Source: an uncultured Acidimicrobiia bacterium (lineage in GTDB: Bacteria; Acidobacteriota; Terriglobia; Versatilivoradales; Versatilivoraceae). Taken from it: a stretch of DNA of 64,000 bases. The stretch covers positions 1,164,127-1,228,126 of the forward strand of contig CAWBAT010000005.1 in assembly GCA_963786955.1 (NCBI GenBank), given 5' to 3'. The notes beneath the pieces are model-generated. The model made no database searches. It had not been told where the DNA came from and worked only from the letters and a program-made list of their open reading frames with translations. A program made the position numbers and the translations under genes. Positions 1 through 64,000 of this stretch are shown piece by piece. The first letter of the stretch is position 1. The number at the start of each line of letters is the position of its first letter.

Positions 1-549
1 CAGTTGACCATCTTACGAATGGTTTTCATTCCAATCTTCGTTATTTTGCTGGTTTATGACTATTACGGATGGGCATTTGCAATTTACATTCTTGCAGGGG
101 TGACTGATGGCTTAGACGGTTTAATGGCGCGCTGGCTCAAACAGAAAACATCTTTGGGGGCCTACCTGGATCCGATTGCCGACAAGCTTCTCCTCACGAC
201 CTCGTTTGTAGTCCTTTCAATTAAAGGGATGGGCTTACCCAACTTGATCCCTCTCTGGCTTACTATCATTGTCATCAGTCGTGACGTGATCCTTGTGGCC
301 AGTGTCCTGATCATTGTCATTAGTACGGGTCACCGATCATTTCCCCCGTCAATTTATGGGAAGGCGACCACGTGCTTGCAAATTCTGACAATCTTGGGAG
401 TGCTTTATTTCAATTATCAAAGAACCATCTGGATTGGTATGAATGGGCTGTATCTGGCGACCGCGGCCATCACTGTTTTCTCGGGATTGGATTATGTCTA
501 CCGTGGTAAGAAGAAATTGGTGTCTGAAAGTTTTCAAGTGCACCATTGA
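1..549 (+). CDS. pgsA: CDP-diacylglycerol--glycerol-3-phosphate 3-phosphatidyltransferase (CDP-alcohol phosphatidyltransferase), 5'-truncated by the window edge
   Basis: DG(x)2AR...G(x)3D(x)3D CDP-alcohol phosphatidyltransferase motif (GVTDGLDGLMARW...DPIADKLL). Multi-TM. The N-terminus LTILRM..IP matches the PgsA start region, so the true start lies upstream of the window. Confidence 0.8.
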   Translation, partial: QLTILRMVFIPIFVILLVYDYYGWAFAIYILAGVTDGLDGLMARWLKQKTSLGAYLDPIADKLLLTTSFVVLSIKGMGLPNLIPLWLTIIVISRDVILVASVLIIVISTGHRSFPPSIYGKATTCLQILTILGVLYFNYQRTIWIGMNGLYLATAAITVFSGLDYVYRGKKKLVSESFQVHH

Positions 550-558
550 GAAAGCCCG

Positions 559-1920
559 ATGAATCCTGAATCCCCCAACAAATTGGACCCACAGACAGCC
601 GGAGTTTTGATCCATGGAGTCGATGCGGACTCGATCGCAGAGGAAGTCGGGTTGGCTGCTGGAGATCGGCTTCTGGCCATCAATGACCGCTTGATCGAGG
701 ACGTTTTGGATTATCGCTACATTGCCTCGACGGTCGAATCTGAGCTGACCTTGAGAATCATGAAGGCCTTTGGAGAAGTTTGGGAAATCGAAATCGAGAA
801 GGATGAAGATGAAGACCTGGGCCTCGAACTCGAGGGAATACAGACCAGGATTTGCAAGAACAATTGCATTTTCTGTTTTGTTCACCAGCTCCCCCGAGGA
901 AAGCACATTCGCCGGACTCTTCGGGTGAAAGATGAGGACTTTCGACTCTCCTTTCTGTTTGGACATTATCTGACCCTGACCAATCTTTCGGAGGAGGACT
1001 TTCAGAGAATTTTCGAACAACGGCTTTCGCCTTTGTATGTCTCTGTGCATGCCACGGATCCCGCGCTGCGAAAATACCTATTGCAGTCCCAAATACCCGA
1101 CGACCTGCTGGGGAATATGCGTCGCTTAGTGGATGGCGGAATCCAGCTTCACACCCAGGTCGTCCTCATTCCGGGAATTAATGATGGGATGAATTTGGAG
1201 CGTTCACTTCATGATCTACGCCAATTTTACCCGTCCGTCATGAGTGTCTCGATTGTCCCTGTCGGATTGACCGACCATCGAAAGGGGCTCCCTCAGCTAA
1301 GGTCTGTCGATGGGGCCTACGCGACCGAAGCCATTGCCCATGTCGAGCAGATTCAGCAGAAGAATAGAAGCGAAATGGGAGTCCCCTTTTGTTTCCTGGG
1401 GGATGAGTTTTACATCAAGGCGGGACATCCGATCCCCCCCCGCTCCCATTATGGGGATTTTCCACTCGTCGAAAATGGTGTCGGGATGATTCGAAACTTC
1501 CTCGACGAATTTGCGGAAACGATGTCTCTCGATTGGACCCGACCTCGGGGTTTGCCAGTCCGCGCAACGGTCGTCACAGGAGTCCTCTTCTACCCGACTC
1601 TCAAGGAATGCGTCGATCGGATGAACACCAAATTCCAAATCGACCTGCGCTGCCTGCCGGTGGAGAATCGTTTCCTCGGCAAAGGGATCACAGTTGCCGG
1701 GCTGCTTAGCGGGAGTGATATCTATGCTTCAGTTCAGAATCAAATGTATGGAGACTTCCTGATTCTCCCGTCCGAATGTATGACTGGGGATAAAGGGCTA
1801 TTCCTGGATGACTGGGTTCAAACTGACCTGGAAACTCGCCTCCAGAAACCGGCCCTAGGGGGGGGTGATCACGTGGCTGATTTTTTCAAATTGATCTTCT
1901 CCGACAGGCAGACCCACTAA
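559..1920 (+). CDS. PDZ-domain radical SAM protein (DUF512 family)
   Basis: N-terminal PDZ-like segment (GVLIHGVDADSIAEEVGLAAGDRLLAIND). Cx3Cx2C radical SAM motif (CKNNCIFCF). 453 aa, typical of the DUF512 PDZ-rSAM family. Confidence 0.7.
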   Translation: MNPESPNKLDPQTAGVLIHGVDADSIAEEVGLAAGDRLLAINDRLIEDVLDYRYIASTVESELTLRIMKAFGEVWEIEIEKDEDEDLGLELEGIQTRICKNNCIFCFVHQLPRGKHIRRTLRVKDEDFRLSFLFGHYLTLTNLSEEDFQRIFEQRLSPLYVSVHATDPALRKYLLQSQIPDDLLGNMRRLVDGGIQLHTQVVLIPGINDGMNLERSLHDLRQFYPSVMSVSIVPVGLTDHRKGLPQLRSVDGAYATEAIAHVEQIQQKNRSEMGVPFCFLGDEFYIKAGHPIPPRSHYGDFPLVENGVGMIRNFLDEFAETMSLDWTRPRGLPVRATVVTGVLFYPTLKECVDRMNTKFQIDLRCLPVENRFLGKGITVAGLLSGSDIYASVQNQMYGDFLILPSECMTGDKGLFLDDWVQTDLETRLQKPALGGGDHVADFFKLIFSDRQTH

Positions 1921-1937
1921 CGTCGCTTCCTTACCAA

Positions 1938-2735
1938 TTACTCAATCCTCTCTAATTCAAACTCCTCCCGGCCACTGACTTTCAAAACGATGGCTGCTGA
2001 TCCGCAATGGACAGAGATTTCCAAATAACCCGAGCTCCCGAAGATCGTGAAGGGCGTTCTTGTTTCGGCTTCCGCATAGGAACTCAAATGCTGTCGAATC
2101 TCGTGCCCGGCAATGCGAAGCACAAACCTGCCCACCGGTTCCGGGAAGTCTTTTGTCGTTAGGTTCGTGATGAGGTTGCCGAACTTGTCTATCCGCAGAA
2201 TCGTACCCAGGACATGCTGGCCCATTCGTTTCGGCAGGGGTAATTTCAGGGTCAATAAATCTTGGATTCGGGGCCCGAATTCGGAGGGAGGTGTTCCTTG
2301 GGAGAGCCATCCAGCAACGGGCGCGAAGATGTCCCTTCCGTGAAAAGTGCGACTCAGTTGCTTCAGAAAGAAACGGTCTTGAATCAAATGATAGATCCGC
2401 ACGTCTTTTTCCTGTTCCAAAGCCGGAGAGAGGAGGCCATTATCGGGTCCGACGAAAAAATAATCCTCTGTCTGAACTAGTAAAGGTCGACGTGAACTTC
2501 CTACCCCGGGATCGACCACCCCAACATGGATGGTGCCTTTGGGAAAAAAGCGAAAACTGGAACTGAGAGCGAGAGCACCGGCGAGAATATCTTGTGAAGC
2601 GATTCCGTGAGTGATGTCAACAATTTGGCAATCCCGGTGAATGTTGAGAATAACCCCCTTCATAATGCCGACGTAGGGATCCTCTAGGCCATAGTCCGTG
2701 GTCAATGTAATCAATGGAATCCCAACGTTCTGCAC
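1938..2735 (-). CDS. SAM hydroxide adenosyltransferase family protein (DUF62; fluorinase/chlorinase-like fold)
   Basis: N-terminal ITLTTDYGLEDPYVG and HVGVVDPGVGS motifs characteristic of DUF62 / 5'-halo-5'-deoxyadenosine synthase-like proteins. 265 aa. Confidence 0.7.
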   Translation of the reverse strand: MQNVGIPLITLTTDYGLEDPYVGIMKGVILNIHRDCQIVDITHGIASQDILAGALALSSSFRFFPKGTIHVGVVDPGVGSSRRPLLVQTEDYFFVGPDNGLLSPALEQEKDVRIYHLIQDRFFLKQLSRTFHGRDIFAPVAGWLSQGTPPSEFGPRIQDLLTLKLPLPKRMGQHVLGTILRIDKFGNLITNLTTKDFPEPVGRFVLRIAGHEIRQHLSSYAEAETRTPFTIFGSSGYLEISVHCGSAAIVLKVSGREEFELERIE

Positions 2736-2805
2736 GAACCCACTCCCCGCACAACCGCCAGCATGAAGTTACTTCATGAGCCGGCATCAATCTATAGGAC
2801 TTCTG

Positions 2806-3792
2806 CTATCTTGTATCATTTGCCAACGAAAGGATTTTTTTTAGTTCCCCCTCATTGACTTTCAAAAGATCAATCCTGGTCAGCCGAGTTGTCAGCTCCA
2901 CCCAATTTCGGTCCGCCTCAAAAACTGTTCTGAAGATAGGGAGCGATTCAGCAAGATGTCCTGAATTCGCTAAGCCGATTGCGTGCCAGTATTTCATCTC
3001 GATATTTTCAGGATTCAGGGCCTCAGCCGCGCTGTATTCGCGGAGTGCTCCCGCAAGATCACTTTTTTCTACAGCCAGGTCACCGGAGTTCATGTGCTCA
3101 TAAGCCTGATGAATTCTCACCAGGCGCCGCAGTTCCTTAAGGGGTTCGGGGTGATCTTCGACCCGTAAATCTATTTTTCTGTCAAGCCACGGCTTGCCAC
3201 TCGATTTGCCGCTGACAACCAGGATTGCTGCGGACTGTTTTCCTCGAATATCCCCTCCAACTGCTTGTGCAGCTTCTAGCGCAGCTAGCATTCGATCTGA
3301 CAATTCACCTTGTGCCTGGCGATAGGCAGATGCCATGGCGGGCCAGATCTTGTCGTTTAACATAAGGTTTGCTTGCACGGAAAATTGCACTCCGCTTTCA
3401 TGGCCGGCTGCGGGGATACATCGGGATCCAGTGTGGACAGCGACAGTACCCAGGGCGTCGATCATTGCGACTTGGCGAACAGCACGACCGGAATCTACGG
3501 CCAGTAATGCTTCCAGCGCTTGCCTGGCTGTCTTGCCTCCACGCATCAGTTCCAAGCCCAGAAGGCCATAGGATTGATCGACAAAGGACTGTGTGGCAAC
3601 GGCTCCTACTCCGGCTTCTGCCCAGGGCACAAGGGATCCGACGGAAAACCAATGGGATTGGACGGCAACGCCAAGATCACCATTTATCGGGTTTCTGGCA
3701 ACAATGGAATAGGTATGTATGGGCCGGGTCTCGGCAAAGGCGCTAACGAAAGCCAGCAGCCAGCCGACCGTGAACAATGATTTGCGAAGCAT
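2806..3792 (-). CDS. DUF1028 family secreted protein (Ntn-hydrolase-like)
   Basis: TYSIVARNPINGDLGVAVQS resembles the DUF1028 N-terminal T-S-I-V-A motif. Predicted signal peptide MLRKSLFTVGWLLAFVSAFA. Start placed at ATG 3792 (AGGAG 8 nt upstream); the ORF-track start at 3837 is TTG. Confidence 0.55.
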   Translation of the reverse strand: MLRKSLFTVGWLLAFVSAFAETRPIHTYSIVARNPINGDLGVAVQSHWFSVGSLVPWAEAGVGAVATQSFVDQSYGLLGLELMRGGKTARQALEALLAVDSGRAVRQVAMIDALGTVAVHTGSRCIPAAGHESGVQFSVQANLMLNDKIWPAMASAYRQAQGELSDRMLAALEAAQAVGGDIRGKQSAAILVVSGKSSGKPWLDRKIDLRVEDHPEPLKELRRLVRIHQAYEHMNSGDLAVEKSDLAGALREYSAAEALNPENIEMKYWHAIGLANSGHLAESLPIFRTVFEADRNWVELTTRLTRIDLLKVNEGELKKILSLANDTR

Positions 3793-3890
3793 AGAGACTC
3801 CTCTTGCGGCGGCTCTGGTAATTCTAGTCTTCTTCAAGGGCGGATAATATTTGTGATCAAACTGATGAATTCAAGAACTATGCAGAAACC

Positions 3891-5543
3891 TTACCCCAAG
3901 TTCCCTTTTTTTAACTCTTCGGCCAAATAATCGGTGGCTCGCCAGGCCAAAGCCAAAATCGTCAGTGTGGGATTTTTTTCGGTAGCTGCGGGAAAGGCAC
4001 TTCCATCGACAACGAATAAGTTCTTCACATCGTGCATCTGGCAGAATCCATTGAGTGCCGATTGCTTGGGATCACTTCCCATGCGGCAAGTACCATGCTC
4101 GTGAATAGCCTTCCCTGGCTGATCCACAGTTCCTCGCTTGTAACCGATTAATTCTGCTTTGGCTGAATGCATCACCTGTTCGGCCGTGTCGTACATTTCT
4201 TCCAACATCTTTCGCTCATTGTCGCCAATCGAAAACACGATCTTGGGGAGCGGAACTCCATATGCATCGACGGGCGTCCCTTCCACGGTGATGTGGTTAT
4301 CGGCGCGGGGCAAGACTTCTCCGTAGGGGTGCATTGCGATCCAGGCCGGATAGCGCCGCTTGATCTCTTTCTTGAAGTCTGAACCAAAGCCCGGCAGCTC
4401 CGTTGCATAATGGCTGGCCCCAGGCTGACAACCAATCCCCCAGAATTGGGCGCCAAAACCGCGCAGATAGTCTCTGGGTTTGCCGCGATGGTTGAACCGC
4501 GGCATATAGAGATGCTCTCCTCCGATCCCGTCATCGTTGCTCGACGGAAAACCATAGAGGTCAGGAAGGAAACCGTGAACATGAAACCGTACCTGCTCGC
4601 AAAGGTATTTCCCGATAACTTCTGAGCTGTTTCCGATTCCGTTCGGATATTGACGGGATTTGGAATTTAAGAGGATTCGCGTGGAGTCGATGCACGACGC
4701 CCCCAGTACGACAACTTTGCCTTGTGCCCGGAATTCCTCTTTGGTATGGCGGTCAAAATACTGTACAGAACCGGCCCGGCCCCTTTCATTGGGAAGGATT
4801 CTTGCAACGACAGCGTTGGTTTGCAGGGTGAGATTTCCAGTCTCGAGGGCGTAGGGGATCAAATGATCAGCAGAACAAAAGAAGGAGGCTGTATCACAAC
4901 CCTTCCCACAGGCCCCACAATAGTGGCATGGTGGAAACCCACGATGGGGCTGGGTCAGCACTGCCCGTCGACCCGAAACCATCGGGATTCCGAGTTGATG
5001 AGCCGATCGCTTCAGGAGGAATTCTCCACAACGCATTCGCGGAGGAGGCATGTGGTAGCGGCTCCCAGGGAGGACATCGGAATCATCATTACCACCGCAC
5101 ACTCCGATGAGCTGATCAACCTTGTCATAGTAAGGTGCAATATCTTTATAGGAAATGGGCCAGGGAATTTCCCAGCCGTCGCGTTCGGCAGCCTGAAAGT
5201 CCAGGTCCCCATATCGGAGAGACACTCTCCCCCAGATGTTTGTTTTCCCTCCGAGTCCCCAGACTCGAGTTAAGTCAAACGGCTTACCCGGAGGCGTAAA
5301 ATAAGGTTGCTCTTGACGGCTCAAGAGGAAGTCGGGAGGATGCAGGCCGCGCTTCTCACGTTCACGGGCCTCATCCGGCCAAACATGCGTCCAGTATCCC
5401 TCACGCTTGAAACGCTCACCCGCGTCCAGCATCAGGACTTTGGCACCTTGGCGCGTCAAATTCCAGGCGGCTATCCCGCCAGAGGCGCCGGAACCGATGA
5501 CTACAACGTCATACATGACCTGGTTGGGAACTAAATCTTGCAT
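3891..5543 (-). CDS. GMC family FAD-dependent oxidoreductase
   Basis: N-terminal [13 protein letters not shown] Rossmann FAD motif. C-terminal GMC signature GTCRMG...VVDGSAFP. 550 aa. Confidence 0.8.
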
Positions 5544-6049
5544 GGGGATCTAAGTTAATATATAGAGACTGACACAATCTACAATCAGAAAAGAAACCTA
5601 CAAAGTGCGAACAATTCTAAGCTGTTGGAAAGGGAAGAACAAGCGGAAGTGAATGTGGTTTGAAAGATCGTGGCTGGCGCACTCGTGTGTTTTTTGCATG
5701 ACTGCGAAGAGTACACTGGTTGAAATTTTAAAGGCTTAAAGTTGATCCAGCTGGAAATTCTATCTTCTAAAAGTTAGGTGGTAATTTTGCTATGGACCCT
5801 CTGCCCTCCTATTGCGCCTTCCCGCAGACATGCACAAAACACATGGGTGCAACACTGGCCGTTTTCCATATTATGTTAAGGTATAATGTTTGATATTGGC
5901 ATCGGGCAAAACTGCCCGAAAACTCATGTTATCAGGGGAATCCTTCCTGTTAATCAATGGTTGGGCCATCCGAGTACTCTCGGGCTGAAGCCGAGCATAG
6001 CCGTAGGTTTCAATTGCCGCTGGCTTGCTCCTCGGTTACCATCGAAGGC

Positions 6050-6361
6050 ATGACGTTGATCCAAGCAATTCGCGCAAAGGTTTTATCGGGTGCTTTTGAA
6101 TTCTCGCAACACGCAGTTGACCAGACCATCCTACGACATATTAGCGTTCACGAGATCCGAGAAGCTATCAACGTGGGACAGGTGATCGAGGATTACCCGA
6201 ACGACAAGTATGGTCCCAGTTGCCTGATCTTGGGATTCACCCAGGCAGGACGGCCGATTCATGTCCAGTGCAGTTATGCCTCTCGCCTGTTGGTGAAAGT
6301 CATCACGACCTACCAACCCGATCCGAATGAGTGGGTCGAATACAAACAACGGAGAAAATAA
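6050..6361 (+). CDS. DUF4258 domain protein (putative toxin component)
   Basis: EDYPNDKYGPSCLILGFTQAGRPIHVQCSY and ITTYQPDPNEW match DUF4258. Start moved to ATG 6050 with GAAGG RBS; the longer ORF from 5957 is also possible. Confidence 0.55.
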   Translation: MTLIQAIRAKVLSGAFEFSQHAVDQTILRHISVHEIREAINVGQVIEDYPNDKYGPSCLILGFTQAGRPIHVQCSYASRLLVKVITTYQPDPNEWVEYKQRRK

Positions 6362-6362
6362 C

Positions 6363-6599
6363 ATGCCTGTTGATACGTCGGAAGAGACTTTTGTAGAACA
6401 GAAAGTAACCTACACCCTGGAAGTGCAAGGGCGTTTTATTATCATTGAGCATGTGCCCGCGCGCGTTTCGCTTCGCACAAGTGAACGATTCTTTTCTCCC
6501 GAGACGGTGGAGTGTCTCCAGAGGATTGTTTGGGAGCAAGGACCGCCCAGCCGTGTTATTGAAACCCCGGTGTTTGAGTATCCAGGCGTCATGGCCTAA
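6363..6599 (+). CDS. small partner protein, MqsA/YgiT-like antitoxin candidate (no zinc Cys)
   Basis: ATG at 6363 lies 1 nt after the DUF4258 stop, with GGAG 8 nt upstream. 78 aa. Adjacency and size fit the usual DUF4258 partner; sequence similarity was judged from memory only. Confidence 0.4.
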   Translation: MPVDTSEETFVEQKVTYTLEVQGRFIIIEHVPARVSLRTSERFFSPETVECLQRIVWEQGPPSRVIETPVFEYPGVMA

Positions 6600-6674
6600 C
6601 CACGGCATCACCCGACGCAAAACCGCGGCGGCGGGTGATGCCTCAGTCGTTCCGCCACAGAGGAGAGGATACTT

Positions 6675-7241
6675 TTGTTGGCAATTGTGAGTGACAACCT
6701 TGTCGTTGCCCAGCCGATCTCCGGCGGTTTTAGCTGGACACTCGCCTCGCGCATTTGCCAGATGATCACCAAGGCTGAGGCCCAGTTTGGCGCTCGGGAC
6801 CGGTCGTTCACCGTGTTGGGGGTTGAGTTCAGGAATGGAGTTCCGCAAGTTTGGTTCCCCGGTAACTGCGGACATGTCGTAGTCCAACTCGGTCTATCTG
6901 CGATGCAAGACCCGAACCGAGCGTTGTTTCAACTCGCTCACGAGTGTGTGCATCTTCTGGATCCCGCACCAGGAGCGACCAATAATCTCGAAGAAGGCGT
7001 CGCCACCCATTTTTCACTTGAGTTTATGCAAGCCGAACTTGGGTTAACTTATTCGACAGGCGACGCGAAGTATGACAGCGCGTGCAGTCTTGTGCGGTTG
7101 CTGATTTCGACGAAGAGTGATTCCGTCAGAGAACTTCGACGTTTACACGGCCCTCTACGTGGCATTACGACTCAACAGATTTCAGGGATTTGCCCAAGTT
7201 TGAACGCAGGAACTGCCAGCCAGCTAGCGAACCCCTTTTAG
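6675..7241 (+). CDS. HExxH-motif protein (putative zinc metallopeptidase-like, function unknown)
   Basis: TTG start preceded by AGGAGAGGA RBS. HECVHLL followed by NNLEEGVATHF (gluzincin-like HExxH...E). 188 aa. Confidence 0.45.
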   Translation: MLAIVSDNLVVAQPISGGFSWTLASRICQMITKAEAQFGARDRSFTVLGVEFRNGVPQVWFPGNCGHVVVQLGLSAMQDPNRALFQLAHECVHLLDPAPGATNNLEEGVATHFSLEFMQAELGLTYSTGDAKYDSACSLVRLLISTKSDSVRELRRLHGPLRGITTQQISGICPSLNAGTASQLANPF

Positions 7242-7359
7242 CGATGCCGGCCGAGCGAGGCGCTGCACCTGAACGGGGCCGCTATACTGGTTTCGCGCGA
7301 CATCAAGTTCTTGCTGCGGCCCCGGGAGCTTGGTCGTTAGAAAGATAAAAAAAGATCGT

Positions 7360-8085
7360 ATGGATAAAGAACACATCCTTTCTGAAATCAGACGTACGAC
7401 CGAGGAAAACAGAAACAGTCCACTAGGTATCGCCAGGTTTGAGAAGGAAACTGGAATAAAAGTGTGGGATTGGAGAGGAAAGTATTGGACTAGATGGGCT
7501 GATGCACTTGCAGAAGCTGGGTACAGCAACCCTAATGAGATGCAAACCGCTTACCCGGATGAATTCTTAATTGAGAAGCTCATAGAGCTAATCCAGGAAC
7601 TTGGTCACTTCCCTACAACAACCGAGCGCAGACTCAAGGGTCATCAAGACAAGAACTTCCCAACTCATAACACATTTTCAAGATTCGGGGGCAAAGCAGA
7701 CTTGATAGAGGCTGTTCTGAAGTATTGCGATACTCATGACAAAGATGCTGAAATCGTTGCAGCCTGCAAGGTAGCCGCTTCCACCGGAAAACTTCAGCTA
7801 CGAGATAGAGCAGGACCAGAACCAATCGAATTAGGTTTTGTTTATCTGATGAAATCAGGCAAATATTTCAAGATAGGCCGAACCAATTGCGCGGAAAGAC
7901 GCGAATTTGAGCTCCGAATCCTGCTACCTGAGAAACTTGAATTGGTTCATAAGATTAAAACTGATGATCCTTGTGGAATTGAAAAATATTGGCACGATCG
8001 CTTTAAAGACAGCCGCAAAAGTGGAGAGTGGTTTGACCTTTCGCCCAGTGACGTCAAAGCCTTCAAGCGACGGAAGACGATGTAG
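7360..8085 (+). CDS. T5orf172 / MUG113 (GIY-YIG-like) domain protein
   Basis: C-terminal GFVYLMKSGKYFKIGRT...EWFDL matches the T5orf172 domain. The gene is clearly AT-richer than its neighbours. Start taken at ATG 7360. Confidence 0.55.
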   Translation: MDKEHILSEIRRTTEENRNSPLGIARFEKETGIKVWDWRGKYWTRWADALAEAGYSNPNEMQTAYPDEFLIEKLIELIQELGHFPTTTERRLKGHQDKNFPTHNTFSRFGGKADLIEAVLKYCDTHDKDAEIVAACKVAASTGKLQLRDRAGPEPIELGFVYLMKSGKYFKIGRTNCAERREFELRILLPEKLELVHKIKTDDPCGIEKYWHDRFKDSRKSGEWFDLSPSDVKAFKRRKTM

Positions 8086-8276
8086 AACTGCCTAACGCCA
8101 TAGGCTGCACACTACGTCCACCGACCCCTTGTCCTCCATCATTTAAGGGCTGCCCCCTCCCCCCCCGGCCCTCTTGCAAAATTGGGACTTTCAAGGGATC
8201 ATGTGCTTCCTTAGATAGAAATAGAAACAGATAGAAACATGGCCCACATTATTCCGGGCGGGAAGGAATTCACCGA

Positions 8277-9302
8277 ATGAGTGGAAGGAAAACCCTGGGA
8301 GTTGTCTTGTTCCAACTTGGAGGTCCGGATTCTCTGGACTCCATTGAACCTTTTCTTCTCAATCTATTTCGAGATCCCGACATCATTGATTTCCCCTTTG
8401 CCAAGATTGCCCGCGAACCGTTGGCGAGGTTAATCTCGTCCTCCCGAGCAAAAAGAGTGAGGAATCATTATGCCAAGATCGGTGGCAAGTCTCCGATCCT
8501 GGAATTTACGAAATTGCAGGCACGAGCCCTAGAGGCGGAACTGCAGACGGTTTGCGATGCAAAGGTGCATATTGCGATGCGATACTGGCACCCTCTTACG
8601 AAAGAGGCGGTTCGTTCTGTGGAGCAACAGTTGCCGGAGGAAGTTGTATTGTTACCCCTTTATCCACAGTATTCCAAGACGACCACGGGCAGTAGCTTAA
8701 ACGAATGGGAACGTCAGACCCAAGTTTCTCCTATTGGCCGGATCCCGACTCGAACGGTTCGTGAATTTTACTCCTACCCGGGCTACCTCAGAGCCATTAC
8801 GAGCAGGATCAATGAAAGCTTGACCCGCTTTCCGCTTACGGAAGAAGTCCATTTTGTTTTTAGTGCTCACAGTCTTCCAGTCAGCGTGATCGAAGGCGGA
8901 GATCCTTATCGGGACCAGATCGAAAAGACCGTAGATCTGGTTCTGGAATGCGGCGGGTGGAGCTTTTCCCACACACTTTGTTATCAAAGCAAGGTGGGGG
9001 CGAGCAAATGGCTGCAGCCCTCCTTGCACGACACCATTCATCAGCTTGGGATGAAAAAGGTCAGAAATGTTTTGGTCATACCGATTGCCTTTGTCTCCGA
9101 TCATGTCGAGACTCTTAGTGAAATCGAACATGAAGCCCGGGAAGAGGCGGCTCATCACGGAATCCTGCAATTTGAAATGATGCGAGGACTCAATGATTCT
9201 CCTGAGTTTATTCAGGCTCTTGCCAAACTCGTGCTCAGCGAGTCAATGGATGCAAGTGCAAGAGATTTGGATCGAAAGGCGGTCAGGAGTTTTACCGGCT
9301 GA
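8277..9302 (+). CDS. hemH: ferrochelatase
   Basis: LGVVLFQLGGPDSLDSIEPFL N-terminus and a C-terminal PIAFVSDHVETL motif. 341 aa. Confidence 0.85.
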   Translation: MSGRKTLGVVLFQLGGPDSLDSIEPFLLNLFRDPDIIDFPFAKIAREPLARLISSSRAKRVRNHYAKIGGKSPILEFTKLQARALEAELQTVCDAKVHIAMRYWHPLTKEAVRSVEQQLPEEVVLLPLYPQYSKTTTGSSLNEWERQTQVSPIGRIPTRTVREFYSYPGYLRAITSRINESLTRFPLTEEVHFVFSAHSLPVSVIEGGDPYRDQIEKTVDLVLECGGWSFSHTLCYQSKVGASKWLQPSLHDTIHQLGMKKVRNVLVIPIAFVSDHVETLSEIEHEAREEAAHHGILQFEMMRGLNDSPEFIQALAKLVLSESMDASARDLDRKAVRSFTG

Positions 9303-9415
9303 GTTACAGACACGGGCAGTTTAGGGCTAAAAGAAAACCATATTCCTTCGACAACAGTACGCACTTTCCCTCTAATTGCTCAGGTTATTGCCTCAAAGCC
9401 TGGGGGCAATTGCAC

Positions 9416-9444
9416 CTTGACGTTCTGAATTCTGAATGATAGAT
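9416..9444 (+). promoter_or_regulatory. sigma70-like promoter candidate upstream of actA (TTGACG-17-TAGATT)
   Basis: Spacing and hexamers read directly from the sequence; no other support. Confidence 0.25.
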
Positions 9445-9512
9445 TCACGCCTCAACTTTAGTAGGCTCCGGTGAGTCAGCCCTTATTTATGAGCCGGATA
9501 GAATAGTCTCAC

Positions 9513-10163
9513 GTGTCACAGATCTTTCATCGCAGCACCAATACAATTTCACGAGTCACCATTTTTGGGGCGATCTTCATTATCGCTGCACTCTTGACTG
9601 TGGCGCTCATGATTAATCGTTCCGGATACGTTACACAAGCCGACGTCCCTCGCGAGCAACCTGTACCTTTCAGCCACCAGCACCACGTGGGAGGAATTGG
9701 GATCGATTGTCGTTATTGTCACACGACTGTTGAAATTTCCCATTCCGCTAATATTCCGTCTACAAAGATTTGCATGAACTGTCATTCCCAAATATGGACG
9801 ACAAGTCCAACTCTCGAGCCCGTTCGTGAAAGCTTTCGCAAAGACAAATCTATTCCCTGGATTCGCGTTCACGATTTGCCGGATTACGCCTATTTCAACC
9901 ATAGCATTCACGTGAACAAAGGCGTTGGATGTTCAACCTGCCATGGGCGCGTGGATCGCATGCCGCTGGTTTGGCAACATGCCTCACTCCAGATGGAATG
10001 GTGTCTGGATTGCCATCGTCAGCCGGAAAAATATGTGCGACCTCGTGAAGAGGTGTTTGATATGGAGTACCAGCCGCCTGCAGACCAAATTGAGTTGGGC
10101 AGGAGACTCGTGAAGGAATACAAAATCCAAAGCTTAACACACTGTTCCACTTGCCACCGATGA
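9513..10163 (+). CDS. actA: Alternative Complex III subunit ActA (pentahaem cytochrome c)
   Basis: N-terminal TM anchor. Five CxxCH motifs (CRYCH, CMNCH, CSTCH, CLDCH, CSTCH). Confidence 0.85.
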   Translation: MSQIFHRSTNTISRVTIFGAIFIIAALLTVALMINRSGYVTQADVPREQPVPFSHQHHVGGIGIDCRYCHTTVEISHSANIPSTKICMNCHSQIWTTSPTLEPVRESFRKDKSIPWIRVHDLPDYAYFNHSIHVNKGVGCSTCHGRVDRMPLVWQHASLQMEWCLDCHRQPEKYVRPREEVFDMEYQPPADQIELGRRLVKEYKIQSLTHCSTCHR

Positions 10164-13100
10164 CAAGAAACCACAGTCTTATAGACCTGGCTTCCGTCCG
10201 GTCGAAATTGAATCAGACCCAAGGACAAGCGTATTGGCGAAGCCTGGAAGAATTGGCAGACACCCCTGGATTTCAGGAATACCTGTATCGAGAATTCCCG
10301 CAGAACGTCGATCAGTGGATCGATCCGGTTGGCCGCCGCCGTTTCCTTCAATTGATGGGTGCCTCCCTTGCCTTGGCAGGCTTGACAGGCTGCACCAAGC
10401 AACCCGCTGAACACATTATGCCCTATGTCAAGGCTCCCGAAGAAATCGTGCCCGGCAAACCGTTGTTCTTTGCCACCGCCCGGCCTCATATGGGGTTTAC
10501 TGAAGGGCTGCTCGTTGAAAGCCATATGGGACGCCCCACCAAGATCGAAGGCAATCCTGAACACCCTGCCAGTCTTGGATCCACAGACGTGCTCTCGCAG
10601 GCTTCTATTCTGACGCTTTACGATCCGGATCGCTCCCAAGCGGTCACACAATACGGAGAAATTCGCTCCTACCCATCCTTTCTTGGCGAAATGAGGAATA
10701 CGGTTTCACTCCTTAAGGGGAGCCAAGGGGCGGGCCTCCGAATTCTGACAGAATCCACTACCTCGCCTTCACTGGCGGCCCAAATCAAAGACCTATTGGC
10801 CCTTTATCCCCTAGCTAGATGGCACCAATATGACGCTGTGAGTCGTGATATGGCTCGCAAAGGGGCCCTCATGGCATTCGGGGAGCACCTCGATACACGT
10901 TATGATTTTTCCAAAGCGAATGTAGTGCTTTCTCTCGATGCAGACTTCCTGACAGATAATCCCGGACGTCTGCGGTATACGCGCGATTTTGTCTCTCGGC
11001 GACGTGTTCGCGAAGGCCAATTCGAGATGAATCGCCTCTACGTTGTTGAGCCCACGCCCACCAACACCGGATCGATGGCGGACCATCGTCTGCCTATGAG
11101 CGCTGGAGACGTTGAGAAATTTGCCTGGGCGCTTGTTCAGGAATTAGGCATCCCGGTTCAAAAGAAGAATTTAGAGGGAGCGCCCGGCGCTGCCTGGATC
11201 GCTCCGCTTGCAAAGGATTTGCGACTAAACTCGGGGAAATCGATTGTCATTCCAGGAGAACATCAGTCCCCGACAGTTCATCTCTTGACTCACGCCATGA
11301 ACCAGTTTCTCGGGAATATCGACAGTACTGTTTTTCATACCGATCCCGTGGAAGCCGATCCTACCGACCAATTCGCCTCGTTGCGCGATCTCGTGCGCTC
11401 GATGGAAGCAGGAAGTGTTGATACATTGCTCATTCTCGGGGGCAATCCCGTCTATACGACGCCCGCCGACTTAAATTTTGCGGACGCCCTAACCAAAGTA
11501 AAACTGCGAATTCATTTGGGCCTATACAACGATGAAACAGCATTCCTCTGCCATTGGCACATCCCAGAAGCCCATTTCCTTGAGTCCTGGAGCGACGGGC
11601 GGGCATACGATGGTACGCTTAGTATTTTACAGCCGTTGATTGCTCCTCTCTATGATGGCAAAACGTCACACGAATTGCTCGCTGCTTTCACGACCAGGCC
11701 CGACCGATCCAGTTATGAAATTCTGCGAGATTATTGGAGGAGAAATTGGCCAGGCGCCGCTGTTCCAAAAGACACAAGGCAATCCAAAGTGCCGTCCACT
11801 CAGGCGGAGGGGTTCGATCATTTTGAGCGGCAATGGCGGCAAGCGATCCACGACGGGTTTATTGCCGGAACGGCTTTGCCCGCGAAGAAGACTTCGATGG
11901 ACGCCGGCCTGGTAAATCAACTGCAGCCGACCGCAATTTCCAGCAATCAAGCCAACAGCCAACTTGAGATCATTTTCCGTCCAGATCCGCACATTTTCGA
12001 CGGTCATTTCGCCAATAATGGCTGGCTGCAAGAATTACCCAAACCTCATACCCGGCTCACTTGGGATAATGCGGCTCTCGTGAGCCCAGCTACCGCACAG
12101 AAGCTGCGACTGAATAATGAAGAGCTGGTTGAATTGAGTTACCAGGGACGTAAGGTTGAAGCGGCCGTATGGATTTTGCCCGGTCAGAGTCCGAATTCAG
12201 TCACCCTTCATTTGGGATATGGCCGGACGTGGACAGGGCGAGTAGGTAAAGGGGCCGGATTCAATGCCTACTTGCTCCGCACCACGGATACAGCGTCGTT
12301 TGGTTCTGGCTTAGAGATTCGGAAAACCGGCAAGCACTACCCATTGGCCTGTACACAGCATCATTCCAGCATGGAAGGGCGTAACCTTGTCCGTGCCGGA
12401 ACGCTTGAGGAGTTCAAGCAGAATCCTGATTTCGTTCAGGAGATGGGAGAGAATCGTCCCAACAGTCTTTCCGTGTACCCGGCATTCAAATACGAGGGAA
12501 ACGCCTGGGGGATGGTGATCGACTTAAATGCATGCACAGGCTGCAACGCCTGTACTATCGCCTGCCAGTCCGAAAATAACATTCCGGTTGTCGGGAAAGA
12601 ACAAGTCGTCATTGGTCGCGAGATGCACTGGATTCGGGTGGATCGTTACTTCAAAGGCGAACTGGACAACCCCGAAACCTATAACCAACCTGTTCCTTGC
12701 ATGCAGTGTGAAAATGCTCCGTGCGAAGTCGTTTGCCCTGTGGGTGCCACTTCGCATAGCCCGGAAGGGCTAAATGATATGACTTATAACCGTTGTGTGG
12801 GTACGCGTTATTGTCTCAATAATTGCCCTTACAAGGTGAGACGCTTCAATTTCCTGCTCTATTCGGATTTTGAAACGCCAAGCCTGAAGCTGGGTCGAAA
12901 TCCGGACGTCACCGTTCGATCGCGTGGAGTCATGGAGAAATGCACGTACTGCGTGCAAAGGATTAATGTGGCCAAAATCAATGCGGAAAAGGGAAATCGG
13001 CCCATTCGCGATGGAGAAATTGTGACCGCTTGCGAAGCCGTGTGTCCTGCTAAAGCCATTACCTTCGGGAATCTCAATGACCCGGCGAGTCGTGTGACTC

Positions 13101-13210
13101 GCCTCAAAGCTGAAAAACTGAATTATGGCCTGTTGGCCGATCTCAATACCCGGCCCAGAACGACGTATCTGGGACGATTGAGGAATCCGAATCCGGAGAT
13201 GATCCTCTAA
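10151..13210 (+). CDS. actB: Alternative Complex III subunit ActB (fused molybdopterin-like and 4Fe-4S ferredoxin domains)
   Basis: TAT signal RRRFLQLMGASLALAGLTGC. About 1019 aa. C-terminal Cys clusters (CTGCNACTIAC, CMQCENAPCEVVCP, CLNNCPYK). Overlaps the actA stop. Confidence 0.9.
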   Translation: MPPMTRNHSLIDLASVRSKLNQTQGQAYWRSLEELADTPGFQEYLYREFPQNVDQWIDPVGRRRFLQLMGASLALAGLTGCTKQPAEHIMPYVKAPEEIVPGKPLFFATARPHMGFTEGLLVESHMGRPTKIEGNPEHPASLGSTDVLSQASILTLYDPDRSQAVTQYGEIRSYPSFLGEMRNTVSLLKGSQGAGLRILTESTTSPSLAAQIKDLLALYPLARWHQYDAVSRDMARKGALMAFGEHLDTRYDFSKANVVLSLDADFLTDNPGRLRYTRDFVSRRRVREGQFEMNRLYVVEPTPTNTGSMADHRLPMSAGDVEKFAWALVQELGIPVQKKNLEGAPGAAWIAPLAKDLRLNSGKSIVIPGEHQSPTVHLLTHAMNQFLGNIDSTVFHTDPVEADPTDQFASLRDLVRSMEAGSVDTLLILGGNPVYTTPADLNFADALTKVKLRIHLGLYNDETAFLCHWHIPEAHFLESWSDGRAYDGTLSILQPLIAPLYDGKTSHELLAAFTTRPDRSSYEILRDYWRRNWPGAAVPKDTRQSKVPSTQAEGFDHFERQWRQAIHDGFIAGTALPAKKTSMDAGLVNQLQPTAISSNQANSQLEIIFRPDPHIFDGHFANNGWLQELPKPHTRLTWDNAALVSPATAQKLRLNNEELVELSYQGRKVEAAVWILPGQSPNSVTLHLGYGRTWTGRVGKGAGFNAYLLRTTDTASFGSGLEIRKTGKHYPLACTQHHSSMEGRNLVRAGTLEEFKQNPDFVQEMGENRPNSLSVYPAFKYEGNAWGMVIDLNACTGCNACTIACQSENNIPVVGKEQVVIGREMHWIRVDRYFKGELDNPETYNQPVPCMQCENAPCEVVCPVGATSHSPEGLNDMTYNRCVGTRYCLNNCPYKVRRFNFLLYSDFETPSLKLGRNPDVTVRSRGVMEKCTYCVQRINVAKINAEKGNRPIRDGEIVTACEAVCPAKAITFGNLNDPASRVTRLKAEKLNYGLLADLNTRPRTTYLGRLRNPNPEMIL

Positions 13211-13263
13211 AGAGGCTTCAAGTTCCTATGGGCAGAAGCGCCTGAATTATTTCACCTGAACTC

Positions 13264-14649
13264 ATGAATCAAGATCAATCCAGTCCGACAACCACCCATT
13301 TGACAGAGACGGCACCTATCATTGAGCCGGGCTATACTTTTGCCTCCGTGACGGACAAGATCAGCGCTGTTGTCTTGACTCATCGGACCCCGCGAGGCTG
13401 GTATTTTGGTTTCGGAATCGGCTTCATCCTGGTCATGCTGCTCCTCACGACGATCGGCCGGCTTCTGGTTGTCGGAACTGGCATTTGGGGCGTAACGAAT
13501 CCTGTTGGTTGGGGATTTGACATCATCAATTTTGTCTGGTGGATTGGCATCGGACATGCCGGCACTCTGATCTCGGCCATCCTCTTGCTTCTGCGTCAGG
13601 AATGGCGGACTTCGATTAATCGGTTTGCGGAGGCCATGACTCTCTTTGCAGTTGCCTGTGCGGCACTCTATCCCTTGTTGCACACCGGCAGACCTTGGTT
13701 GGCCATCTACTGGCTCTTCCCCTATCCCAACACCATGGGACTCTGGCCGCAATTCCGCAGTCCACTCATCTGGGACGTTTTCGCGGTTTCGACGTACGCA
13801 ACAGTCTCCTTGCTCTTTTGGTTTGTTGGATTGATCCCGGACCTGGCTACACTCCGAGATCGTTCCCCCAACCGTTTTGGACGAATCCTGTTTGGGATTT
13901 TGGCCATGGGATGGCGCGGGTCAGCCCGCCACTGGACTCGTTATGAAGCGGCCTATTTGCTTCTGGCGGGCTTATCTACCCCCCTTGTCCTATCGGTCCA
14001 CTCGATCGTTAGTTTTGACTTCGCGGTCTCCGTGATCCCGGGCTGGCATGCAACCATTTTCCCGCCCTACTTTGTTGCGGGCGCCGTTTTCGCGGGGTTT
14101 GCCATGGTGCTTATTTTGGCGATTCCCATTCGGAAATTCTACGGTTTGGAAGATTTCATTACCCTGCGGCATCTCGATAACATGGCCAAGATTCTTTTGG
14201 TGACGGGCCTGATCGTGTCTTACGGCTATATGATGGAAGCCTTTTTCGGCTGGTACAGTGCGAATCCTTACGAGAGTTATATGATCTTGAATCGGATGAA
14301 AGGTCCTTATGCCTTCTTTTACTGGGTATTGATTTTCTGCAATGTTGTGGCACCGCAAGTTTTTTGGTCGAAACGCATGCGGACAAACATTGCTGTGCTG
14401 TTTACCGTCTCCATTATTGTCAGCGTCGGAATGTGGCTGGAGCGCTTCATCATTGTCGTGACGAGCCTCAGTCGTGATTTCTTACCGTCGTCTTGGGGAA
14501 TGTACTATCCGACTCGCTGGGATTTTGGAATGTTCTTCGGAACCATCGGCCTGTTTGTCAGCCTTTTGTTTTTGTTCCTGCGCTTTCTACCGATGATCTC
14601 AATTTTTGAAATGCGCACGATTCTCCCGCAAGCAGAGGTCAAGGAATAG
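13264..14649 (+). CDS. actC: Alternative Complex III subunit ActC (NrfD/PsrC-like membrane subunit)
   Basis: 461 aa polytopic membrane protein directly after actB; NrfD-like. Confidence 0.85.
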
Positions 14650-14702
14650 AAAGGCAGGCCTTCGTTGAGTCATATGAAACGAGAACCACTGGAGTTCAAC
14701 GT

Positions 14703-15245
14703 TTGATGCGGTCGAGATCTTCTCTTTACGGATTAATGGCGGAATTTGACAGTGCCACGTCATTGGTGGCTGCTGCAAAACGCACCCGTGACTATGGGTA
14801 TAAGAAAATGGATGCGTATTCGCCATTTCCCATTGAAGAGTTAAGTGAAGCCATTGGGTTTCACGATTGGCGCCTGCCGTTCATTGTTCTTTGCGGAGGC
14901 ATAATGGGCTGCCTTGCCGGCTTCTTTTTCCAATATTGGACGACTGTGGTGGATTATCCGGTGAATATTGGCGGTCGCCCTTTGTTTAGTTGGCCGTCGT
15001 TTATTCCGGTAACCTTTGAGACGACCGTGCTGGGAGCCTCCCTCGGGGCGGTCCTGGGGATGTTAGGTCTCAATGGTTTGCCGATGCCCTATCACCCGGT
15101 CTTCAACGTGTCCAGGTTCGCGCTTGCGAGCCGCGATCGTTTCTTCTTATGTATTGAGGCACGGGATCCAAAATTTGATCAGGAGGCCACTCGACGATTT
15201 CTCGAGTCGCTGGGACCACGCATTGTTCATGAAGTCCCCCATTGA
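14703..15245 (+). CDS. actD: Alternative Complex III subunit ActD
   Basis: YGLMAEFDSATSLVAAAKRTRDYGY N-terminus typical of ActD (DUF3341) plus TM helices; correct position in the operon. Confidence 0.75.
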   Translation: MMRSRSSLYGLMAEFDSATSLVAAAKRTRDYGYKKMDAYSPFPIEELSEAIGFHDWRLPFIVLCGGIMGCLAGFFFQYWTTVVDYPVNIGGRPLFSWPSFIPVTFETTVLGASLGAVLGMLGLNGLPMPYHPVFNVSRFALASRDRFFLCIEARDPKFDQEATRRFLESLGPRIVHEVPH

Positions 15246-15248
15246 TTT

Positions 15249-15986
15249 GTGATGAAGAGCATCGTGCGTTTTATGAATTGCGCCAAACAATTCAAGAGCC
15301 GGTCTGGCCTATGGGCTAATGAGAACATGGGCCAGTTCTGCCTGAACTCTTTTTCTACTTCTCGAGCTCTGTCTCCGTTCTTGCTGGTCCTGGGATTGAC
15401 GATCCTGACCGGTTGTCGTCAGGACATGCAAAATCAACCCAAATACAAAGCGCTGGCTCCCAGCAGTTTTTTCTCAGACGGACGTTCTGCGCGACCACTG
15501 GTGTCTGGAACGGTGGCCAGAGGGGATCTCCGAGAAGATACGGATCTCTACCTGGGTAAAGTTGATGGAAAGCTGGTCGATGCATTCCCCTTTCCTGTGA
15601 CCAAGCAGATCCTGGAACGAGGGCAGGAACGTTACAATATTTATTGCGTTCCCTGCCACGACCGGGTTGGAAATGGGCAGGGGATGGTTGTGAAGCGGGG
15701 GTTTCGGCCCCCACCGTCCTACCATATTGAACGTTTGAGGCAAGCTCCGGCAGGATATTTTTATGATGTGATCACGAATGGGTTTGGCGCGATGCAGGAC
15801 TATTCCGTGCAGGTCCCAGTTCGAGACCGATGGGCGATCGTGGCGTATATTCGAGTGTTGCAGTTAAGCCAACATGCCAGCCTGAATGACGTGGCCGAAG
15901 CAGATCGCAATAAGTTGAATGGAGAAGCCGGTTCCCGGTCCACACCGCCGCATCCCCAGGAAAACCATGGGTCAATTGGTGAGTAG
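15249..15986 (+). CDS. actE: Alternative Complex III subunit ActE (monohaem cytochrome c lipoprotein)
   Basis: Lipobox LTGC and a single CVPCHD haem motif. Confidence 0.75.
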   Translation: MMKSIVRFMNCAKQFKSRSGLWANENMGQFCLNSFSTSRALSPFLLVLGLTILTGCRQDMQNQPKYKALAPSSFFSDGRSARPLVSGTVARGDLREDTDLYLGKVDGKLVDAFPFPVTKQILERGQERYNIYCVPCHDRVGNGQGMVVKRGFRPPPSYHIERLRQAPAGYFYDVITNGFGAMQDYSVQVPVRDRWAIVAYIRVLQLSQHASLNDVAEADRNKLNGEAGSRSTPPHPQENHGSIGE

Positions 15987-16013
15987 GTTAAAGACAGGGT
16001 CAAAGGGGTTCTA

Positions 16014-17198
16014 TTGATCGAGATTCAGGATGCAACTCTAAACTTACCCATTCTCCAAAGGGTGCAGAAGCGAAGCTTTGCCGCGGGCGGAATTTTTCTA
16101 GCCTTGTGCATTGGGGGTGCCATATCAAACCCCGACCAATTTTTTCGATCCTACTTATTTGCCTTCGTCTTTTGGAGCGGGATTCCACTGGGTTCCCTGG
16201 CGATCCTGATGCTTCAATACCTTACGGGGGGCGCATGGGGGATCATGATACGGCGGTTGCTTGAAGCCTCAACGCGCACATTGCCGATCTTGGCTGCACT
16301 GTTCGTCCCAATCTTTTTCGGGATGCAGCACCTCTATGAGTGGGCCCAGCCTGAAAAGGTGAAAGCCGACAAGATCTTGCAGCATAAGGCCCCTTATTTG
16401 AATATCCCTTTTTTTGCCTTGAGAACCGTCGTGTACTTTCTGGCGTGGTACAGCCTGATTTACTTTTTCAATAAGTGGTCGCAGCAACAGGATGACAACA
16501 AGGCGGCCCGGACAAAATTCAACGCGGAGAGTCTGAGCGGCCCTGGGCTTGTTATTTTTGGGGCTACCGCAACTTTTGCTTCTTTCGACTGGGTGATGTC
16601 TCTTGAGCCGCACTGGTATTCCACCATATTTGGCATGTATTACATGATCGGGCAAACCTTAACCACATTTTCTTTTACGATTTTGGTTTTGATCCTGCTG
16701 GCGGAGAGGAAGCCCTTGTCGGAAGTACTCTCACCCGAACACCTCCATGACCTGGGAAAGTTGACCCTTGCCTTCGTAATGATTTGGGCCTACCTGTCCT
16801 TCTCCCAATTCTTGATTATCTGGTCTGGAAATTTGCCGGAAGAAACACCGTATTATTTAAAACGTTTAGCCAACGGCTGGTGGTGGCTGCAACTTGCATT
16901 GATCTTGTTCCACTTTGCACTCCCGTTTATTCTATTGCTCTCACGGAGCTTGAAGAGGGCTCCTCGGCAGCTGATTAAAGTGGCGTCTTTGATCCTCTTC
17001 ATGAGATTGATTGATTTGTTCCTCCTGATAGCCCCTACTGGACACGATGGGCATTTCCGCATCCATTGGATGGATCTGGCTGCGCTCTTGGGAATCGGTG
17101 GCGTCTGGTTGGGAGTATTCTGCAGGACCTTGATTGCCCGACCAGTGCTTCCAGTTCATGATCCTGCGTTTGAGGAGGCGCTGCAAGGTGGCCACTAA
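16014..17198 (+). CDS. actF: Alternative Complex III subunit ActF (second NrfD-like membrane subunit)
   Basis: 394 aa polytopic membrane protein in the correct operon position. Confidence 0.8.
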   Translation: MIEIQDATLNLPILQRVQKRSFAAGGIFLALCIGGAISNPDQFFRSYLFAFVFWSGIPLGSLAILMLQYLTGGAWGIMIRRLLEASTRTLPILAALFVPIFFGMQHLYEWAQPEKVKADKILQHKAPYLNIPFFALRTVVYFLAWYSLIYFFNKWSQQQDDNKAARTKFNAESLSGPGLVIFGATATFASFDWVMSLEPHWYSTIFGMYYMIGQTLTTFSFTILVLILLAERKPLSEVLSPEHLHDLGKLTLAFVMIWAYLSFSQFLIIWSGNLPEETPYYLKRLANGWWWLQLALILFHFALPFILLLSRSLKRAPRQLIKVASLILFMRLIDLFLLIAPTGHDGHFRIHWMDLAALLGIGGVWLGVFCRTLIARPVLPVHDPAFEEALQGGH

Positions 17199-17661
17199 GC
17201 ACGGAAATCTTGAGCAGATACCGCCTGAAAGCCAACATGAAGCTAGTGATGTCAGCGCTAGGCCTATCTTCTACTTTGCCATTGCTCTTGTCATTCTCAT
17301 CATTTTTACCGTGATCTCGATGAAGGGGCTCTTCAATTTTCTTGATCAAGAAGCCGATCGCTCTGACACGCAGCTTTCCGGTGTTGCCTTCGAGCGCCCC
17401 ACACTGCCCCCCTTACCTCGTTTGGAGTCGGATCCGGTTGCTGTTCGAAGACAATTTTTCCAAAATGAAAAGAAAATCATTGAGAGTTATGGCTGGGTAG
17501 ATCAGAAACAGGGTATTGTGCGAGTTCCAATCAATCGGGCTATGGAATTACTGGTTGAGCGGGGTTTGCCAGTGAGGGCTGAGGCCAAAGTGAACCCAAG
17601 CAGTGAGCAATCTCGAGAGCCGGGAAAGTTAGAAGCAGAGAAAAGCCCAGCTGGAAAGTAG
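17188..17661 (+). CDS. ActG-like small membrane-anchored protein (tentative)
   Basis: GTG at 17188 overlaps the actF stop by 11 nt. Single TM helix (IFYFAIALVILIIFTVI) then a soluble tail with the motif GWVDQKQGIVRVPINRAMELL. The ORF-track start at 17134 would overlap actF by 65 nt. Confidence 0.4.
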   Translation: MATKHGNLEQIPPESQHEASDVSARPIFYFAIALVILIIFTVISMKGLFNFLDQEADRSDTQLSGVAFERPTLPPLPRLESDPVAVRRQFFQNEKKIIESYGWVDQKQGIVRVPINRAMELLVERGLPVRAEAKVNPSSEQSREPGKLEAEKSPAGK

Positions 17662-17850
17662 GTGAGAGGAAACATGTTACGAAGTCACTACGAGTACGAA
17701 TCGATAAGACAGGCATTCAGGCGATTTTCATCTCTGGTCCCGCCGGGGAGAGAGGCGCGTTGTCGCTCAGTTTCTTCGCCCCTTCAGCGATGGAGGAAAA
17801 TAGTGACTTTCTCGCTCCCCTCGAGTTTTCGAGTCCTCAAATTGTTTTTC

Positions 17851-18654
17851 ATGGCTTGCCTTTTCATTTTCAGGGGAACGAGCCTAACGGCGTCGACCCT
17901 TCAGCCGGCCCCAAACCAGCTCCCCGAAGCTGTGCGCAACGTGGGCATTGATCAGCGGCTCAATGAACAGTTGCCGTTGGATTTGGTGTTTAGGGATGAA
18001 AATGGGAAGGCCGTCCAGCTCGGAGACTATTTTCGGGAAAAGCCCGTTATCTTGACCCTCGTTTATCACGAATGTCCGATGCTCTGCAGTGAAGTGCTGG
18101 ATGGATTACTTCGCACGCTGCGTGTCTTAAAATTCAATATCGGTAAGGATTTCGACGTCATCACCGTGAGTTTTAATCCCGAGGAGGATGCCACGATTGC
18201 CCGATCTGTCAAGGAAACCTACCTGAAGCGATACAGGCGGGAGGGTGCGGAAGCGGGATGGCATTTTCTGACTGGAGAACAACCTTCCATTGAGAAGTTA
18301 ACGAAAGCTGTGGGGTTCCGCTACGGCTATGATTCGGCCAAAAAACTGTATGTCCATGCGGCAGGGATTATGTTGGTGACTCCTCAAGGGCGGTTATCGC
18401 GTTACTTCTATGGAATTGAGTTTCCGGCCAAAGATCTCCGTTTAGGACTGGTTGAGGCCTCACAAAATAAGATCGGTTCAGTAGTAGACCAGGTTCTACT
18501 CTACTGTTACCACTATGATCCGGCCACCGGGACATACGGCCTGGTCATCATGACGATTGTCCGAATACTTGGAATTGCTTTTGTCCTTGGCATGGGGTTA
18601 TGCATCGCTCTCATGTTGCGCCGGGAGAAGGGCGCAAAGTATTTAGTTTCGTAA
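17851..18654 (+). CDS. SCO1/SenC family copper chaperone (thioredoxin-like)
   Basis: CPMLC (CxxxC) motif and HECPMLCSEVLDGL context. N-terminal TM. The ORF is open from 17662, but ATG 17851 gives a plausible signal/anchor. There is also an unusual C-terminal hydrophobic helix. Confidence 0.7.
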   Translation: MACLFIFRGTSLTASTLQPAPNQLPEAVRNVGIDQRLNEQLPLDLVFRDENGKAVQLGDYFREKPVILTLVYHECPMLCSEVLDGLLRTLRVLKFNIGKDFDVITVSFNPEEDATIARSVKETYLKRYRREGAEAGWHFLTGEQPSIEKLTKAVGFRYGYDSAKKLYVHAAGIMLVTPQGRLSRYFYGIEFPAKDLRLGLVEASQNKIGSVVDQVLLYCYHYDPATGTYGLVIMTIVRILGIAFVLGMGLCIALMLRREKGAKYLVS

Positions 18655-18697
18655 TCGCTTTTTCGCATTGAAGTAAGATTCCAAAATACCGATCACT

Positions 18698-19702
18698 ATG
18701 CATTCCGAATTCCCATTATTTCCGGATCAAGCCTCTACGCTGGCCGCTGAAGTGGATCATCTGTACTTCTTTTTGTGCCTGGTCACGCTATTTTTTTCAA
18801 CCCTGATTGCAGGGCTTCTTTTATTCTTCGCAATCCGATTCCGCCGCCGGTCGGAAGTTGAATTGCCTCAGCCGGTCACGGGTTCTTCGACTCTTGAGAT
18901 TCTATGGACTGTGATCCCGTCCATTATTCTCGTGGTGATTTTCTTTTGGAGTGCCAAGATCTACTTCTCTATCGCCCGCCCTCCATCCGATGCCATGCCC
19001 ATTTACGTCGTAGCGAAACAATGGATGTGGAAACTGCAACATCTGGAGGGACAGCGGGAAATCAATGAACTCCATATTCCCGTTAACCGCGCGGTTCGCC
19101 TGATCATGTCGTCTGAAGACGTGATCCACAGTTTTTATGTGCCGGCATTCCGAGTCAAACAGGATGTGCTGCCGGGGCGCTATTCAACCCTCTGGTTCAA
19201 AGGGACGCGACCCGGCGAATACCATCTGTTTTGTGCGGAATATTGCGGGACAAAGCACTCGGGTATGATTGGCAAGGTGGTGGTCATGGAACCGGCTGAT
19301 TTTCAAAATTGGCTGAGTGGAGGCTCTCGCGAGGAATCGATGCAGGTGAGAGGCGAGCGCCTCTTTCAGAACTTTTCTTGCGTCAATTGTCATCACTCGG
19401 ACGGGAAAGGCCGTGGGCCGGCACTCGAAGGGATCTTCGGAAAACCTGTCAGGCTGCAAACCGGCCAAACGATCATTGCCGACGAGAACTATTTGAGAGA
19501 ATCAATCTTGAATCCAAGCCTAAGAGTGGTTGAAGGATACCAACCGCTGATGCCGATGTTTCAAGGCTTAATTAATGAAGATGGACTGGCCCAGATTCTG
19601 GCATACATCAAATCGCTGACCCCTCAGGTTCCAGAGGCTGTCAGCGCCCATGCCACGAAAGATCTGGCCAGACCGAATGAAAGGCAGAATCAAAAACCAT
19701 GA
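18698..19702 (+). CDS. coxB: cytochrome c oxidase subunit II with fused C-terminal cytochrome c domain (caa3-type)
   Basis: CuA ligands (H...CAEYCG..H..M) and a C-terminal CVNCHH haem motif. Confidence 0.85.
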
Positions 19703-21330
19703 GTACCTTAACGGCTCCTGTCACCCCGGTGGAAACTCGAGAACATTATCTCAATTCCAGTTACGGTATTAAGTCGTGGCTGCTTACTACCGATCACAAG
19801 AGGATTGCGCTCTTATATTTGATGTCCATCACCTTTTTCTTCTTCCTGGGTGGCCTGTTTGCCGTTTTGATTCGTTTGGAATTGCTGACCCCACAGGGGG
19901 ATTTTGTGCAGGCGGAGACGTACAACAAGCTGTTCACGATGCACGGGGTCATTATGATTTTTTTCTTTCTCATTCCTTCCATCCCAGCCTCTCTGGGAAA
20001 TTTTCTAGTGCCGATGATGGTCGGCGCAAAAGATTTGGCGTTCCCGAGAATCAACCTCTTGAGTTGGTACATTTACGTGATTGGAGGATTGTTTACTTTG
20101 GGTGCCGTGTTGGCTGGGGGAGTCGATACGGGGTGGACGTTCTACACTCCATACAGCACGACGTATTCAAACGGTTACGTGATTGCGACAGGAGTCGGCG
20201 CTTTCATTACCGGATTTTCCTCCATTCTGACCGGGCTGAATTTCATTGTCACGATTCACAAAATGAGAGCACCCGGGCTTACTTGGTTCCGTCTCCCCCT
20301 GTTTATCTGGGCTCATTATGCGGCGAGCTTGATCATGATGCTGGGGACACCGGTCATCGCGATAACGTTAGCCTTATTAGCTCTTGAGAGGGCCTTTCAC
20401 ATAGGTATTTTCGATCCAGCCTTAGGAGGAGATCCCATCCTCTTTCAGCATTTGTTCTGGTTTTACTCGCATCCGGCAGTCTATATCATGATCCTTCCAG
20501 CCATGGGCGTGATCAGCGAGTTAGTCTCGTGTTTTTCGCGAAAGTATATTTTCGGATACCAGTTCGTGGCCTATTCCAGCATTGGCATCGCAGTGCTCGG
20601 TTTTCTGGTCTGGGGGCATCACATGTTTGTGAGTGGCCAATCTGTCTATGCGGGATTGATTTTTTCGATGCTGAGTTTTCTGGTGGCAATCCCCTCCGCC
20701 ATCAAAGTGTTTAATTGGACAGCGACCCTATACAAAGGTTCCATATCCTTTCAGTCTCCCATGCTCTATGCCTTTGGATTCCTCGGGCTGTTTACCATCG
20801 GCGGTTTAACAGGCCTTTTTTTGGCGGCTGTGGGCCTGGATGTTCATGTCCACGACACCTATTTTGTAGTGGCCCATTTCCATTACATCATGGTGGGTGG
20901 TACGGTGATGGCTTACATGGGAGGGTTGCATTTTTGGTGGCCGAAAATTTCGGGTCGTCTTTATCCGGAAGGATGGGCAAAATTCTCCGCCCTCGTTGTC
21001 TTTCTGGGGTTTCATCTGACTTTTTTCCCTCAATTCATTCTGGGTTACATGGGAATGCCAAGACGCTACCATGCCTATCCGGAAGAGTTTCAGGTGCTCA
21101 ACGTCATGTCGTCAGCGGGGGCTTCAATCTTGGGAATTGGCTATCTGATTCCCATGATTTACTTGATCTGGTCGCTTCGTTACGGACCTCCTGCCTCGGC
21201 GAATCCTTGGGGGGCAACGGGACTGGAATGGCGAACACCGTCACCGCCCCCGACGGAAAATTTCACGGAAGTCCCCGTCGTCAATGAAGGGCCTTATGAA
21301 TATTCAATCAGGGAGATTAAAGTTGTCTGA
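19699..21330 (+). CDS. coxA: cytochrome c oxidase subunit I
   Basis: 543 aa with 12 or more TM helices. Canonical GHHMF, HPEVY-like and WWPK motifs. Start overlaps the coxB stop (ATGA). Confidence 0.9.
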
Positions 21331-21979
21331 CGCTCAATCTGCGGCGCATCCAGCACTAGCCCATCACTTTGATACAGTCGAACAGCAGCGGGAGGCGTCT
21401 TCGCTGGGCATGTGGGTTTTCCTCGCCCAGGAAGTCATGTTTTTCGGTGGGCTCTTTCTAACCTACCTGGTTTATCGAAGTGCCTATCCGATTGCATTTG
21501 CCGAAGCCAGTCACCACTTGAATGTCCCCCTGGGTGGCACTAATACGGTGATTTTGATCACGAGCAGCCTGACGATGGCTCTGGCAGTCTTTGCTTCTGA
21601 AACGGGGAAGCAAAGAATGCTGATTGCTTTCCTTCTGTTGACCTTAATCCTGGGTTTGGGTTTCTTGGGGATCAAGACGGTTGAGTACCATGACAAGTAC
21701 GTTCATCATCTGATCCCCGGATTTGGATTCGCCTACCACGGTCCTCATGGTCTGCAGGCTCAGATTTTCTTTAGTTTGTATTTTGTAATGACCGGGATGC
21801 ACGCCTTGCACATGGTCATTGGAATGGGCCTGCTGATTTGGTTAATGGCTCTTGCGCGAAAGGGAAAATTCAGCCCTGAATATCATTCCCCAGTCGAGCT
21901 TTTTGGCCTGTACTGGCATTTTGTGGATATTGTGTGGATTTTCCTCTTCCCCTTACTTTATTTGATTGGGTTGCACTAG
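21284..21979 (+). CDS. coxC: cytochrome c oxidase subunit III
   Basis: [31 protein letters not shown]-terminus typical of subunit III. The true start may be TTG 21323 or ATG 21296 rather than 21284 (46-nt overlap with coxA). Confidence 0.8.
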
Positions 21980-22031
21980 CAGGGATGACGATCCTTACCT
22001 TACAAAACCCAGAGGGAATCTTATTGATCTC

Positions 22032-22331
22032 ATGTCAGAGCATATAGTACCTATTCGTATTTATTTGATTGTCTTTGCCGCCTTGATGGGGCTGACGGCG
22101 GTCACGATATTTATTTCCTACCATGATTTGGGACCCCTCAACAATGTGGTGGCACTGACGATTGCCGTTACAAAGGCCACTCTCGTCATCCTTTATTTCA
22201 TGCACGTTCGCTATAGTCCGAGCCTTACGAAACTGGTTGCTGCGGGTTCCTTTCTCTGGCTGGTCATCCTGTTGTCATTGACGATGGCCGACTACATTTC
22301 ACGAGACTGGCTTTCGTTCGTTGTCAAATAA
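22032..22331 (+). CDS. coxD: cytochrome c oxidase subunit IV (prokaryotic caa3-type)
   Basis: 99 aa with two TM helices directly downstream of coxC. Start taken at ATG 22032 (MSEHIVPIRIYL). Confidence 0.55.
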   Translation: MSEHIVPIRIYLIVFAALMGLTAVTIFISYHDLGPLNNVVALTIAVTKATLVILYFMHVRYSPSLTKLVAAGSFLWLVILLSLTMADYISRDWLSFVVK

Positions 22332-22447
22332 TTGGCGGGAAAGACATTGTTTCCCCATTCTAATTTTTCGCAGCTTGAAGACGAATTGCCGCTGGGCACA
22401 CGGTTAGCCTGCTATCGAGCAAAATTCCTTAATCTGAAGGGGGAAGG

Positions 22448-23227
22448 ATGAAACACAAGGAGTTCAAGAACAACCCGTTGATTGAGGCCCAGGTGGAAAT
22501 CCGCTGGGGGCAGGCCGACCAGAGTGGATCCGGTATCAAAACGGATCCTTATTACAAAATGACATTAGGCCGCTTCTATGAGCGAGTCATGGAAACTTAT
22601 CCTGTCCATGAAATCCTTCCTGCTTCGAAATTCCCCGAAACCATGGTGTATCATACGGCTCAACACCTCTTTCGGGTTGGGAACGGCAAATGGCCTGCCA
22701 TCCAGATTGGACCCGGGATTCTTTCCGTTCATACGAGAGAAGAATACCTGTGGGAAGATTTGGCGACGAAGGCACAAGACGCCTTATCCCAATTATTGGA
22801 TGCGTATCCGAAAATGGTCGAAATGCGGATCGAGATGATTCGATTACATTATATTGATGCAGTCAATCTTGATTTCAACCGGGAGAACGTCCTGCAGTTT
22901 TTGCAGGAAAAATTTAAGACTAACATCGAACTTCCCCCTTCTCTCTTCTTAGATGGGCACGTTAGCTCCCGCCCCAAGAGCTTTTCCTGGGAAGCGACCT
23001 TTGAAGAAGATCAGCCCGAGGGGAGCATCACGATTCGTTTTTCAACCGGGGAGCGGGATGCACGTCCTGCCCTTCTCTGGGAAACTATTGTAGAGTCTTC
23101 CGGTCGCCAGTTGCCCCCCCTTCCGAGTGGGATGGGTCATTGGCTCAACCAGGCTCACGTCCTGGCTGAAGACTGGTTTTCTAAGTTTATCGAAGGGGAT
23201 TTAGAAAAAGATTTTGCCGGTGCCTAG
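22448..23227 (+). CDS. conserved hypothetical protein, TIGR04255-like
   Basis: NPLIEAQVEIRWG N-terminus resembles the TIGR04255 family. 259 aa, no TM segments, no catalytic motif recognised. Confidence 0.45.
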   Translation: MKHKEFKNNPLIEAQVEIRWGQADQSGSGIKTDPYYKMTLGRFYERVMETYPVHEILPASKFPETMVYHTAQHLFRVGNGKWPAIQIGPGILSVHTREEYLWEDLATKAQDALSQLLDAYPKMVEMRIEMIRLHYIDAVNLDFNRENVLQFLQEKFKTNIELPPSLFLDGHVSSRPKSFSWEATFEEDQPEGSITIRFSTGERDARPALLWETIVESSGRQLPPLPSGMGHWLNQAHVLAEDWFSKFIEGDLEKDFAGA

Positions 23228-23272
23228 GAGCATAATAGTAAGGGCGAATCTGTTGATGAACAAAAGCAATGA

Positions 23273-24037
23273 TTAAGTCAGCCCCCATTTCTTTCTCTTC
23301 TGGAAAAGTCTGAGGTACCCTCCGATCGTACGGAGGACTTTCATTTTGCTTTCCCCTTCCCGCCGCGAACCATCGAGTCCCATGGCGACTTCGGAGATGG
23401 TTGCTTCGACTTTGATTAATTTTGCGAGTAGTTCCACCATGCACTCAAATCCCGGGCTTTCAATAAGGCTCGGACCATAGCGTTTCTCCAGCCGCATCAG
23501 GACTTCGGCACTATAGAGCCGGAAAAACGAGCTCATCGTCAATATACCCCGAATTCCCAACAACTCTTTCACAAGAGTGTTGGCCACATGGCTGAGAAAG
23601 ATCCGCATCAACGAGGTCTGTGTAATTCCCCCTCCATAGGCATAAGGGCTTGCGAGAACGACCTCAAATCCTTCCAGGCGGCGAAGAAGCATCTGGCGCA
23701 GTGTTTGTAATCGCGAGGTGTTGTCACCTTCAAGGGTCACGACCCAATCCAGCAAAGTCAATTGAGGGACAATATGTCGAAAGCCAGTGGCAAATGCGGC
23801 GCCAGGTCCTTGGTTTGTCTTGTGCTGCAGCACTTCGACAGGCAATTGGTCGCGATGCCCTAAGATTTTGGTAGCTGTATGGTCGGTGCTTCCGTCATCA
23901 ATGAAGTAGACCTTGCAGGCGAACTCGCTCTGCAATTCGTGCGTCAGGCCTGCTAGATTTTCAAGTAGTCTGGGAACGTTGGCAGATTCATTGAACACAG
24001 GAATGATAAAATAAAGGTGAGAGAGTTTACTCAACAT
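23273..24037 (-). CDS. family 2 glycosyltransferase (polyprenyl-phosphate sugar transferase, DPM1/ArnC-like)
   Basis: IIPVFNESANV, FIDDGSTD and TLEGD(NT) motifs of the GT2 DPM1-like clade. Confidence 0.75.
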   Translation of the reverse strand: MLSKLSHLYFIIPVFNESANVPRLLENLAGLTHELQSEFACKVYFIDDGSTDHTATKILGHRDQLPVEVLQHKTNQGPGAAFATGFRHIVPQLTLLDWVVTLEGDNTSRLQTLRQMLLRRLEGFEVVLASPYAYGGGITQTSLMRIFLSHVANTLVKELLGIRGILTMSSFFRLYSAEVLMRLEKRYGPSLIESPGFECMVELLAKLIKVEATISEVAMGLDGSRREGESKMKVLRTIGGYLRLFQKRKKWGLT

Positions 24038-24048
24038 CGGAGACGAGG

Positions 24049-25056
24049 CTAAGTGTCTAAAGAGAAAGTTGGGTTAAATTCTCGAATTGTACCCAGGTGA
24101 GTCTGCATCCATTCCACCTGTAAACGCATTCCCTCTTCCAGGCTGATCTTAGGTGCATGTCCCAATAGATAACGGGCCTTTGATCCTTCGACCAGGCGGT
24201 GCTGCGGGTCCTCGTAAAGACGCGAAAAGTCAGAATAGGGGATAAAACGAAGGAGCGGCTTTCGGGTCATTCCTGTGACACGCCAGATCAAATACGCTAG
24301 ATTTACTACGCTGATGGTCGGTCCACCCCCGATGTTGAGGACTTCGCCGTCAGCGTAGGGTGTCTCAAGGACCTTGAGGGTTGCGTCCATCGCGTCTGAA
24401 ATATGAGTGAACGGTCTGGATTGGGTCCCGTCTCCGTGTATGGGGATCGGCTGGCCAGTCAGCGCGGCGTAGATAAAGACATCCTGGACGCCGCTCAGAC
24501 GGGACAATTGAAAGGTTGGACCATAAATTCCCGAATAGCGAAGGATTGAAATCGGAACATTGTATTTCTCCGCGTAGGCAAAGCAGAGCTGTTCTCCGTA
24601 AATTTTGGAAATGGCCAGACTCCAGCGTTCGACTCGGGACTCACCGAGAACCAAAGTGCTGCCTTCAGAGAAGCTCGCCTCAGGATTCTTTCCGTAGACT
24701 TCATCGGTTGAGGCGAAAATCACTCGTGAATTGTGCTTGCGAGCGCACTCCAAGACATGTTCTGTCCCACGAGCATTCACCTCTAGAGTTTTCAGATAGC
24801 CATCGTAGCGGGGGATCTTCAAAGCCGCCAAATGAAAAATCACTTCGACATCACGCGAGACAGCGTCAAGCCTTTCAACATTGAGGATAGTTTCTTCTAC
24901 AAAAGTAAAGTTAGGATGCGGAAGGAAGGGCGCAACGTTCAAAGAATGCCCCAGAGAAAAATCGTCCAAACCGATGACCTGATGTCCCCGGTCGAGTAAC
25001 TCTTTGAGCAAATTCGAGCCAAGAAGGCCCGCTACGCCGGTAATCAATATCTTCAT
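24049..25056 (-). CDS. NAD-dependent epimerase/dehydratase (SDR extended family)
   Basis: MKILITGVAGLLGSNL Rossmann motif; YGxxK-containing SDR. Start at ATG 25056, 2 nt after the stop of the upstream paralogue. Confidence 0.75.
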   Translation of the reverse strand: MKILITGVAGLLGSNLLKELLDRGHQVIGLDDFSLGHSLNVAPFLPHPNFTFVEETILNVERLDAVSRDVEVIFHLAALKIPRYDGYLKTLEVNARGTEHVLECARKHNSRVIFASTDEVYGKNPEASFSEGSTLVLGESRVERWSLAISKIYGEQLCFAYAEKYNVPISILRYSGIYGPTFQLSRLSGVQDVFIYAALTGQPIPIHGDGTQSRPFTHISDAMDATLKVLETPYADGEVLNIGGGPTISVVNLAYLIWRVTGMTRKPLLRFIPYSDFSRLYEDPQHRLVEGSKARYLLGHAPKISLEEGMRLQVEWMQTHLGTIREFNPTFSLDT

Positions 25057-25058
25057 AT

Positions 25059-26042
25059 TTATGGAACAGCCTCGTCGGTTACTTGCTTTTGCCAAGCAAT
25101 CGTTCTCAACAAACCTTCTTCCAGATCGGTCTTCGGTTCAAAGCCCAGCAACGTTCTAGCTTTTGTGATATCGGGGACCCGGTTCCGCACATCCTCGTAT
25201 TTTCCAAATGTTTGATACGAGATGAATTTTGATTTAGGTTCACCACGCCCGGCTAGTTTCCAAACCAGTCGCGCCAGATCCAAGATTGTCACTTCCTTGG
25301 TGTTTCCCAGATTGAAGACTTCTCCGGCGGCCTTTTCTGCAAACAGCGTGCGGATGATGCCATCGATGGTGTCATCAATGTAGGTAAAGCTCCTTGTCTG
25401 CAAGCCGTCTCCATGGATTTCCATGGGTTGGTCTGTGAGAGCGGCATGGATAAATACCGACTGGGGGCCTCCCCACCAAGTTGTATTTTGTCGCGGGCCA
25501 TAGCCTCCAAAAAAACGGAGGATCGTTACGGGGATGCCATATTCTTGCTGGTAGGCCAAGCAGTAGTGTTCATCGAGAATCTTTGAGACCGCGTAGGCCC
25601 ATCGCTTGACATTGCTTTCTCCCATGTAGAGATCGTGTGTCTCTGCGAATGGCAGGTGTGGGTTCTTCCCATACACATCGGAGGTGGAAGCCAAAACCAC
25701 TTTTGCTTTGTGCTTTACCGCTGCCTTCAAGACAGATTCTGTCCCGTGCACATTGATCGTGAGTGTATCGTAGGCGTCTCCATACCGGGGTATCTTAAAA
25801 GCAGCCAAGTGAACCAAGATCGTTGCATCCCTGGCCAATGATTCAATAGCCGGCCCATTCCGGACATCCTCTTGAAAAAACTCAAAATGAGGATGTCCGC
25901 GGAACTCTTTGACGTTGTGAAGAGTACCCTGAGACAGGTTATCCACGGCACAAACCGTGTGTCCCAAGGAAAGAAGCCGCTCGCATAAATTGGATCCAAT
26001 AAAACCCGCGGCTCCCGTTACCAAAATCTTTTCTGGTTTCAT
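25059..26042 (-). CDS. NAD-dependent epimerase/dehydratase (UDP-glucuronate decarboxylase / UXS-like)
   Basis: KILVTGAAGFIGSNLCERLL N-terminus and a YAVSK catalytic YxxxK. Confidence 0.75.
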   Translation of the reverse strand: MKPEKILVTGAAGFIGSNLCERLLSLGHTVCAVDNLSQGTLHNVKEFRGHPHFEFFQEDVRNGPAIESLARDATILVHLAAFKIPRYGDAYDTLTINVHGTESVLKAAVKHKAKVVLASTSDVYGKNPHLPFAETHDLYMGESNVKRWAYAVSKILDEHYCLAYQQEYGIPVTILRFFGGYGPRQNTTWWGGPQSVFIHAALTDQPMEIHGDGLQTRSFTYIDDTIDGIIRTLFAEKAAGEVFNLGNTKEVTILDLARLVWKLAGRGEPKSKFISYQTFGKYEDVRNRVPDITKARTLLGFEPKTDLEEGLLRTIAWQKQVTDEAVP

Positions 26043-26084
26043 GGCTCTCTCAAAATGCCCAGAGGGCGGAAGCTAAACACCCCT

Positions 26085-27191
26085 TCAATCTGCTTTCAAG
26101 AATTCGTGAAGGGCTGATATCACAGCCTGGATTTCGGCTTCCTCCATTTCCGGGAAGATAGGCAATGAGATGATCTCCTTGCAAACGGCTTCTGCGACTG
26201 GAAGAGTCACACGCGGATCCGCCAACTGCCGAAAAGCGGGTTGGAGGTGCAGAGGCGTCGGATAATGAATCGCATGGCCTATCGCTCGAGCCTTCAAGAA
26301 TGTAGCCAAAGAGTCCCGCCGCCCAGTTCTGATGGAATACTGGTTATAAACGTGTCGAACGTCAGGACCACAACTGGGAGTGATAACGTTGAGCCCTTGC
26401 CAGGCCAAATTATATCTTTGTGCAATCCGTATCCTGGCATCAGTCCAAGATTCCAAGTGTCGTAGTTTTGTTCTCAAGATGGCCGCTTGAAGAGTGTCCA
26501 AGCGGCTGTTAACGCCTAGAATCTCATGTTGGTATTTCACTTTGGACCCATGGACAGAAATCATCCGGCAGCGTTGTGCCAATTGGGCGTCATTGGTGGC
26601 TAGTGCCCCGGCATCTCCATAGGCGCCTAAATTCTTGCTGGGGAAAAAACTGAAACAGCCAATGTGACCGATCGTTCCGGCGGCCTTCCCTTTGTAGCGC
26701 GCTCCAATAGCTTGAGCAGCGTCTTCAATGACGGACAATCCATGCGACTCGGCAATGGAAAGAATAGGATCCATATCTGCTGGTTGACCATAGAGGTGCA
26801 CAGGCATCAGAGCTTTTGTCTTCGGAGTGATGCGGTCTGCAATCTGGTTCACGTCTAGATTAAAAGTTCGGGGGTCAATATCTACATACACCGGCCTGGC
26901 GCCGAGAAGCACAATGGTTTCAACCGTGGCCACAAAGGTGAATGAAGTCGTGATGACTTCGTCCCCTGTCCCGATACCCAAGGCCATCAGTGCAATCTGC
27001 AGCGCATCCGTTCCGGATGCGCAACCAATGGTATGCTGCACCTTGAGGTAATTTGCCAGCTCGGATTCAAATTCTCTAACGGGTGCACCCAAAATGAAAT
27101 CGGTAGAGTCCACAACGGACTGAATCGCCGCGTCCATTTCGTGCTTGATCATTTGGTATTGTCGATTCAGATCCACCATCTTGATCTGCAT
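26085..27191 (-). CDS. DegT/DnrJ/EryC1/StrS family PLP-dependent sugar aminotransferase (WbpE/ArnB-like)
   Basis: Whole-length similarity to the family (LANYLKVQHTIGCASGTDAL, FSFFPSKNLGAYGDAG). Confidence 0.85.
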   Translation of the reverse strand: MQIKMVDLNRQYQMIKHEMDAAIQSVVDSTDFILGAPVREFESELANYLKVQHTIGCASGTDALQIALMALGIGTGDEVITTSFTFVATVETIVLLGARPVYVDIDPRTFNLDVNQIADRITPKTKALMPVHLYGQPADMDPILSIAESHGLSVIEDAAQAIGARYKGKAAGTIGHIGCFSFFPSKNLGAYGDAGALATNDAQLAQRCRMISVHGSKVKYQHEILGVNSRLDTLQAAILRTKLRHLESWTDARIRIAQRYNLAWQGLNVITPSCGPDVRHVYNQYSIRTGRRDSLATFLKARAIGHAIHYPTPLHLQPAFRQLADPRVTLPVAEAVCKEIISLPIFPEMEEAEIQAVISALHEFLKAD

Positions 27192-27211
27192 AAGCGATTC
27201 CTTCCCGGATA

Positions 27212-28309
27212 TTAATTTTCCAGCATGACTTGAGTGATTCGTTCAGCCGTCTTCCCGTCCCACAGCGGAACGGGGCGCCCGCTTTTGTAACGATGATGGA
27301 TAATGGCCTCAACTTGCACCAGAATCCGCTCTGAGTCAAGGCCAACGAGAGAGTTCGTCCCAATCTCCACCGTTACGGGCTGTTCGGTACAATCCCTGAG
27401 AGTCAAACAGGGCACTCCGAGATAGCTTGTCTCAGCTTGAATCCCCCCTGAGTCTGAAAGCACAGCCAGCGAGTTCCGGACGAGGTGCAGGAAATCCAAA
27501 TATCTTTTGGGCTCCGTCAGGCGCACTCGAGGATTCTTCCGAAGCACATGATACAGGTCGAGATTCTTTAAATTCTTCCGGGTCCTTGGATGTACGGGAA
27601 AAATGACCGGCATCCGCACGGAGATAGCCTGAATCAGGTCGGCCAAATGCTGCAACTTCTCAGGATTATCCACTGTGCCGGCACGGTGCGTCGTCAACAA
27701 AAAATATGCTTTGGGGGACACATTAAGCTCTTGGAGAACAGGAGAGCGACTCGACTTTTCCAAAGACCGAATGAGTTCGTCGATCATGATGTTCCCTACC
27801 AGGTGGATGTTGCCGATTGGAACTCCTTCGCGGGAAAGGTTATCGACGCCGGCCTGCTCGGTCACAAAGAGTATGTCTGAAACCTGGTCAGTCAGTATGC
27901 GATTGACTTCTTCGGGCATACTCTTATCAAAACTTCGCAGCCCGGATTCAACATGGGCTAACGGAATTTTTTCCTTGGCGCACACGAGCGCACAGGCCAG
28001 CGTAGAATTAACATCTCCGAAAACGACCACTCCATCCACTCTTTCACTCCGGATAACCTTCTCAAAACTCCTCATAATCCGGGCTGTCTGGGTAGTATGT
28101 GTACCGGAACCGACTCCCAAGTGATAGTGCGGCTGTGGCAATTCCAAATCTTGAAAGAACGATTCAGACATGGAAAAGTCGTAATGCTGCCCGGTGTGGA
28201 CCAGGATGCTCTTGATCTGTTGGGGGACTTGGGCGAATTGTCTGTGCAAGGGCGCCATTTTGAGAAAATTGGGCCTTGCACCGACAACGCTGACAATGGT
28301 TTTGATCAT
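27212..28309 (-). CDS. UDP-N-acetylglucosamine 2-epimerase family (non-hydrolysing; WecB/WbpI-like)
   Basis: MIKTIVSVVGARPNFLKMAPL, HTGQHYD and DSGGIQ motifs. Confidence 0.85.
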   Translation of the reverse strand: MIKTIVSVVGARPNFLKMAPLHRQFAQVPQQIKSILVHTGQHYDFSMSESFFQDLELPQPHYHLGVGSGTHTTQTARIMRSFEKVIRSERVDGVVVFGDVNSTLACALVCAKEKIPLAHVESGLRSFDKSMPEEVNRILTDQVSDILFVTEQAGVDNLSREGVPIGNIHLVGNIMIDELIRSLEKSSRSPVLQELNVSPKAYFLLTTHRAGTVDNPEKLQHLADLIQAISVRMPVIFPVHPRTRKNLKNLDLYHVLRKNPRVRLTEPKRYLDFLHLVRNSLAVLSDSGGIQAETSYLGVPCLTLRDCTEQPVTVEIGTNSLVGLDSERILVQVEAIIHHRYKSGRPVPLWDGKTAERITQVMLEN

Positions 28310-28329
28310 TCAAGCGGGCGACAATTTGA

Positions 28330-29910
28330 TTAATGAATTCTCAGGACCAGTTCGTCCTTCTTCCGGTAAGAAGCTTGGCAGCTGACACATTCAGCCTGAT
28401 CCGCCGGGGGATGAAATCGAATGCGTTCACCGCATTCACACATCCATCCTACCGGTCTGGCGGGATTGCCAATGACTAGAGCATAGTCGGGAACATCTTT
28501 AGTCACGACCGCTCCCGCCCCCACAAACGAATAACGCCCGATGGTGTGTCCACATAGAATCGTTGCGTTGGCGCCAATGGTGGCTCCCTTCGCAACCCTA
28601 GTTTTCTGATAGGCGTGGCGCCGGTTCACGTGACTTCTCGGAGTGCCGACGTTTGTGAACACCATTGATGGACCCAGAAACACGTTATCCTCACAAATGA
28701 CTCCTGTATAGACAGAAACATTATTCTGAACCTTTACATTTTCCCCCAAGATACAATGCGGTGAAATAACTACATTTTGCCCGATCGTACAGTTTCTTCC
28801 GATCTCGCAATCCCTCATGATGTGAGAGTAGTGCCAGATTTTTGTACCACTCCCTATCTTGCAAGGCGAATCCACCGTTGTCGTCGGATGAACAAAATAG
28901 TCTGGTTCTGCCTCCCCTGGTAATCCCATATTTGTTTCGATAGGCGTGCCATTTTGCTCCAGGGAATGCTGACAGGCCGTGAGAATGCGGAGAACTTTCA
29001 GCCCTTCTTCACCATCGGTTAATGGGGAACGGCGGGACTGAAGACACTCCAGGAAATGGAGACATTCCGCTTTCAAGGGTTCCTCGTTTACGTATTCAAC
29101 CGGTATCCCGAGAGCCTTTTCAGATACCGGTTGACGCTTCACCCAGTGGATGACGTGTGGATAGATCAGAAGCTTGTGGTCGGGGGAAAGATCGTCGAAT
29201 ACCGCCATCTGTCGCTCACCGACTACGACCAACTTCTGTTCCTTAAAAGGGTGGAGCCAGCTCACGAAAATGTGGGCATTCGTGCCGCTCTTGAATTGAA
29301 AGTAGCTGACTGTCACGTCCGCGATCGATTTGTGCAAAAAATTCCCGCCAGAGGATGAGACCCGCACGGGCAATTCATCCAATAATCCCAAGATTACCGA
29401 GATGTCATGAGGTGCAAAACTCCATAAGATGTTTTCTTCCGTTCGGATTTTTCCGAAATTCAGCCGGTTCGAATATACATAACTGATCTTGCCCAGTTCT
29501 CCTTGCTGGATGAGCTCCTTAAGCTTTCTTAGGGCGGGGTGATACTGAAGCAAATGTCCGACCATCAGTAAACGATTTTGCCGGGCGGCCAGAGCTACCA
29601 ACTGCTTCCCCTCATCTACATTCAGCGCCAAAGGTTTCTCCACGAACACATCTTTACCTGCCAGGAGGCACTCTTTGGCGAGCCGAAAATGCGTTTCCGC
29701 AGGTGTGGCGATCACAACTCCGCCAATCTCGGGATCCATTGTCAGTTCGTGGAGTAATGAAGTGAAAGAGATCTTTGGGTATTGTTGTTTGAGGTTTGTG
29801 AGGATGTCTTCCTGGACTTCACAGACCTTCCCCAATGCACCCAATTCTGACCAAACCCGCAAGTGGTGTTTGCCCCACGCTCCCGCTCCGATCAGACCAA
29901 TTTTCATCAT
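28330..29910 (-). CDS. bifunctional Gfo/Idh/MocA oxidoreductase (WbpB-like) plus hexapeptide-repeat N-acetyltransferase (WbpD-like), with a C-terminal Cys4 zinc-ribbon
   Basis: N-terminal [15 protein letters not shown] Rossmann domain. C-terminal left-handed beta-helix repeats ([32 protein letters not shown]). Terminal [22 protein letters not shown]. One uninterrupted 526-aa frame. Confidence 0.75.
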
Positions 29911-30154
29911 CCCTCACTAATGATTTTTTCTGCGTTCGATACCTGACTGGATAAATCTTTACAATTGCGGATCACATTAGCATATTCTTGAGCGGGCCTT
30001 CCGGCATAAGAAATTCGGGTCAAATTTATTTTGAAATCCGTTGTTGGTGTCGTCAATTTTTGCTAACGTGGCTTTCTGAGAATCACTGGACCGAGTGACA
30101 TGGAAAAAATTCTATTCTGCCAGGGTGAAGGGGTCAACTTTTTACTCCAAATAT

Positions 30155-30709
30155 ATGAAAAATCGAATGTTACTTAGCCTATGGCTGACTGCATGGATTC
30201 TCGGAGTGCTTCTTGCCTCGGGTTCTTTGCCGATCCTTCAGGCTCAAGACCAGCTTGAACCTAAACGTCAGGCCGAACCGTTCATTCTTCCGACTTGGGA
30301 TGGAAAAGTTCTCAAGTCGAGCCAGCTCAAAGGCCAAGTCATCATGCTTGAGTTTTTCCAAACCAGCTGCCCCGGCTGCCAGGAAGACGCCCCAGAGCTC
30401 GAACGACTCTACAAACAGTACAAGAAAAGGGGATTCATGGTTGTCGGCGTTTCGCATGATAGAGCAGGAGCTAAGGTAGTTGGGCCTTTCGTCACTAAAT
30501 ACAATCTCACCTACCCTGTTGTGATTGGAGATTTGTCGATTGCGGTCAGCTACATCGGGATTACGCCTTCCAATCCCAGTTTTCGCATCCCCTACATTGT
30601 GCTCATCGACCGAAAAGGCTTTATCGTCGGGCAGTTTGAGCAAGGAAAGGATAAGGAAGCTACGGATCCAAAACTTCTTGAAGCCCTCATCCAAAAACTC
30701 CTTGAATAA
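30155..30709 (+). CDS. TlpA-like thiol:disulfide oxidoreductase (redoxin family), secreted/anchored
   Basis: Signal peptide MKNRMLLSLWLTAWILGVLLASGS. CPGC active site in a thioredoxin-fold context (MLEFFQTSCPGCQED). Confidence 0.7.
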   Translation: MKNRMLLSLWLTAWILGVLLASGSLPILQAQDQLEPKRQAEPFILPTWDGKVLKSSQLKGQVIMLEFFQTSCPGCQEDAPELERLYKQYKKRGFMVVGVSHDRAGAKVVGPFVTKYNLTYPVVIGDLSIAVSYIGITPSNPSFRIPYIVLIDRKGFIVGQFEQGKDKEATDPKLLEALIQKLLE

Positions 30710-30931
30710 ATCCCGGACTAAGGGTTAAGAGATCTCTCAATCAAGCATTCTTGGCTTATTCACGGGTTGCTTGAAGAGATGACGATGGACTTGCTTTAAA
30801 ACAATCTTTATGAATCTTGATATCGAGCCCTTTTTCTGCTTCATTCACCCAATACCGAGACATCTGGACTCTCGACGCGCCGTGGGTTACCCTGTCTGAT
30901 AGATCCAGCCTTGGCATTAGGAGGACTACTC

Positions 30932-31309
30932 ATGCGCGCGCGCTATTCGTTACCTTCATGTTTCTTCACACCGCTCGCCAAACGCATGTTACTCGCGGTT
31001 ACTTTGGGTTTGACGGTGATTGCAACATCCTCTTCCACTCCATCTCAGGATCATCAGCCTGTCCAAGACGATAAGGATCGTACCGTCACCTGTGTCTTCG
31101 TGAATCCGGGCTATTCCGGTTCCTGTACCGAGACAGCCCAAGCGCCTTCACGCCAACCCGCGCCAGAGGCTTGTGAGCCAATTCTTACTTGTCTCAACAA
31201 CCCTCAATGCATGAAAACATATTGCGGAGCGACCACAGTTCGTTCCGGTTGGACTCTCGAATCCGCTACCGATTCACAGTCCTCACGTTCATCCACGTTC
31301 AAGAGGTAG
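30932..31309 (+). CDS. small secreted cysteine-rich protein (hypothetical)
   Basis: AGGAGGA RBS 6 nt before ATG 30932. Signal peptide. Six Cys in a mature peptide of about 90 aa. No family recognised. Confidence 0.4.
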   Translation: MRARYSLPSCFFTPLAKRMLLAVTLGLTVIATSSSTPSQDHQPVQDDKDRTVTCVFVNPGYSGSCTETAQAPSRQPAPEACEPILTCLNNPQCMKTYCGATTVRSGWTLESATDSQSSRSSTFKR

Positions 31310-31504
31310 ATCCATAGAATGTAGAAAAGAACGCATGTTTCCTTGTCAAAGTGTGTGAAGATGCGAAATTGAAGGAAAGTCGGATCCTCTAAACCAAGGG
31401 GTTTTGTTGTTCACGGAGGGACAATTGGGCCTTCGTCGATGTTTTAGTCTCTCCAGCGAAGGGATTTGCATCCCTTCATTTCATCTCGCCACTCCGAGGG
31501 AGGT

Positions 31505-31534
31505 CTATTCTGCTTGACACTGATTTGACGCGGT
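31505..31534 (+). promoter_or_regulatory. sigma70-like promoter candidate (TTGACA-18-TAGACT) upstream of the TPR gene
   Basis: Hexamers and spacing read from the sequence. Confidence 0.3.
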
Positions 31535-31592
31535 TGCTAGACTTTTTCAGCCAATTGAGGCGAAATTCGACCGGCCAAAAGGCGGTTTTAAT

Positions 31593-32243
31593 TTGAGAAA
31601 AGATACAGCGTGGGTAGCCTCGATCTGCCTTATATTGGGTGGCCTGATTGGTTACCTCCTCGGTGTCCAGATCACTTCGCAGGAACTCCGCCGTTCACCC
31701 TCCACACAGGCTGTGAATCAGGCATCGGAAGCTCCTTCGGCAGCCCCAGCGGGGGGGGTACCGGAAGGACATCCCCCCATTGTCACGCAGTCTGACCTTG
31801 AGACGCTCAAGAAAGCAGTCGAAGCCACCCCTAAGAACGCAATTTTGCTCACAGAGCTTGCCAATAAGCTTTATGATGCGGGACGGTATCAAGAGGCTGT
31901 CGGGTACTACCAGCAAGCCGTAAAGCTCGATCCGAACAATGTGAATGTGATTACTGATTATGGGACGGCGCTCTACTACTCTGGAAAACCCGAAGAGGCG
32001 ATCGCCCAATACAGCCGTTCACTCGAAATCGACCCTCGCCACATCCAATCACTGCACAACCTGGTCATCGTCAATTTGCAGGGCAAGAAAGATATCGCAG
32101 CGGCGACGGCCGCATTGAATCGACTCAAGGGCATAGAGCCTAATAATCCTTCAATACCGGAATTGGAACGCATGATCAATTCGGGCAATTCCGCTGGACA
32201 GTCCCCTCCTGCCGGAAGCAACCCACGACAGCGAATCTTCTAA
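31593..32243 (+). CDS. TPR-repeat protein with N-terminal membrane anchor
   Basis: TTG start. N-terminal TM (VASICLILGGLIGYLLGV). At least three TPR-like repeats (AGRYQEAVGYYQQAVKLDPNN...). Confidence 0.6.
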   Translation: MRKDTAWVASICLILGGLIGYLLGVQITSQELRRSPSTQAVNQASEAPSAAPAGGVPEGHPPIVTQSDLETLKKAVEATPKNAILLTELANKLYDAGRYQEAVGYYQQAVKLDPNNVNVITDYGTALYYSGKPEEAIAQYSRSLEIDPRHIQSLHNLVIVNLQGKKDIAAATAALNRLKGIEPNNPSIPELERMINSGNSAGQSPPAGSNPRQRIF

Positions 32244-32246
32244 TCA

Positions 32247-32510
32247 ATGAGATTTCTATTCCCCCTTCTTTTTTTCTTGCTCATTTTTTATGTGATCCGG
32301 TCTATCCTTCAAGGATTCACCGAGGGGACTCGGGCTTCAACCTCGAAAAAAGAATCTGGCAAGCCTGGCGTCAAGATGGGAAGGATGGAAAAAGACCCTG
32401 TGTGTGGGATGTATGTCGATGTGGCTACATCAGTCGCAGCCACCTTTGAGGGGGCGACTAAGTACTTTTGTTCGACTGAGTGTCTGAACAAATACAAGAA
32501 AGCCGTTTGA
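32247..32510 (+). CDS. YHS/TRASH-domain membrane protein (putative metal-binding)
   Basis: N-terminal TM. DPVCGMYVD...YFCSTEC matches the YHS/TRASH Cys pattern. Confidence 0.6.
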   Translation: MRFLFPLLFFLLIFYVIRSILQGFTEGTRASTSKKESGKPGVKMGRMEKDPVCGMYVDVATSVAATFEGATKYFCSTECLNKYKKAV

Positions 32511-32546
32511 ACTCGATTTTGATTCACAGTCTTTGGAGGATCCTTC

Positions 32547-33795
32547 GTGAAAGAAACTCAAAATCTGTACGAGATTGCGAAAATGCGATTTGAAATGGCA
32601 GCCGATGCCATGAAACTCCCTTCTGATTTAAGAGAGGTGATGCTCCATTCCAAACGCCAACTCATTGTTTCCCTGCCGGTGCGGATGGACAATGGAACGA
32701 TCCGAGTGTTTGAAGGTTACCGGGTCCAACACAATATTGCACGCGGTCCCGCTAAAGGTGGCATTCGCTACCACCCCAGCGTGACCCTCGACCAGATCAA
32801 AGCTCTCGCTCAACTGATGACGTGGAAATGCGCGACGGTCAATATCCCTTATGGGGGTGGAAAAGGCGGGGTCATCTGCGACCCGAAAACCATGTCTCAG
32901 GGCGAGTTGGAGCGGCTGACCCGAAGATATGCCTCGGAGATTCTGCTCTTGATTGGCCCTGACAGGGATATCCCGGCGCCTGATATCAACACCGATTCTC
33001 AGACCATGGCGTGGATTATGGATACCTATTCCATGACCGTGGGCCATTCGATGCTGGGAGTCGTCACCGGCAAGCCGGTCGCTCTGGGCGGTTCTAAGGG
33101 TCGCGAAGAAGCTACCGCCAGAGGATGCTGGTATGCCATCCGAGAAGCTTGCAAAGTTAAGAACATTCATCTCAATAACGCAATCGTGGCAATCCAGGGG
33201 TTTGGCAGTGTGGGAACGACGACGGCGCGACTACTCCATGAAGATGGAGCTAAGATCATTGCCTTGAGCGATTCCCGAGGAGGTGTGCTCAACTTAAAGG
33301 GAATCGACATGAAAGCCGCTCTGGAACATAAGCGGAAAACAGGCCGGCTTGAGAGCCTAAAAGGCACAACTGCAATCTCCAACGCGGAATTGTTGGAGTT
33401 GAAGTGCGACATCCTTGTTCCAGCCGCAATGGAGAACCAGATCACCTCAGAAAACGCTTCTAAGGTGAAAGCTACGATCCTGGCGGAGGCTGCCAATGCG
33501 ACGACTACTCCTGCGGCGGATGAGGTCTTGATCAGGAACGGCACTTACCTGATTCCTGACATTCTGTGTAATTCAGGCGGCGTCATCGTGTCCTATTTTG
33601 AGTGGGTGCAAGACCTGCAGGGGCTTTTCTGGTCTGAAGGAGAAGTCAACAACCAGTTGGAAAAAATCATGATTCGGAGCTTCCAGGAAGTCCACGACAT
33701 TTCCCAGAAAAGAAGAAGGACATGCGGGTGGCGGCTTATGTCCTGGCCGTAGGCCGAGTGGCTGATGCGACAAACGCGCGAGGGCTCTTTCCCTA
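32547..33795 (+). CDS. gdhA: glutamate dehydrogenase (Glu/Leu/Phe/Val dehydrogenase family), C-terminus interrupted by a 1-nt frameshift
   Basis: GPAKGGIRYHPSV and NIPYGGGKGG motifs. The in-frame ORF ends at 33752, but the conserved C-terminus MRVAAYVLAVGRVADATNARGLFP is encoded in the +1 frame from 33721 to 33795. The shift sits in the A-rich run cagaaaagaagaagg (33705-33717). Confidence 0.8.
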
Positions 33796-33906
33796 AGAAT
33801 TGACACAATCCGTTCGATCTCTGGGACCCGGCCCCGACTTTATTCCCGCGAAATGGAAATTGGTTTTGCAGAACCCGCCAGCAGAGGCGGTCTTAATGAT
33901 ACCGCC

Positions 33907-35196
33907 CTACCTTACTGGCGGAGCCTGATACACGACTTTACCGGCCATGATGGTGGCTGTCACTCTTCCCTTGAGTTTTGTCCCATGAAAAGGTGAATTC
34001 CGGCTTTTTGACCGTGTCTGATTCACATCGTATACCCATTCGTGATCCAGCCCAAAAACCGTCACGTCTGCTTCGGCCCCTACTTTGAGAGTGCCAAGCG
34101 ACTTATTGATAATCTTTGCTGGATTGGTGGAGAAGAGTTCTACCAACCGTTTTAAGCTAATTTTTCCTGTGTGATAGAGTTGGGTAAGGGCAAGACTGAG
34201 TGCTGTCTCCAAGCCAATAATCCCGAACGGCGCGCAATCAAATTCCAGCATTTTTTCGTTCGGATTATGGGGGGCGTGGTCGGTTGCAAGACAGTCCACG
34301 GTTCCATCGGCAATCCCCTCCACAAGTGCTTCGATATCCTTCTCAGTTCGCAAGGGAGGATTCATTTTTGTATTCGTGTCGTAACCGCAACAGGCGGCAT
34401 CAGCCAGCGTGAAGTGATGGGGAGTGACCTCGCAGGTGACATCAATTCCTTTTTGTTTGGCGGCACGTACTAGCTCGAGTGCACCTTGGGTAGAAAGGTG
34501 AGCAATGTGGATATGCGCGCCCGTCAATTCTGCAAGCAAAATGTCACGGCTCGCCATCGCATCTTCGGCCGTGCGACTGATTCCTTTTAGGCCCAAGACG
34601 GTCGAGTAGTAGCCCTCATTCATGGAACCCTTTGCGGAAAGGTGCAAATCTTCACAGTGCTCAATGACCGGGATTTTAAAGGGTAAAGAATATTCCATCG
34701 CACGACGCATCAATTGTCCGTTCATGACCGGCTTTCCGTCGTCGCTGATGCCGACGGCCCCGGCACTCACCATCTCCCCAATCTCGGCCAGTCGCTCACC
34801 GGCACTTCCCATGCTGATGGCGCCGATCGGAAAGACGCGGGTTACGGCCCTTCGTTGTGCTTCTTCACAAATGTATTTGGTCACGGTGGGACTATCGTTG
34901 ATGGGGTTGGTATTTGGCATGCAACAGATGGTCGTAAATCCTCCTGCGGCAGCTGTCCGGGATCCGCTCTCTATGGTTTCTTCGTCTTCCCGTCCGGGCT
35001 CTCGCAAGTGCACGTGGAGATCAATAAAGCCAGGTGAGACGATGAGTCCCGTCGCGTCAATGATCTGATCGGCGGAGGCTTTGAGGTTTTGTCCAACCTT
35101 GCTGATTCTTCCGTCATCAATGAACAAGTCACTGACAGCGTCTAATCCCGAGGCGGGGTCCACTATTCTTCCATTTTTGATCAGTAGCGAATTCAA
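33907..35196 (-). CDS. pyrC: dihydroorotase
   Basis: DLHVHLREPG metal-binding motif; 429 aa amidohydrolase. Confidence 0.85.
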   Translation of the reverse strand: MNSLLIKNGRIVDPASGLDAVSDLFIDDGRISKVGQNLKASADQIIDATGLIVSPGFIDLHVHLREPGREDEETIESGSRTAAAGGFTTICCMPNTNPINDSPTVTKYICEEAQRRAVTRVFPIGAISMGSAGERLAEIGEMVSAGAVGISDDGKPVMNGQLMRRAMEYSLPFKIPVIEHCEDLHLSAKGSMNEGYYSTVLGLKGISRTAEDAMASRDILLAELTGAHIHIAHLSTQGALELVRAAKQKGIDVTCEVTPHHFTLADAACCGYDTNTKMNPPLRTEKDIEALVEGIADGTVDCLATDHAPHNPNEKMLEFDCAPFGIIGLETALSLALTQLYHTGKISLKRLVELFSTNPAKIINKSLGTLKVGAEADVTVFGLDHEWVYDVNQTRSKSRNSPFHGTKLKGRVTATIMAGKVVYQAPPVR

Positions 35197-35199
35197 AGC

Positions 35200-36186
35200 T
35201 TAAGAGTCCTCCTTTGTCTCCCCGGTTAAGAGGAACAAAACAGCCATTCTTACGGCGACGCCGCTAGTAACCTGGTTCATAATGACTGAATATTGCCCGT
35301 CGGCTACGTTTGAGTCAATTTCGACCCCCCGATTGATCGGGCCCGGGTGCATGATGATTGCGTCAGGCCTCGCCGCTTTCATGCGATTCGCACTTAAACC
35401 GTAATAACGGAAATACTCCCGAACAGAGGGAAAGAAAGCCTCCTGTTGCCGTTCTAATTGAATGCGCAGCATCATGACCACATCGGCATCCCGAAGGGCT
35501 TCATCCATATCGAGTGTCACTTTCAGACTCCCGAGGTTTTCAGTTTTCGCTCCAGAGAGGGATTCACGACCGATTTCATCCAGCATCCGTTCAAACTTAA
35601 GAGGGATCAGAGTCGGAGGCCCGCACACGGTAATGTGCGCACCCATTTTCCCTAACAAGAGGCAATTCGACCGGGCGACGCGACTATGGGTAATGTCTCC
35701 GATGATAGCCACCCGGAGATCTCGTAAGGATTTCTTATGATCGAGAATCGTGAGCGCATCCAGCAATGCCTGGGTGGGATGTTCATGGGAGCCATCCCCA
35801 GCATTCACAATCGAAGCACTGCAGACTTTGGCCAATTGATGGGGTGCCCCTGAAGAAGAGTGTCGGATCACAATGACGTCCGGTGCCATAGCCTGCAAGT
35901 TCTTGGCAGTATCGATCAGAGTTTCACCCTTCACCACACTGCTCGTCGAAACAGAGATATTGATGACATCAGCACTGAGTCGTTTTCCCGCAATTTCAAA
36001 GGATGTTCGAGTTCGGGTAGACGCCTCAAAGAAAAGATTGACGATGGTCTTTCCCCGCAAGGTGGGGACTTTCTTAATAGGCCGAGTCGAGATCTCCCGG
36101 AGAGACTGGGCTGTCTTGAGGATGAGCTCGATTTGCTCTGGAGAGACTCCCTGAATTCCAAGCAGATGTTTCAAGCCTAAAGCCAC
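35200..36186 (-). CDS. pyrB: aspartate carbamoyltransferase catalytic subunit
   Basis: STRTR carbamoyl-phosphate-binding motif ([13 protein letters not shown]) and an HPGP-like motif. Confidence 0.9.
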
Positions 36187-36267
36187 ACAGGCACCTCGAT
36201 CTTGTTGCGACTTAAAGTGATTTGGAATGGCATGATTGAATGGCTCTGCAACGGACTGCGTTTAAGG

Positions 36268-36813
36268 TTAATTCTTTTCCACCAATAAGACCTGATCCAG
36301 TTGATCGATCTCACGAAGCCGAACTTCCACCATTTCGTCCTCTGTTGTCTGAATGCATTTGCCGATGAAATTAGCTTCAATTGGCAATTCACGCAGGCCA
36401 CGATCGATAAGGACGCAGAGCTGAATCCCCTTGGGCCGACCAAAATCCAGCAGGGCATCCATGGCGGCGCGAATGGTCCGGCCCGTATAGAGTACGTCGT
36501 CGACCAGAACGATCACGTTCTCGGAGATCGGAAAGTTGATTTCCGTCTTCTGGATGACCGGCTGATTTGCCACTGTAGAAAGGTCGTCTCGATAGAGATT
36601 GATGTCCAGATAACCGACCGGTACCTGAAATTTCTCACGCTCGGAGATACATTGAGCCAGGCGATCGGCCAATGGAACACCCCGCCGGCGAATGCCGACC
36701 AGAGCGAGATGACTTGTGCCCCGATTGCGCTCGATAAGTTCATATGCCAGCCGATTGACGGCCCGCTCGATGTCGGTGGCATTCATGACTTGAGCTTTCT
36801 CACGGATACTCAT
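36268..36813 (-). CDS. pyrR: bifunctional pyrimidine operon regulator / uracil phosphoribosyltransferase PyrR
   Basis: PRTase motif VIVLVDDVLYTGRT. Full-length PyrR similarity. The true start may be the internal ATG at 36783. Confidence 0.9.
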   Translation of the reverse strand: MSIREKAQVMNATDIERAVNRLAYELIERNRGTSHLALVGIRRRGVPLADRLAQCISEREKFQVPVGYLDINLYRDDLSTVANQPVIQKTEINFPISENVIVLVDDVLYTGRTIRAAMDALLDFGRPKGIQLCVLIDRGLRELPIEANFIGKCIQTTEDEMVEVRLREIDQLDQVLLVEKN

Positions 36814-36935
36814 GAGCTTTGCAGGGTGAGACGACTGAGTTGGTCCCCATCATTAAGGAGGGAACCAGAGTTGAGATGAGTAACTGACTGTTCTATCTTG
36901 CAGGAGGTGCAAGATAAGTGTCTAAAACCGGTTTC

Positions 36936-36963
36936 ATAGTAGCACAATGCGTCTGCATGTCAA
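36936..36963 (-). promoter_or_regulatory. sigma70-like promoter candidate for pyrR-pyrB-pyrC (TTGACA-16-TACTAT on the minus strand)
   Basis: Read from the reverse complement; no other support. Confidence 0.25.
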
Positions 36964-37135
36964 AGAGCCCTCAAAAATGGAAAAATGAGAAGTAAGGTAG
37001 AGAATTGTCGATGGGTTTCATATGAGCGAAGGACTCCTCTCTTGGGATAGTTGTTCCTCAGTTTTTGTGCGCGATATGGTATTTTATGATCGCATCGAAG
37101 AAAGGATACACATCAATCCCGTGGGTGAACGCAGA

Positions 37136-40100
37136 ATGAAACCAGAGGATCTGCTTTTAGCGGCCGAACTGGATTCCGCAAAAGCTTCCCAGATTCTAAA
37201 GAAATACGGATTTAAAGATCCGGAATGGGGCAGACCGTAATCTGCAGTTGATGGCTGAGGACCTCTCAACCCGTCTCATTCTGGCCCGAATCATCGGAAT
37301 TTATTGGAAGCTGCCAAGAAATGTCCCGACCCTGACTCTGCCATCAATTACTTTGAAAGACTTTTGGCCAATGTAGCGCATTCGAGCAATTTCTTGGGAT
37401 TTCTGGGAGATACTCCTGAAGCGCTCGAGGCCCTGATCCTTCTGCTTGGAACCTCCCCGTTCAGCGCCGAGATTCTGATCCGAAACCCCGAATACTTCTA
37501 CTGGATCCTGGATGAGTTGGGGACTCCGTGGATCAAGCCGTCATCGGCTTATCTTCAAGAAGCGCTGCAGGCGAAGGAGCCCTTTGAAGATGGAGAGCAG
37601 CAGTTGCGGGCACTCGGCCGATCTCAAACGGCGGGAAATCCTACGAATCGGCGCCAGAGACATTTTGAGAGCTGCAAACGTACTGGGGACAATTACCGAG
37701 CTTTCAAATTTAGCCGATGCTGTTTTGCAATCTATTTACTCCATATGCTTTCAGAACCTGGCTGGGAAACATGGCATCCCTTGCTTTCTGGATGCGTCAG
37801 GTAAATTGAGAAGGGCCCGGTTTACAATTCTAGCAATGGGAAAACTAGGCGGGTGCGAACTCAACTACAGTTCAGACATTGATCTGATTTTTATCTACGA
37901 TGGGGAAAACGGGAATACGACATCCGCTGAAAGCCTGCTGGAATCCAATCAACCGGGAGATCCAGAACGGACGCCCGCTATTTCTACAATCCCCCGGCCT
38001 CCAATTCTGGAAGATCTAAAATCCATTTCAAACACCGAATTCTTTACCAAGCTTGCCCAAACCATTACGCACGAACTCTCGAGTATGACTGAGGAGGGAT
38101 ATTTCTACCGAGTGGATCTCCGACTCCGCCCCGAGGGGAGTGCCGGTCCGGTGGCGAGTTCATTCACGGCCTGCAAAAACTATTACTCCAGCTGGGGGGA
38201 AACTTTTGAGCGAATGGCGCTGATCAAAGCCCGACCGGCAGCAGGTTCCACGGAGCTTGGAGACGAGTTCTGCAAAGCCTTCAACTCTTTCGTTTACCGG
38301 AAGTTCTTGGATTTTGCCGCTTTAGAAGAGATCCAGGAGATTAAGACTCGGATTGAATCAAAACTGACTGCCAGGAAAAAAAATGTCCGGCACGTTAAAC
38401 TCGGAGCGGGCGGGATCCGTGAAATTGAATTCTTCGTCCAGGCGCTCCAGTTAATCTATGGAGGTCGAAATCCGCAAATACAGGACCGCAGCACGGTCAA
38501 GACGCTCAGCCTTCTGCAGGGGAACCAATTTATTTCTACCGACGAGAGTGCAGGACTGCTGGATGCCTACTGTTTCCTGCGCGACTTGGAGCACAAGCTA
38601 CAGATGGTTAATGAGCTCCAGGCCCATGAACTTCCCGAAGACGAGGAGGAACTCTACAAATGTGCCCGGCGAATGGGCTTTCTGGAAAAGTCTCGTGCCG
38701 AGACGATCAAAACATTTTCTGAAAAAATATGAATCACACACAACCTATGTTCGGGATCGCTTTCAAAAGCTTATTTCTCTGAAGAGAGACGAGTGGTCCG
38801 GCGGCCAGATGCGAGAGGCCTCTCTGATTCTCAGCAAGAACCTCTCAAAACAGGAAGCCTTGGAAATCCTTGACAGACCGGGGTTCGAAGACCTCCAGAC
38901 AGCTTATAATCAAATCTGCTTGCTCCGCGATGCTCCTTCGTTTGCCCACTCGCCCTCAAAGATGCGCAATTTGCTGGCGAACCTCATGCCATCCCTTCTT
39001 GAGACCCTCAGGGTTAGTCCTGATCCGGATACAGGCTTGAACTTCTTCGAGCAGTTTGCCAGTGCATTAGGAGCCCGCGATTCTCTATACACTCTCCTGA
39101 ACGAATCCCCCAATGCTCTTCACAGTCTCATTCGAGTTCTCTCCAGCAGCCAGTTTCTCGCGGATTTTCTTTGCCGAAACCCCGAATTCCTGGATGCCAT
39201 TATCAAACTAGAATATTTAGAAGAGGCAAAACAACTTGAAGAATACAAATGGCAGATCAGAGAGATCCTTTCGGAGGAAAACAGCTTTGAGAATCGTGTT
39301 CAGGCCCTCAGAAAGCTTACACGAGGAAGAACTATTCCGCATTCAGGTAAGGGATGTCTTGGATCAATGTGATCGTCCATTGGTCGGTAAACAATTGGCT
39401 GCCTTGGCGGAAGCATGTTTAGAAGGGGCATTTTTGCTTGCCTGCCAAAGACTGGAAGAGCATGAAATGAGTTCCTTTCAGTCATGGGCGCAAGATCACT
39501 TTGTCATCCTTGCCCTTGGAAAATTGGGGGGAAATGATCTGAGCTACCAATCGGATTTGGATCTTGTCTATTTCTATTCGGTTGATTCAGAGACGAATTC
39601 GATCGGACGCAACGCCGCCTCACTCGTTTGGTAGAACAAATCGACCAGATACTAAGCGTCTCGACAGGAAAGGGCGCGATCTACAAGATCGACACCCGCC
39701 TCCGTCCTGAAGGAAAGAAAGGTGGATTAGTCACCCCTTACTGAAATACCAGCAATATCTCGAACATCGAGCCCAGCCTTGGGAACGGTTGGCGATGGTT
39801 CGCCACCGCTTATGATGGGGAGCTCAAGAAATCGTGCCATGCATTCTGAAATGGTGAGGGGCTTTGTCTTTCAGTCGGAATTTCCGTCCATCCGTGGTCA
39901 AGGAGATTGCCCATATCCGTCACCGAATGGAAATAGAATTGGCGAAAGAGGCTGAAGAAAATAGTTTTCATATCAAGGCAGGGGCTGGCGGGTTAGTGGA
40001 TATTGAGTTTGCCGTACAAATGATGCAGTTGAAACATGGGTGCCGGCATCCTGCTTTACAGATTTCCAATACTCTTCATCGCCCTGACGGAAATCAGAGA

Positions 40101-40275
40101 ATTGGGGCTTATTTCGCTTTCTGATTTCCAGGTTCTCTATCTCGGGTACGAGTTCCTCCGTTTCCTGGAAAATCGATTGAGGATTGCCTCTCCTTTTGGC
40201 TCAGGAACCTTTCATCGTCAATTACAAAGTCTAGGGAAAACGTCACGCCTACTTGGGATATTCAAGCACGAATGA
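37136..40275 (+). pseudogene. glnE: glutamine synthetase adenylyltransferase GlnE, reading frame broken at least 7 times (authentic pseudogene or sequencing artefact)
   Basis: GlnE-specific segments lie in successive different frames: CPDPDSAINYFERL, AMGKLGGCELNYSSDIDLIFIY, YRVDLRLRPEGSAGP, KLGAGGIREIEFFVQ, LGKLGGNDLSYQSDLDLVYFY, KIDTRLRPEGKKGG, IKAGAGGLVDIEFAVQ, LGYEFLRFLENRLR. Confidence 0.75.
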
Positions 40276-40369
40276 TCCTAGGGCCGCCAAGGATTTCGAA
40301 GGTGCGTACCTCGACATCACGAGTTCCGTAAGAAATGTGTACCAGAGAATCATGAATCAGTTGGCCTTA

Positions 40370-41050
40370 TCATGAGCTTTCTTCGATCCCGATAACACTC
40401 ATCATTCTCCCAGTTTTTCCTTTTTCTGCACGGTGGGAAAAAAAGAGTTCGGTCCGGCAAGCTCGTACAAGCCTCACTACTGAAAATATTGTGTGGCAGG
40501 ATCCCAGATTCGAGTAATTGGTGTTTGCCAGGCAGCTACAAATCGAGGGACATCGTTGTCGGCGCAGTCAAGTCTTTATGGTTGAAGCTGCGGAAAAAAG
40601 AATCCCTCCAGCGAATTCTTTCGCGAATGCCTGGACCATTTCCTCTCCGACTTCGTAGCAGCAGGGGCCAATTCCAGGTCCGATTACCGCCAGGCAATCG
40701 GCAGGGACAGTCCAGAAATTCTTTTGCATCTGTTCAGTCGGCTTTCATGGTGATTCTTTTGAGAAGGCCTCGCCAGCCAGCATGAATGGCAGCAATCGAC
40801 TTTTCGACGAGGATCGACCGCTAAGACGGGCAGGCAGTCGGCGGTTTGGATGGCCAGCAGAATTCCAGTCTGGGCGGTAATCATGGCGTCTGCTTCTGGA
40901 GCCGTTGCCAAATGGTTTCTTGTTCCTAATCGCAAAGATTCTGTCGGAGTGAGTTTGGCGCAAGGTGACCAGAGGGATTTCCCTGCCGGAGACTGCACCG
41001 GGCCAATCTCTTTCGATTTTCCAGCACGATTTCTGCCGGTTGATAATCAT
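40370..41050 (-). pseudogene. pgeF: purine nucleoside phosphorylase/laccase-domain protein YfiH/PgeF, about 4 frameshifts
   Basis: Motifs in different frames: LRQTHSD, EADAMITAQTGILLAIQTADCLPVL, ADCLAVIGPGIGPCCYEVGEE, FFSHRAEKGKTGRMMSVIGI. Breaks coincide with T6-7 and A6 runs. Confidence 0.6.
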
Positions 41051-41207
41051 TCAATCCAAGGTTAAGGTCTCTTTTGGGTTCAGGGTCAAAACGCAAGCTA
41101 AAACCGTGCAGCATCCACTTGAAGGAAGCTAGCGGTTGGTGATATAAGAAATTTCGCGACCGTTGAGATTAGAAACTGGTTATCCGTCATAAAGAGAGAG
41201 AATTGAA

Positions 41208-41585
41208 ATGATTGTGGGCATGGGAGTCGATATTGTCGAAATTGAAAAACTCAGACTCGCCATGATGAGACGAGGTGAGCGACTGCGCAATCGGGCGTTT
41301 ACTCCGGGCGAGATTCAATATTGTGAACAACGCGCTCACCAGTATCAGCATTATGCCGCCCGATTTGCAGCTAAGGAAGCTGTATTCAAGGCGATCGGCT
41401 CGGGATGGAGAAATGGAGTGACCTGGCTCGACGTGGAGGTTTTCAACGAGCTCAGCGGGAAGCCCATACTCCGACTAAATGGAAAAACCCTTGAATTTGC
41501 GAACGCATTAGGGGCCCGGAATTATTGGTTAAGTTTGACTCATACCGACCACTATGCGGTAGCCCAGGTGGTACTCGAATCTTAA
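41208..41585 (+). CDS. acpS: holo-[acyl-carrier-protein] synthase
   Basis: GVDIVEIEK...FAAKEAVFKA; 125 aa, intact. Confidence 0.85.
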   Translation: MIVGMGVDIVEIEKLRLAMMRRGERLRNRAFTPGEIQYCEQRAHQYQHYAARFAAKEAVFKAIGSGWRNGVTWLDVEVFNELSGKPILRLNGKTLEFANALGARNYWLSLTHTDHYAVAQVVLES

Positions 41586-41599
41586 GGGGCGACGATTCC

Positions 41600-43009
41600 A
41601 CTCGCCCTCTCCATGCAAATTTTTCAGAATGTCGACGTTTCGAAGACTAAGAAACGACCCGTGCCAGATAGCCCTTCCGAGGTGATTCCAGTCACAATGA
41701 CTTCCCGCAATTGATTCGATTGAATACTCGGGGGCATCGATCGAAATTTTCAAGTAGTTGCTACTCAGTGCGTCCGCGGATCTCTCCGGCTCATGCCAAC
41801 GCAAGGTCATGACTCCGATTCTCTTGCCGATGAACTTTTCCCTAAATTCCCGATTCTTACGGGCAGCCAATCTCCCTCAATTCATTACCTTGCGCTGACC
41901 GGTGACTTCACTTCGGCCCAGTCGGTCGCATCAAGGCGGCTGCTGTGCCGGGTCGTTGGGAATAGGGGAATACATGGAGATAAGTCATCGGCGCCAGGCT
42001 CAAGAGCGATTTTTGTTTCGATGAAGTCTTCTTCCGTCTCGGTAGGGAAACCCACCATGACATCGGCGCCGATGGCCGCATCTGGAACACGTTGTCGCAT
42101 TTTCTCGACTAGTCGGCGATAGAACTCCGCGGTATAGGGTCGACGCATGAGGCGCAGTATCCGGTCGGATCCGCTTTGTAATGGAACATGAAAATGCTTC
42201 GCCATCTTGGGCGACTGTGCGATAAGGTCAATGAGATCATCGGTATATTCCAAAGGTTCAATGGAACTTAGCCTGAGACGTCTCAATCGATCTTCTCGAA
42301 GAAGCCTTTAACCAACAGAGCAAGGTTTTCCTTTTCCCCAAGGTCTCTTCCGAATCCGCCCAGGTGGATTCCTGTTAAGGTGATTTCCTTATACCCCTGG
42401 TTTAAAAGTTTCCTGGTTTGGCGAAGGACTTCATCGATGGACAAGCTGCGGGAATTTCCTCGAACTGAAGGAATCACGCAAAAAGAACAACGATAACTGC
42501 ACCCATCCTGAACCTTCAAAACGGGGCGCGTTCTGTCTGCCCCTCCTGGATCTCCGATCGTCCGAAGCTCGCGGGACTCGAAGATGCTGCTGCAATAGAC
42601 TGTCGCCCCTGAAGCTCGAAAATGGTTTATTGTCTGGGGATCCCGCAGCATCGCTTAGTTGCCTCTCCCTTTGCGTCACAATCGAGACCAACTGATCTTT
42701 GTGCGAGTTCCCGACTACGCAAGACACCCCACTGATGGCAGCCACCTCGCCCGGCACACGCTGCGCATAACAGCCTGTGACAACCACACGGGCAGTAGGA
42801 TTTTCTCGATGAACTCGGCGAATCATGGTGCGGGCTTCAGCGTCAGCGGCGTGGGTTACCGTGCAGGTATTGATGACAACAATATCAGAGCGGTTCCACT
42901 CCTCGGATTTCTGAAAGCGATTATTCAAGAAAGCCTGTTCCAAAGCGGCGCCATCGGCTTGAGTCGCTCGGCACCCGAAATTAATAATTTTGAAAGTCTT
43001 TGACTGCAT
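41600..43009 (-). pseudogene. radical SAM methylthiotransferase (MiaB/RimO/MtaB family), frame broken at least 3 times
   Basis: N-terminal MTTase domain (FKIINFGCRATQAD...INTCTV). rSAM core (VQDGCSYRCSFCVIP). C-terminal motifs (HVPLQSGSDRILRLMRRPY; HVFPYSQRPGTAAA; TRAM-like IGKRIGVMTL) all in different frames. The 3' end is uncertain. Confidence 0.7.
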
Positions 43010-43013
43010 GGCC

Positions 43014-44070
43014 CTATTTTGTCCCTGGTCTGCTGAGAACCCCTACATCGGACAAGACCTTCTGAGCCATGAGATTTTTAATGGGGGTCTCGTTTCTAAC
43101 AACGTCAAGATAGGCATTTTTCAAGAGCGATTCTTTGCGATTGAAAATAATCTGACGAATGTCTGCCTGAACCTTGGGGTCGCTGAGTTCGCGTTGCCCT
43201 CCGGCTTCTTTTTCGATGAGTTTGACAAGATGGTATCCATATTTCGTCATTACGGGATCCGGAACGTTTCCCCTACTTTCAGGCTTTGGACCGCTTGACG
43301 AAATCTGGGATCGATGGTTTCCAACTGCTGAGCGCTCAAGAGCCGGAGGTCTCCTCCGGACTGGGCTGACGTGCTGTCTTCCGAATAGTCTCTAGCCAAG
43401 ATGGCGAAATCCATGCCGCTCTGGAGCTGTTTCAAGAGAGAGATCACTTTCTGCCGGGCGGCCTCGTCCGTCTTCGCGTCGTCGCCCTTACCGTTACTGA
43501 TTTGAGGTTCGGCGAAGGGAGTCACTAGGATATGTTGAACATGCCAGCTCTCTGGCAAGTTGTAGTTGCCTTTATTTCGAACAAAGTACTCATTAATTTC
43601 CGCTTCCGTGACCGAAATCTTCGAGGTGATTTCTTTGTTATAGAGCTTCTCAATCGTTGCACTCTTTCCTAATTTCTTTCTTGATGCTCGTCAACCGTAA
43701 CGCCCTGGTCTTTGAGAAATTGTTGAAACTTTTCTTCCGTAAAATCTTTCTTGAAATCATTGAAGCGGACATTAACCTCCTCATCACTGGCAGTAAGTTT
43801 GTCAATCGCAGCCCGTTGCATCAGCATTTCATCACTGATCAGTTGCGACAAGATGGTCAAACGTAGGGTCAAGATTTCCTCTGGTGAGAGGGGCTGAGCT
43901 AGACTGTTTGAGCCGATTTTGATAAATCTTTTCAACGTCGTTATCTTTGATCGTTGTCTGATTCACAACGGCGACGGTATCGGGTGAAATCTTGGGGCCC
44001 GACTGGCAGCCCATACAGATTACGCAAAGCCACCCAAACCATACCGAAAATCCATTGAAGTCTAATGTTC
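43014..44070 (-). pseudogene. SurA/PrsA-like peptidyl-prolyl isomerase (parvulin domain) lipoprotein, frame broken at least 3 times
   Basis: Lipobox-like LCVICMGC. Chaperone-domain-like segment (DEEVNVRFNDFKKDFTEEKFQQFLKDQGVT). PpiC/parvulin motifs (VQHILVT..., DFAILARDYSEDSTSAQSGGDL, YGYHLVK) spread over 4 frames. Confidence 0.55.
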
Positions 44071-44350
44071 ACGCCTGCCTCCTGTGCCTTTATGATGGCC
44101 ACTTATACTACCACCGCCCCATGTAGGGTACAACAGATTGAATGGGATGGAGTTCCCCAGCGTGGGATCATAAAAGGATCTTGAAACGGATCTCTTTTTG
44201 ACTTCTTAAAGCCCTAATTAGTGAAACCGAGAACTAAGTACTGCTCTTCATAAAGACGGTGACGGTAACGCCGGGGCGGTGACCGGGCCTACAACTTTGT
44301 AGGTCGCGTGCCCCCCCCCCGACACAGCGCCTATCCTGAGATACGTCACC

Positions 44351-45098
44351 CTAATTACAAATAGCAATACTAAGGGGCAGATGGCTTCCGACCATAGTTG
44401 ATCGCGATGATTCCTCCTCCAAAAACAGATAGCCCGTATCCTCAAATCCGGCTTTGTCCATGAGTATTTGGACGCCGTGCTGCGCAGGATAAAGCTTCAG
44501 CGATTCCGAGATATAGCGGTAGACGTCAGGATCCCCGTGCATGACCCAACCCAATAGGGAGCCCATAACCGTAAGATAACCTAAATACGCACGGCAGTAA
44601 AAAGGATTGACAGGTTTCGCAAAATCCAAGGAGAGAAATCTTCCGCCCGGTTTGAGCATTCTGAAGACTTCTGACAACAAACAAGCGATATCGGGAACAT
44701 TGCGAACACCATAGCCAACGGTAATCCGGTCAAAGGTGTTGGCGTGAAACTCAAGCCGGGTGATATCACCGACTTCAAATTCAATGCCATTGATTCCCAA
44801 TTGTTGTTTTTTTCGGCTAGCAATCTCAATCATACCGGGAGTGATGTCTACACCCAGGACCCGTCCTGTTGAGACCATTTTCGCCAGCATGAAAGTGATA
44901 TCGCCCGTCCCGCAGGCCAAGTCCAGAATAAGTGATGCGGTTGAACATCAGTCCATCGAACCAGCTTCTTTTTTCCAACGTCGGTCTTGCCCATAGGAAA
45001 GCAGAGCGGTCACAAGGTCGTAGCGGGGGGCGATCTTGGAAAACATCTGGTTGACATACAGCTGTTTTTTTTCCTTTCGAGTTGATGAATTCCTTCAT
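44351..45098 (-). pseudogene. ubiE: demethylmenaquinone/ubiquinone methyltransferase UbiE/MenG, 3 frameshifts (two in T8/T6 homopolymers)
   Basis: [11 protein letters not shown] / [29 protein letters not shown] / ILDLACGTGDITF...LKPGGRFL in three frames. Breaks at the T8 run 45065-45072 and the T6 run 44969-44974 (plus strand). Confidence 0.75.
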
Positions 45099-45303
45099 AT
45101 TCAGTCGGCTTGGATTAGCCATTGAGTCACATCTTTCTCGATCGGGTAATGATCGAATTGTGCCTGCACGGCGTGGTAGTATTGGTGAAACTCCCGAGGG
45201 CAGCCGTTTGGTCAGATACCCTGACCTCATTTTTTCTCAGCTTTTTCACGGATCCTGTTTCACTTTACTACGCCATTCTTTCAAACGCTCGCTCACCGTT
45301 GCT

Positions 45304-46602
45304 TCATAACCCTCTCCAGACGGTGTGAAGTAAGTTCTCCCGGCAAGAGAAGGTGGAAGACAATTCATATCCGTTACGCGTTCTGCAAAAGTGATGGGCG
45401 TATTTGTACCCCTTCCCATAACCCAGATCCTTCATGAGGCTGGTTGGCGCATTTCTTAAATGTAAGGGGACCGGATCCGCGAGAGTCATTTTGATGTCCT
45501 GGAGGGCAGAGTCATAGGCCTTATATATAGCGTTCGACTTTGGGGCAGTTGCCATATAGACTGCTGCTTCCGCGAGGGCAAAGTGCCTTCCGGAAGTCCA
45601 ATGAAATGGAACGCCTGCATGGCACTGACCGCCATGAGACAAAGCTGCAGGATCAGCCAATCCCACATCTTCGGACGCAAAGCGGACAATCCGCCGGGCA
45701 ATGTAAAGCGGATCCTCTCCGGACTCAAGCATCCGACCGAGCCAATATAAGGTAGCGTCAGGGTCGCTATTCCGCATGGACTTATGGAGAGCAGAAATCA
45801 GGTTGAAATGTTCCTCGCCGGACTTGTCGTAAAGCAGCATTTTCCGCTGGAAAGTATCTGCTAATAGTTGCGGGGTAATGATCTTCTTATTTGTTGTCTG
45901 ACAAAGGAGTTAGCTGAAATGCCAGCTCTAGCGTGTTATAGGCAGTTCGGGCGTCTCCGTTGGCAAAAACCGCGATTTGAGCCAATAAGTCATCCGTGAT
46001 TTCAATGGGTTCGGCACCGAGGCCTTTCTCTTGTTCAGATAAGGCTTTTTCAGAAGGAATAGGATGTCTTCAACCGTCAATGGCTCAAGTACGTATACTT
46101 TGGAGCGCGACAACAATGCCGCATTGATTTCAAACGAAGGGTTTTCAGTGGTGGCACCGATCAAGATAATATTTCCTGTCTCGACATGCGGGAGGAATGC
46201 GTCCTGTTGGGATTTGTTGAACCGGTGGATTTCATCAATAAACAGAATTGTTTTCCGGCCGTAAGCACGAACTCTCTCGGCCTCCGACATCACGGCTTTG
46301 ATTTCCTTTATTCCTGCAAGAACCGCACTGAAAGGAATGAAATCAGAGTGTGTCAAATTGGCAATAACGTGGGCAAGGGAAGTTTTCCCGGTGCCCGGTG
46401 GGCCCCAAAGGATGATGGATCGAAGCTCATCTCTCTCAATACCGACTCTTAGGGGTTTCCCAGGCGCCAGCAAATGCCTTTGCCCGACAAGCTCCTCCAA
46501 CTTTTGGGGGCGCATTCGATCGGCAAGAGGCGTACTTCGATCAGTCGCCTTCTTTAATCCATTCTGGAGATTGGAAAACAAATCCATATTCATTCTGGCC
46601 AC
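45304..46602 (-). pseudogene. rarA: replication-associated recombination protein A (RarA/MgsA), about 2 frameshifts
   Basis: N-terminal AAA domain ([34 protein letters not shown]) ends out of frame around 45900. The C-terminal MgsA domain ([30 protein letters not shown]) is in another frame. Confidence 0.75.
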
Positions 46603-46636
46603 ACCCTCAAAAGGAAAGACCCCGACATCCGGAAAA

Positions 46637-47443
46637 TCATTGTCTTTGGCGTGTTTTTCGTTGCTCAGCGGCTTGACAAAGTATGATGGAAGAAGCGACC
46701 GCTACATTAAGCGACTCTACTGAAGAGGAAATCGGGATGGTTATCTGGCGCTCGACTTGATCGAGAATATTACTGTCCAGCCCCCTTGCTTCATTCCCTA
46801 AAATTAAGACGACCCGCCCGCGATAATCAATGTCACGAAAGCCATCCCTTTGCCTGGGCCAGTGGCGTATACTCGGTAGTTGTTTTCGCCAAACAGTGCC
46901 AAAGTCGCTTGAATGTCCCAACCAGGAAAACAGGGAACCCGGAACACCGAGCCCGCAGACGCCCGAATAGCCTTTGAATTATAAGGGTTGACAGAATTCT
47001 TGCTCAGAATAATGGCGTCTGCCCCAAAAGCTTCCGCGGAACGCAAAAGAGTTCCCAGGTTTCCAGGATCTTGAATGCAATGCGTCAAAGACAATGAGAG
47101 AATCTTTGGTAAGAATTCTTTTGAAGCTCCATTTTGGGAGGAATACCAAAGCGGATACGCCCTGAGGCGTTTCCGTACTGGAAATTTCACTGAAAACCTT
47201 TTCGGACAATTGGATGACCGTGGCTTGGTAGGTCTTAGAGCTTTTTAGCAGGTCCTCCAAGAGTTTCATTTTCCGAGTCTGTTCGCTCACATAAAAGGAG
47301 TCCACATCCAAGCGGCTTTTAAGCGCTTCCTCAATGAGCGTAATCCCTTCGACAAGAACACGACCCCGTGAATCCGGCCAACCTTCTCGAATCTGATCCC
47401 TGATTTTTTTGACTTGATTGTTGGCTGTTGAGCGGATGATCAA
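46637..47443 (-). pseudogene. TrmH/SpoU-family RNA 2'-O-methyltransferase, 2 frameshifts
   Basis: LDQVQDPGNLGTLLRSAEAFGADAIIL and VLILGNEARGLDSNIL...[21 protein letters not shown] lie in separate frames. Confidence 0.7.
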
Positions 47444-47510
47444 GTATTCACTCCCTGGCTATATCCATTCATTGACCGTACCCGAAAATTTATGTTAATT
47501 TGCTAACCGA

Positions 47511-48149
47511 ATGATTACACAACGAATTAGGATACAAGATAGCACGATTGATGATTCTGTTCTGCAGGTTGCTCTGGCATCGATTGAGAACGGGAACATC
47601 ATTTCTGTCCCCACTGAAACATTCTACGTCTTGTGCGCGGACCCGTTCAACCTAAGGGTTATTGAAGAGATCTTCCTCATTACTAAACGGAAGGAGTGGA
47701 AGCCTCTTCTCCTACTTGCAGACTCGATAGACCAGGTTGAAGTCATGACGTCAGGTCTGCAAAGAGCCTTTTTATGAAATCGCAGAAAATTTCTGGCCTG
47801 GGCCACTGACCCTTATTCTCCCGGCAGCAAATCACGTCCCATTGAAGATTACTGGAGGAACGGGTACCGTAGGAGTCCGGATTCCTGATTCAAAGGTACT
47901 CGAACGTTAATTCGGTCATTTGATAGCCCTGTTACTGGGACGAGTGCCAATCTTTCGACTCACCCGGTATGCTCGACCGCAGATGATGTCTTGATCCAGT
48001 TAGGGGGAAAAATTGACCTGATTCTTGACCAGGGGGATACCCGAGGGAGAGCACCGTCTACAATCCTAGATCTTACTCGAGACCCCATTCGCGTCGTACG
48101 CGAAGGCGCTATTCCCCTTGAGAGGTTTTCTTCTTACTTGTCTCCATGA
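47511..48149 (+). pseudogene. tsaC: L-threonylcarbamoyladenylate synthase (TsaC/YrdC/Sua5 family), at least 3 frameshifts
   Basis: ISVPTETFYVLCADPFN, FWPGPLTLILPAANHVPLKITGGTGTVGVRIPDS, TSANLS, and GAPSTILDLTRDPIRVVREGAIPLE read in different frames. Confidence 0.65.
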
Positions 48150-48784
48150 AAGAGCGTGGAAAGAGAGTCCTTTTCCAGATATTATTCGCCTATCTTCCAT
48201 CTTTACTCCTGGCCTACATTCTTGTTCTCTATGTCCTGATTCGACGTAGTGCGGCGCTTGATGAATCTCAGCCAGCCGACATCATTTTCGTCTTAGGGGC
48301 TGCCCAATATAACGGGAGGCCTTCCCCGGTATTTAAGTCCCGATTAGATCATGCAGCAGCTCTCTTTAAAGAGAAATTTGCCGGTAAGATCATGACTACG
48401 GGAGGATATGGTTTTGACCCGAGGTACTCTGAGGCGGGGGTGGGCAAGCTGTATCTGATGAAGCAGAGCATCCCGGAGGATTGCATCTACACTGAGCCCA
48501 GCGGTCTGACAACCGGTGAGAGTATTGAAAGGGCCATCGAATTTCTCAAACAGCATAATTTTACCCGGGTTATTGCTGTCAGTGATGGCTTTCATCTGTT
48601 CCGGATTAGAAGAATCTTTCGAGATCATGAAATCACGACCTTTGGTTCGCCGGCTCAACATAGTGTCATTGAATCCAATTTTCGCTCCCGCACGCTGGCT
48701 TCTTTACGTGAGGTATTCATCTTCACAGCCTACATGGCGCGACACCATCTCCATATATCTTTTCCATTCTCCGAGATGTCCTGA
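48146..48784 (+). CDS. DUF218 (YdcF/ElyC/SanA-like) protein
   Basis: N-terminal TM plus a DUF218-like core (ADIIFVLGAAQYNGRPSPVFKSRLDHAAALFKE...TTGGYG). Start ATG overlaps the tsaC stop (ATGA). Intact, 212 aa. Confidence 0.6.
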   Translation: MKERGKRVLFQILFAYLPSLLLAYILVLYVLIRRSAALDESQPADIIFVLGAAQYNGRPSPVFKSRLDHAAALFKEKFAGKIMTTGGYGFDPRYSEAGVGKLYLMKQSIPEDCIYTEPSGLTTGESIERAIEFLKQHNFTRVIAVSDGFHLFRIRRIFRDHEITTFGSPAQHSVIESNFRSRTLASLREVFIFTAYMARHHLHISFPFSEMS

Positions 48785-48785
48785 G

Positions 48786-50363
48786 TCACTGATTCCTCTT
48801 AATTTTCAAGGTCTGGACAAAGTCAAAATTTCCAGCCGGAGACAACTCGATTTCCGAAAGGCGACGGTTGTACACGCAAACGGTGTCCATATACCAGAGG
48901 CTGATGTAGGGCAGATCATCAGCAAGAATCTTTTGAATTCTGGAATAAGCCGTACGTCTTTTCTCCAGGTTGGACTCTTGGCGGGCCTCATCAATCAGCA
49001 GGTCCACTTCAGGATTCTCGTATCGACCACGATTATACCCTTTAGGGGGAACTTCGCGGGAATGGAACGCTCTTTCAAAGAGGTCGGGGTCATTATTTCC
49101 TCCAATCCATCGCAGTGAGTAAATTTGAAAATTGCCTCTCACAATGTCTGCATAAAAAGTGCCGAATTCGTAGGAACGAAGGTCCACCGCAATGCCAACC
49201 TCCTTCAAGGCTTGTTGAATAATTGCAGCCACCTGTCGGGAAGACTCCTCTGTAGAGGTCCTGAACGTCAATCTAAAACGTGGCAGAGGCCCCTTGCCAT
49301 CGGGATCTTTCCAGCCAGCCATGTCGAGCAGATTACGGGCCTTTTCCGGATCATAGGAATAGCGCTCCAACTCGGGCTCATAAGCCCAGTGATTCGGAGG
49401 AAGCAAACTCGAGGCTGGGATAACCAGACCGCGCCAATAGTAGCGGATAATGTCCTCCCGTGGAATTGCATAGGCAATTGCTTTTCGTACTTTCTTATCC
49501 CGAAGAACGAGATCTTTGAGATTTAATCCGATGTACTGGTAATTGGTTCCTGGAACAGCTCGCCACTCGAAGATGGGGTTCGCGCTAAGAGCCATCACGA
49601 AATCAGGGGTCAACACGTTTTGAGCAATATCAATGGATCCCTTTCGTAATTCCAAAGCCCGGGTTGTGGAGTCCGGAATGACCATAAACCGGATGCGGCC
49701 TGCGGCGGGGGAGTCCTCCGAAATAGTCGAGATTTGCTTCGAGAAGAAGTTCTTCTTCGTGCGAGTAAGAGACAAAACGATAGGGGCCCGAGCCTACCGG
49801 GTTGCGTTGAAAGTCTTTGCCCGACCCATAGGGTACGATCCCAATCCCTCCGTTTGTCAAGTTCCAGAGAAATCCGGCAAAAGGTTCCTTCAACCGGAAA
49901 ACAATGGTGTGCTCATCCGGTGTTTCTATCGACTGGATAAGCTGGAAGGTGGAAGATTTCGGGGAAACGAGCGAGCCATTCAGGAGAGATTCAAAGGTAT
50001 ATTTCACATCCCTCGCCGTCAGTGGACCTTCCGTCATGAAACTTCACTCCAGACCGGAGGTAAAAGCAGTAGGTCAGTGGATCGAGGGATTCCCAGCGGG
50101 TCGCAAGGTCTGGTAGGATTTCAAATCTTCTTCCCCTACGGACCAGAGAACTAAAAATCAGTTGTTGAATTCGTTCCGATTCCGCACTTAATCCAATGCG
50201 AGGATCCAGACTGGTAGGTCCGGCTTCCAGCGCGATCGTAATGGCTGGGTCCATGGTGCGGGGATGACCCGCAGCCCTGATGAACACCAGCGAGTATCAA
50301 ACCTAATACGAGCCACATAGTTTTCCGGGAGCAAAAAATTTTGACTTGTAAGGATTTGAGCAT
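48786..50363 (-). pseudogene. ABC transporter substrate-binding protein, family 5 (peptide/nickel), 3 frameshifts
   Basis: Lipoprotein signal (MWLVLGLILAGVHQGC) followed by SBP_bac_5 segments split over 4 frames. Confidence 0.65.
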
Positions 50364-50503
50364 GGTCCGTCAGGAGGACAAACAATTGAGATCCGTCAAT
50401 GGGTGACAAAGTATGCATTGGCCTCTTTGAATCTGCCATTAAGAACCCAGGGCCGGGAAGAGCGAACACTTCGAGGCCATTAATAAACAAAGTCAGCGCT
50501 TTG

Positions 50504-51702
50504 CTACGAGGCCGGATACGTTTGAAATTCTTTCCGATAAATGATCTTCCCCAAGACCGTCATATGGCGTGCGCCCGTGGCTGATGGTACATTCCCGGGA
50601 TGAAAATGCAGCGTCTCATTAGCGAGGATGGCAAAACCAATAGCCTCTTTAGCTATAGACGGGATTCCCAATTCATCCGATGCCAAAACATCCAGCTGGG
50701 ATAAGACTTTCTTGATCCTCTGCATCAGGTAGGAATTTCTGGAACCTCCGCCCGATACAATCAGCTGGCGAATTGAGGGTTTTCCGAGCGATAAAAGGAT
50801 CGATGGCCTTCGCAATAGTCTGTACGGTGAGCTCCGTTGCCGTGCATATCAAGTCCTCTAAACAGAAAGAATTTCCTAATCGAAGCAGTTCTTCGAGGAA
50901 AGCCATTCCAAATTGCTCTCGACCTGCCGTCTTCGGAGGGGGAAGAGAGAAGTAAGGTTGCCGAACTAGTTTCTTGAGAAGCGCCGGGATGATTTTTCCA
51001 CTTCGGGCGATTTCTCCGTCTCGATCGAATCCCATTTCATTGTGGGTCATCCGTCGGACCAACCCATCAATCACCATGTTACCGGGCCCAGTATCAAAAG
51101 CCACGATTTCTGCCAGCGTGAGTGGCTGCTGGAAGAACTGTCACATTGGCGATACCCCCAATATTTAAGAGGATACGACCGTGCCGTGGATGTCGAAAAA
51201 GCAAATAGTCCACATAGGGGTATGAGGGGAGCACCTTTGCCACCCGCGGCCATATCCCGCGGTCTAAAATCACAGATCGTCGTTATCCCGGTTTGTTCCG
51301 CGATGATTGAAGCTTCCCCAATCTGTAGAGTCGATGCCAAAGTCCGACCGCAAAAGGCATCCGGCTCCGATTGATGGAAGATCGTTTGCCCATGGGAACC
51401 GACCAGGTCAATCTGGTTGATCTTAACGCGGGCCTCCTCACATAACTTAAGAATCGCCTCTGCATAGAGTGTTCCGATCAAAAAGTTCATCTGGCTGATC
51501 ACCTTGGGACGGAACAGGCGATCCTGAAGCGATCTGGAGAAGTTCTCGGTGGACCTCGAGAATCAAAGGGGATGGAGATAAAATGCCGCAACACAATTCG
51601 CGTCTGCCGACCTGCCCCAAAAATCTCCACCAGAGCAGCATCGACACCGTCTAGAGAGGTTCCCGACATTAATCCGATAACAAGTTTGGAGTTCTTGGGC
51701 AA
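50504..51702 (-). pseudogene. anmK: anhydro-N-acetylmuramic acid kinase, at least 3 frameshifts
   Basis: LVIGLMSGTSLDGVDAALVEI N-terminus. Middle (DLVGSHGQTIFH) and C-terminal segments (SGGGSRNSYLMQRI) lie in 4 frames. Confidence 0.75.
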
Positions 51703-54318
51703 TTATTCTTCTACTTTCGATTTAAATTCATTCAATTTTTGCAAAGCCTGTAGAGGAGTAAGCTCGTCAGGATTTATTTGGCGGAGTTCTTCAAGCACTT
51801 CATGATCACTCAGGACAAACAAATTCAGTTGATTCTCCAAGGAGGTTTGCTTTCGTTTGAAACTTCGCGTCAGTTGATCGCTGATTTCGTGTTCCCCCTC
51901 TTCATGCTTTTTCAGAATGTCGCGAGCTCTTTCCAAGACGCTGGAGGGGAGGCCAGCAAGCCTGGCGACTTCAATCCCGTAACTCTTATCTGCTGCTCCC
52001 GGCTCCACCTTTCGAAGAAAAATAATTTCTTGACCCACTTCCTTGACGGAGACATGGTAGTTCTTCACTCCAGGCAAAAGATCTGCCAGCTCGGTCAGTT
52101 CATGGTAATGAGTCGCGAACAAGACTTTGGAACGCAAGTGACAATGGAGGAATTCGATGACTGCCCAGGCTATCGCCAATCCATCAAATGTGGCTGTTCC
52201 GCGTCCAATTTCATCCAAAATGACAAGGCTTCGGGAAGAAGCGGCATTGAGAATCACTGCCGTTTCGGTCATCTCAACCATAAAGGTGGAGCGGCCGCGT
52301 GCGAGATTATCGGTTGCGCCGATTCGAGTGAAAATACGATCAATCAGCGGCAATCGCGCATAGTCTGCCGGGACAAAAGAACCCATTTGCGCCATGATGG
52401 AAAAAAGAGCCGTCTGCCGGAGGTACGTCGATTTTCCTCCCATGTTTGGTCCGGTAATGATGAGGATTTGATCGGTGGAATCATTTAGATAGAGATCATT
52501 GGGAATGAACTTTCCAAGCGAAAGTTGATCGGTGAGCTGTTCGATGACCGGGTGGCGACCTCCTTTCACGATAAACTCGCCATCGGGTGCAATTTCTGGT
52601 CTGACATAAGAATGGGAATGCGCCACTTCAGTGAGAGAAATCAAGCAGTCTAATTGTGCCAGGGCCGATGCGCATCGCCTGATCCGTCACTGCTTCCAGC
52701 GCAACTTTGGAACGAAGTTCTGTAAAGAGCTCATATTCAATTTCTACCATCCGGTCTTCTGCCCCAAGAACTTTACGTTCATATTCCTTTAGTTCAGAAG
52801 TTGTAAACCGCTCAGCGCCGACCAGGGTTTGTTTCCTTTCGTAATGTGAAGGAACCAGGCCCAGATGGGACCTGGACACCTCGAGGTAATATCCAAAAAT
52901 GTTATTAAACCTTACCTTTAGATTACTAATCCCGGAAAGAGAACGTTCACGGGACTCCAATTCTGCGATAAATTGCTTCCCTGAGGTACTGATCTGACGA
53001 AGCTCATCGAGCTCACTATGGTAGCCCTCTCGAATCAATCCGCCCTCAGTGAGCAGGATAGGAGGGTTATCTTTTAGAGCTTTTCCGATGAGTTCGGCAA
53101 CGTCCTCCAATGGATCTGCCAAGTGGTTCAGTTCTTGGAGGCGCCGCGTGGCGAATGATCCCAAGCGGGTTTTGAGGAAAGGGATTTGTTCCAGGGATTG
53201 TCGGAGAGCGACAAGGTCCCGCCCGTTGGCTGTAGACAGCGTTACCTTGGAAAGCAATCGCTCGACATCGTAGACCTTCTGAAGAAGTTTCTTAATTTCT
53301 TCGCGCTCGATCAATTTCCCTTTTAGTTCAGTAATGACATCTAGCCGCAATTGGATCTCGTTCAAATCAATTTCAGGGCGCAGCAACCAGCTTCTGAGCA
53401 ATCGTGCGCCCATGCCCGTCGAAGTTCGATCCAGACAAGAAATCAAAGTCGCATGTCTGGTACCGTCGAAGAGAGATTCCACTAACTCAAGGTTACGGAC
53501 CGTCGAGGAATCCAGTACCAGTGCTCCGCTCAGATCGTAGTATTTCAAATGGTCGATATGGCTTAGCCGGGCTTTCTGGGTGTCCTTCACATAATGTAAA
53601 ACTGCTCCAGCCGCGGCCACAGCGAGCTTACGATCCTGGCAACCGAATCCTTCAAGGCTCATCACTCCAAAATGCTCGGTCAGCGTGCGTTCGGCGTAGT
53701 CTGTCGAAAAGATCCAATCTTCAATGATTGTTTGTGACGGGATAAACTGGACAATTTGGTGAAGCCTTTCGTGCGGCGGGAGAGAGGCATGAATCAGTTC
53801 TTTTGGTCTAAGGCGTTCTAGCTCGGTCTGAAACTGTTCAAAGCGTTTTCTCCCTTGAACTCCGTGGTCTGAAAGTCTCCCGTCGAAATATCGAGGGAAG
53901 CCAGGCCCACGCCGCTCCGATCTACCCACAGGGCACTCAAGAAATTGTTCTCCTGTGGTTCCAACAGGTTTCCGTCGGCAACCGTACCCGGAGTCAATAC
54001 TCGGCTGACTTCCCGTCGAACCAGTTTTTGTGAAGGTTTGGGTCGTTCAACTTGGTCGCAGACGGCAATTTTGTATCCTTTCCTGACGAGTTTTGCCATA
54101 TAACTGTCTGCGGCGTGATACGGGACTCCACACATGGGTACGGACAGCCCTTTTTCCTTGTTTCGGGAAGTGAGGGTGATCTCCAGTTCACGGGAGGCGA
54201 CTACAGCGTCCTCAAAGAAGAGTTCATAGAAATCCCCCAGACGAAAGAAGACGAGCGCATGCGGATATTCTTTCTTCACCCGATGGTACTGCGTCATCAT
54301 AGGGGTTGAGGGTTCCAT
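51703..54318 (-). pseudogene. mutS: DNA mismatch repair protein MutS, reading frame broken twice
   Basis: N-terminal mismatch-binding domain ([30 protein letters not shown]), core, and C-terminal ABC ATPase (ITGPNMGGKSTYLRQ, DEIGRGT) in three overlapping frames. Junctions near 53818-53929 and 52628-52644. Confidence 0.85.
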
Positions 54319-54529
54319 GGAATCCATTCTCCCTTGGCAGGAGGGGTCATGCGGAGAAACGGTTGGTGCCAAAAATCCTGGAAGTATATAATTCCGGTGT
54401 TTACGAGTGTCAACGCGACCCGTTCCCGGTTGGCGGGCCTCGTGTACACAATACATTTAAACTCCGCATAGGGAGAAAAGAAAAAAGATCTTCTCGTGTT
54501 TTCGAATTCTCTGATGTGACCTCGGTCAA

Positions 54530-55186
54530 ATGAATATTCTCTGTATTGATACGTCCTCCAGTGCCGGAAGCGTCGTTCTCGTTTGTGGAGAAAGAGTTCT
54601 TGGAGAACTTCATGTGGATTCACTACAGACTCATTCTGCCCGCTTATTATCGGGGATCGACGCAGTTCTCAAGAGCGCCAATCAGACGATATCCAACGTG
54701 GATGGGTTTGCCGTGATCTCTGGGCCGGGGTCATTTACGGGGATTCGCATCGGGCTGACCACAGTGAAGGGATTGGCGGATTCAATGCGGAAACCCGCCA
54801 TCCCGATAACGTCATTTGAGGCATGGGTCGAGAAACATCACGATCTTCAAGGCATCCTGGTTCCGCTCATTCCGGCACGTCGTGGCGAGGTCTACGCATG
54901 TGTTTACGAACGTCGGGGATCAGAATTAAAGATGCTTTCGGACGGGATCGGAGGAGAAGTGGCAAGTGTCATTGCACAGATTTCGGAGGCAGAAGTCAGT
55001 TTCATTGGTTTTGGTGCCCACCAATATCGAGAAATCATCGAGGGAAGAGGAAGAGGGCAATGGAAGATTTTTGCGACGGATCTCTTTCTAGGACAACCTA
55101 TGGCTCGGATTGCATATCAGCGCGCCACCAAGAAAAGAATTTTGCTCTGCGCAAGACCTGGCTGCTTTCTACTTGCGACAGTCTGA
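54530..55186 (+). CDS. tsaB: tRNA threonylcarbamoyladenosine biosynthesis protein TsaB
   Basis: MNILCIDTSS...ISGPGSFTGIRIGL; 218 aa, intact. Confidence 0.8.
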   Translation: MNILCIDTSSSAGSVVLVCGERVLGELHVDSLQTHSARLLSGIDAVLKSANQTISNVDGFAVISGPGSFTGIRIGLTTVKGLADSMRKPAIPITSFEAWVEKHHDLQGILVPLIPARRGEVYACVYERRGSELKMLSDGIGGEVASVIAQISEAEVSFIGFGAHQYREIIEGRGRGQWKIFATDLFLGQPMARIAYQRATKKRILLCARPGCFLLATV

Positions 55187-55213
55187 CGCGGAGATTCACT
55201 GGAAAGAAAGGTA

Positions 55214-55726
55214 ATGGTTTCCGTTCGACCCATGCAGGAAGAAGATATTCCAGGCATTATCGCCCTTGAAAATAGCTGGGATTATCTGAGCAAGTGGGGA
55301 GAGCAAGGATACCGTGCAGCACTGGCGAACCCAATCATCTATTATTGTTTTGTGGCTGAAGAGGAAGGGGTTGCGGTTCCAGAAGGGCCAGCGCACGAAT
55401 TGGCAGGCTTGGCCATCTTCGCACAGTTGTTTGATCATAGTGAAATCTGCAATATTGTAGTGGCCCGTCAGTACTTGTCCAAAGGTGTCGGACAAGAATT
55501 GATTCAGGCGTGTATTCGGCTCTCCGAAAAAATGGGTCTTTCGCCTATGCTTTTGGAAGTTAGGCAGTCCAATGAACGGGCCATTCGGTTTTATGAAAAA
55601 AATGGTTTCCACAAAATTGCCGAGCGTAAGGATTACTATATGGATCCAAGAGAAAACGCTTGGGTGATGGAGAGGACAATCCAAGCGGCAGGTACTGACG
55701 GACAACGCCAGGCTACTCAATTATGA
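55214..55726 (+). CDS. rimI: ribosomal-protein-alanine N-acetyltransferase (GNAT)
   Basis: GNAT motifs (VARQYLSKGVGQEL); adjacent to tsaB as usual. Confidence 0.75.
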   Translation: MVSVRPMQEEDIPGIIALENSWDYLSKWGEQGYRAALANPIIYYCFVAEEEGVAVPEGPAHELAGLAIFAQLFDHSEICNIVVARQYLSKGVGQELIQACIRLSEKMGLSPMLLEVRQSNERAIRFYEKNGFHKIAERKDYYMDPRENAWVMERTIQAAGTDGQRQATQL

Positions 55727-56125
55727 ACGAACGAGGAACCCACACAGCAGGGTGGTGGGCCTCATCCAGAAGAACGGGCTTTCTTTCTTTGTCCAAGCTC
55801 TACCTCGGTAGGAGAAGAGTAGGAGGTGTGGAAGACTGCGGGCTCCGCCATGGATTCCCCCGTTGATAGAAAGTGTGCATTATGACTTGTTTTTGCAATC
55901 GAGCTGAGGAGGAAGCTACCATGAGCGGGAAGCAGAAGCCATTGTCGATGATGCGGAGAAGAGGTAATGGGCTTCGGGGAGTGCCTTCTCACTGTCCTGA
56001 ATGGCGGGAACGCAGTCTCGAATCTCTTGCACCCATGAGCTCGCGCCCGATTCTCAAATTTTCCAAGGGTCGGGCACAGATCTTGGCGGTATCGGCACGA
56101 CAGTCGAGCCGTTCTTTGTGAAATG

Positions 56126-56455
56126 TTATCTCTTGACTTGTGCAGGTTCGACCACGGCGGACATCGATCCCCGACAATGCGGGATTCTTTGATCAGGCCC
56201 GTAGGCATGAACCTGATCGCGGCCAAATTCCGCCTCTTTTAGGCTGCAGGTGACGAGGATCGTTCGCCCGGTTAAATCCACTTCCATAGCGTGGCTGAAG
56301 GCTTCCTGAGTTGAAAAATAGAATAGGAACTGCAACATCTCAATAACATAGTCGTAGCTGTGGTCATCGTCATTAAGGAGAACCACGTTGTAGAGAGGTT
56401 CTGCCGCGGGTTGCTTTTGGGTTCGAGTGTCTTTGTCGGCCTTGGTGGATGGCAT
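56126..56455 (-). CDS. clpS: ATP-dependent Clp protease adaptor ClpS
   Basis: LYNVVLLNDDDHSYDYVIEML matches the ClpS core. Confidence 0.7.
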   Translation of the reverse strand: MPSTKADKDTRTQKQPAAEPLYNVVLLNDDDHSYDYVIEMLQFLFYFSTQEAFSHAMEVDLTGRTILVTCSLKEAEFGRDQVHAYGPDQRIPHCRGSMSAVVEPAQVKR

Positions 56456-56713
56456 CGTTCAGGCTGGCAGGAAGAATCACTACTAAATTCATGCATCGAA
56501 ACACACTCACATCATAAAACAGCTTATCAGTCAGGTAAAGAACGGTGTCATCAGCAACAGGTTCTTTTTAAATGAACTCAAACTTGTTGCACGAAACTTT
56601 ACAATTCAACTACCGTGGCCTGGTAAAATGAAAGTACTTTTAGGTGTGAAATTCATTTCGTGATTCAATCGGTACTGTTCCATTTGCCGTTAGTCCCTAA
56701 AGGAGGACTTTCA

Positions 56714-57946
56714 ATGCTGGACAAAAAGATTGGCCGTCGAAAATTCGTCAAAAATGTTTCCATGGCCGGGGCTTCAGCAGTTATAGCCACTTCGCGTACA
56801 AGACCCGTTCTCGGCGCCAATGATCGTGTCGTGATGGGAATCATCGGTTCGGGCGGCATGGGCCGGAATCATCTGAATAAAACCAAGACTCTGGGAGTGG
56901 AATGGGTTGCTGTAGCCGACGTCTACGATGTCAATCTTCAAAAGGGGCTCGAGATTGCTGGTCCTGCCGCGAAGGGTTATACGGATTATCGACAATTACT
57001 AGACCGAAAAGATATCGATGCCGTGTTGATCGCTACCCCCGAACACTGGCATCATGATCATCTTCTTGCCGCTCTCAAGGCTGGTAAGGATGCGTATTCC
57101 GAAAAACCAATGTCCTGGTCGATCGAGCAAGGATTGGACATGGTCAATGCAGTTCGCAAGACCGATCGAATCGTTCAAATCGGGATGCAGCGGCGAAGTT
57201 CCCCCCTAGTCCGTGAAGCAAAGGCGATTATTGACGAAGGACTTATCGGGGAAATCAATCTGGTCCGAGCAGAGTGGTATTGGAATATTCCAATGCTTAG
57301 TCGAGATCCCACGCTGCCTGGCAAACTTGATTGGGATGCATTTCTGGGGCCTGCCCCGAAGATCCCTTTCGACGCCATTCGCTTCAGGAATTGGCGATTC
57401 TTTTGGGATTACTCGGGCGGAAACATGACGGATCAGGGTACCCATTTGCTCGATGTCATTCAATGGTTCAACAATGTTGAACAACCCATTGCAGCTCAAA
57501 CATACGGCACCGTTTACAAACTCCAGCCTTCTCAGACCCCAGACACATTTTGCGCGATATTCGAATTTCCCAAATTCATGTGTACCTGGACCCTAGCCTA
57601 CATGAACACATTCATGAAAGGTTGGGGGGTTGTCTTTCAAGGACAGAAAGGAACTCTGGAATTGTCCGAAGATGGATATCGCGTCTTTGCTGAACCCTGG
57701 AGCGAGAAAGGCTACGATCGATTTAAGACGCCGACTCCGATCCGGCAAAATCTCGCGGGTGGAGCGACCGATACCCTTCCCCATTGGGCAAACTTCCTGG
57801 AATGTGTCAAATCTCGAAAGCAGCCAAATGCGACGGTTGAAATTGGGTTCCGTGCGGTGAGGCCATTGCATCTGGCGAATATCGCCCAGCATAATTTGAA
57901 TCGAGCAGAGCTCGGGGCAGATGGTTATTCCGTAAGATTATCATAA
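56714..57946 (+). CDS. Gfo/Idh/MocA family oxidoreductase with twin-arginine (TAT) signal
   Basis: AGGAGGA RBS; RRKFVKNVSMAGASAVIA TAT signal; Rossmann GIIGSGGMG; EKPM motif. Confidence 0.75.
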   Translation: MLDKKIGRRKFVKNVSMAGASAVIATSRTRPVLGANDRVVMGIIGSGGMGRNHLNKTKTLGVEWVAVADVYDVNLQKGLEIAGPAAKGYTDYRQLLDRKDIDAVLIATPEHWHHDHLLAALKAGKDAYSEKPMSWSIEQGLDMVNAVRKTDRIVQIGMQRRSSPLVREAKAIIDEGLIGEINLVRAEWYWNIPMLSRDPTLPGKLDWDAFLGPAPKIPFDAIRFRNWRFFWDYSGGNMTDQGTHLLDVIQWFNNVEQPIAAQTYGTVYKLQPSQTPDTFCAIFEFPKFMCTWTLAYMNTFMKGWGVVFQGQKGTLELSEDGYRVFAEPWSEKGYDRFKTPTPIRQNLAGGATDTLPHWANFLECVKSRKQPNATVEIGFRAVRPLHLANIAQHNLNRAELGADGYSVRLS

Positions 57947-58181
57947 TTGGGGCCTTGTACTACCTGGTCCACTGCAAATTCATAATTTGAGGGTAAGTCT
58001 AGAGGGTGTCGGGTTTCTACTCTTGCCTAGGATTAGTACCGTGGTCGGCAATTGCACGCGACGTTTTTTGTCTCCTGCGGATTGGGTGTGCTTGCAAATC
58101 TGGAAAATCCCGTTAAGATAATCTATCCCATTCAAGGATACGTTTGCCCCTGAAGACGAAACCTAAAGGAGAGTACTTAAA

Positions 58182-58612
58182 TTGCGATATCCTGAAGATT
58201 TTATTGGCCCAATGCGAAAAGAACTGACTCGCCTTGGGGTTATTGAAACAAAAACCCCTGAGGAAGTGGACAAGCTAATAGCTCCTGGAAGCGGTATAGT
58301 GATGATGATTGTTAATTCGATGTGTGGCTGTGCAGCCGGAGGCGCGCGCCCTGGGATCGCCTTGGCATTGCAACATTCGGTTTTGCCCGATAAGGTCGCG
58401 ACCGTTTTCGCGGGCGGCGATGTTGAAGCGACGGCCAGAGTTCGTGAACACCTGAAAGAATTACCCCCCCTCCTCCCCTTCTGTGGCACTGTTTCAAGAT
58501 GGGAAGCCGCTATTCATGTTGCACCGCCATCAGATTGAGGGTCGCGATCCGGTAGCGATTGCCAATTCTTTGACTCAGGCTTTCGATGAACTCTGCGTGA
58601 AAGAGCCAAAGT
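58182..58612 (+). pseudogene. bacilliredoxin BrxB/YphP-family (DUF1094) protein with a frameshift in a C7 run
   Basis: CGC motif (NSMCGCAAG). The conserved C-terminus HQIEGRDPVAIANSLTQAFDELC is in another frame after the homopolymer ccccccc near 58472-58485. Confidence 0.65.
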
Positions 58613-58715
58613 AACGAAGTGGGACATTAATTCCTTTGATATTGGTCTGCAATTCCCATAGACTAAATTTGATGGATTAGGCTCCCCTGTTGGACTTTTG
58701 TTGTAGGAGGTTACC

Positions 58716-58889
58716 ATGCTAGGCGGAAAAATCGGTCTTCCTGAATTGATTATCATACTGGCAATTGTCTTTTTTCTGTTTGGTGCAAAGCGATTACCCG
58801 AAATTGGCAAAGGGATAGGGGAAGGGATCAAGAACTTCAAGGGTGCAATGAAAAAAGACGAGAAGGACCTCCAGGAGAACAAAGATTAG
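58716..58889 (+). CDS. tatA: twin-arginine translocase subunit TatA/E
   Basis: AGGAGG RBS 5 nt upstream. [42 protein letters not shown]. 57 aa, so it is missed by the 60-aa ORF track. Confidence 0.8.
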
Positions 58890-58967
58890 AATGGATTTTG
58901 AGAGTACCAGCCCTGGACCTTCCCTCCCATTGAGAAAACCTCAGTAGAATATCGCATCTGCCAGGTG

Positions 58968-60692
58968 TCAAGTCGCTTTCAGCGCGACAATCGTTTGATC
59001 ATCATATTTCCTGTTATCCAGCGAAAACTGCTCAATCTCCGAGAGGATTTTATCTACTAATCTCTTCACTGGAAGGGACGAGTAGCGCGCCACGGCTTCT
59101 TTTAGGCGATCCACTCCGAATTCCTCTGCCCGCAGATCCCTGGCTTCGAGCAAGCCATCAGTATAGAAAATCACACAATCGCCTGGATTTAGCGCGACCT
59201 TAATTTCTCGGTATTCCGCTTCATCGAAAAGACCCAAGGGAAACCCTTGAACGGAGAGAACCTCGGCCTTTCCTCCCCGGCATACAATGAGCGGAGGGGA
59301 TCCGGCGTTGGAGTACTTGAGGATCCGGGTATTCCCATTATAGATTGCATAAGAGAGGCTCATAAAGCGCCCCTCGATGGCGCGCTGTCGTAACGAGATG
59401 TTCATGAGCCGCAACATTTCTGCTGGCGAATACTTTCGCCCAGCTCGGGTTCGCAAAATGCCGCTGGCAACAGCACCATAGAGGGCTGCAGGTGCTCCCT
59501 TGCCGGATACGTCGCCAATGGCAATAGCGACTGTATCGTCGTCATAAGAGAAAAAGTCGTAAAGATCCCCCCCTAGAATCCGGGCAGGGCGGAATTCTGC
59601 AAAAAAGGTTGTATTAGGGATTTCGGGATACTTGTCGGGAATGAGGGAATATTGAATTTCGCGGGCAAATTTCAGCTCACGATCCAGCAAGGCTTCGGCT
59701 GCGACCACTCTCTCATATAGTCTGGCGTTTTCAATTGCGACCGCCACATGGCTTGCCAATGCCATGAGGGTCTCCTCATGAAAGGGTGTGAAGTAGTTCA
59801 GGAATGGACTTTGGAGATCGAAAACACCGATGGCTTTGTCTTTGTAGATCAGCGGGATGACAAGCTCTGAACGTGTTTCTGGAGTAACGCTGATATAGCG
59901 AGGATCTTTGGTCACGTCATTGATGAGAAGAGGACGCTTTTTCGTGACCGCGGTCCCGACGAGCCCTTTTCCCAATGGGATTCTCGATTTCTCCTTGGCA
60001 TCACGATTGTACTTCACGGAAAGCCAGGATCGAAGCACCTGCTCTTCTTCGTCCACGAGCAGGATAGAAAAGATGTGGTAGTGAAAGACCCGGCGGAGCT
60101 GCTCCGCGACTTTCTTCAGAAGTTGTTCGAGATCAAGAATCGAGGAGAGTTCTTTCCCGATCTCGTTGAGAGTTTCAAGCATCTCACTCTTTGATACAAG
60201 ACTCTCATAGAGGAGCGCATTGTCAATAGCGACAGCCAGTTGGGATGCTAACAGGGTTAAGACTCTCTGGTGATAGGGTTGGAAATAATTGGGCTGGGGA
60301 CTTTCGATGTCCAGAACTCCGACCAGGCGATTCCTCGAGAGCAAAGGAATCGCGAGCTCAGAGCGGACGCCTTCAATCAGATCAATGTAACGAGAATCTC
60401 GGGTTACGTCAGGGACCAAAATCGGTTCACGGCGTAACGCAGCGGTGCCTACCAAACCTTCTCCAATTTTGATGTGCGTCCCTTTAACATTGTCAGGGTA
60501 TCCCAAAGTAAATCGCCAATAGAGGTCCTTCCGGATTTCGTCGACCAGTAGAATAGCGAAAATCTGGTAGTCGATGAACCGGCGGGTAGTTTCGGCGATC
60601 TTCTCCATAAGTTCGTCGAGGGAAAGAATTGAATTGATTTCTCGACCCACTTCGAAAATCAGCTCAAACAGGTTCTCTTGGTTCGTGGTCAA
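58968..60692 (-). CDS. GAF-GAF-PP2C (SpoIIE-like) serine phosphatase
   Basis: Two GAF-like halves with repeated architecture (LVGVLDIESPQPNYF; AIGVFDLQSPFLNYF). C-terminal PPM phosphatase motifs (GGDLYDF, IGDVSGKG, YTDGLLEA). Confidence 0.8.
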   Translation of the reverse strand: MTTNQENLFELIFEVGREINSILSLDELMEKIAETTRRFIDYQIFAILLVDEIRKDLYWRFTLGYPDNVKGTHIKIGEGLVGTAALRREPILVPDVTRDSRYIDLIEGVRSELAIPLLSRNRLVGVLDIESPQPNYFQPYHQRVLTLLASQLAVAIDNALLYESLVSKSEMLETLNEIGKELSSILDLEQLLKKVAEQLRRVFHYHIFSILLVDEEEQVLRSWLSVKYNRDAKEKSRIPLGKGLVGTAVTKKRPLLINDVTKDPRYISVTPETRSELVIPLIYKDKAIGVFDLQSPFLNYFTPFHEETLMALASHVAVAIENARLYERVVAAEALLDRELKFAREIQYSLIPDKYPEIPNTTFFAEFRPARILGGDLYDFFSYDDDTVAIAIGDVSGKGAPAALYGAVASGILRTRAGRKYSPAEMLRLMNISLRQRAIEGRFMSLSYAIYNGNTRILKYSNAGSPPLIVCRGGKAEVLSVQGFPLGLFDEAEYREIKVALNPGDCVIFYTDGLLEARDLRAEEFGVDRLKEAVARYSSLPVKRLVDKILSEIEQFSLDNRKYDDQTIVALKAT

Positions 60693-61073
60693 GGAGAGCT
60701 ATCCTTCTTGCCTCAACGGCATCATGGGTCTATCTGGCCTGGTATTCTTCTCAGACAAGCGTGGTTTTAAACCGTCCTTAGGAAAATACATCCCGCCAAC
60801 CCATTTGAAAAGAGGAGAATGGAAACACAGGGACGGGCGTGGACTCCTGAGGGTACTTGGCTACCATTCGCGGGGATGATCGATTCGGGATGCATAGAAA
60901 CGGTTTCTCTGCTTGTATTTGCCTTCTTCTAAGTTTCAGGAGTCCGTGCTGCAACTGGTCCCACTGGGGTCATCGTTCCCAGCTAGAGCCGTCCATCCCA
61001 ATGGGTACAACTTAGCTAGGCTACCCACGAACGAAATACCGGCTGAGAGCCAAGAAGTAAGGGACGGAACGCT

Positions 61074-61742
61074 CTAAAGAGCACAACTGCAGTCACCCGG
61101 AATGGCGACTAGGCTACTCCTCAATAATTGATTTTCCAACTCTTCGATTCTGGTGACTCGATACTGATAGCGATCTCCATCGAATGATGTGTTGAGCCAG
61201 GTTGAGAGGATTAATTTCATTTGGTCGATGGAATTGGCTTCAGGGCTTAAAGCCAGGAAATTGGCATCATCATATTTGCGGGAATTACTGGCGCTCAACC
61301 GGTCATAGCACAATGCGGCTCGAATTCCAGGCATCTTATTGGCCAGGATATAAGACCCGGTGCCGGCGCTCTCAATGGCTACCGCCCGATGTGCCTCTCC
61401 AATACTCACGGCAGTGGCAACTCTTAGCTCGGCTGAGGGGCAACGGCTGTTGTCCTGAAGGTCGTCACCACAATCCAGGACCACATACCCATCTCTTTCG
61501 AGAAACTCACCTAATTGCGATTTCAGCGCCCCACACTCCTTATCGCTACTCATGGCGATGCACTTGCTACGAGGTTTCAGATCCAAAATAGTTGCAAGGT
61601 TCTCACACTCAATAATTGTGCTTTGTCGTTGGACTGCTAATTCGCGGGCCAGCGCAGTCACAATAGTCCCTTTTATTACATAACAAGGACTTCCAGGTAA
61701 GAGGTTACTAATGTCATCCCCAGTGAGAACTTGATTTTTCAT
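61074..61742 (-). CDS. rpiB: ribose-5-phosphate isomerase B (RpiB/LacAB family) with an N-terminal extension of about 60 aa
   Basis: [23 protein letters not shown] and DANFLALS...[16 protein letters not shown] match RpiB. The N-terminal 60 aa are unassigned. Confidence 0.6.
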
Positions 61743-62287
61743 TCTTCCTCAAAATGGAAATGGTCGTCAAATTTCGGAACTTCTGGGCATAATCCAGTCC
61801 ATACCCAACGACAAACTCATCAGGAATCTCAAAGCCCACATAGGTGGCTGCTACATCTTTGGTTCTTCGGGACCGCTTACTTAAAAGAGTGCAGATGTTC
61901 AGGGAATTCGGACCGCGTGTCCAGAGATAACGAGACAAATAAATCAAGTGTCAGGCCGGTGTCCAGAATGTCCTCCACGATCAAGACTTCTCTCCCTTGA
62001 ATCGTAGAATCCAGATCTTTGACGATTCTGACCTCGCCGGAGGAGCGCTGACTTTCCTTATAACTAGAAACCGCCATGAAATCCAAAGTAGTGTTTTTGG
62101 GCAAATATCGGATCAAGTCCGCCAGAAAAATACAAGCACCTTTAAGGATGCAGATCAGATGCAGCTGCTTCCCCGTATAGTCGTCCGTTATCCGGATTCC
62201 TAATTCTTTGACTTTGGCCTGGATTTGTTGCGCGTCGATTAGAACATCTAGTTGAGTTGACACCTCAAGGGTATCAGGCGTCATCAT
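61711..62287 (-). pseudogene. hpt: hypoxanthine phosphoribosyltransferase, 1 frameshift
   Basis: [14 protein letters not shown] PRTase motif in one frame. The C-terminal [43 protein letters not shown] is in the ORF 61714..61947. Confidence 0.7.
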
Positions 62288-62373
62288 TAAACCCCAGATA
62301 TATTTGATGCCCGAATTATTCTACTGTATCCTATCCGTAATCGTGGTGCAAGCCGGACGCGCAGGAAGGCAGC

Positions 62374-62409
62374 TTGACAATGATCAGGCGCTCTTCTTAT
62401 CATGCCATG
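62374..62409 (+). promoter_or_regulatory. sigma70-like promoter candidate (TTGACA-18-TATCAT)
   Basis: Read from the sequence, upstream of an AAGGAG RBS and ATG 62455. Confidence 0.25.
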
Positions 62410-62454
62410 GCGATTGAGTATTAAGAATAATTCCGCAGCGAAGGAGCAATCGGT

Positions 62455-62826
62455 AATGATCAAGAAAGTGAGCTTAATAATCGGTTGTCTGTTCGTGGCG
62501 GTTTCCATGGCCGGAACATTGCCCAAGGGAAGAAAGTGACTTTTGCCGGTTACCTGCTGGATCAAATGTGTGGTGCAGAGGTGAAGGACACGGCCAAGGC
62601 TGCAGAACACTCAAAGGAATGCGCCCTCATGGATCACTGCGTTGCAGCGGGCTATGGGATCTTCGCCGAAGGGAAGTTTATCAAGTTCGATGCCCAGGGT
62701 AACAAGAAAGCCAAGGCATTCCTTGAGAGTAGTAAAAAGGAAAAAGGCATTCTGGTTATCTTGGAAGGAAATCTTAATGGTGACGTCTTGACGGTCTCGG
62801 CGATAAAGGAAAGGGGTGTTAAGTAG
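62455..62826 (+). pseudogene. small secreted Cys-containing protein, frameshift inside the signal peptide
   Basis: MIKKVSLIIGCLFVAVSMAG signal peptide ends in a stop after 27 codons. The mature part (NIAQGKKVTFAGYLLDQMCG...ECALMDHCVAAGYG...) continues in the frame of ORF 62485..62826. Confidence 0.4.
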
Positions 62827-63085
62827 GGGTATCGTGCTGTGGCCTGGCTGAATGTTTATCTGTGGCTCCCTCTTGCTTTGAGTTTTGAAACATGAATTTG
62901 TTCTTGATCAGTAGCGGCCAGACTTAAATCCCGTGTGAAGTTGCCTTGGTTCGAGAATTTTCTTTCTCCTGTGAGAGCCAAGGGAAGTGTGTTAATCAAG
63001 GAAGAGTTGGTTTTTTCTTCGCCAAAACCTGAATGAAAGATTCTGTTAAGTAGCCTGATTTTAAGAAACGGAGGAGGTCTTTTTT

Positions 63086-63928
63086 ATGCCCTGGTTTAAG
63101 AAGAGCCAGACTCCCATCGTCCAGATTGGAGACAAAACCGTACGAACGGAAGGACTTTGGACGAAGTGCGATCAGTGCAAACAGATCATCTGGAAAAAAG
63201 ATTTGGAAGCCAACCAAAACGTCTGTCCAGGATGCAACTTTCACTTTAAAATCTCGGCACGAGAAAGGTTACGGCTGTTGTTAGATGGTGCAATTTACAA
63301 ACAGTTCGACGAACGCCTTGTGTCCAATGACCCTCTCCATTTTGTGGACAAGAAACCCTATAAAAGGCGCCTGGAAGAGATGGCCCGGGCAACCGGGCTC
63401 AAAGATGCTGTCATTTCAGCAGAAGGTAAATTAGGGGGGAAGCCGATTTTCGTTTGCGCGATGGAAGCCGCCTTTATCAGCGGATCGATGGGATCTGTCG
63501 TCGGGGAAGTCATCACTCGGGCGATCGAGCGATCCATCGAAAAAAAATATCCTCTGATCATTGTGGCTTGCTCTGGAGGCGCAAGGATGCAGGAAGGCGC
63601 ATTGAGCCTTATGCAAATGGCGAAAATTAGCTCAGCTTTGGCCCGCTTAGACGATGTCAAAGTGCCTTATATCTCGGTGCTTACGGATCCGACAACCGGA
63701 GGAGTCACGGCCAGTTTTGCTATGTTGGGGGATATCATTATCGCTGAACCTGGAGCGCTCATTGGATTTGCGGGACCTCGGGTGATTGAGCAGACCATCC
63801 GACAAAAACTACCGGAAGGTTTCCAGCGCAGCGAGTTCCTTCTAAATCACGGGATGATCGATGCTATTGTGAATCGAAAAGACCTGAAGGAGTATCTGAT
63901 AAAATCCCTTAGATTCTTCGGCCATTAA
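63086..63928 (+). CDS. accD: acetyl-CoA carboxylase carboxyltransferase subunit beta
   Basis: N-terminal Cys4 zinc finger (CDQCKQ...CPGCNFH) and a carboxyltransferase domain (ACSGGARMQEG). Confidence 0.85.
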   Translation: MPWFKKSQTPIVQIGDKTVRTEGLWTKCDQCKQIIWKKDLEANQNVCPGCNFHFKISARERLRLLLDGAIYKQFDERLVSNDPLHFVDKKPYKRRLEEMARATGLKDAVISAEGKLGGKPIFVCAMEAAFISGSMGSVVGEVITRAIERSIEKKYPLIIVACSGGARMQEGALSLMQMAKISSALARLDDVKVPYISVLTDPTTGGVTASFAMLGDIIIAEPGALIGFAGPRVIEQTIRQKLPEGFQRSEFLLNHGMIDAIVNRKDLKEYLIKSLRFFGH

Positions 63929-64000
63929 TTTTCTTGCTCTTCTTACCCACCCATTCTGCGGATGTATTCAAAGGAAGGAGTGGGTTTTTTCGTTTATGGA

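Follow-up and report, generated by a model that had tools for sequence, protein, structure and literature searches.

Four small open reading frames, all on the + strand, lie close together (spacers of 75 nt and 118 nt) between a GMC oxidoreductase gene and hemH in the 64-kb stretch of DNA that was analysed (the window). The locus, which is probably on an Acidobacteriota chromosome, is flanked by genes for DUF1028 and GMC proteins on one side and by hemH and alternative-complex-III-type genes on the other. An earlier reading made from the letters of the DNA had named the four products as a DUF4258 protein, a partner protein, an HExxH protein and a T5orf172 protein, and the four same-strand genes do exist where it placed them with the identifications right. 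The features of the locus are as follows.

5544..5678, no strand: native GMC-hemH intergenic DNA outside the insert, aligning with L001 9709-9847
5679..8152, + strand: accessory insert of ~2.47 kb, in place of 57 nt at the empty site of L001, the closest relative
5679-5706 / 5823-5850, no strand: 28-nt inverted repeat with a 116-nt loop, beginning exactly at the left breakpoint
5875..5887, + strand: candidate core-like GTTAAGG followed by TATAAT, read from the sequence, a weak candidate for the 5′ end or promoter of the TA cassette
6050..6361, + strand: predicted DUF4258 toxin gene (RelE/ParE superfamily), 103 aa, Pfam PF14076
6363..6599, + strand: 78-aa partner, predicted antitoxin, MqsA-N/YgiT-like, 1 nt after the toxin stop codon
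6594..6655, + strand: attC-like site 1, with R'' GCCTAAC at 6594-6600, a hairpin at 6604-6642 and R' GTTCCGC at 6649-6655
6675..7241, + strand: predicted stand-alone gluzincin-like metallopeptidase, 188 aa, H89-E90-x-x-H93 … E106-E107-G
7250..7342, + strand: attC-like site 2, degenerate, with R'' remnant GCCGAGC at 7250-7256 and R' GTTAGAA at 7336-7342
7275-7282 / 7316-7323, + strand: stem of site 2, GGGGCCGC/GCGGCCCC
7360..8085, + strand: predicted nuclease with HTH-like repeats and a GIY-YIG domain (MUG113/T5orf172), 241 aa, Pfam 5e-14 and 2e-07
8090..8147, + strand: attC site 3 remnant, with R'' GCCTAAC kept at 8090-8096 and the stem and R' decayed
8153..8276, + strand: native hemH upstream region outside the insert, aligning with L001 ~9899-10000

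The 2.5-kb segment that carries the four genes is accessory, being absent from the closest relative, L001, in which the DUF1028, GMC, hemH, ActA and ActB proteins show 93-96% amino acid identity to those of the window. In local alignments homology with L001 stops on the left at 5678 and resumes on the right at ~8153-8163, placing the breakpoints at 5678|5679 and ~8152|8153. In L001 the GMC and hemH genes stand 292 bp apart with none of the four islet genes between them, and in L002 a different 129-aa gene occupies the same spot. The proposal of an acquired islet is borne out by synteny as far as the accessory nature of the segment goes but draws no support from composition, and the limits of 5544 to ~8270 that had been given to the islet have to be redrawn as 5679 to ~8152 against the L001 empty site. 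As a comparison of two genomes, the window and L001 fit either an insertion here or a deletion in L001. The poly-C tract (C5TC8 at 8153-8166) and the ATAGAAA-type repeats, which had been taken to mark the downstream edge, are present as described but are not an edge of the islet, lying instead in the native DNA upstream of hemH, where L001 has C7 as the counterpart of the tract and one GATAGAAAC unit as that of the expanded GATAGAAAC repeats at 8213-8240. Pinpointing the exact crossover by alignment was dropped, the intergenic DNA being too diverged, and an exact-sequence look-up with hemH gave no match.

The view that the whole stretch is AT-richer than its flanks did not survive a compositional scan, in which the GC content of 5544-8276 was 0.494 vs a window mean of 0.500 (37th percentile, z -0.5), with equally low 500-bp GC windows found in at least six other places in the 64-kb window. 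The AT-rich non-coding start that had been described is real in that 5544-6049 has a GC content of 0.449 (lowest 2%), but this DNA is largely native, its most AT-rich piece (5544-5678) being common to L001. Composition differs between the three units of the insert, which have GC contents of 0.50 (the toxin-antitoxin or TA unit), 0.54 (HExxH) and 0.45 (T5orf172). The HExxH gene itself is above average at 0.538 and the two short intergenic spacers reach 0.64 and 0.68, whereas the T5orf172 gene at 0.448 (z -2.56) is among the lowest 0.4% of windows of its length. Composition was rejected as evidence for transfer, the region being ordinary overall in this respect and the insert, taken whole, showing nothing remarkable in GC, GC3 or tetranucleotide distance.

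The DUF4258 protein matches PF14076 at 3e-22 (79.1 bits vs a cutoff of 25), with translation probably starting at the ATG at 6050 rather than at 5957, as judged from a GAAGG 4 nt upstream of the former and from homology at the DNA level to L105 and L110, both solitary TA loci, that sets in ~20 nt before it. DUF4258 is a member of the RelE/ParE superfamily and DUF4258-MqsA fusions have been described, with its activity listed as unknown in the same review (PMC11980606); from this membership the toxin is predicted to be, probably, an RNase. The best match of the partner is YgiT_finger (TIGR03831) at 20.1 bits, just under the cutoff of 20.2, and its family comprises 3571 homologues of 76-78 aa, some of which are named YgiT-type by JGI. 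In L105, L110 and L111, which represent unrelated neighbourhoods, the partner always lies 3′ of DUF4258. The order of toxin gene first with a small partner 1 nt later recalls MqsR/MqsA-like modules, as does the sole family match of the partner, to the YgiT/MqsA N-terminal zinc-ribbon domain. Unlike MqsA the partner has only 78 aa and no C-terminal HTH domain, and in place of the four zinc cysteines it has a single cysteine, C51, and thus no zinc site; likewise DUF4258 is of a different family from MqsR. As such the partner is at best MqsA-N-like in fold, rather than a member of MqsA/YgiT as that family is defined. Searches of PDB sequences with toxin and partner gave no match. The suggestion of an addiction module is in keeping with this pairing of a RelE/ParE-superfamily toxin with an MqsA-N-like partner, which is predicted to form a type II toxin-antitoxin module and may work in addiction. 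The pair is found solitary and outside cassettes, between housekeeping genes, in L105 and L110, and a DUF4258 pair forms a cassette adjoining T5orf172 in L090 and L091.

The HExxH protein gave no match in Pfam (E ≤ 0.1), NCBIfam, PHROG or PADLOC and belongs to a family of ~1,500 clusters that has no Pfam model. In the family alignment H93 and E107 are invariant and H89, E90 and E106 are kept in at least 90% of sequences, with the motif HECVH…LEEGVA invariant or nearly so. The structure model (pLDDT 96.9) puts the HExxH motif and a downstream Glu on a thermolysin-like fold, as in gluzincins (MA(E)), and zinc binding is predicted. Modelling also suggests a resemblance to M1 aminopeptidases in fold only, without membership of the M1 family. 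The protein shares with the M1 catalytic domain the HExxH motif and the distal Glu in an xEG motif, but differs from M1 enzymes in being a 188-aa stand-alone domain that lacks their N- and C-terminal domains and in being encoded in a setting of TA- and defence-type cassettes. Sequence identity to M1-type enzymes is only 10-17%, with no Peptidase_M1 match and no GxMEN exopeptidase motif in the family alignment. The second His (H93) and E107 of the EEG motif are separated by 13 residues, the corresponding spacer in M1 enzymes being 18 residues. IrrE/ImmA-type proteases and CapP are among the weak structural neighbours. A 72%-identical homologue in L086 has canonical attC sites on both sides, and other homologues adjoin AbiEii-like, HepT-like + TIR, DUF3825 and DUF4160/DUF2442 genes.

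The T5orf172 protein matches PF13455 (53 bits, cutoff 22.3) and PF10544 (31.9 bits, cutoff 20) over its last 80 residues. Residues Y162, R181 and E208 do not vary among 23 sequences, a Lys-Ile-Gly is conserved, and the fold matches SLX1, HIGLE and I-TevI, whose catalytic domains have the same GIY-YIG core with Tyr, Lys-Ile-Gly, Arg and Glu. Unlike in other T5orf172/MUG113 proteins, the N-terminal 140 residues consist of helical HTH-like repeats with two invariant cysteines, showing a weak match to the 'homing endonuclease associated repeat'. The protein is accordingly predicted to be a GIY-YIG superfamily member acting as a DNA-binding (HTH-like) nuclease. A metagenome scan with T5orf172 returned 10 loci only, and a homologue in a record labelled Deltaproteobacteria has 85% identity. 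The close homologues (74-85% amino acid identity) lie in same-strand small-gene arrays rich in TA pairs; T5orf172 and integron cassettes were not found together in the searched literature.

The organising principle of the locus, which the sequence-only reading had overlooked, is probably that of integron-type cassettes separated by attC-derived sites. By eye R'', R' and a hairpin are clear at 6594-6655 and partial at 7250-7342, with R'' alone at 8090-8096. At site 1 the R'' GCCTAAC overlaps the antitoxin stop codon, the arms of the hairpin are 93% complementary (fold z -3.07) and R' (GTTCCGC) is off the GTTRRRY consensus, though it aligns with the canonical core GTTGGGC that opens the HExxH cassette in L086. 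At site 2 the R'' ends in AGC instead of AAC and the fold is no better than shuffles, with GCCGAGC aligning with the R'' GCCTAAC of the canonical attC that follows the L086 homologue and GTTAGAA constituting the conserved 5′ boundary of T5orf172 cassettes. At site 3 the fold is not significant and ATTTAAG at 8141-8147 is a possible relic of R'; L090 and L092, in which a complete attC comes next, share the T5orf172 stop codon and AACTGCCTAAC.

The T5orf172 unit provides the comparison between contexts. From GTTAG at 7336 to GCCTAAC ending at 8096 its DNA is 86, 81 and 71% identical to that of L090, L092 and L094, respectively, and over the 60 nt flanking each end it is 23-43%. In eight of ten distinct T5orf172 contexts a GTTRRRY lies ~20-25 nt before the ATG and a RYYYAAC 5-15 nt after the stop codon, and the spacers elsewhere are canonical attC sites (GCCTAAC…GTTAGAC in L092 and GCCTAAC…GTTAGTC in L090). 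The T5orf172 unit is bounded by core and inverse-core sites at which homology ends, and the ends of the HExxH unit align with the canonical L086 boxes. The cassette status of the TA pair is suggested by one hairpin and by the GCCTAAC overlapping its stop codon, and a core-site boundary at its 5′ end is a weak candidate, GTTAAGG resembling the leader (GTTAGTC…GGTATAAT) with which the L090 cassette of DUF4258 opens. The TATAAT near 5887 was not called by the promoter scan, and promoter and terminator scans gave matches no more often than chance. A home-made covariance model built from six canonical attC sites found no significant match in the window, a test that is weak in both directions because the same model gave the bona fide attC of L097 only 14.5 bits; nor did RNAalifold recover R''/R' pairing on the six canonical sites. 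Two heuristic scans combining AAC…GTT with folding were dropped as non-discriminating, with many matches inside GC-rich coding DNA.

That no integrase could be found, as noted earlier, holds for the 64-kb window, in which no tyrosine-recombinase box II motif was found in six frames and Pfam assigned the 20 larger, otherwise unscanned ORFs (257-576 aa) to housekeeping families (18) or to none (two), with no tyrosine recombinase among them. Cassette arrays of this kind, CALINs, have been defined (Cury et al. 2016), 95% of them being without intI pseudogenes (PMC4889954). Cassettes are also inserted at genomic sites other than att, a possible origin of small CALINs or SALINs (10.1101/2022.09.11.507474). 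The locus resembles CALINs and SALINs in having small promoter-less or self-promoted genes that all point the same way, with an imperfect palindrome between AAC and GTT after each of them, in its small size (three units) with a TA cassette, in the lack of a nearby integrase and in its ordinary chromosomal intergenic setting with an empty site in a relative. It differs in that its attC sites are degenerate and missed by the covariance model, in that no GWT target is readable at the junction and in that the cassette model has nothing corresponding to the first 350 nt (5679-6030, where the 28-nt inverted repeat lies).

Taken together these data make it probable that the islet consists of three integron-type cassettes in a short array that is decaying and has no integrase (CALIN-like), in the GMC-hemH intergenic region of the chromosome of a soil bacterium. 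The first cassette would comprise DUF4258 and the 78-aa MqsA-N-like antitoxin as a type II TA pair, the second the 188-aa stand-alone zinc metallopeptidase with its M1-aminopeptidase-like catalytic fold and the third the HTH-like DNA-binding GIY-YIG nuclease of the T5orf172/MUG113 type. Recombination by an integron integrase may have assembled and delivered these units, either directly at a non-att site in the genome or within a donor, in which case homologous replacement would have come next. Decay of the att sites would since have left the array fixed. The TA pair would work against loss of the array, and cassettes 2 and 3 may serve in conflict or defence. Arrival as cassettes would explain why there is no integrase, no direct repeats and no uniform composition.

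A generic TA/defence mini-island, built up without an integron through recombination that was illegitimate or homologous and with the GC-rich hairpin spacers being terminators or chance palindromes, is an unlikely alternative. It would be in keeping with the lack of an integrase in the window, with the solitary DUF4258/partner pairs that stand without attC between housekeeping genes elsewhere, with the failure of the home-made attC model to score the window sites and with two of the three spacer folds being no better than shuffles. However, the hairpins have no T-runs after them, and such an island leaves unexplained the exact GTTAG-to-GCCTAAC limits of T5orf172 homology in four independent contexts, the fixed distances of GTTRRRY and RYYYAAC in eight of ten contexts and the alignment of the HExxH ends with the canonical attC boxes of L086.

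The packing of the four genes on the same strand could also be read as one defence or abortive-infection system acquired as a single functional unit, with a toxin, an antitoxin, an antitoxin-removing protease and a nuclease effector. A metallopeptidase beside a TA pair does recall protease-controlled systems such as those of IrrE/ImmA-type proteases and CapP, its weak structural neighbours, and T5orf172 and DUF4258 cassettes adjoin again in L090 and L091. Against this, the TA pair is complete alone elsewhere, the three units differ in GC content and the four-gene set recurs in none of five HExxH and about ten T5orf172 contexts besides the source, and because neighbours are not conserved, all of them differing, the idea was rejected as highly improbable. 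Nor was the label of defence islet upheld by PADLOC-DB v2, in which no known system was matched, three of the proteins had no match and T5orf172 had only a marginal one (PDC-S57, 17 bits, E 8e-4) over its GIY-YIG core, with NCBIfam and PHROG scans giving no system-level assignment. Least probable of all is self-insertion of the T5orf172 gene as a free-standing homing endonuclease, with its neighbours dragged along. The GIY-YIG core of the protein with conserved Tyr, Arg and Glu, its N-terminal DNA-binding-like repeats, the foreign composition of its gene and the high conservation of the protein between records labelled as different phyla would all suit such an element, but the gene is the 3′-most of a 2.5-kb insert instead of standing alone, the loci show no conserved target sequence beside it and the integron core and inverse-core sites that bound it in most contexts are a sufficient mechanism for its mobility.

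The cassette-array reading would turn a vaguely defined AT-rich islet into a mechanistically defined element whose genes arrived as integron cassettes. To a specialist this is a known and unsurprising kind of element, TA-bearing CALINs being common. Acidobacteriota are not known as one of the groups in which integrons have been most studied, and the window and L001 offer a natural pair of filled and empty sites for the origin of integrase-less cassette arrays in soil bacteria, an origin debated in the literature between loss of the integrase and insertion at genomic sites. Two widespread uncharacterised cassette-borne families, those of the minimal M1-like zinc peptidase and of the HTH–GIY-YIG nuclease, are also flagged for the defence screens that are now being applied to integron cassettes. 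It is conceivable, if rather doubtful, that the HExxH protein and the 241-aa HTH–GIY-YIG protein are undescribed single-gene conflict or anti-phage cassettes circulating in environmental integrons, in which case the locus would record a natural insertion of an array at a non-att site in Acidobacteriota.

An Rfam scan of 5400-8400 gave a sub-threshold snoRNA match only, taken as chance. The 28-nt inverted repeat at the left breakpoint has no Rfam match and no second copy in the window or the fetched loci, and was rejected as an attC site or a repeated mobile element on account of its wrong GTT/AAC polarity and single copy. Its arms are 86% complementary, with a DNA fold z of -2.63.

Four open reading frames lie on the forward strand between the GMC oxidoreductase gene and hemH, and their positions and domain matches agree with the four genes named in the sequence-only reading:

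3891-5543, reverse strand, GMC oxidoreductase gene, left flank, its start facing the insert
Forward strand, DUF4258 protein (PF14076, 3e-22)
Forward strand, small partner protein, its start codon separated by 1 nt from the toxin stop
Forward strand, HExxH protein of 188 aa, without a match in sequence-family scans (Pfam, NCBIfam, PHROGs or PADLOC)
Forward strand, MUG113/T5orf172 protein (5e-14 and 2e-07), its N-terminal part weakly matching 'homing endonuclease associated repeat'
8277-9302, hemH, right flank

The insert at 5679-8152 is an accessory segment. A hemH-based scan with one genome per species returned 80 loci, all but one titled as Acidobacteriota-type MAGs. The closest relative (L001) shares 93-96% amino acid identity in DUF1028, GMC, hemH and two downstream alternative-complex-III-type genes, with a GMC-hemH gap of 292 bp and none of the four islet genes. 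In local alignments the left homology to L001 ends at 5678 and resumes at around 8153-8163, such that 57 nt in L001 correspond to some 2.47 kb in the window. The next relative in which the gene order is the same (L002; 70-81% amino acid identity) carries a different gene, of 129 aa on the reverse strand, at the same spot, which together with the empty site in L001 indicates that the site is variable and the segment accessory. The filled and empty states could reflect insertion here or deletion in L001, both fitting the two genomes compared. L001 (CAWEPG010000016.1) is titled 'uncultured Acidimicrobiia' while the titles of the other 79 hemH relatives all read Acidobacteriota, Terriglobia or similar, and the L001 title probably reflects a wrong taxonomic assignment.

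The breakpoints against L001 also place 5544-5678, and everything from the poly-C tract onwards, in native DNA. At 8153-8166 the poly-C tract reads C5TC8, and ATAGAAA-type repeats follow at 8213-8240, both as described in the sequence-only reading, but as L001 shares them they do not mark the edge of an islet. The tract is C7 in L001, and GATAGAAAC, a single unit there, has undergone a small local tandem expansion to about three units in the window (8213-8240). These differences may affect hemH expression or be partly homopolymer sequencing error. The claim that the stretch is AT-richer than its flanks was not borne out by calculation: its GC is 0.494, the window as a whole averaging 0.500, which puts it at the 37th percentile among windows of its length (z -0.5). 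It is the empty and variable site rather than composition that supports an accessory segment. Low GC is limited to the T5orf172 gene (0.448, z -2.56, lowest 0.4%) and the non-coding DNA at 5544-6049 (0.449, lowest 2%), with the HExxH gene above average at 0.538 and two short spacers at 0.64 and 0.68. Equally AT-rich 500-bp windows occur in at least six other places, and in tetranucleotide composition the insert is no outlier, 8% of windows being equally distant from the remainder.

Evidence on the make-up of the insert comes from the T5orf172 protein, whose strikingly conserved homologues are 85% identical in a record labelled Deltaproteobacteria and 71% identical in Planctomycetota records. 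Where context was available, their neighbours are small genes on the same strand, many of them in toxin-antitoxin pairs (HEPN/NT, HicAB, Phd/ParE and DUF4258 pairs), and the spacers between the genes are textbook attC sites, such as GCCTAAC-AAGTC-…-GTTAGAC and GCATAAC-…-GTTAGGC in L092 and GCCTAAC-AAGCC-…-GTTAGTC in L090. In eight of 10 distinct contexts a core site GTTRRRY stands some 20-25 nt 5′ of the ATG and an inverse core RYYYAAC 5-15 nt 3′ of the stop. In a four-way DNA alignment the window is 86, 81 and 71% identical to L090, L092 and L094 respectively from GTTAG (7336) to GCCTAAC (8096), with identity dropping to 23-43% in the 60 nt either side. Homology bounded in this way by core and inverse-core sites is the sequence signature of an integron gene cassette. 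At L090 (898-2203) and L091 (659-1964), in a record labelled Deltaproteobacteria, the T5orf172 cassette with 85% identity has a different cassette, DUF4258 plus 66 aa, directly after it, so that these two cassette types are neighbours for a second time, besides the window. In L094, on a 5.1-Mb contig, three attC-type repeats, nearly identical and each some 160-170 nt long (1675-1834, 4321-4480 and 8074-8232), stand among at least 14 same-strand small genes, including HEPN/NT, HicAB and the T5orf172 homologue, with an IS (DDE_Tnp_1) within the run. The arrangement has the look of a large chromosomal integron of the sedentary type.

The HExxH gene has a comparable counterpart in L086, where a 72% identical homologue stands between two canonical attC sites (ACCTAAC…GTTGGGC upstream, GCCTAAC…GTTAGGT downstream). 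The window GTTCCGC (6649-6655) aligns with the upstream core and GCCGAGC (7250-7256) with the downstream inverse core. Other HExxH homologues neighbour AbiEii-like, HepT-like plus TIR, DUF3825 and DUF4160/DUF2442 genes, and in the contexts examined no T5orf172 gene or DUF4258 pair adjoins them, which rules out the four window genes as a conserved system. Upstream of the HExxH homologue in L087, an attC-like hairpin (1385-1470) has mutated AAC and GTT triplets (GTCTAGC … CGTAGCG), so that att sites next to these cassettes seem to have decayed repeatedly. At the DNA level the DUF4258-partner pair of the window matches the solitary DUF4258 pairs of L105 and L110 from about 20 nt before the ATG at 6050 to the partner stop, indicating a toxin of 103 aa preceded by some 370 nt of insert-specific non-coding DNA.

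Three sites bound these units in the window:

6594-6655, site 1, GCCTAAC overlapping the antitoxin stop, then a hairpin, a 6-nt spacer and GTT
7250-7342, site 2, inverse core mutated (AGC for AAC), 8-bp stem, good core GTTAGAA
8090-8096, site 3, GCCTAAC alone kept

Site 1 has the anatomy expected of attC, with 15-nt hairpin arms complementary at 14 of 15 positions (fold z -3.07), but its core GTTCCGC is off consensus. The fold of site 2 is not better than shuffles, and the rest of site 3 can still be recognised as a relative of the attC in L090 but has lost its pairing. A home-built covariance model of six canonical attC sites gave no significant match in the window, but as it scored a genuine attC in L097 at just 14.5 bits, this lack of a match says little. 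On the strength of the boundary homology the three sites are best regarded as attC-derived remnants rather than functional attC sites. No tyrosine recombinase was visible in the 64-kb window, the box II motif being absent in six frames and a Pfam scan of 20 larger ORFs returning 18 housekeeping families, two without a match and no recombinase. The insert is best read as a set of cassette-type units whose att sites have decayed, with no integrase nearby. A CALIN is defined by at least two attC sites without a nearby intI, and most are small, with 95% lacking an intI pseudogene (PMC4889954). By this definition the insert appears CALIN-like, sharing the small array size and, in the motif and ORF-level Pfam scans, the lack of a visible intI pseudogene.

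The 5′ end of the insert is of a different kind, its first 350 nt having no homologue among the loci compared. A 28-nt inverted repeat (5679-5706 and 5823-5850; arms 86% complementary, 116-nt loop, DNA fold z -2.63) starts exactly at the left breakpoint. It was rejected as an attC, a known RNA or a repeated element, Rfam giving no match and neither the window nor the fetched loci containing another copy. In L001, TTTTTTCAAGGG resembles both 5692-5700 and 8142-8149 of the window, a hint of a split target in a spacer too diverged for the crossover to be read.

The DUF4258 family falls within the RelE/ParE superfamily, with its activity listed as unknown and DUF4258-MqsA fusions described (PMC11980606). 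The family of the partner is very large and tightly conserved (3571 matches, 76-78 aa), some members being named YgiT-type by JGI, and on the YgiT_finger model the partner reaches 20.1 bits, just short of the cutoff of 20.2. With the zinc cysteines lost and the HTH domain absent, its sequence is MqsA-N-like rather than that of MqsA. The HExxH protein, from a family of 1569 representatives at 50% identity in a profile search, nearly all of about 190 aa, has invariant H93 and E107, with H89, E90 and E106 conserved in at least 90% of aligned sequences; together with a confident structural model (pLDDT 96.9) this makes it a predicted stand-alone gluzincin of an undescribed family. In the T5orf172 protein Y162, K171, G173, R181, E208 and the EWF tail are invariant and I172 is at least 90% conserved, with the model (pLDDT 80) combining N-terminal helices resembling TetR-type HTH domains and a C-terminal domain resembling SLX1, HIGLE and I-TevI. 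Neither protein matched a PADLOC system. Of the proposed addiction or defence islet, the accessory and addiction-type character holds, the match to a defence system does not, and the cassette nature had been missed. Integron cassettes are reportedly rich in conflict and defence functions, and the peptidase and nuclease are candidates for such roles.

An integron integrase would have built and moved the units, and they would have arrived at this intergenic site through recombination at a genomic position other than att, or else through homologous replacement, the donor being a strain that already carried the array. Insertion outside att sites, at a GWT target, has been documented experimentally, and small CALINs have been proposed to arise in this way (10.1101/2022.09.11.507474). 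The toxin-antitoxin cassette would then stabilise the array, such stabilisation having been shown for chromosomal integrons in work cited in 10.1101/2024.07.02.601686. The value of the locus lies mainly in the pair of filled and empty sites and in two uncharacterised cassette-borne protein families.

Elsewhere in the window, ORFs at 15987-17198 and 22433-23227 (403 and 264 aa) have no Pfam match at E ≤ 0.001, one lying in a respiratory gene cluster and one in a sugar-modification cluster. Housekeeping genes that look split or partial occur at 37479-39372 (GlnE in two overlapping frames), 51703-54046 (a MutS domain V ORF overlapping another ORF upstream) and 48786-49793 (the middle part of SBP_bac_5 alone), and are either long-read assembly frameshift errors or pseudogenes.

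Follow-up and report, generated by a model that had tools for sequence, protein, structure and literature searches.

Pseudogene-rich genomes in the course of degeneration are known from Mycobacterium leprae and from recent endosymbionts, and real decay relaxes codon constraint, introduces stop codons and is biased towards deletions, including larger ones. On the assembly side, Flye merges related strains into consensus contigs (PMC8302730), and Nanopore MAGs below ~40x retain indels that fragment genes (PMC9262707). Here we analysed a window of 64,000 nucleotides in which eleven conserved genes between 37 and 54 kb are interrupted by frameshifts. Judging from comparison with related contigs, these frame breaks are very probably a consensus-building artefact of metagenome assembly, involving two populations ~8% apart, and not mutations of the organism.

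Frame breaks from glnE to mutS

Frameshift-aware protein-DNA alignment against intact orthologues revealed ~58 frame breaks in 11 genes within 37.1-53.8 kb, forming a dense stretch (37133..53840 from first to last break, no strand assigned). Gene identities were taken from the Pfam annotations of orthologues on related contigs, which read, in block order, GlnE, Cu-oxidase_4 (pgeF), ACPS, UPF0004 plus Radical_SAM, SurA_N plus Rotamase, UbiE, RarA (AAA plus MgsA_C), SpoU/TrmH, Sua5/YrdC (tsaC), DUF218, SBP_bac_5, AnmK and MutS. The initial annotation had described 37.0-54.5 kb as fragmented and acpS and the DUF218 gene as unbroken. The ORF map agrees, with a tiled-ORF N50 of 198 aa in this stretch versus 362 aa in 1-37 kb, and both genes are indeed intact. 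Its estimate of about 35 breaks was right in assigning several breaks to a gene but too low, because closely spaced compensating shifts are invisible by eye.

Seven independently assembled relatives with 82-94% nucleotide identity were compared, a comparison with related genomes having been suggested with the initial annotation. Their sources are megahit k141 contigs, JGI contigs, a scaffold from farmland, a Logan run assembly and a contig_N record of the neighbouring ENA assembly. The order glnE to mutS is common to all seven, with full-length genes, and where the left flank is covered (L165, L175 and, from pyrR, L176) the neighbours are those of the window. After frame correction, the proteins encoded in the window are 89-95% identical. 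The closest intact relative is only ~94% identical, and an intact copy from the same strain was not found. A MutS homologue search returned matches of at most 73% identity, the best in L084, which was rejected as a reference on account of its noisy assembly, fragmented throughout. The matches listed in a RarA search of genome contigs were all distant (at most 64% identity), with no second copy among them. Exact look-ups of the DUF218, tsaB and pyrB products gave no match, probably owing to different start-codon calls.

glnE (37136..40372, forward strand) carries 11 breaks relative to the intact 1078-aa GlnE of L085, four of them common to L001; once the frame is corrected, 1020 of 1078 residues are identical to L085 GlnE and no stops occur. 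pgeF (Cu-oxidase_4/YfiH family; 40373..41190, reverse) has 7 breaks plus one compensating pair, and is the most divergent gene, with the densest indels in the window and L001 alike. The following gene, acpS (41208..41585, forward), lies within the lowest-divergence bin of the block (4.6%) and encodes a 125-aa protein identical to that of relatives. The MiaB/RimO-like methylthiotransferase gene (UPF0004 and Radical_SAM; 41647..43009, reverse) is broken 8 times and the SurA/PpiD-like rotamase gene (43014..44100, reverse) 5-6 times. Four breaks were found in ubiE (44370..45126, reverse) and six in rarA (45230..46602, reverse), the latter upheld by five independent RarA references and including two positions also broken in L001. 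The trmH-family (SpoU) methyltransferase gene (46637..47443, reverse) has 2-3 breaks and tsaC (Sua5/YrdC; 47511..48149, forward) has 2, one of them a +1 shift (G at 47759) that L001 shares exactly and five relatives lack. The DUF218 gene (48146..48784, forward) encodes 212 aa, as in L165, L175 and L176. The peptide/oligopeptide solute-binding protein gene (SBP_bac_5; 48786..50363, reverse) shows 6 breaks against an uninterrupted 535-aa frame in L001, with 505 of 534 residues identical after correction. anmK (50504..51702, reverse) has 5 breaks, and mutS (51703..54318, reverse), called as an 871-aa gene in L165, L175 and L176, has 2-4 (53840, 52684 and possibly 51858 and 51835).

One larger difference in the block is genuine. 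A 135-nt insertion (44239..44373, unstranded) between 6-bp direct repeats (ACTAAG) has a 100% identical copy in the intact relative L166 and is missing from five others; this indicates that the window backbone is of the L166-type lineage.

The block had been set against nearly clean surroundings, which holds for the flanking coding sequences that were checked but not for a sharp edge. The coding sequences of gdhA, pyrC, pyrB and pyrR in the left flank (31.2-37 kb) contain a single private indel, a loss of 2 nt close to the C-terminus of gdhA, and further private indels lie in two divergent spacers between genes, at 31.4-31.5 and 33.8-33.85 kb. The ACIII/cytochrome-oxidase operon (9.5-22.3 kb) has full-length ORFs with full-length Pfam domains, as judged without close relatives. 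hpt has one +1 shift near 61924; the brxB of the initial annotation was not located. The block edges have no repeats and no tRNAs, and no Rfam families were found in the window.

Private indels and tandem alleles

Between 37.0 and 51.7 kb, the window has 55 private indels, all of non-3n length, with insertions outnumbering deletions by ~3:1 (42 versus 13). L001 has 37, and seven other contigs have 0, 0, 0, 0, 1, 4 and 5, so that frameshifting indels are private to particular assemblies. L165 is clean although it comes from an adjacent ENA assembly accession; the effect therefore depends on the sample or on depth. Save for the genuine 135-nt element, no window-private indel exceeds 2 nt, and 1-nt events make up 41 of the 44 that were polarised. 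Breaks had initially been placed in homopolymers. This applies to only ~10% of polarised events: among 29 polarised window-only 1-nt insertions, 17 (59%) differ from both neighbours and 7 form a doublet, whereas runs of at least 5 account for just 3, and none of 12 deletions falls in a run longer than 3. The spectrum is thus not that of homopolymer-type error in runs of at least 4 (classic Nanopore R9, 454 or Ion Torrent), nor does it display the slippage in repeats, deletion bias and duplicative insertions of a natural one. The T8 and T6 runs reported in ubiE are exceptions, as two of its four breaks adjoin them. Nothing consistent was found at the insertion sites by way of a sequence or methylation-like motif.

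In 22 of the 42 window-private 1-nt insertions (52%) and 22 of 30 in L001 (73%), the additional base is the alternative allele of an adjacent SNP. Random insertions put into intact L085 and then realigned gave this tandem-allele arrangement in 10% of cases (p about 1e-11 for the window and 1e-16 for L001). The donor alleles are reciprocal, as expected of hybrid haplotypes: those in the window are found in L001, L165, L175, L176 and L002 and never in its own clade, and those in L001 are found mostly in the window, L166 and L002. Error density also follows divergence between haplotypes, the indels per 500 bp correlating with window-L001 substitution divergence (Spearman 0.71, p = 5e-7) and the per-kb indel profiles of window and L001 correlating with each other (rho 0.53, p = 0.014).

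A mixed-strain consensus is indicated because the indels are mostly non-homopolymer 1-nt insertions carrying the other allele of a neighbouring SNP. The contig backbone would here represent one population of the L085/L166/L168 type, and a sister population of the L001/L165/L175 type, ~8% different in DNA, would be present alongside it in samples of this kind. At sites that distinguish the two, reads from the sister population would have been recruited into the consensus or polishing of the contig, and the caller would then have written a hybrid sequence, most often with both SNP alleles side by side; two alleles in tandem would add one base and shift the frame. Noise would gather where genes and spacers diverge faster, both at 37-54 kb and in divergent intergenic sequence, and would spare highly conserved parts, for example acpS, gdhA, pyrB/C and the respiratory operons. 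L001 would be the reciprocally contaminated contig. From the assembled DNA we infer the read-level mechanism, a long-read platform and the intactness of the real genes. The first option of the initial annotation, sequencing or assembly error, was accordingly sound in suspecting an artefact; homopolymer miscalling, which it implied, gives way to a mixed-strain consensus.

A simpler version of such an artefact, in which a few noisy long reads leave random indels that survive polishing with no second strain involved, appears unlikely. The tandem-allele signature is missing from about half of the insertions and from most deletions, the inserted bases are near random relative to their neighbours, the sites have no common motif, and low-coverage Nanopore bins are known to retain indels (PMC9262707). 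Yet low-depth error would not place the other allele of an adjacent SNP at five to seven times the control rate, track divergence between strains, spare acpS and DUF218 in two assemblies or recur at identical positions in L001. It should also bring an excess of substitutions; the window branch shows none, and raw-read-like error with a mismatch excess was rejected on this ground. The non-tandem insertions and the deletions nonetheless need another error source besides strain mixing, such as low depth or context-specific miscalls. Some identical insertions shared with L001 (47759, 51557) have a context that is conserved in every relative, so that they are not explained by allele mixing. A runs test for mosaicism or recombination beyond 38.9 kb gave no significant result (z = -1.5) and is neutral as to the explanation.

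Selection on the affected genes

Substitutions unique to the window number 45/46/147 at codon positions 1/2/3, those of its intact sister L085 58/43/163. (p1+p2)/p3 is 0.62 in both, so the third-position bias that a pseudogene would lose is retained; the pattern persists gene by gene, and the window branch is not longer than that of L085. After frame correction, no genuine in-frame stop was found in ~15 kb of coding sequence. The lone in-gene stop, at 40536 in pgeF, is enclosed by the compensating indel pair, and neither nonsense codons nor multi-base deletions of the kind expected in pseudogenes are present.

These data bear on the second option of the initial annotation, slipped-strand decay under relaxed selection in a duplicate or a degenerating genome, which is not supported: the codon bias is unchanged, stops are absent after frame correction, the locus is in its native position with the flanks seen in intact relatives, and other sampled relatives have 0-5 private indels versus 55. 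A very recent pseudogenisation of a native 17-kb locus, whether under relaxed selection, through a mutator with defective mutS or in a degenerating genome, is improbable, even slightly more so than low-depth error. It could draw on the broken mutS, on breaks common to two assemblies, on the intact state of the two shortest genes, of which acpS is essential, and on the flat codon-position pattern of pgeF on the L001 branch (17/14/16). Codon constraint is however not relaxed and no extra substitutions have accrued on the window branch, and a mutator would not be limited to divergent stretches. Roughly zero excess neutral substitutions accompany ~58 indels, the reverse of known bacterial mutation spectra. 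The insertion bias and the non-duplicative insertions misfit slippage or loss of mismatch repair, the shared indels are homoplasies on differing haplotypes, and we know of no mutational explanation for the tandem-allele signature. The broken housekeeping genes are almost certainly not decaying genes.

A handful of breaks could be genuine. Candidate positions, 6-11 of them in glnE, pgeF, rarA, tsaC and anmK, have the same shift in the window and L001 despite ~8% divergence, and we consider it highly improbable that this subset is real. Six indels are identical in the two, but their flanking haplotypes differ and each is missing from the closer relatives of both. Inheritance of the shared frameshifts was rejected, as derived sites group the window with intact L085 (136 versus 28), and the six represent homoplasy and not descent. 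Were the subset genuine, with purifying selection still on, core genes of an uncultured soil/sediment lineage would contain frameshifts that are recurrent, tolerated or corrected at expression.

There is very little room for a decaying duplicate whose intact, functional counterpart lies at another place in the genome. A duplicate would explain how the cell stays viable when essential genes, tsaC for one, are broken; however, position and order (TPR-gdhA-pyrC-pyrB-pyrR, then glnE to mutS) are those of the single intact locus in L165, L175 and, from pyrR, L176, and not those of a second locus with different flanks. The order is also partly the same in a distant Acidobacteriota MAG, substitutions in this very copy bear purifying selection, and the window contains no second match. 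Real frameshifts corrected by programmed frameshifting, transcriptional slippage or RNA-level insertion/deletion editing are extremely unlikely: codon-level selection does continue across the breaks and some positions recur in a second lineage, but the sites have no slippery or common motif, are missing from the closest relatives and in most cases occur in a single assembly, the inserted bases match population alleles next to them, and to our knowledge no such system operates in bacteria at this density.

On the mixed-strain explanation the breaks are not a real biological feature and reveal nothing biologically new; glnE, pgeF, rarA, tsaC, mutS and the other genes of the stretch are most likely intact in the organism. 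Automatic annotation of the record would list eleven pseudogenes, mutS and tsaC among them, which could mislead inferences on metabolism, mutator status or genome reduction. Such artefacts can be diagnosed without reads by private non-3n 1-nt insertions that copy the other allele of a neighbouring SNP, together with an unchanged codon-position bias, the absence of stop codons and an indel density that follows divergence between strains.

Comparison with known systems

Like the degenerating genomes of Mycobacterium leprae and recent endosymbionts, the window has consecutive frameshifted housekeeping genes; unlike them, it bears none of the signs of decay. It shares with low-coverage Nanopore MAGs, characterised by low IDEEL scores, the many 1-nt indels that split conserved genes, and its sequence likewise comes from an unpolished metagenome assembly, other assemblies of relatives being clean (PMC9262707). 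That literature emphasises homopolymer deletions across the whole genome, whereas in the window most indels are insertions outside homopolymers and cluster where the sequence is divergent. The strains collapsed in the Flye contigs of the Strainberry paper are ~98-99% identical and affected genome-wide, whereas the partners here would be ~92% identical, with an effect only in the more divergent stretches; the signature of both alleles in tandem is our interpretation and does not come from that paper (PMC8302730). With those strain-collapsed contigs the window would have in common that one contig stands for more than one co-occurring related population, its sequence here carrying alleles of two lineages and its errors falling where the lineages differ.

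Frame breaks across the glnE–mutS block

Reading frames are short throughout 37.0-54.5 kb of the window and long in most of the remainder, the tiled-ORF N50 being 198 aa in the block versus 362 aa over 1-37 kb. Genes in the block were named from the Pfam annotation of orthologues on related contigs, and frame breaks were counted by a purpose-written frameshift-aware protein-to-DNA aligner with intact orthologues as references. This yielded 11 breaks in glnE, 7 in pgeF (Cu-oxidase_4), 8 in the UPF0004/radical-SAM methylthiotransferase gene, 5-6 in the SurA/PpiD-like rotamase gene, 4 in ubiE, 6 in rarA, 2-3 in the SpoU/TrmH methyltransferase gene, 2 in tsaC, 6 in the SBP_bac_5 binding protein gene, 5 in anmK and 2-4 in mutS. 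The fragmentation described in the initial annotation is therefore real as a feature of the record, but its figure of about 35 breaks is too low, the frameshift-aware total being ~58. acpS and the DUF218 gene are unbroken, as the initial annotation states.

Independent contigs covering the locus were gathered by exact look-up of AcpS and its 90% cluster members and by a JGI scan. The window's own clade comprises L085 (the same as L167; JGI, 7.2 kb) and the megahit k141 contigs L168 and L166 (6.6 and 12 kb, respectively), at 92.6-93.9% identity to the window. L001 (ENA ERZ25039488 contig_73790, 87 kb) is 92% identical; L165 (ERZ25039487 contig_53265, 168 kb), L175 (Logan SRR21359329, 73 kb) and L176 (a 41-kb farmland scaffold) fall at 87-89%, and L002 and L003 (JGI) at 83%. 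All relatives but L001 carry full-length genes (GlnE 1078 aa, RarA 454, SBP 528, AnmK 400, MutS 871); L165 departs from this in part, its RarA being called at 400 aa and its PgeF at 250 aa. Among named organisms the scans came no closer than Acidobacteriota MAGs, with RarA identity of at most 64%. A distant relative, L084 (JGI 3300044699, a 79-kb contig with 68% nucleotide identity in the mutS region), has fragmented genes throughout, with MutS in three pieces, AnmK in two, and RidA-family and M20 peptidase genes also broken; the assembly is noisy overall and illustrates how common such records are in the lineage.

To the left of the block, the coding sequence of gdhA, pyrC, pyrB and pyrR contains a single private indel, close to the C-terminal end of gdhA. 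Further upstream, a respiratory cluster (9513-22331, plus strand) is intact, with full-length ORFs and domains: genes resembling those of Alternative Complex III (for a multihaem cytochrome c, an Fe-S subunit of 1019 aa, NrfD, ActD and cytochrome c) stand together with SCO1/SenC and aa3-type cytochrome oxidase genes (COX2, COX1, COX3 and COX4). Divergent spacers outside the block, at 31.3-31.6 kb and at 33.7-33.96 kb, hold private indels as well, and an hpt-like phosphoribosyltransferase gene (61750-62287, minus strand) is shifted once, by +1, near 61924, one of the few breaks beyond the block. The TPR gene at 31593-32243 contains an in-frame 12-nt insertion at 31725, a tandem near-duplication of adjoining sequence that is common to the window and L001 and lacking in L165 and L175; it looks like a real character. 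At 5957-8085 (plus strand) lies a small islet of possible mobile or defence-related origin; it comprises a DUF4258 gene alongside one with a T5orf172/MUG113 domain, which also matches an HNH-associated repeat weakly, below threshold.

Codon-level constraint and the case for decay

Genuine decay under relaxed selection, one of two explanations offered by the initial annotation, is contradicted by the substitutions. With codon positions read from the L085 reading frames, window-unique substitutions number 45/46/147 at positions 1/2/3 (ratio 0.62) and those on the intact L085 branch 58/43/163 (ratio also 0.62), and the window branch is no longer than that of L085. The pattern holds gene by gene; pgeF is flatter, yet equally flat between intact sequences. 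Once frames are corrected, the window proteins are 89-95% identical to intact orthologues, and frameshift-aware alignment to these leaves no genuine in-frame stop: the sole stop within a gene (pgeF, 40536) sits between a compensating indel pair, and two further reported stops fall upstream of true start codons. About 58 indels without a detectable excess of neutral substitutions are the reverse of the natural spectra known from bacteria. Judged by these sequence comparisons, the genes do not appear to be decaying, and we regard genuine decay as very unlikely.

The related proposal of a decaying duplicate fares worse. The left neighbours of the block match those in the contigs that reach this flank (TPR-gdhA-pyrC-pyrB-pyrR in L165 and L175, pyrR in L176), and the glnE...mutS order is the same in all related contigs; the block is therefore a native single locus, and a duplicate is scarcely credible. 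Correction of the frameshifts at the level of expression is the least credible of all. These three explanations are poorly supported.

Indel spectrum and tandem alleles

Private indels were counted in a nine-way alignment over 37.0-51.7 kb. The window has 55 (42 insertions and 13 deletions, with no length divisible by three), compared with 37 in L001; the other contigs have few or none (L002 5, L166 4, L165 1, and L175, L176, L168 and L085 0). Polarised window-only events between 36.9 and 48 kb comprise 29 +1 events, 12 -1 events, one +2, one -2 and a 135-nt insertion, and L001 shows the same spectrum (23 +1, four +2, two -1 and one -3). The initial annotation had placed in homopolymers the breaks that it could pin exactly. 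Among the 29 +1 events of the window, however, 17 are unlike either neighbour and 7 form a doublet, while runs of at least 5 account for no more than 3, and the homopolymer pattern was therefore a biased subset.

The 135-nt insertion at 44239-44373, which separates the surA-like gene from the stop codon of ubiE, appears to be a genuine insert of MITE-like type, specific to the lineage. A direct repeat of 6 bp (ACTAAG) flanks it, it includes a C10 run, and its minus strand is predicted to fold strongly (-58.5 kcal/mol). The intact megahit contig L166 has the insert at 100% identity; L001, L165, L175, L176 and L002 lack it.

When contexts were read individually, many insertions proved to carry both alleles of an adjacent SNP side by side, as in AAT|C|GAC (T in L001, C in L085) or CCAGATAG, which combines CCAGTAG with CCGATAG. 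This tandem-allele signature was present in 13/22 window-only and 8/14 L001-only insertions in a first alignment, against permutation expectations of 2.9 and 1.8, and over the entire block in 22/42 window (p ~1e-11) and 22/30 L001 insertions (p ~1e-16). Random insertions placed into intact L085 and realigned 25 times gave the signature in 10% (56/582), versus 50% and 57% observed for the window and L001 with the same aligner. Donor alleles in the window insertions come from L001, L165, L175, L176 and L002 and never from its own clade (L085, L166, L168); those in L001 come chiefly from the window, L166 and L002, with contributions from L085 and L168. Each noisy contig is thus polluted by alleles of the other lineage.

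Strain divergence and the origin of the breaks

Indel counts in 500-bp bins track local substitution divergence between the window and L001 (Spearman 0.71, p = 5e-7), and the per-kb indel profiles of the two are themselves correlated (rho 0.53). Bins at or below 5.6% divergence, which include acpS, part of the SBP gene and the flanking pyr/gdhA genes, have 0-3 indels; 13 fall in the pgeF bin, where divergence is 11%. The "block" is therefore just that portion of the window in which divergence between the two populations is greatest. At 36867-38667 the window and L085 scarcely differ (unique differences: window 24, L085 15, L001 157), and past ~38.7 kb the three are roughly equidistant, a change marking either a recombination breakpoint or a shift in consensus composition.

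The window and L001 have 6-11 break positions in common, at first a hint of inheritance. Inheritance was rejected: derived sites join the window to intact L085 (136) rather than to L001 (28), the same indels are missing from four to seven other relatives, and the flanking haplotypes are clearly different. The shared breaks are therefore homoplasies, of the kind that a reciprocal technical process, or miscalls tied to context, would produce. Two identical 1-nt insertions, a G in tsaC (window 47759, L001 16425) and a C in anmK (window 51557, L001 20211), lie in sequence fully conserved in all other relatives; tandem-allele mixing does not account for these two, which may be context-specific miscalls.

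Of the two options in the initial annotation, the artefact has the support of these data, though not its homopolymer cause, and decay does not. That the frame breaks are an artefact of some kind is close to certain; that they arose in assembly or consensus from cross-recruited reads of a sister population ~8% divergent is highly probable. L001 and L165 bear contig_N names and neighbouring ERZ accessions, which suggest a long-read project; the platform is deduced from these labels. An AcpS identical to that of the window is encoded on a contig of 1.76 Mb present in NCBI and ENA. Flye is documented to merge related strains into consensus contigs (PMC8302730), and Nanopore MAGs under about 40x keep gene-fragmenting indels (PMC9262707).
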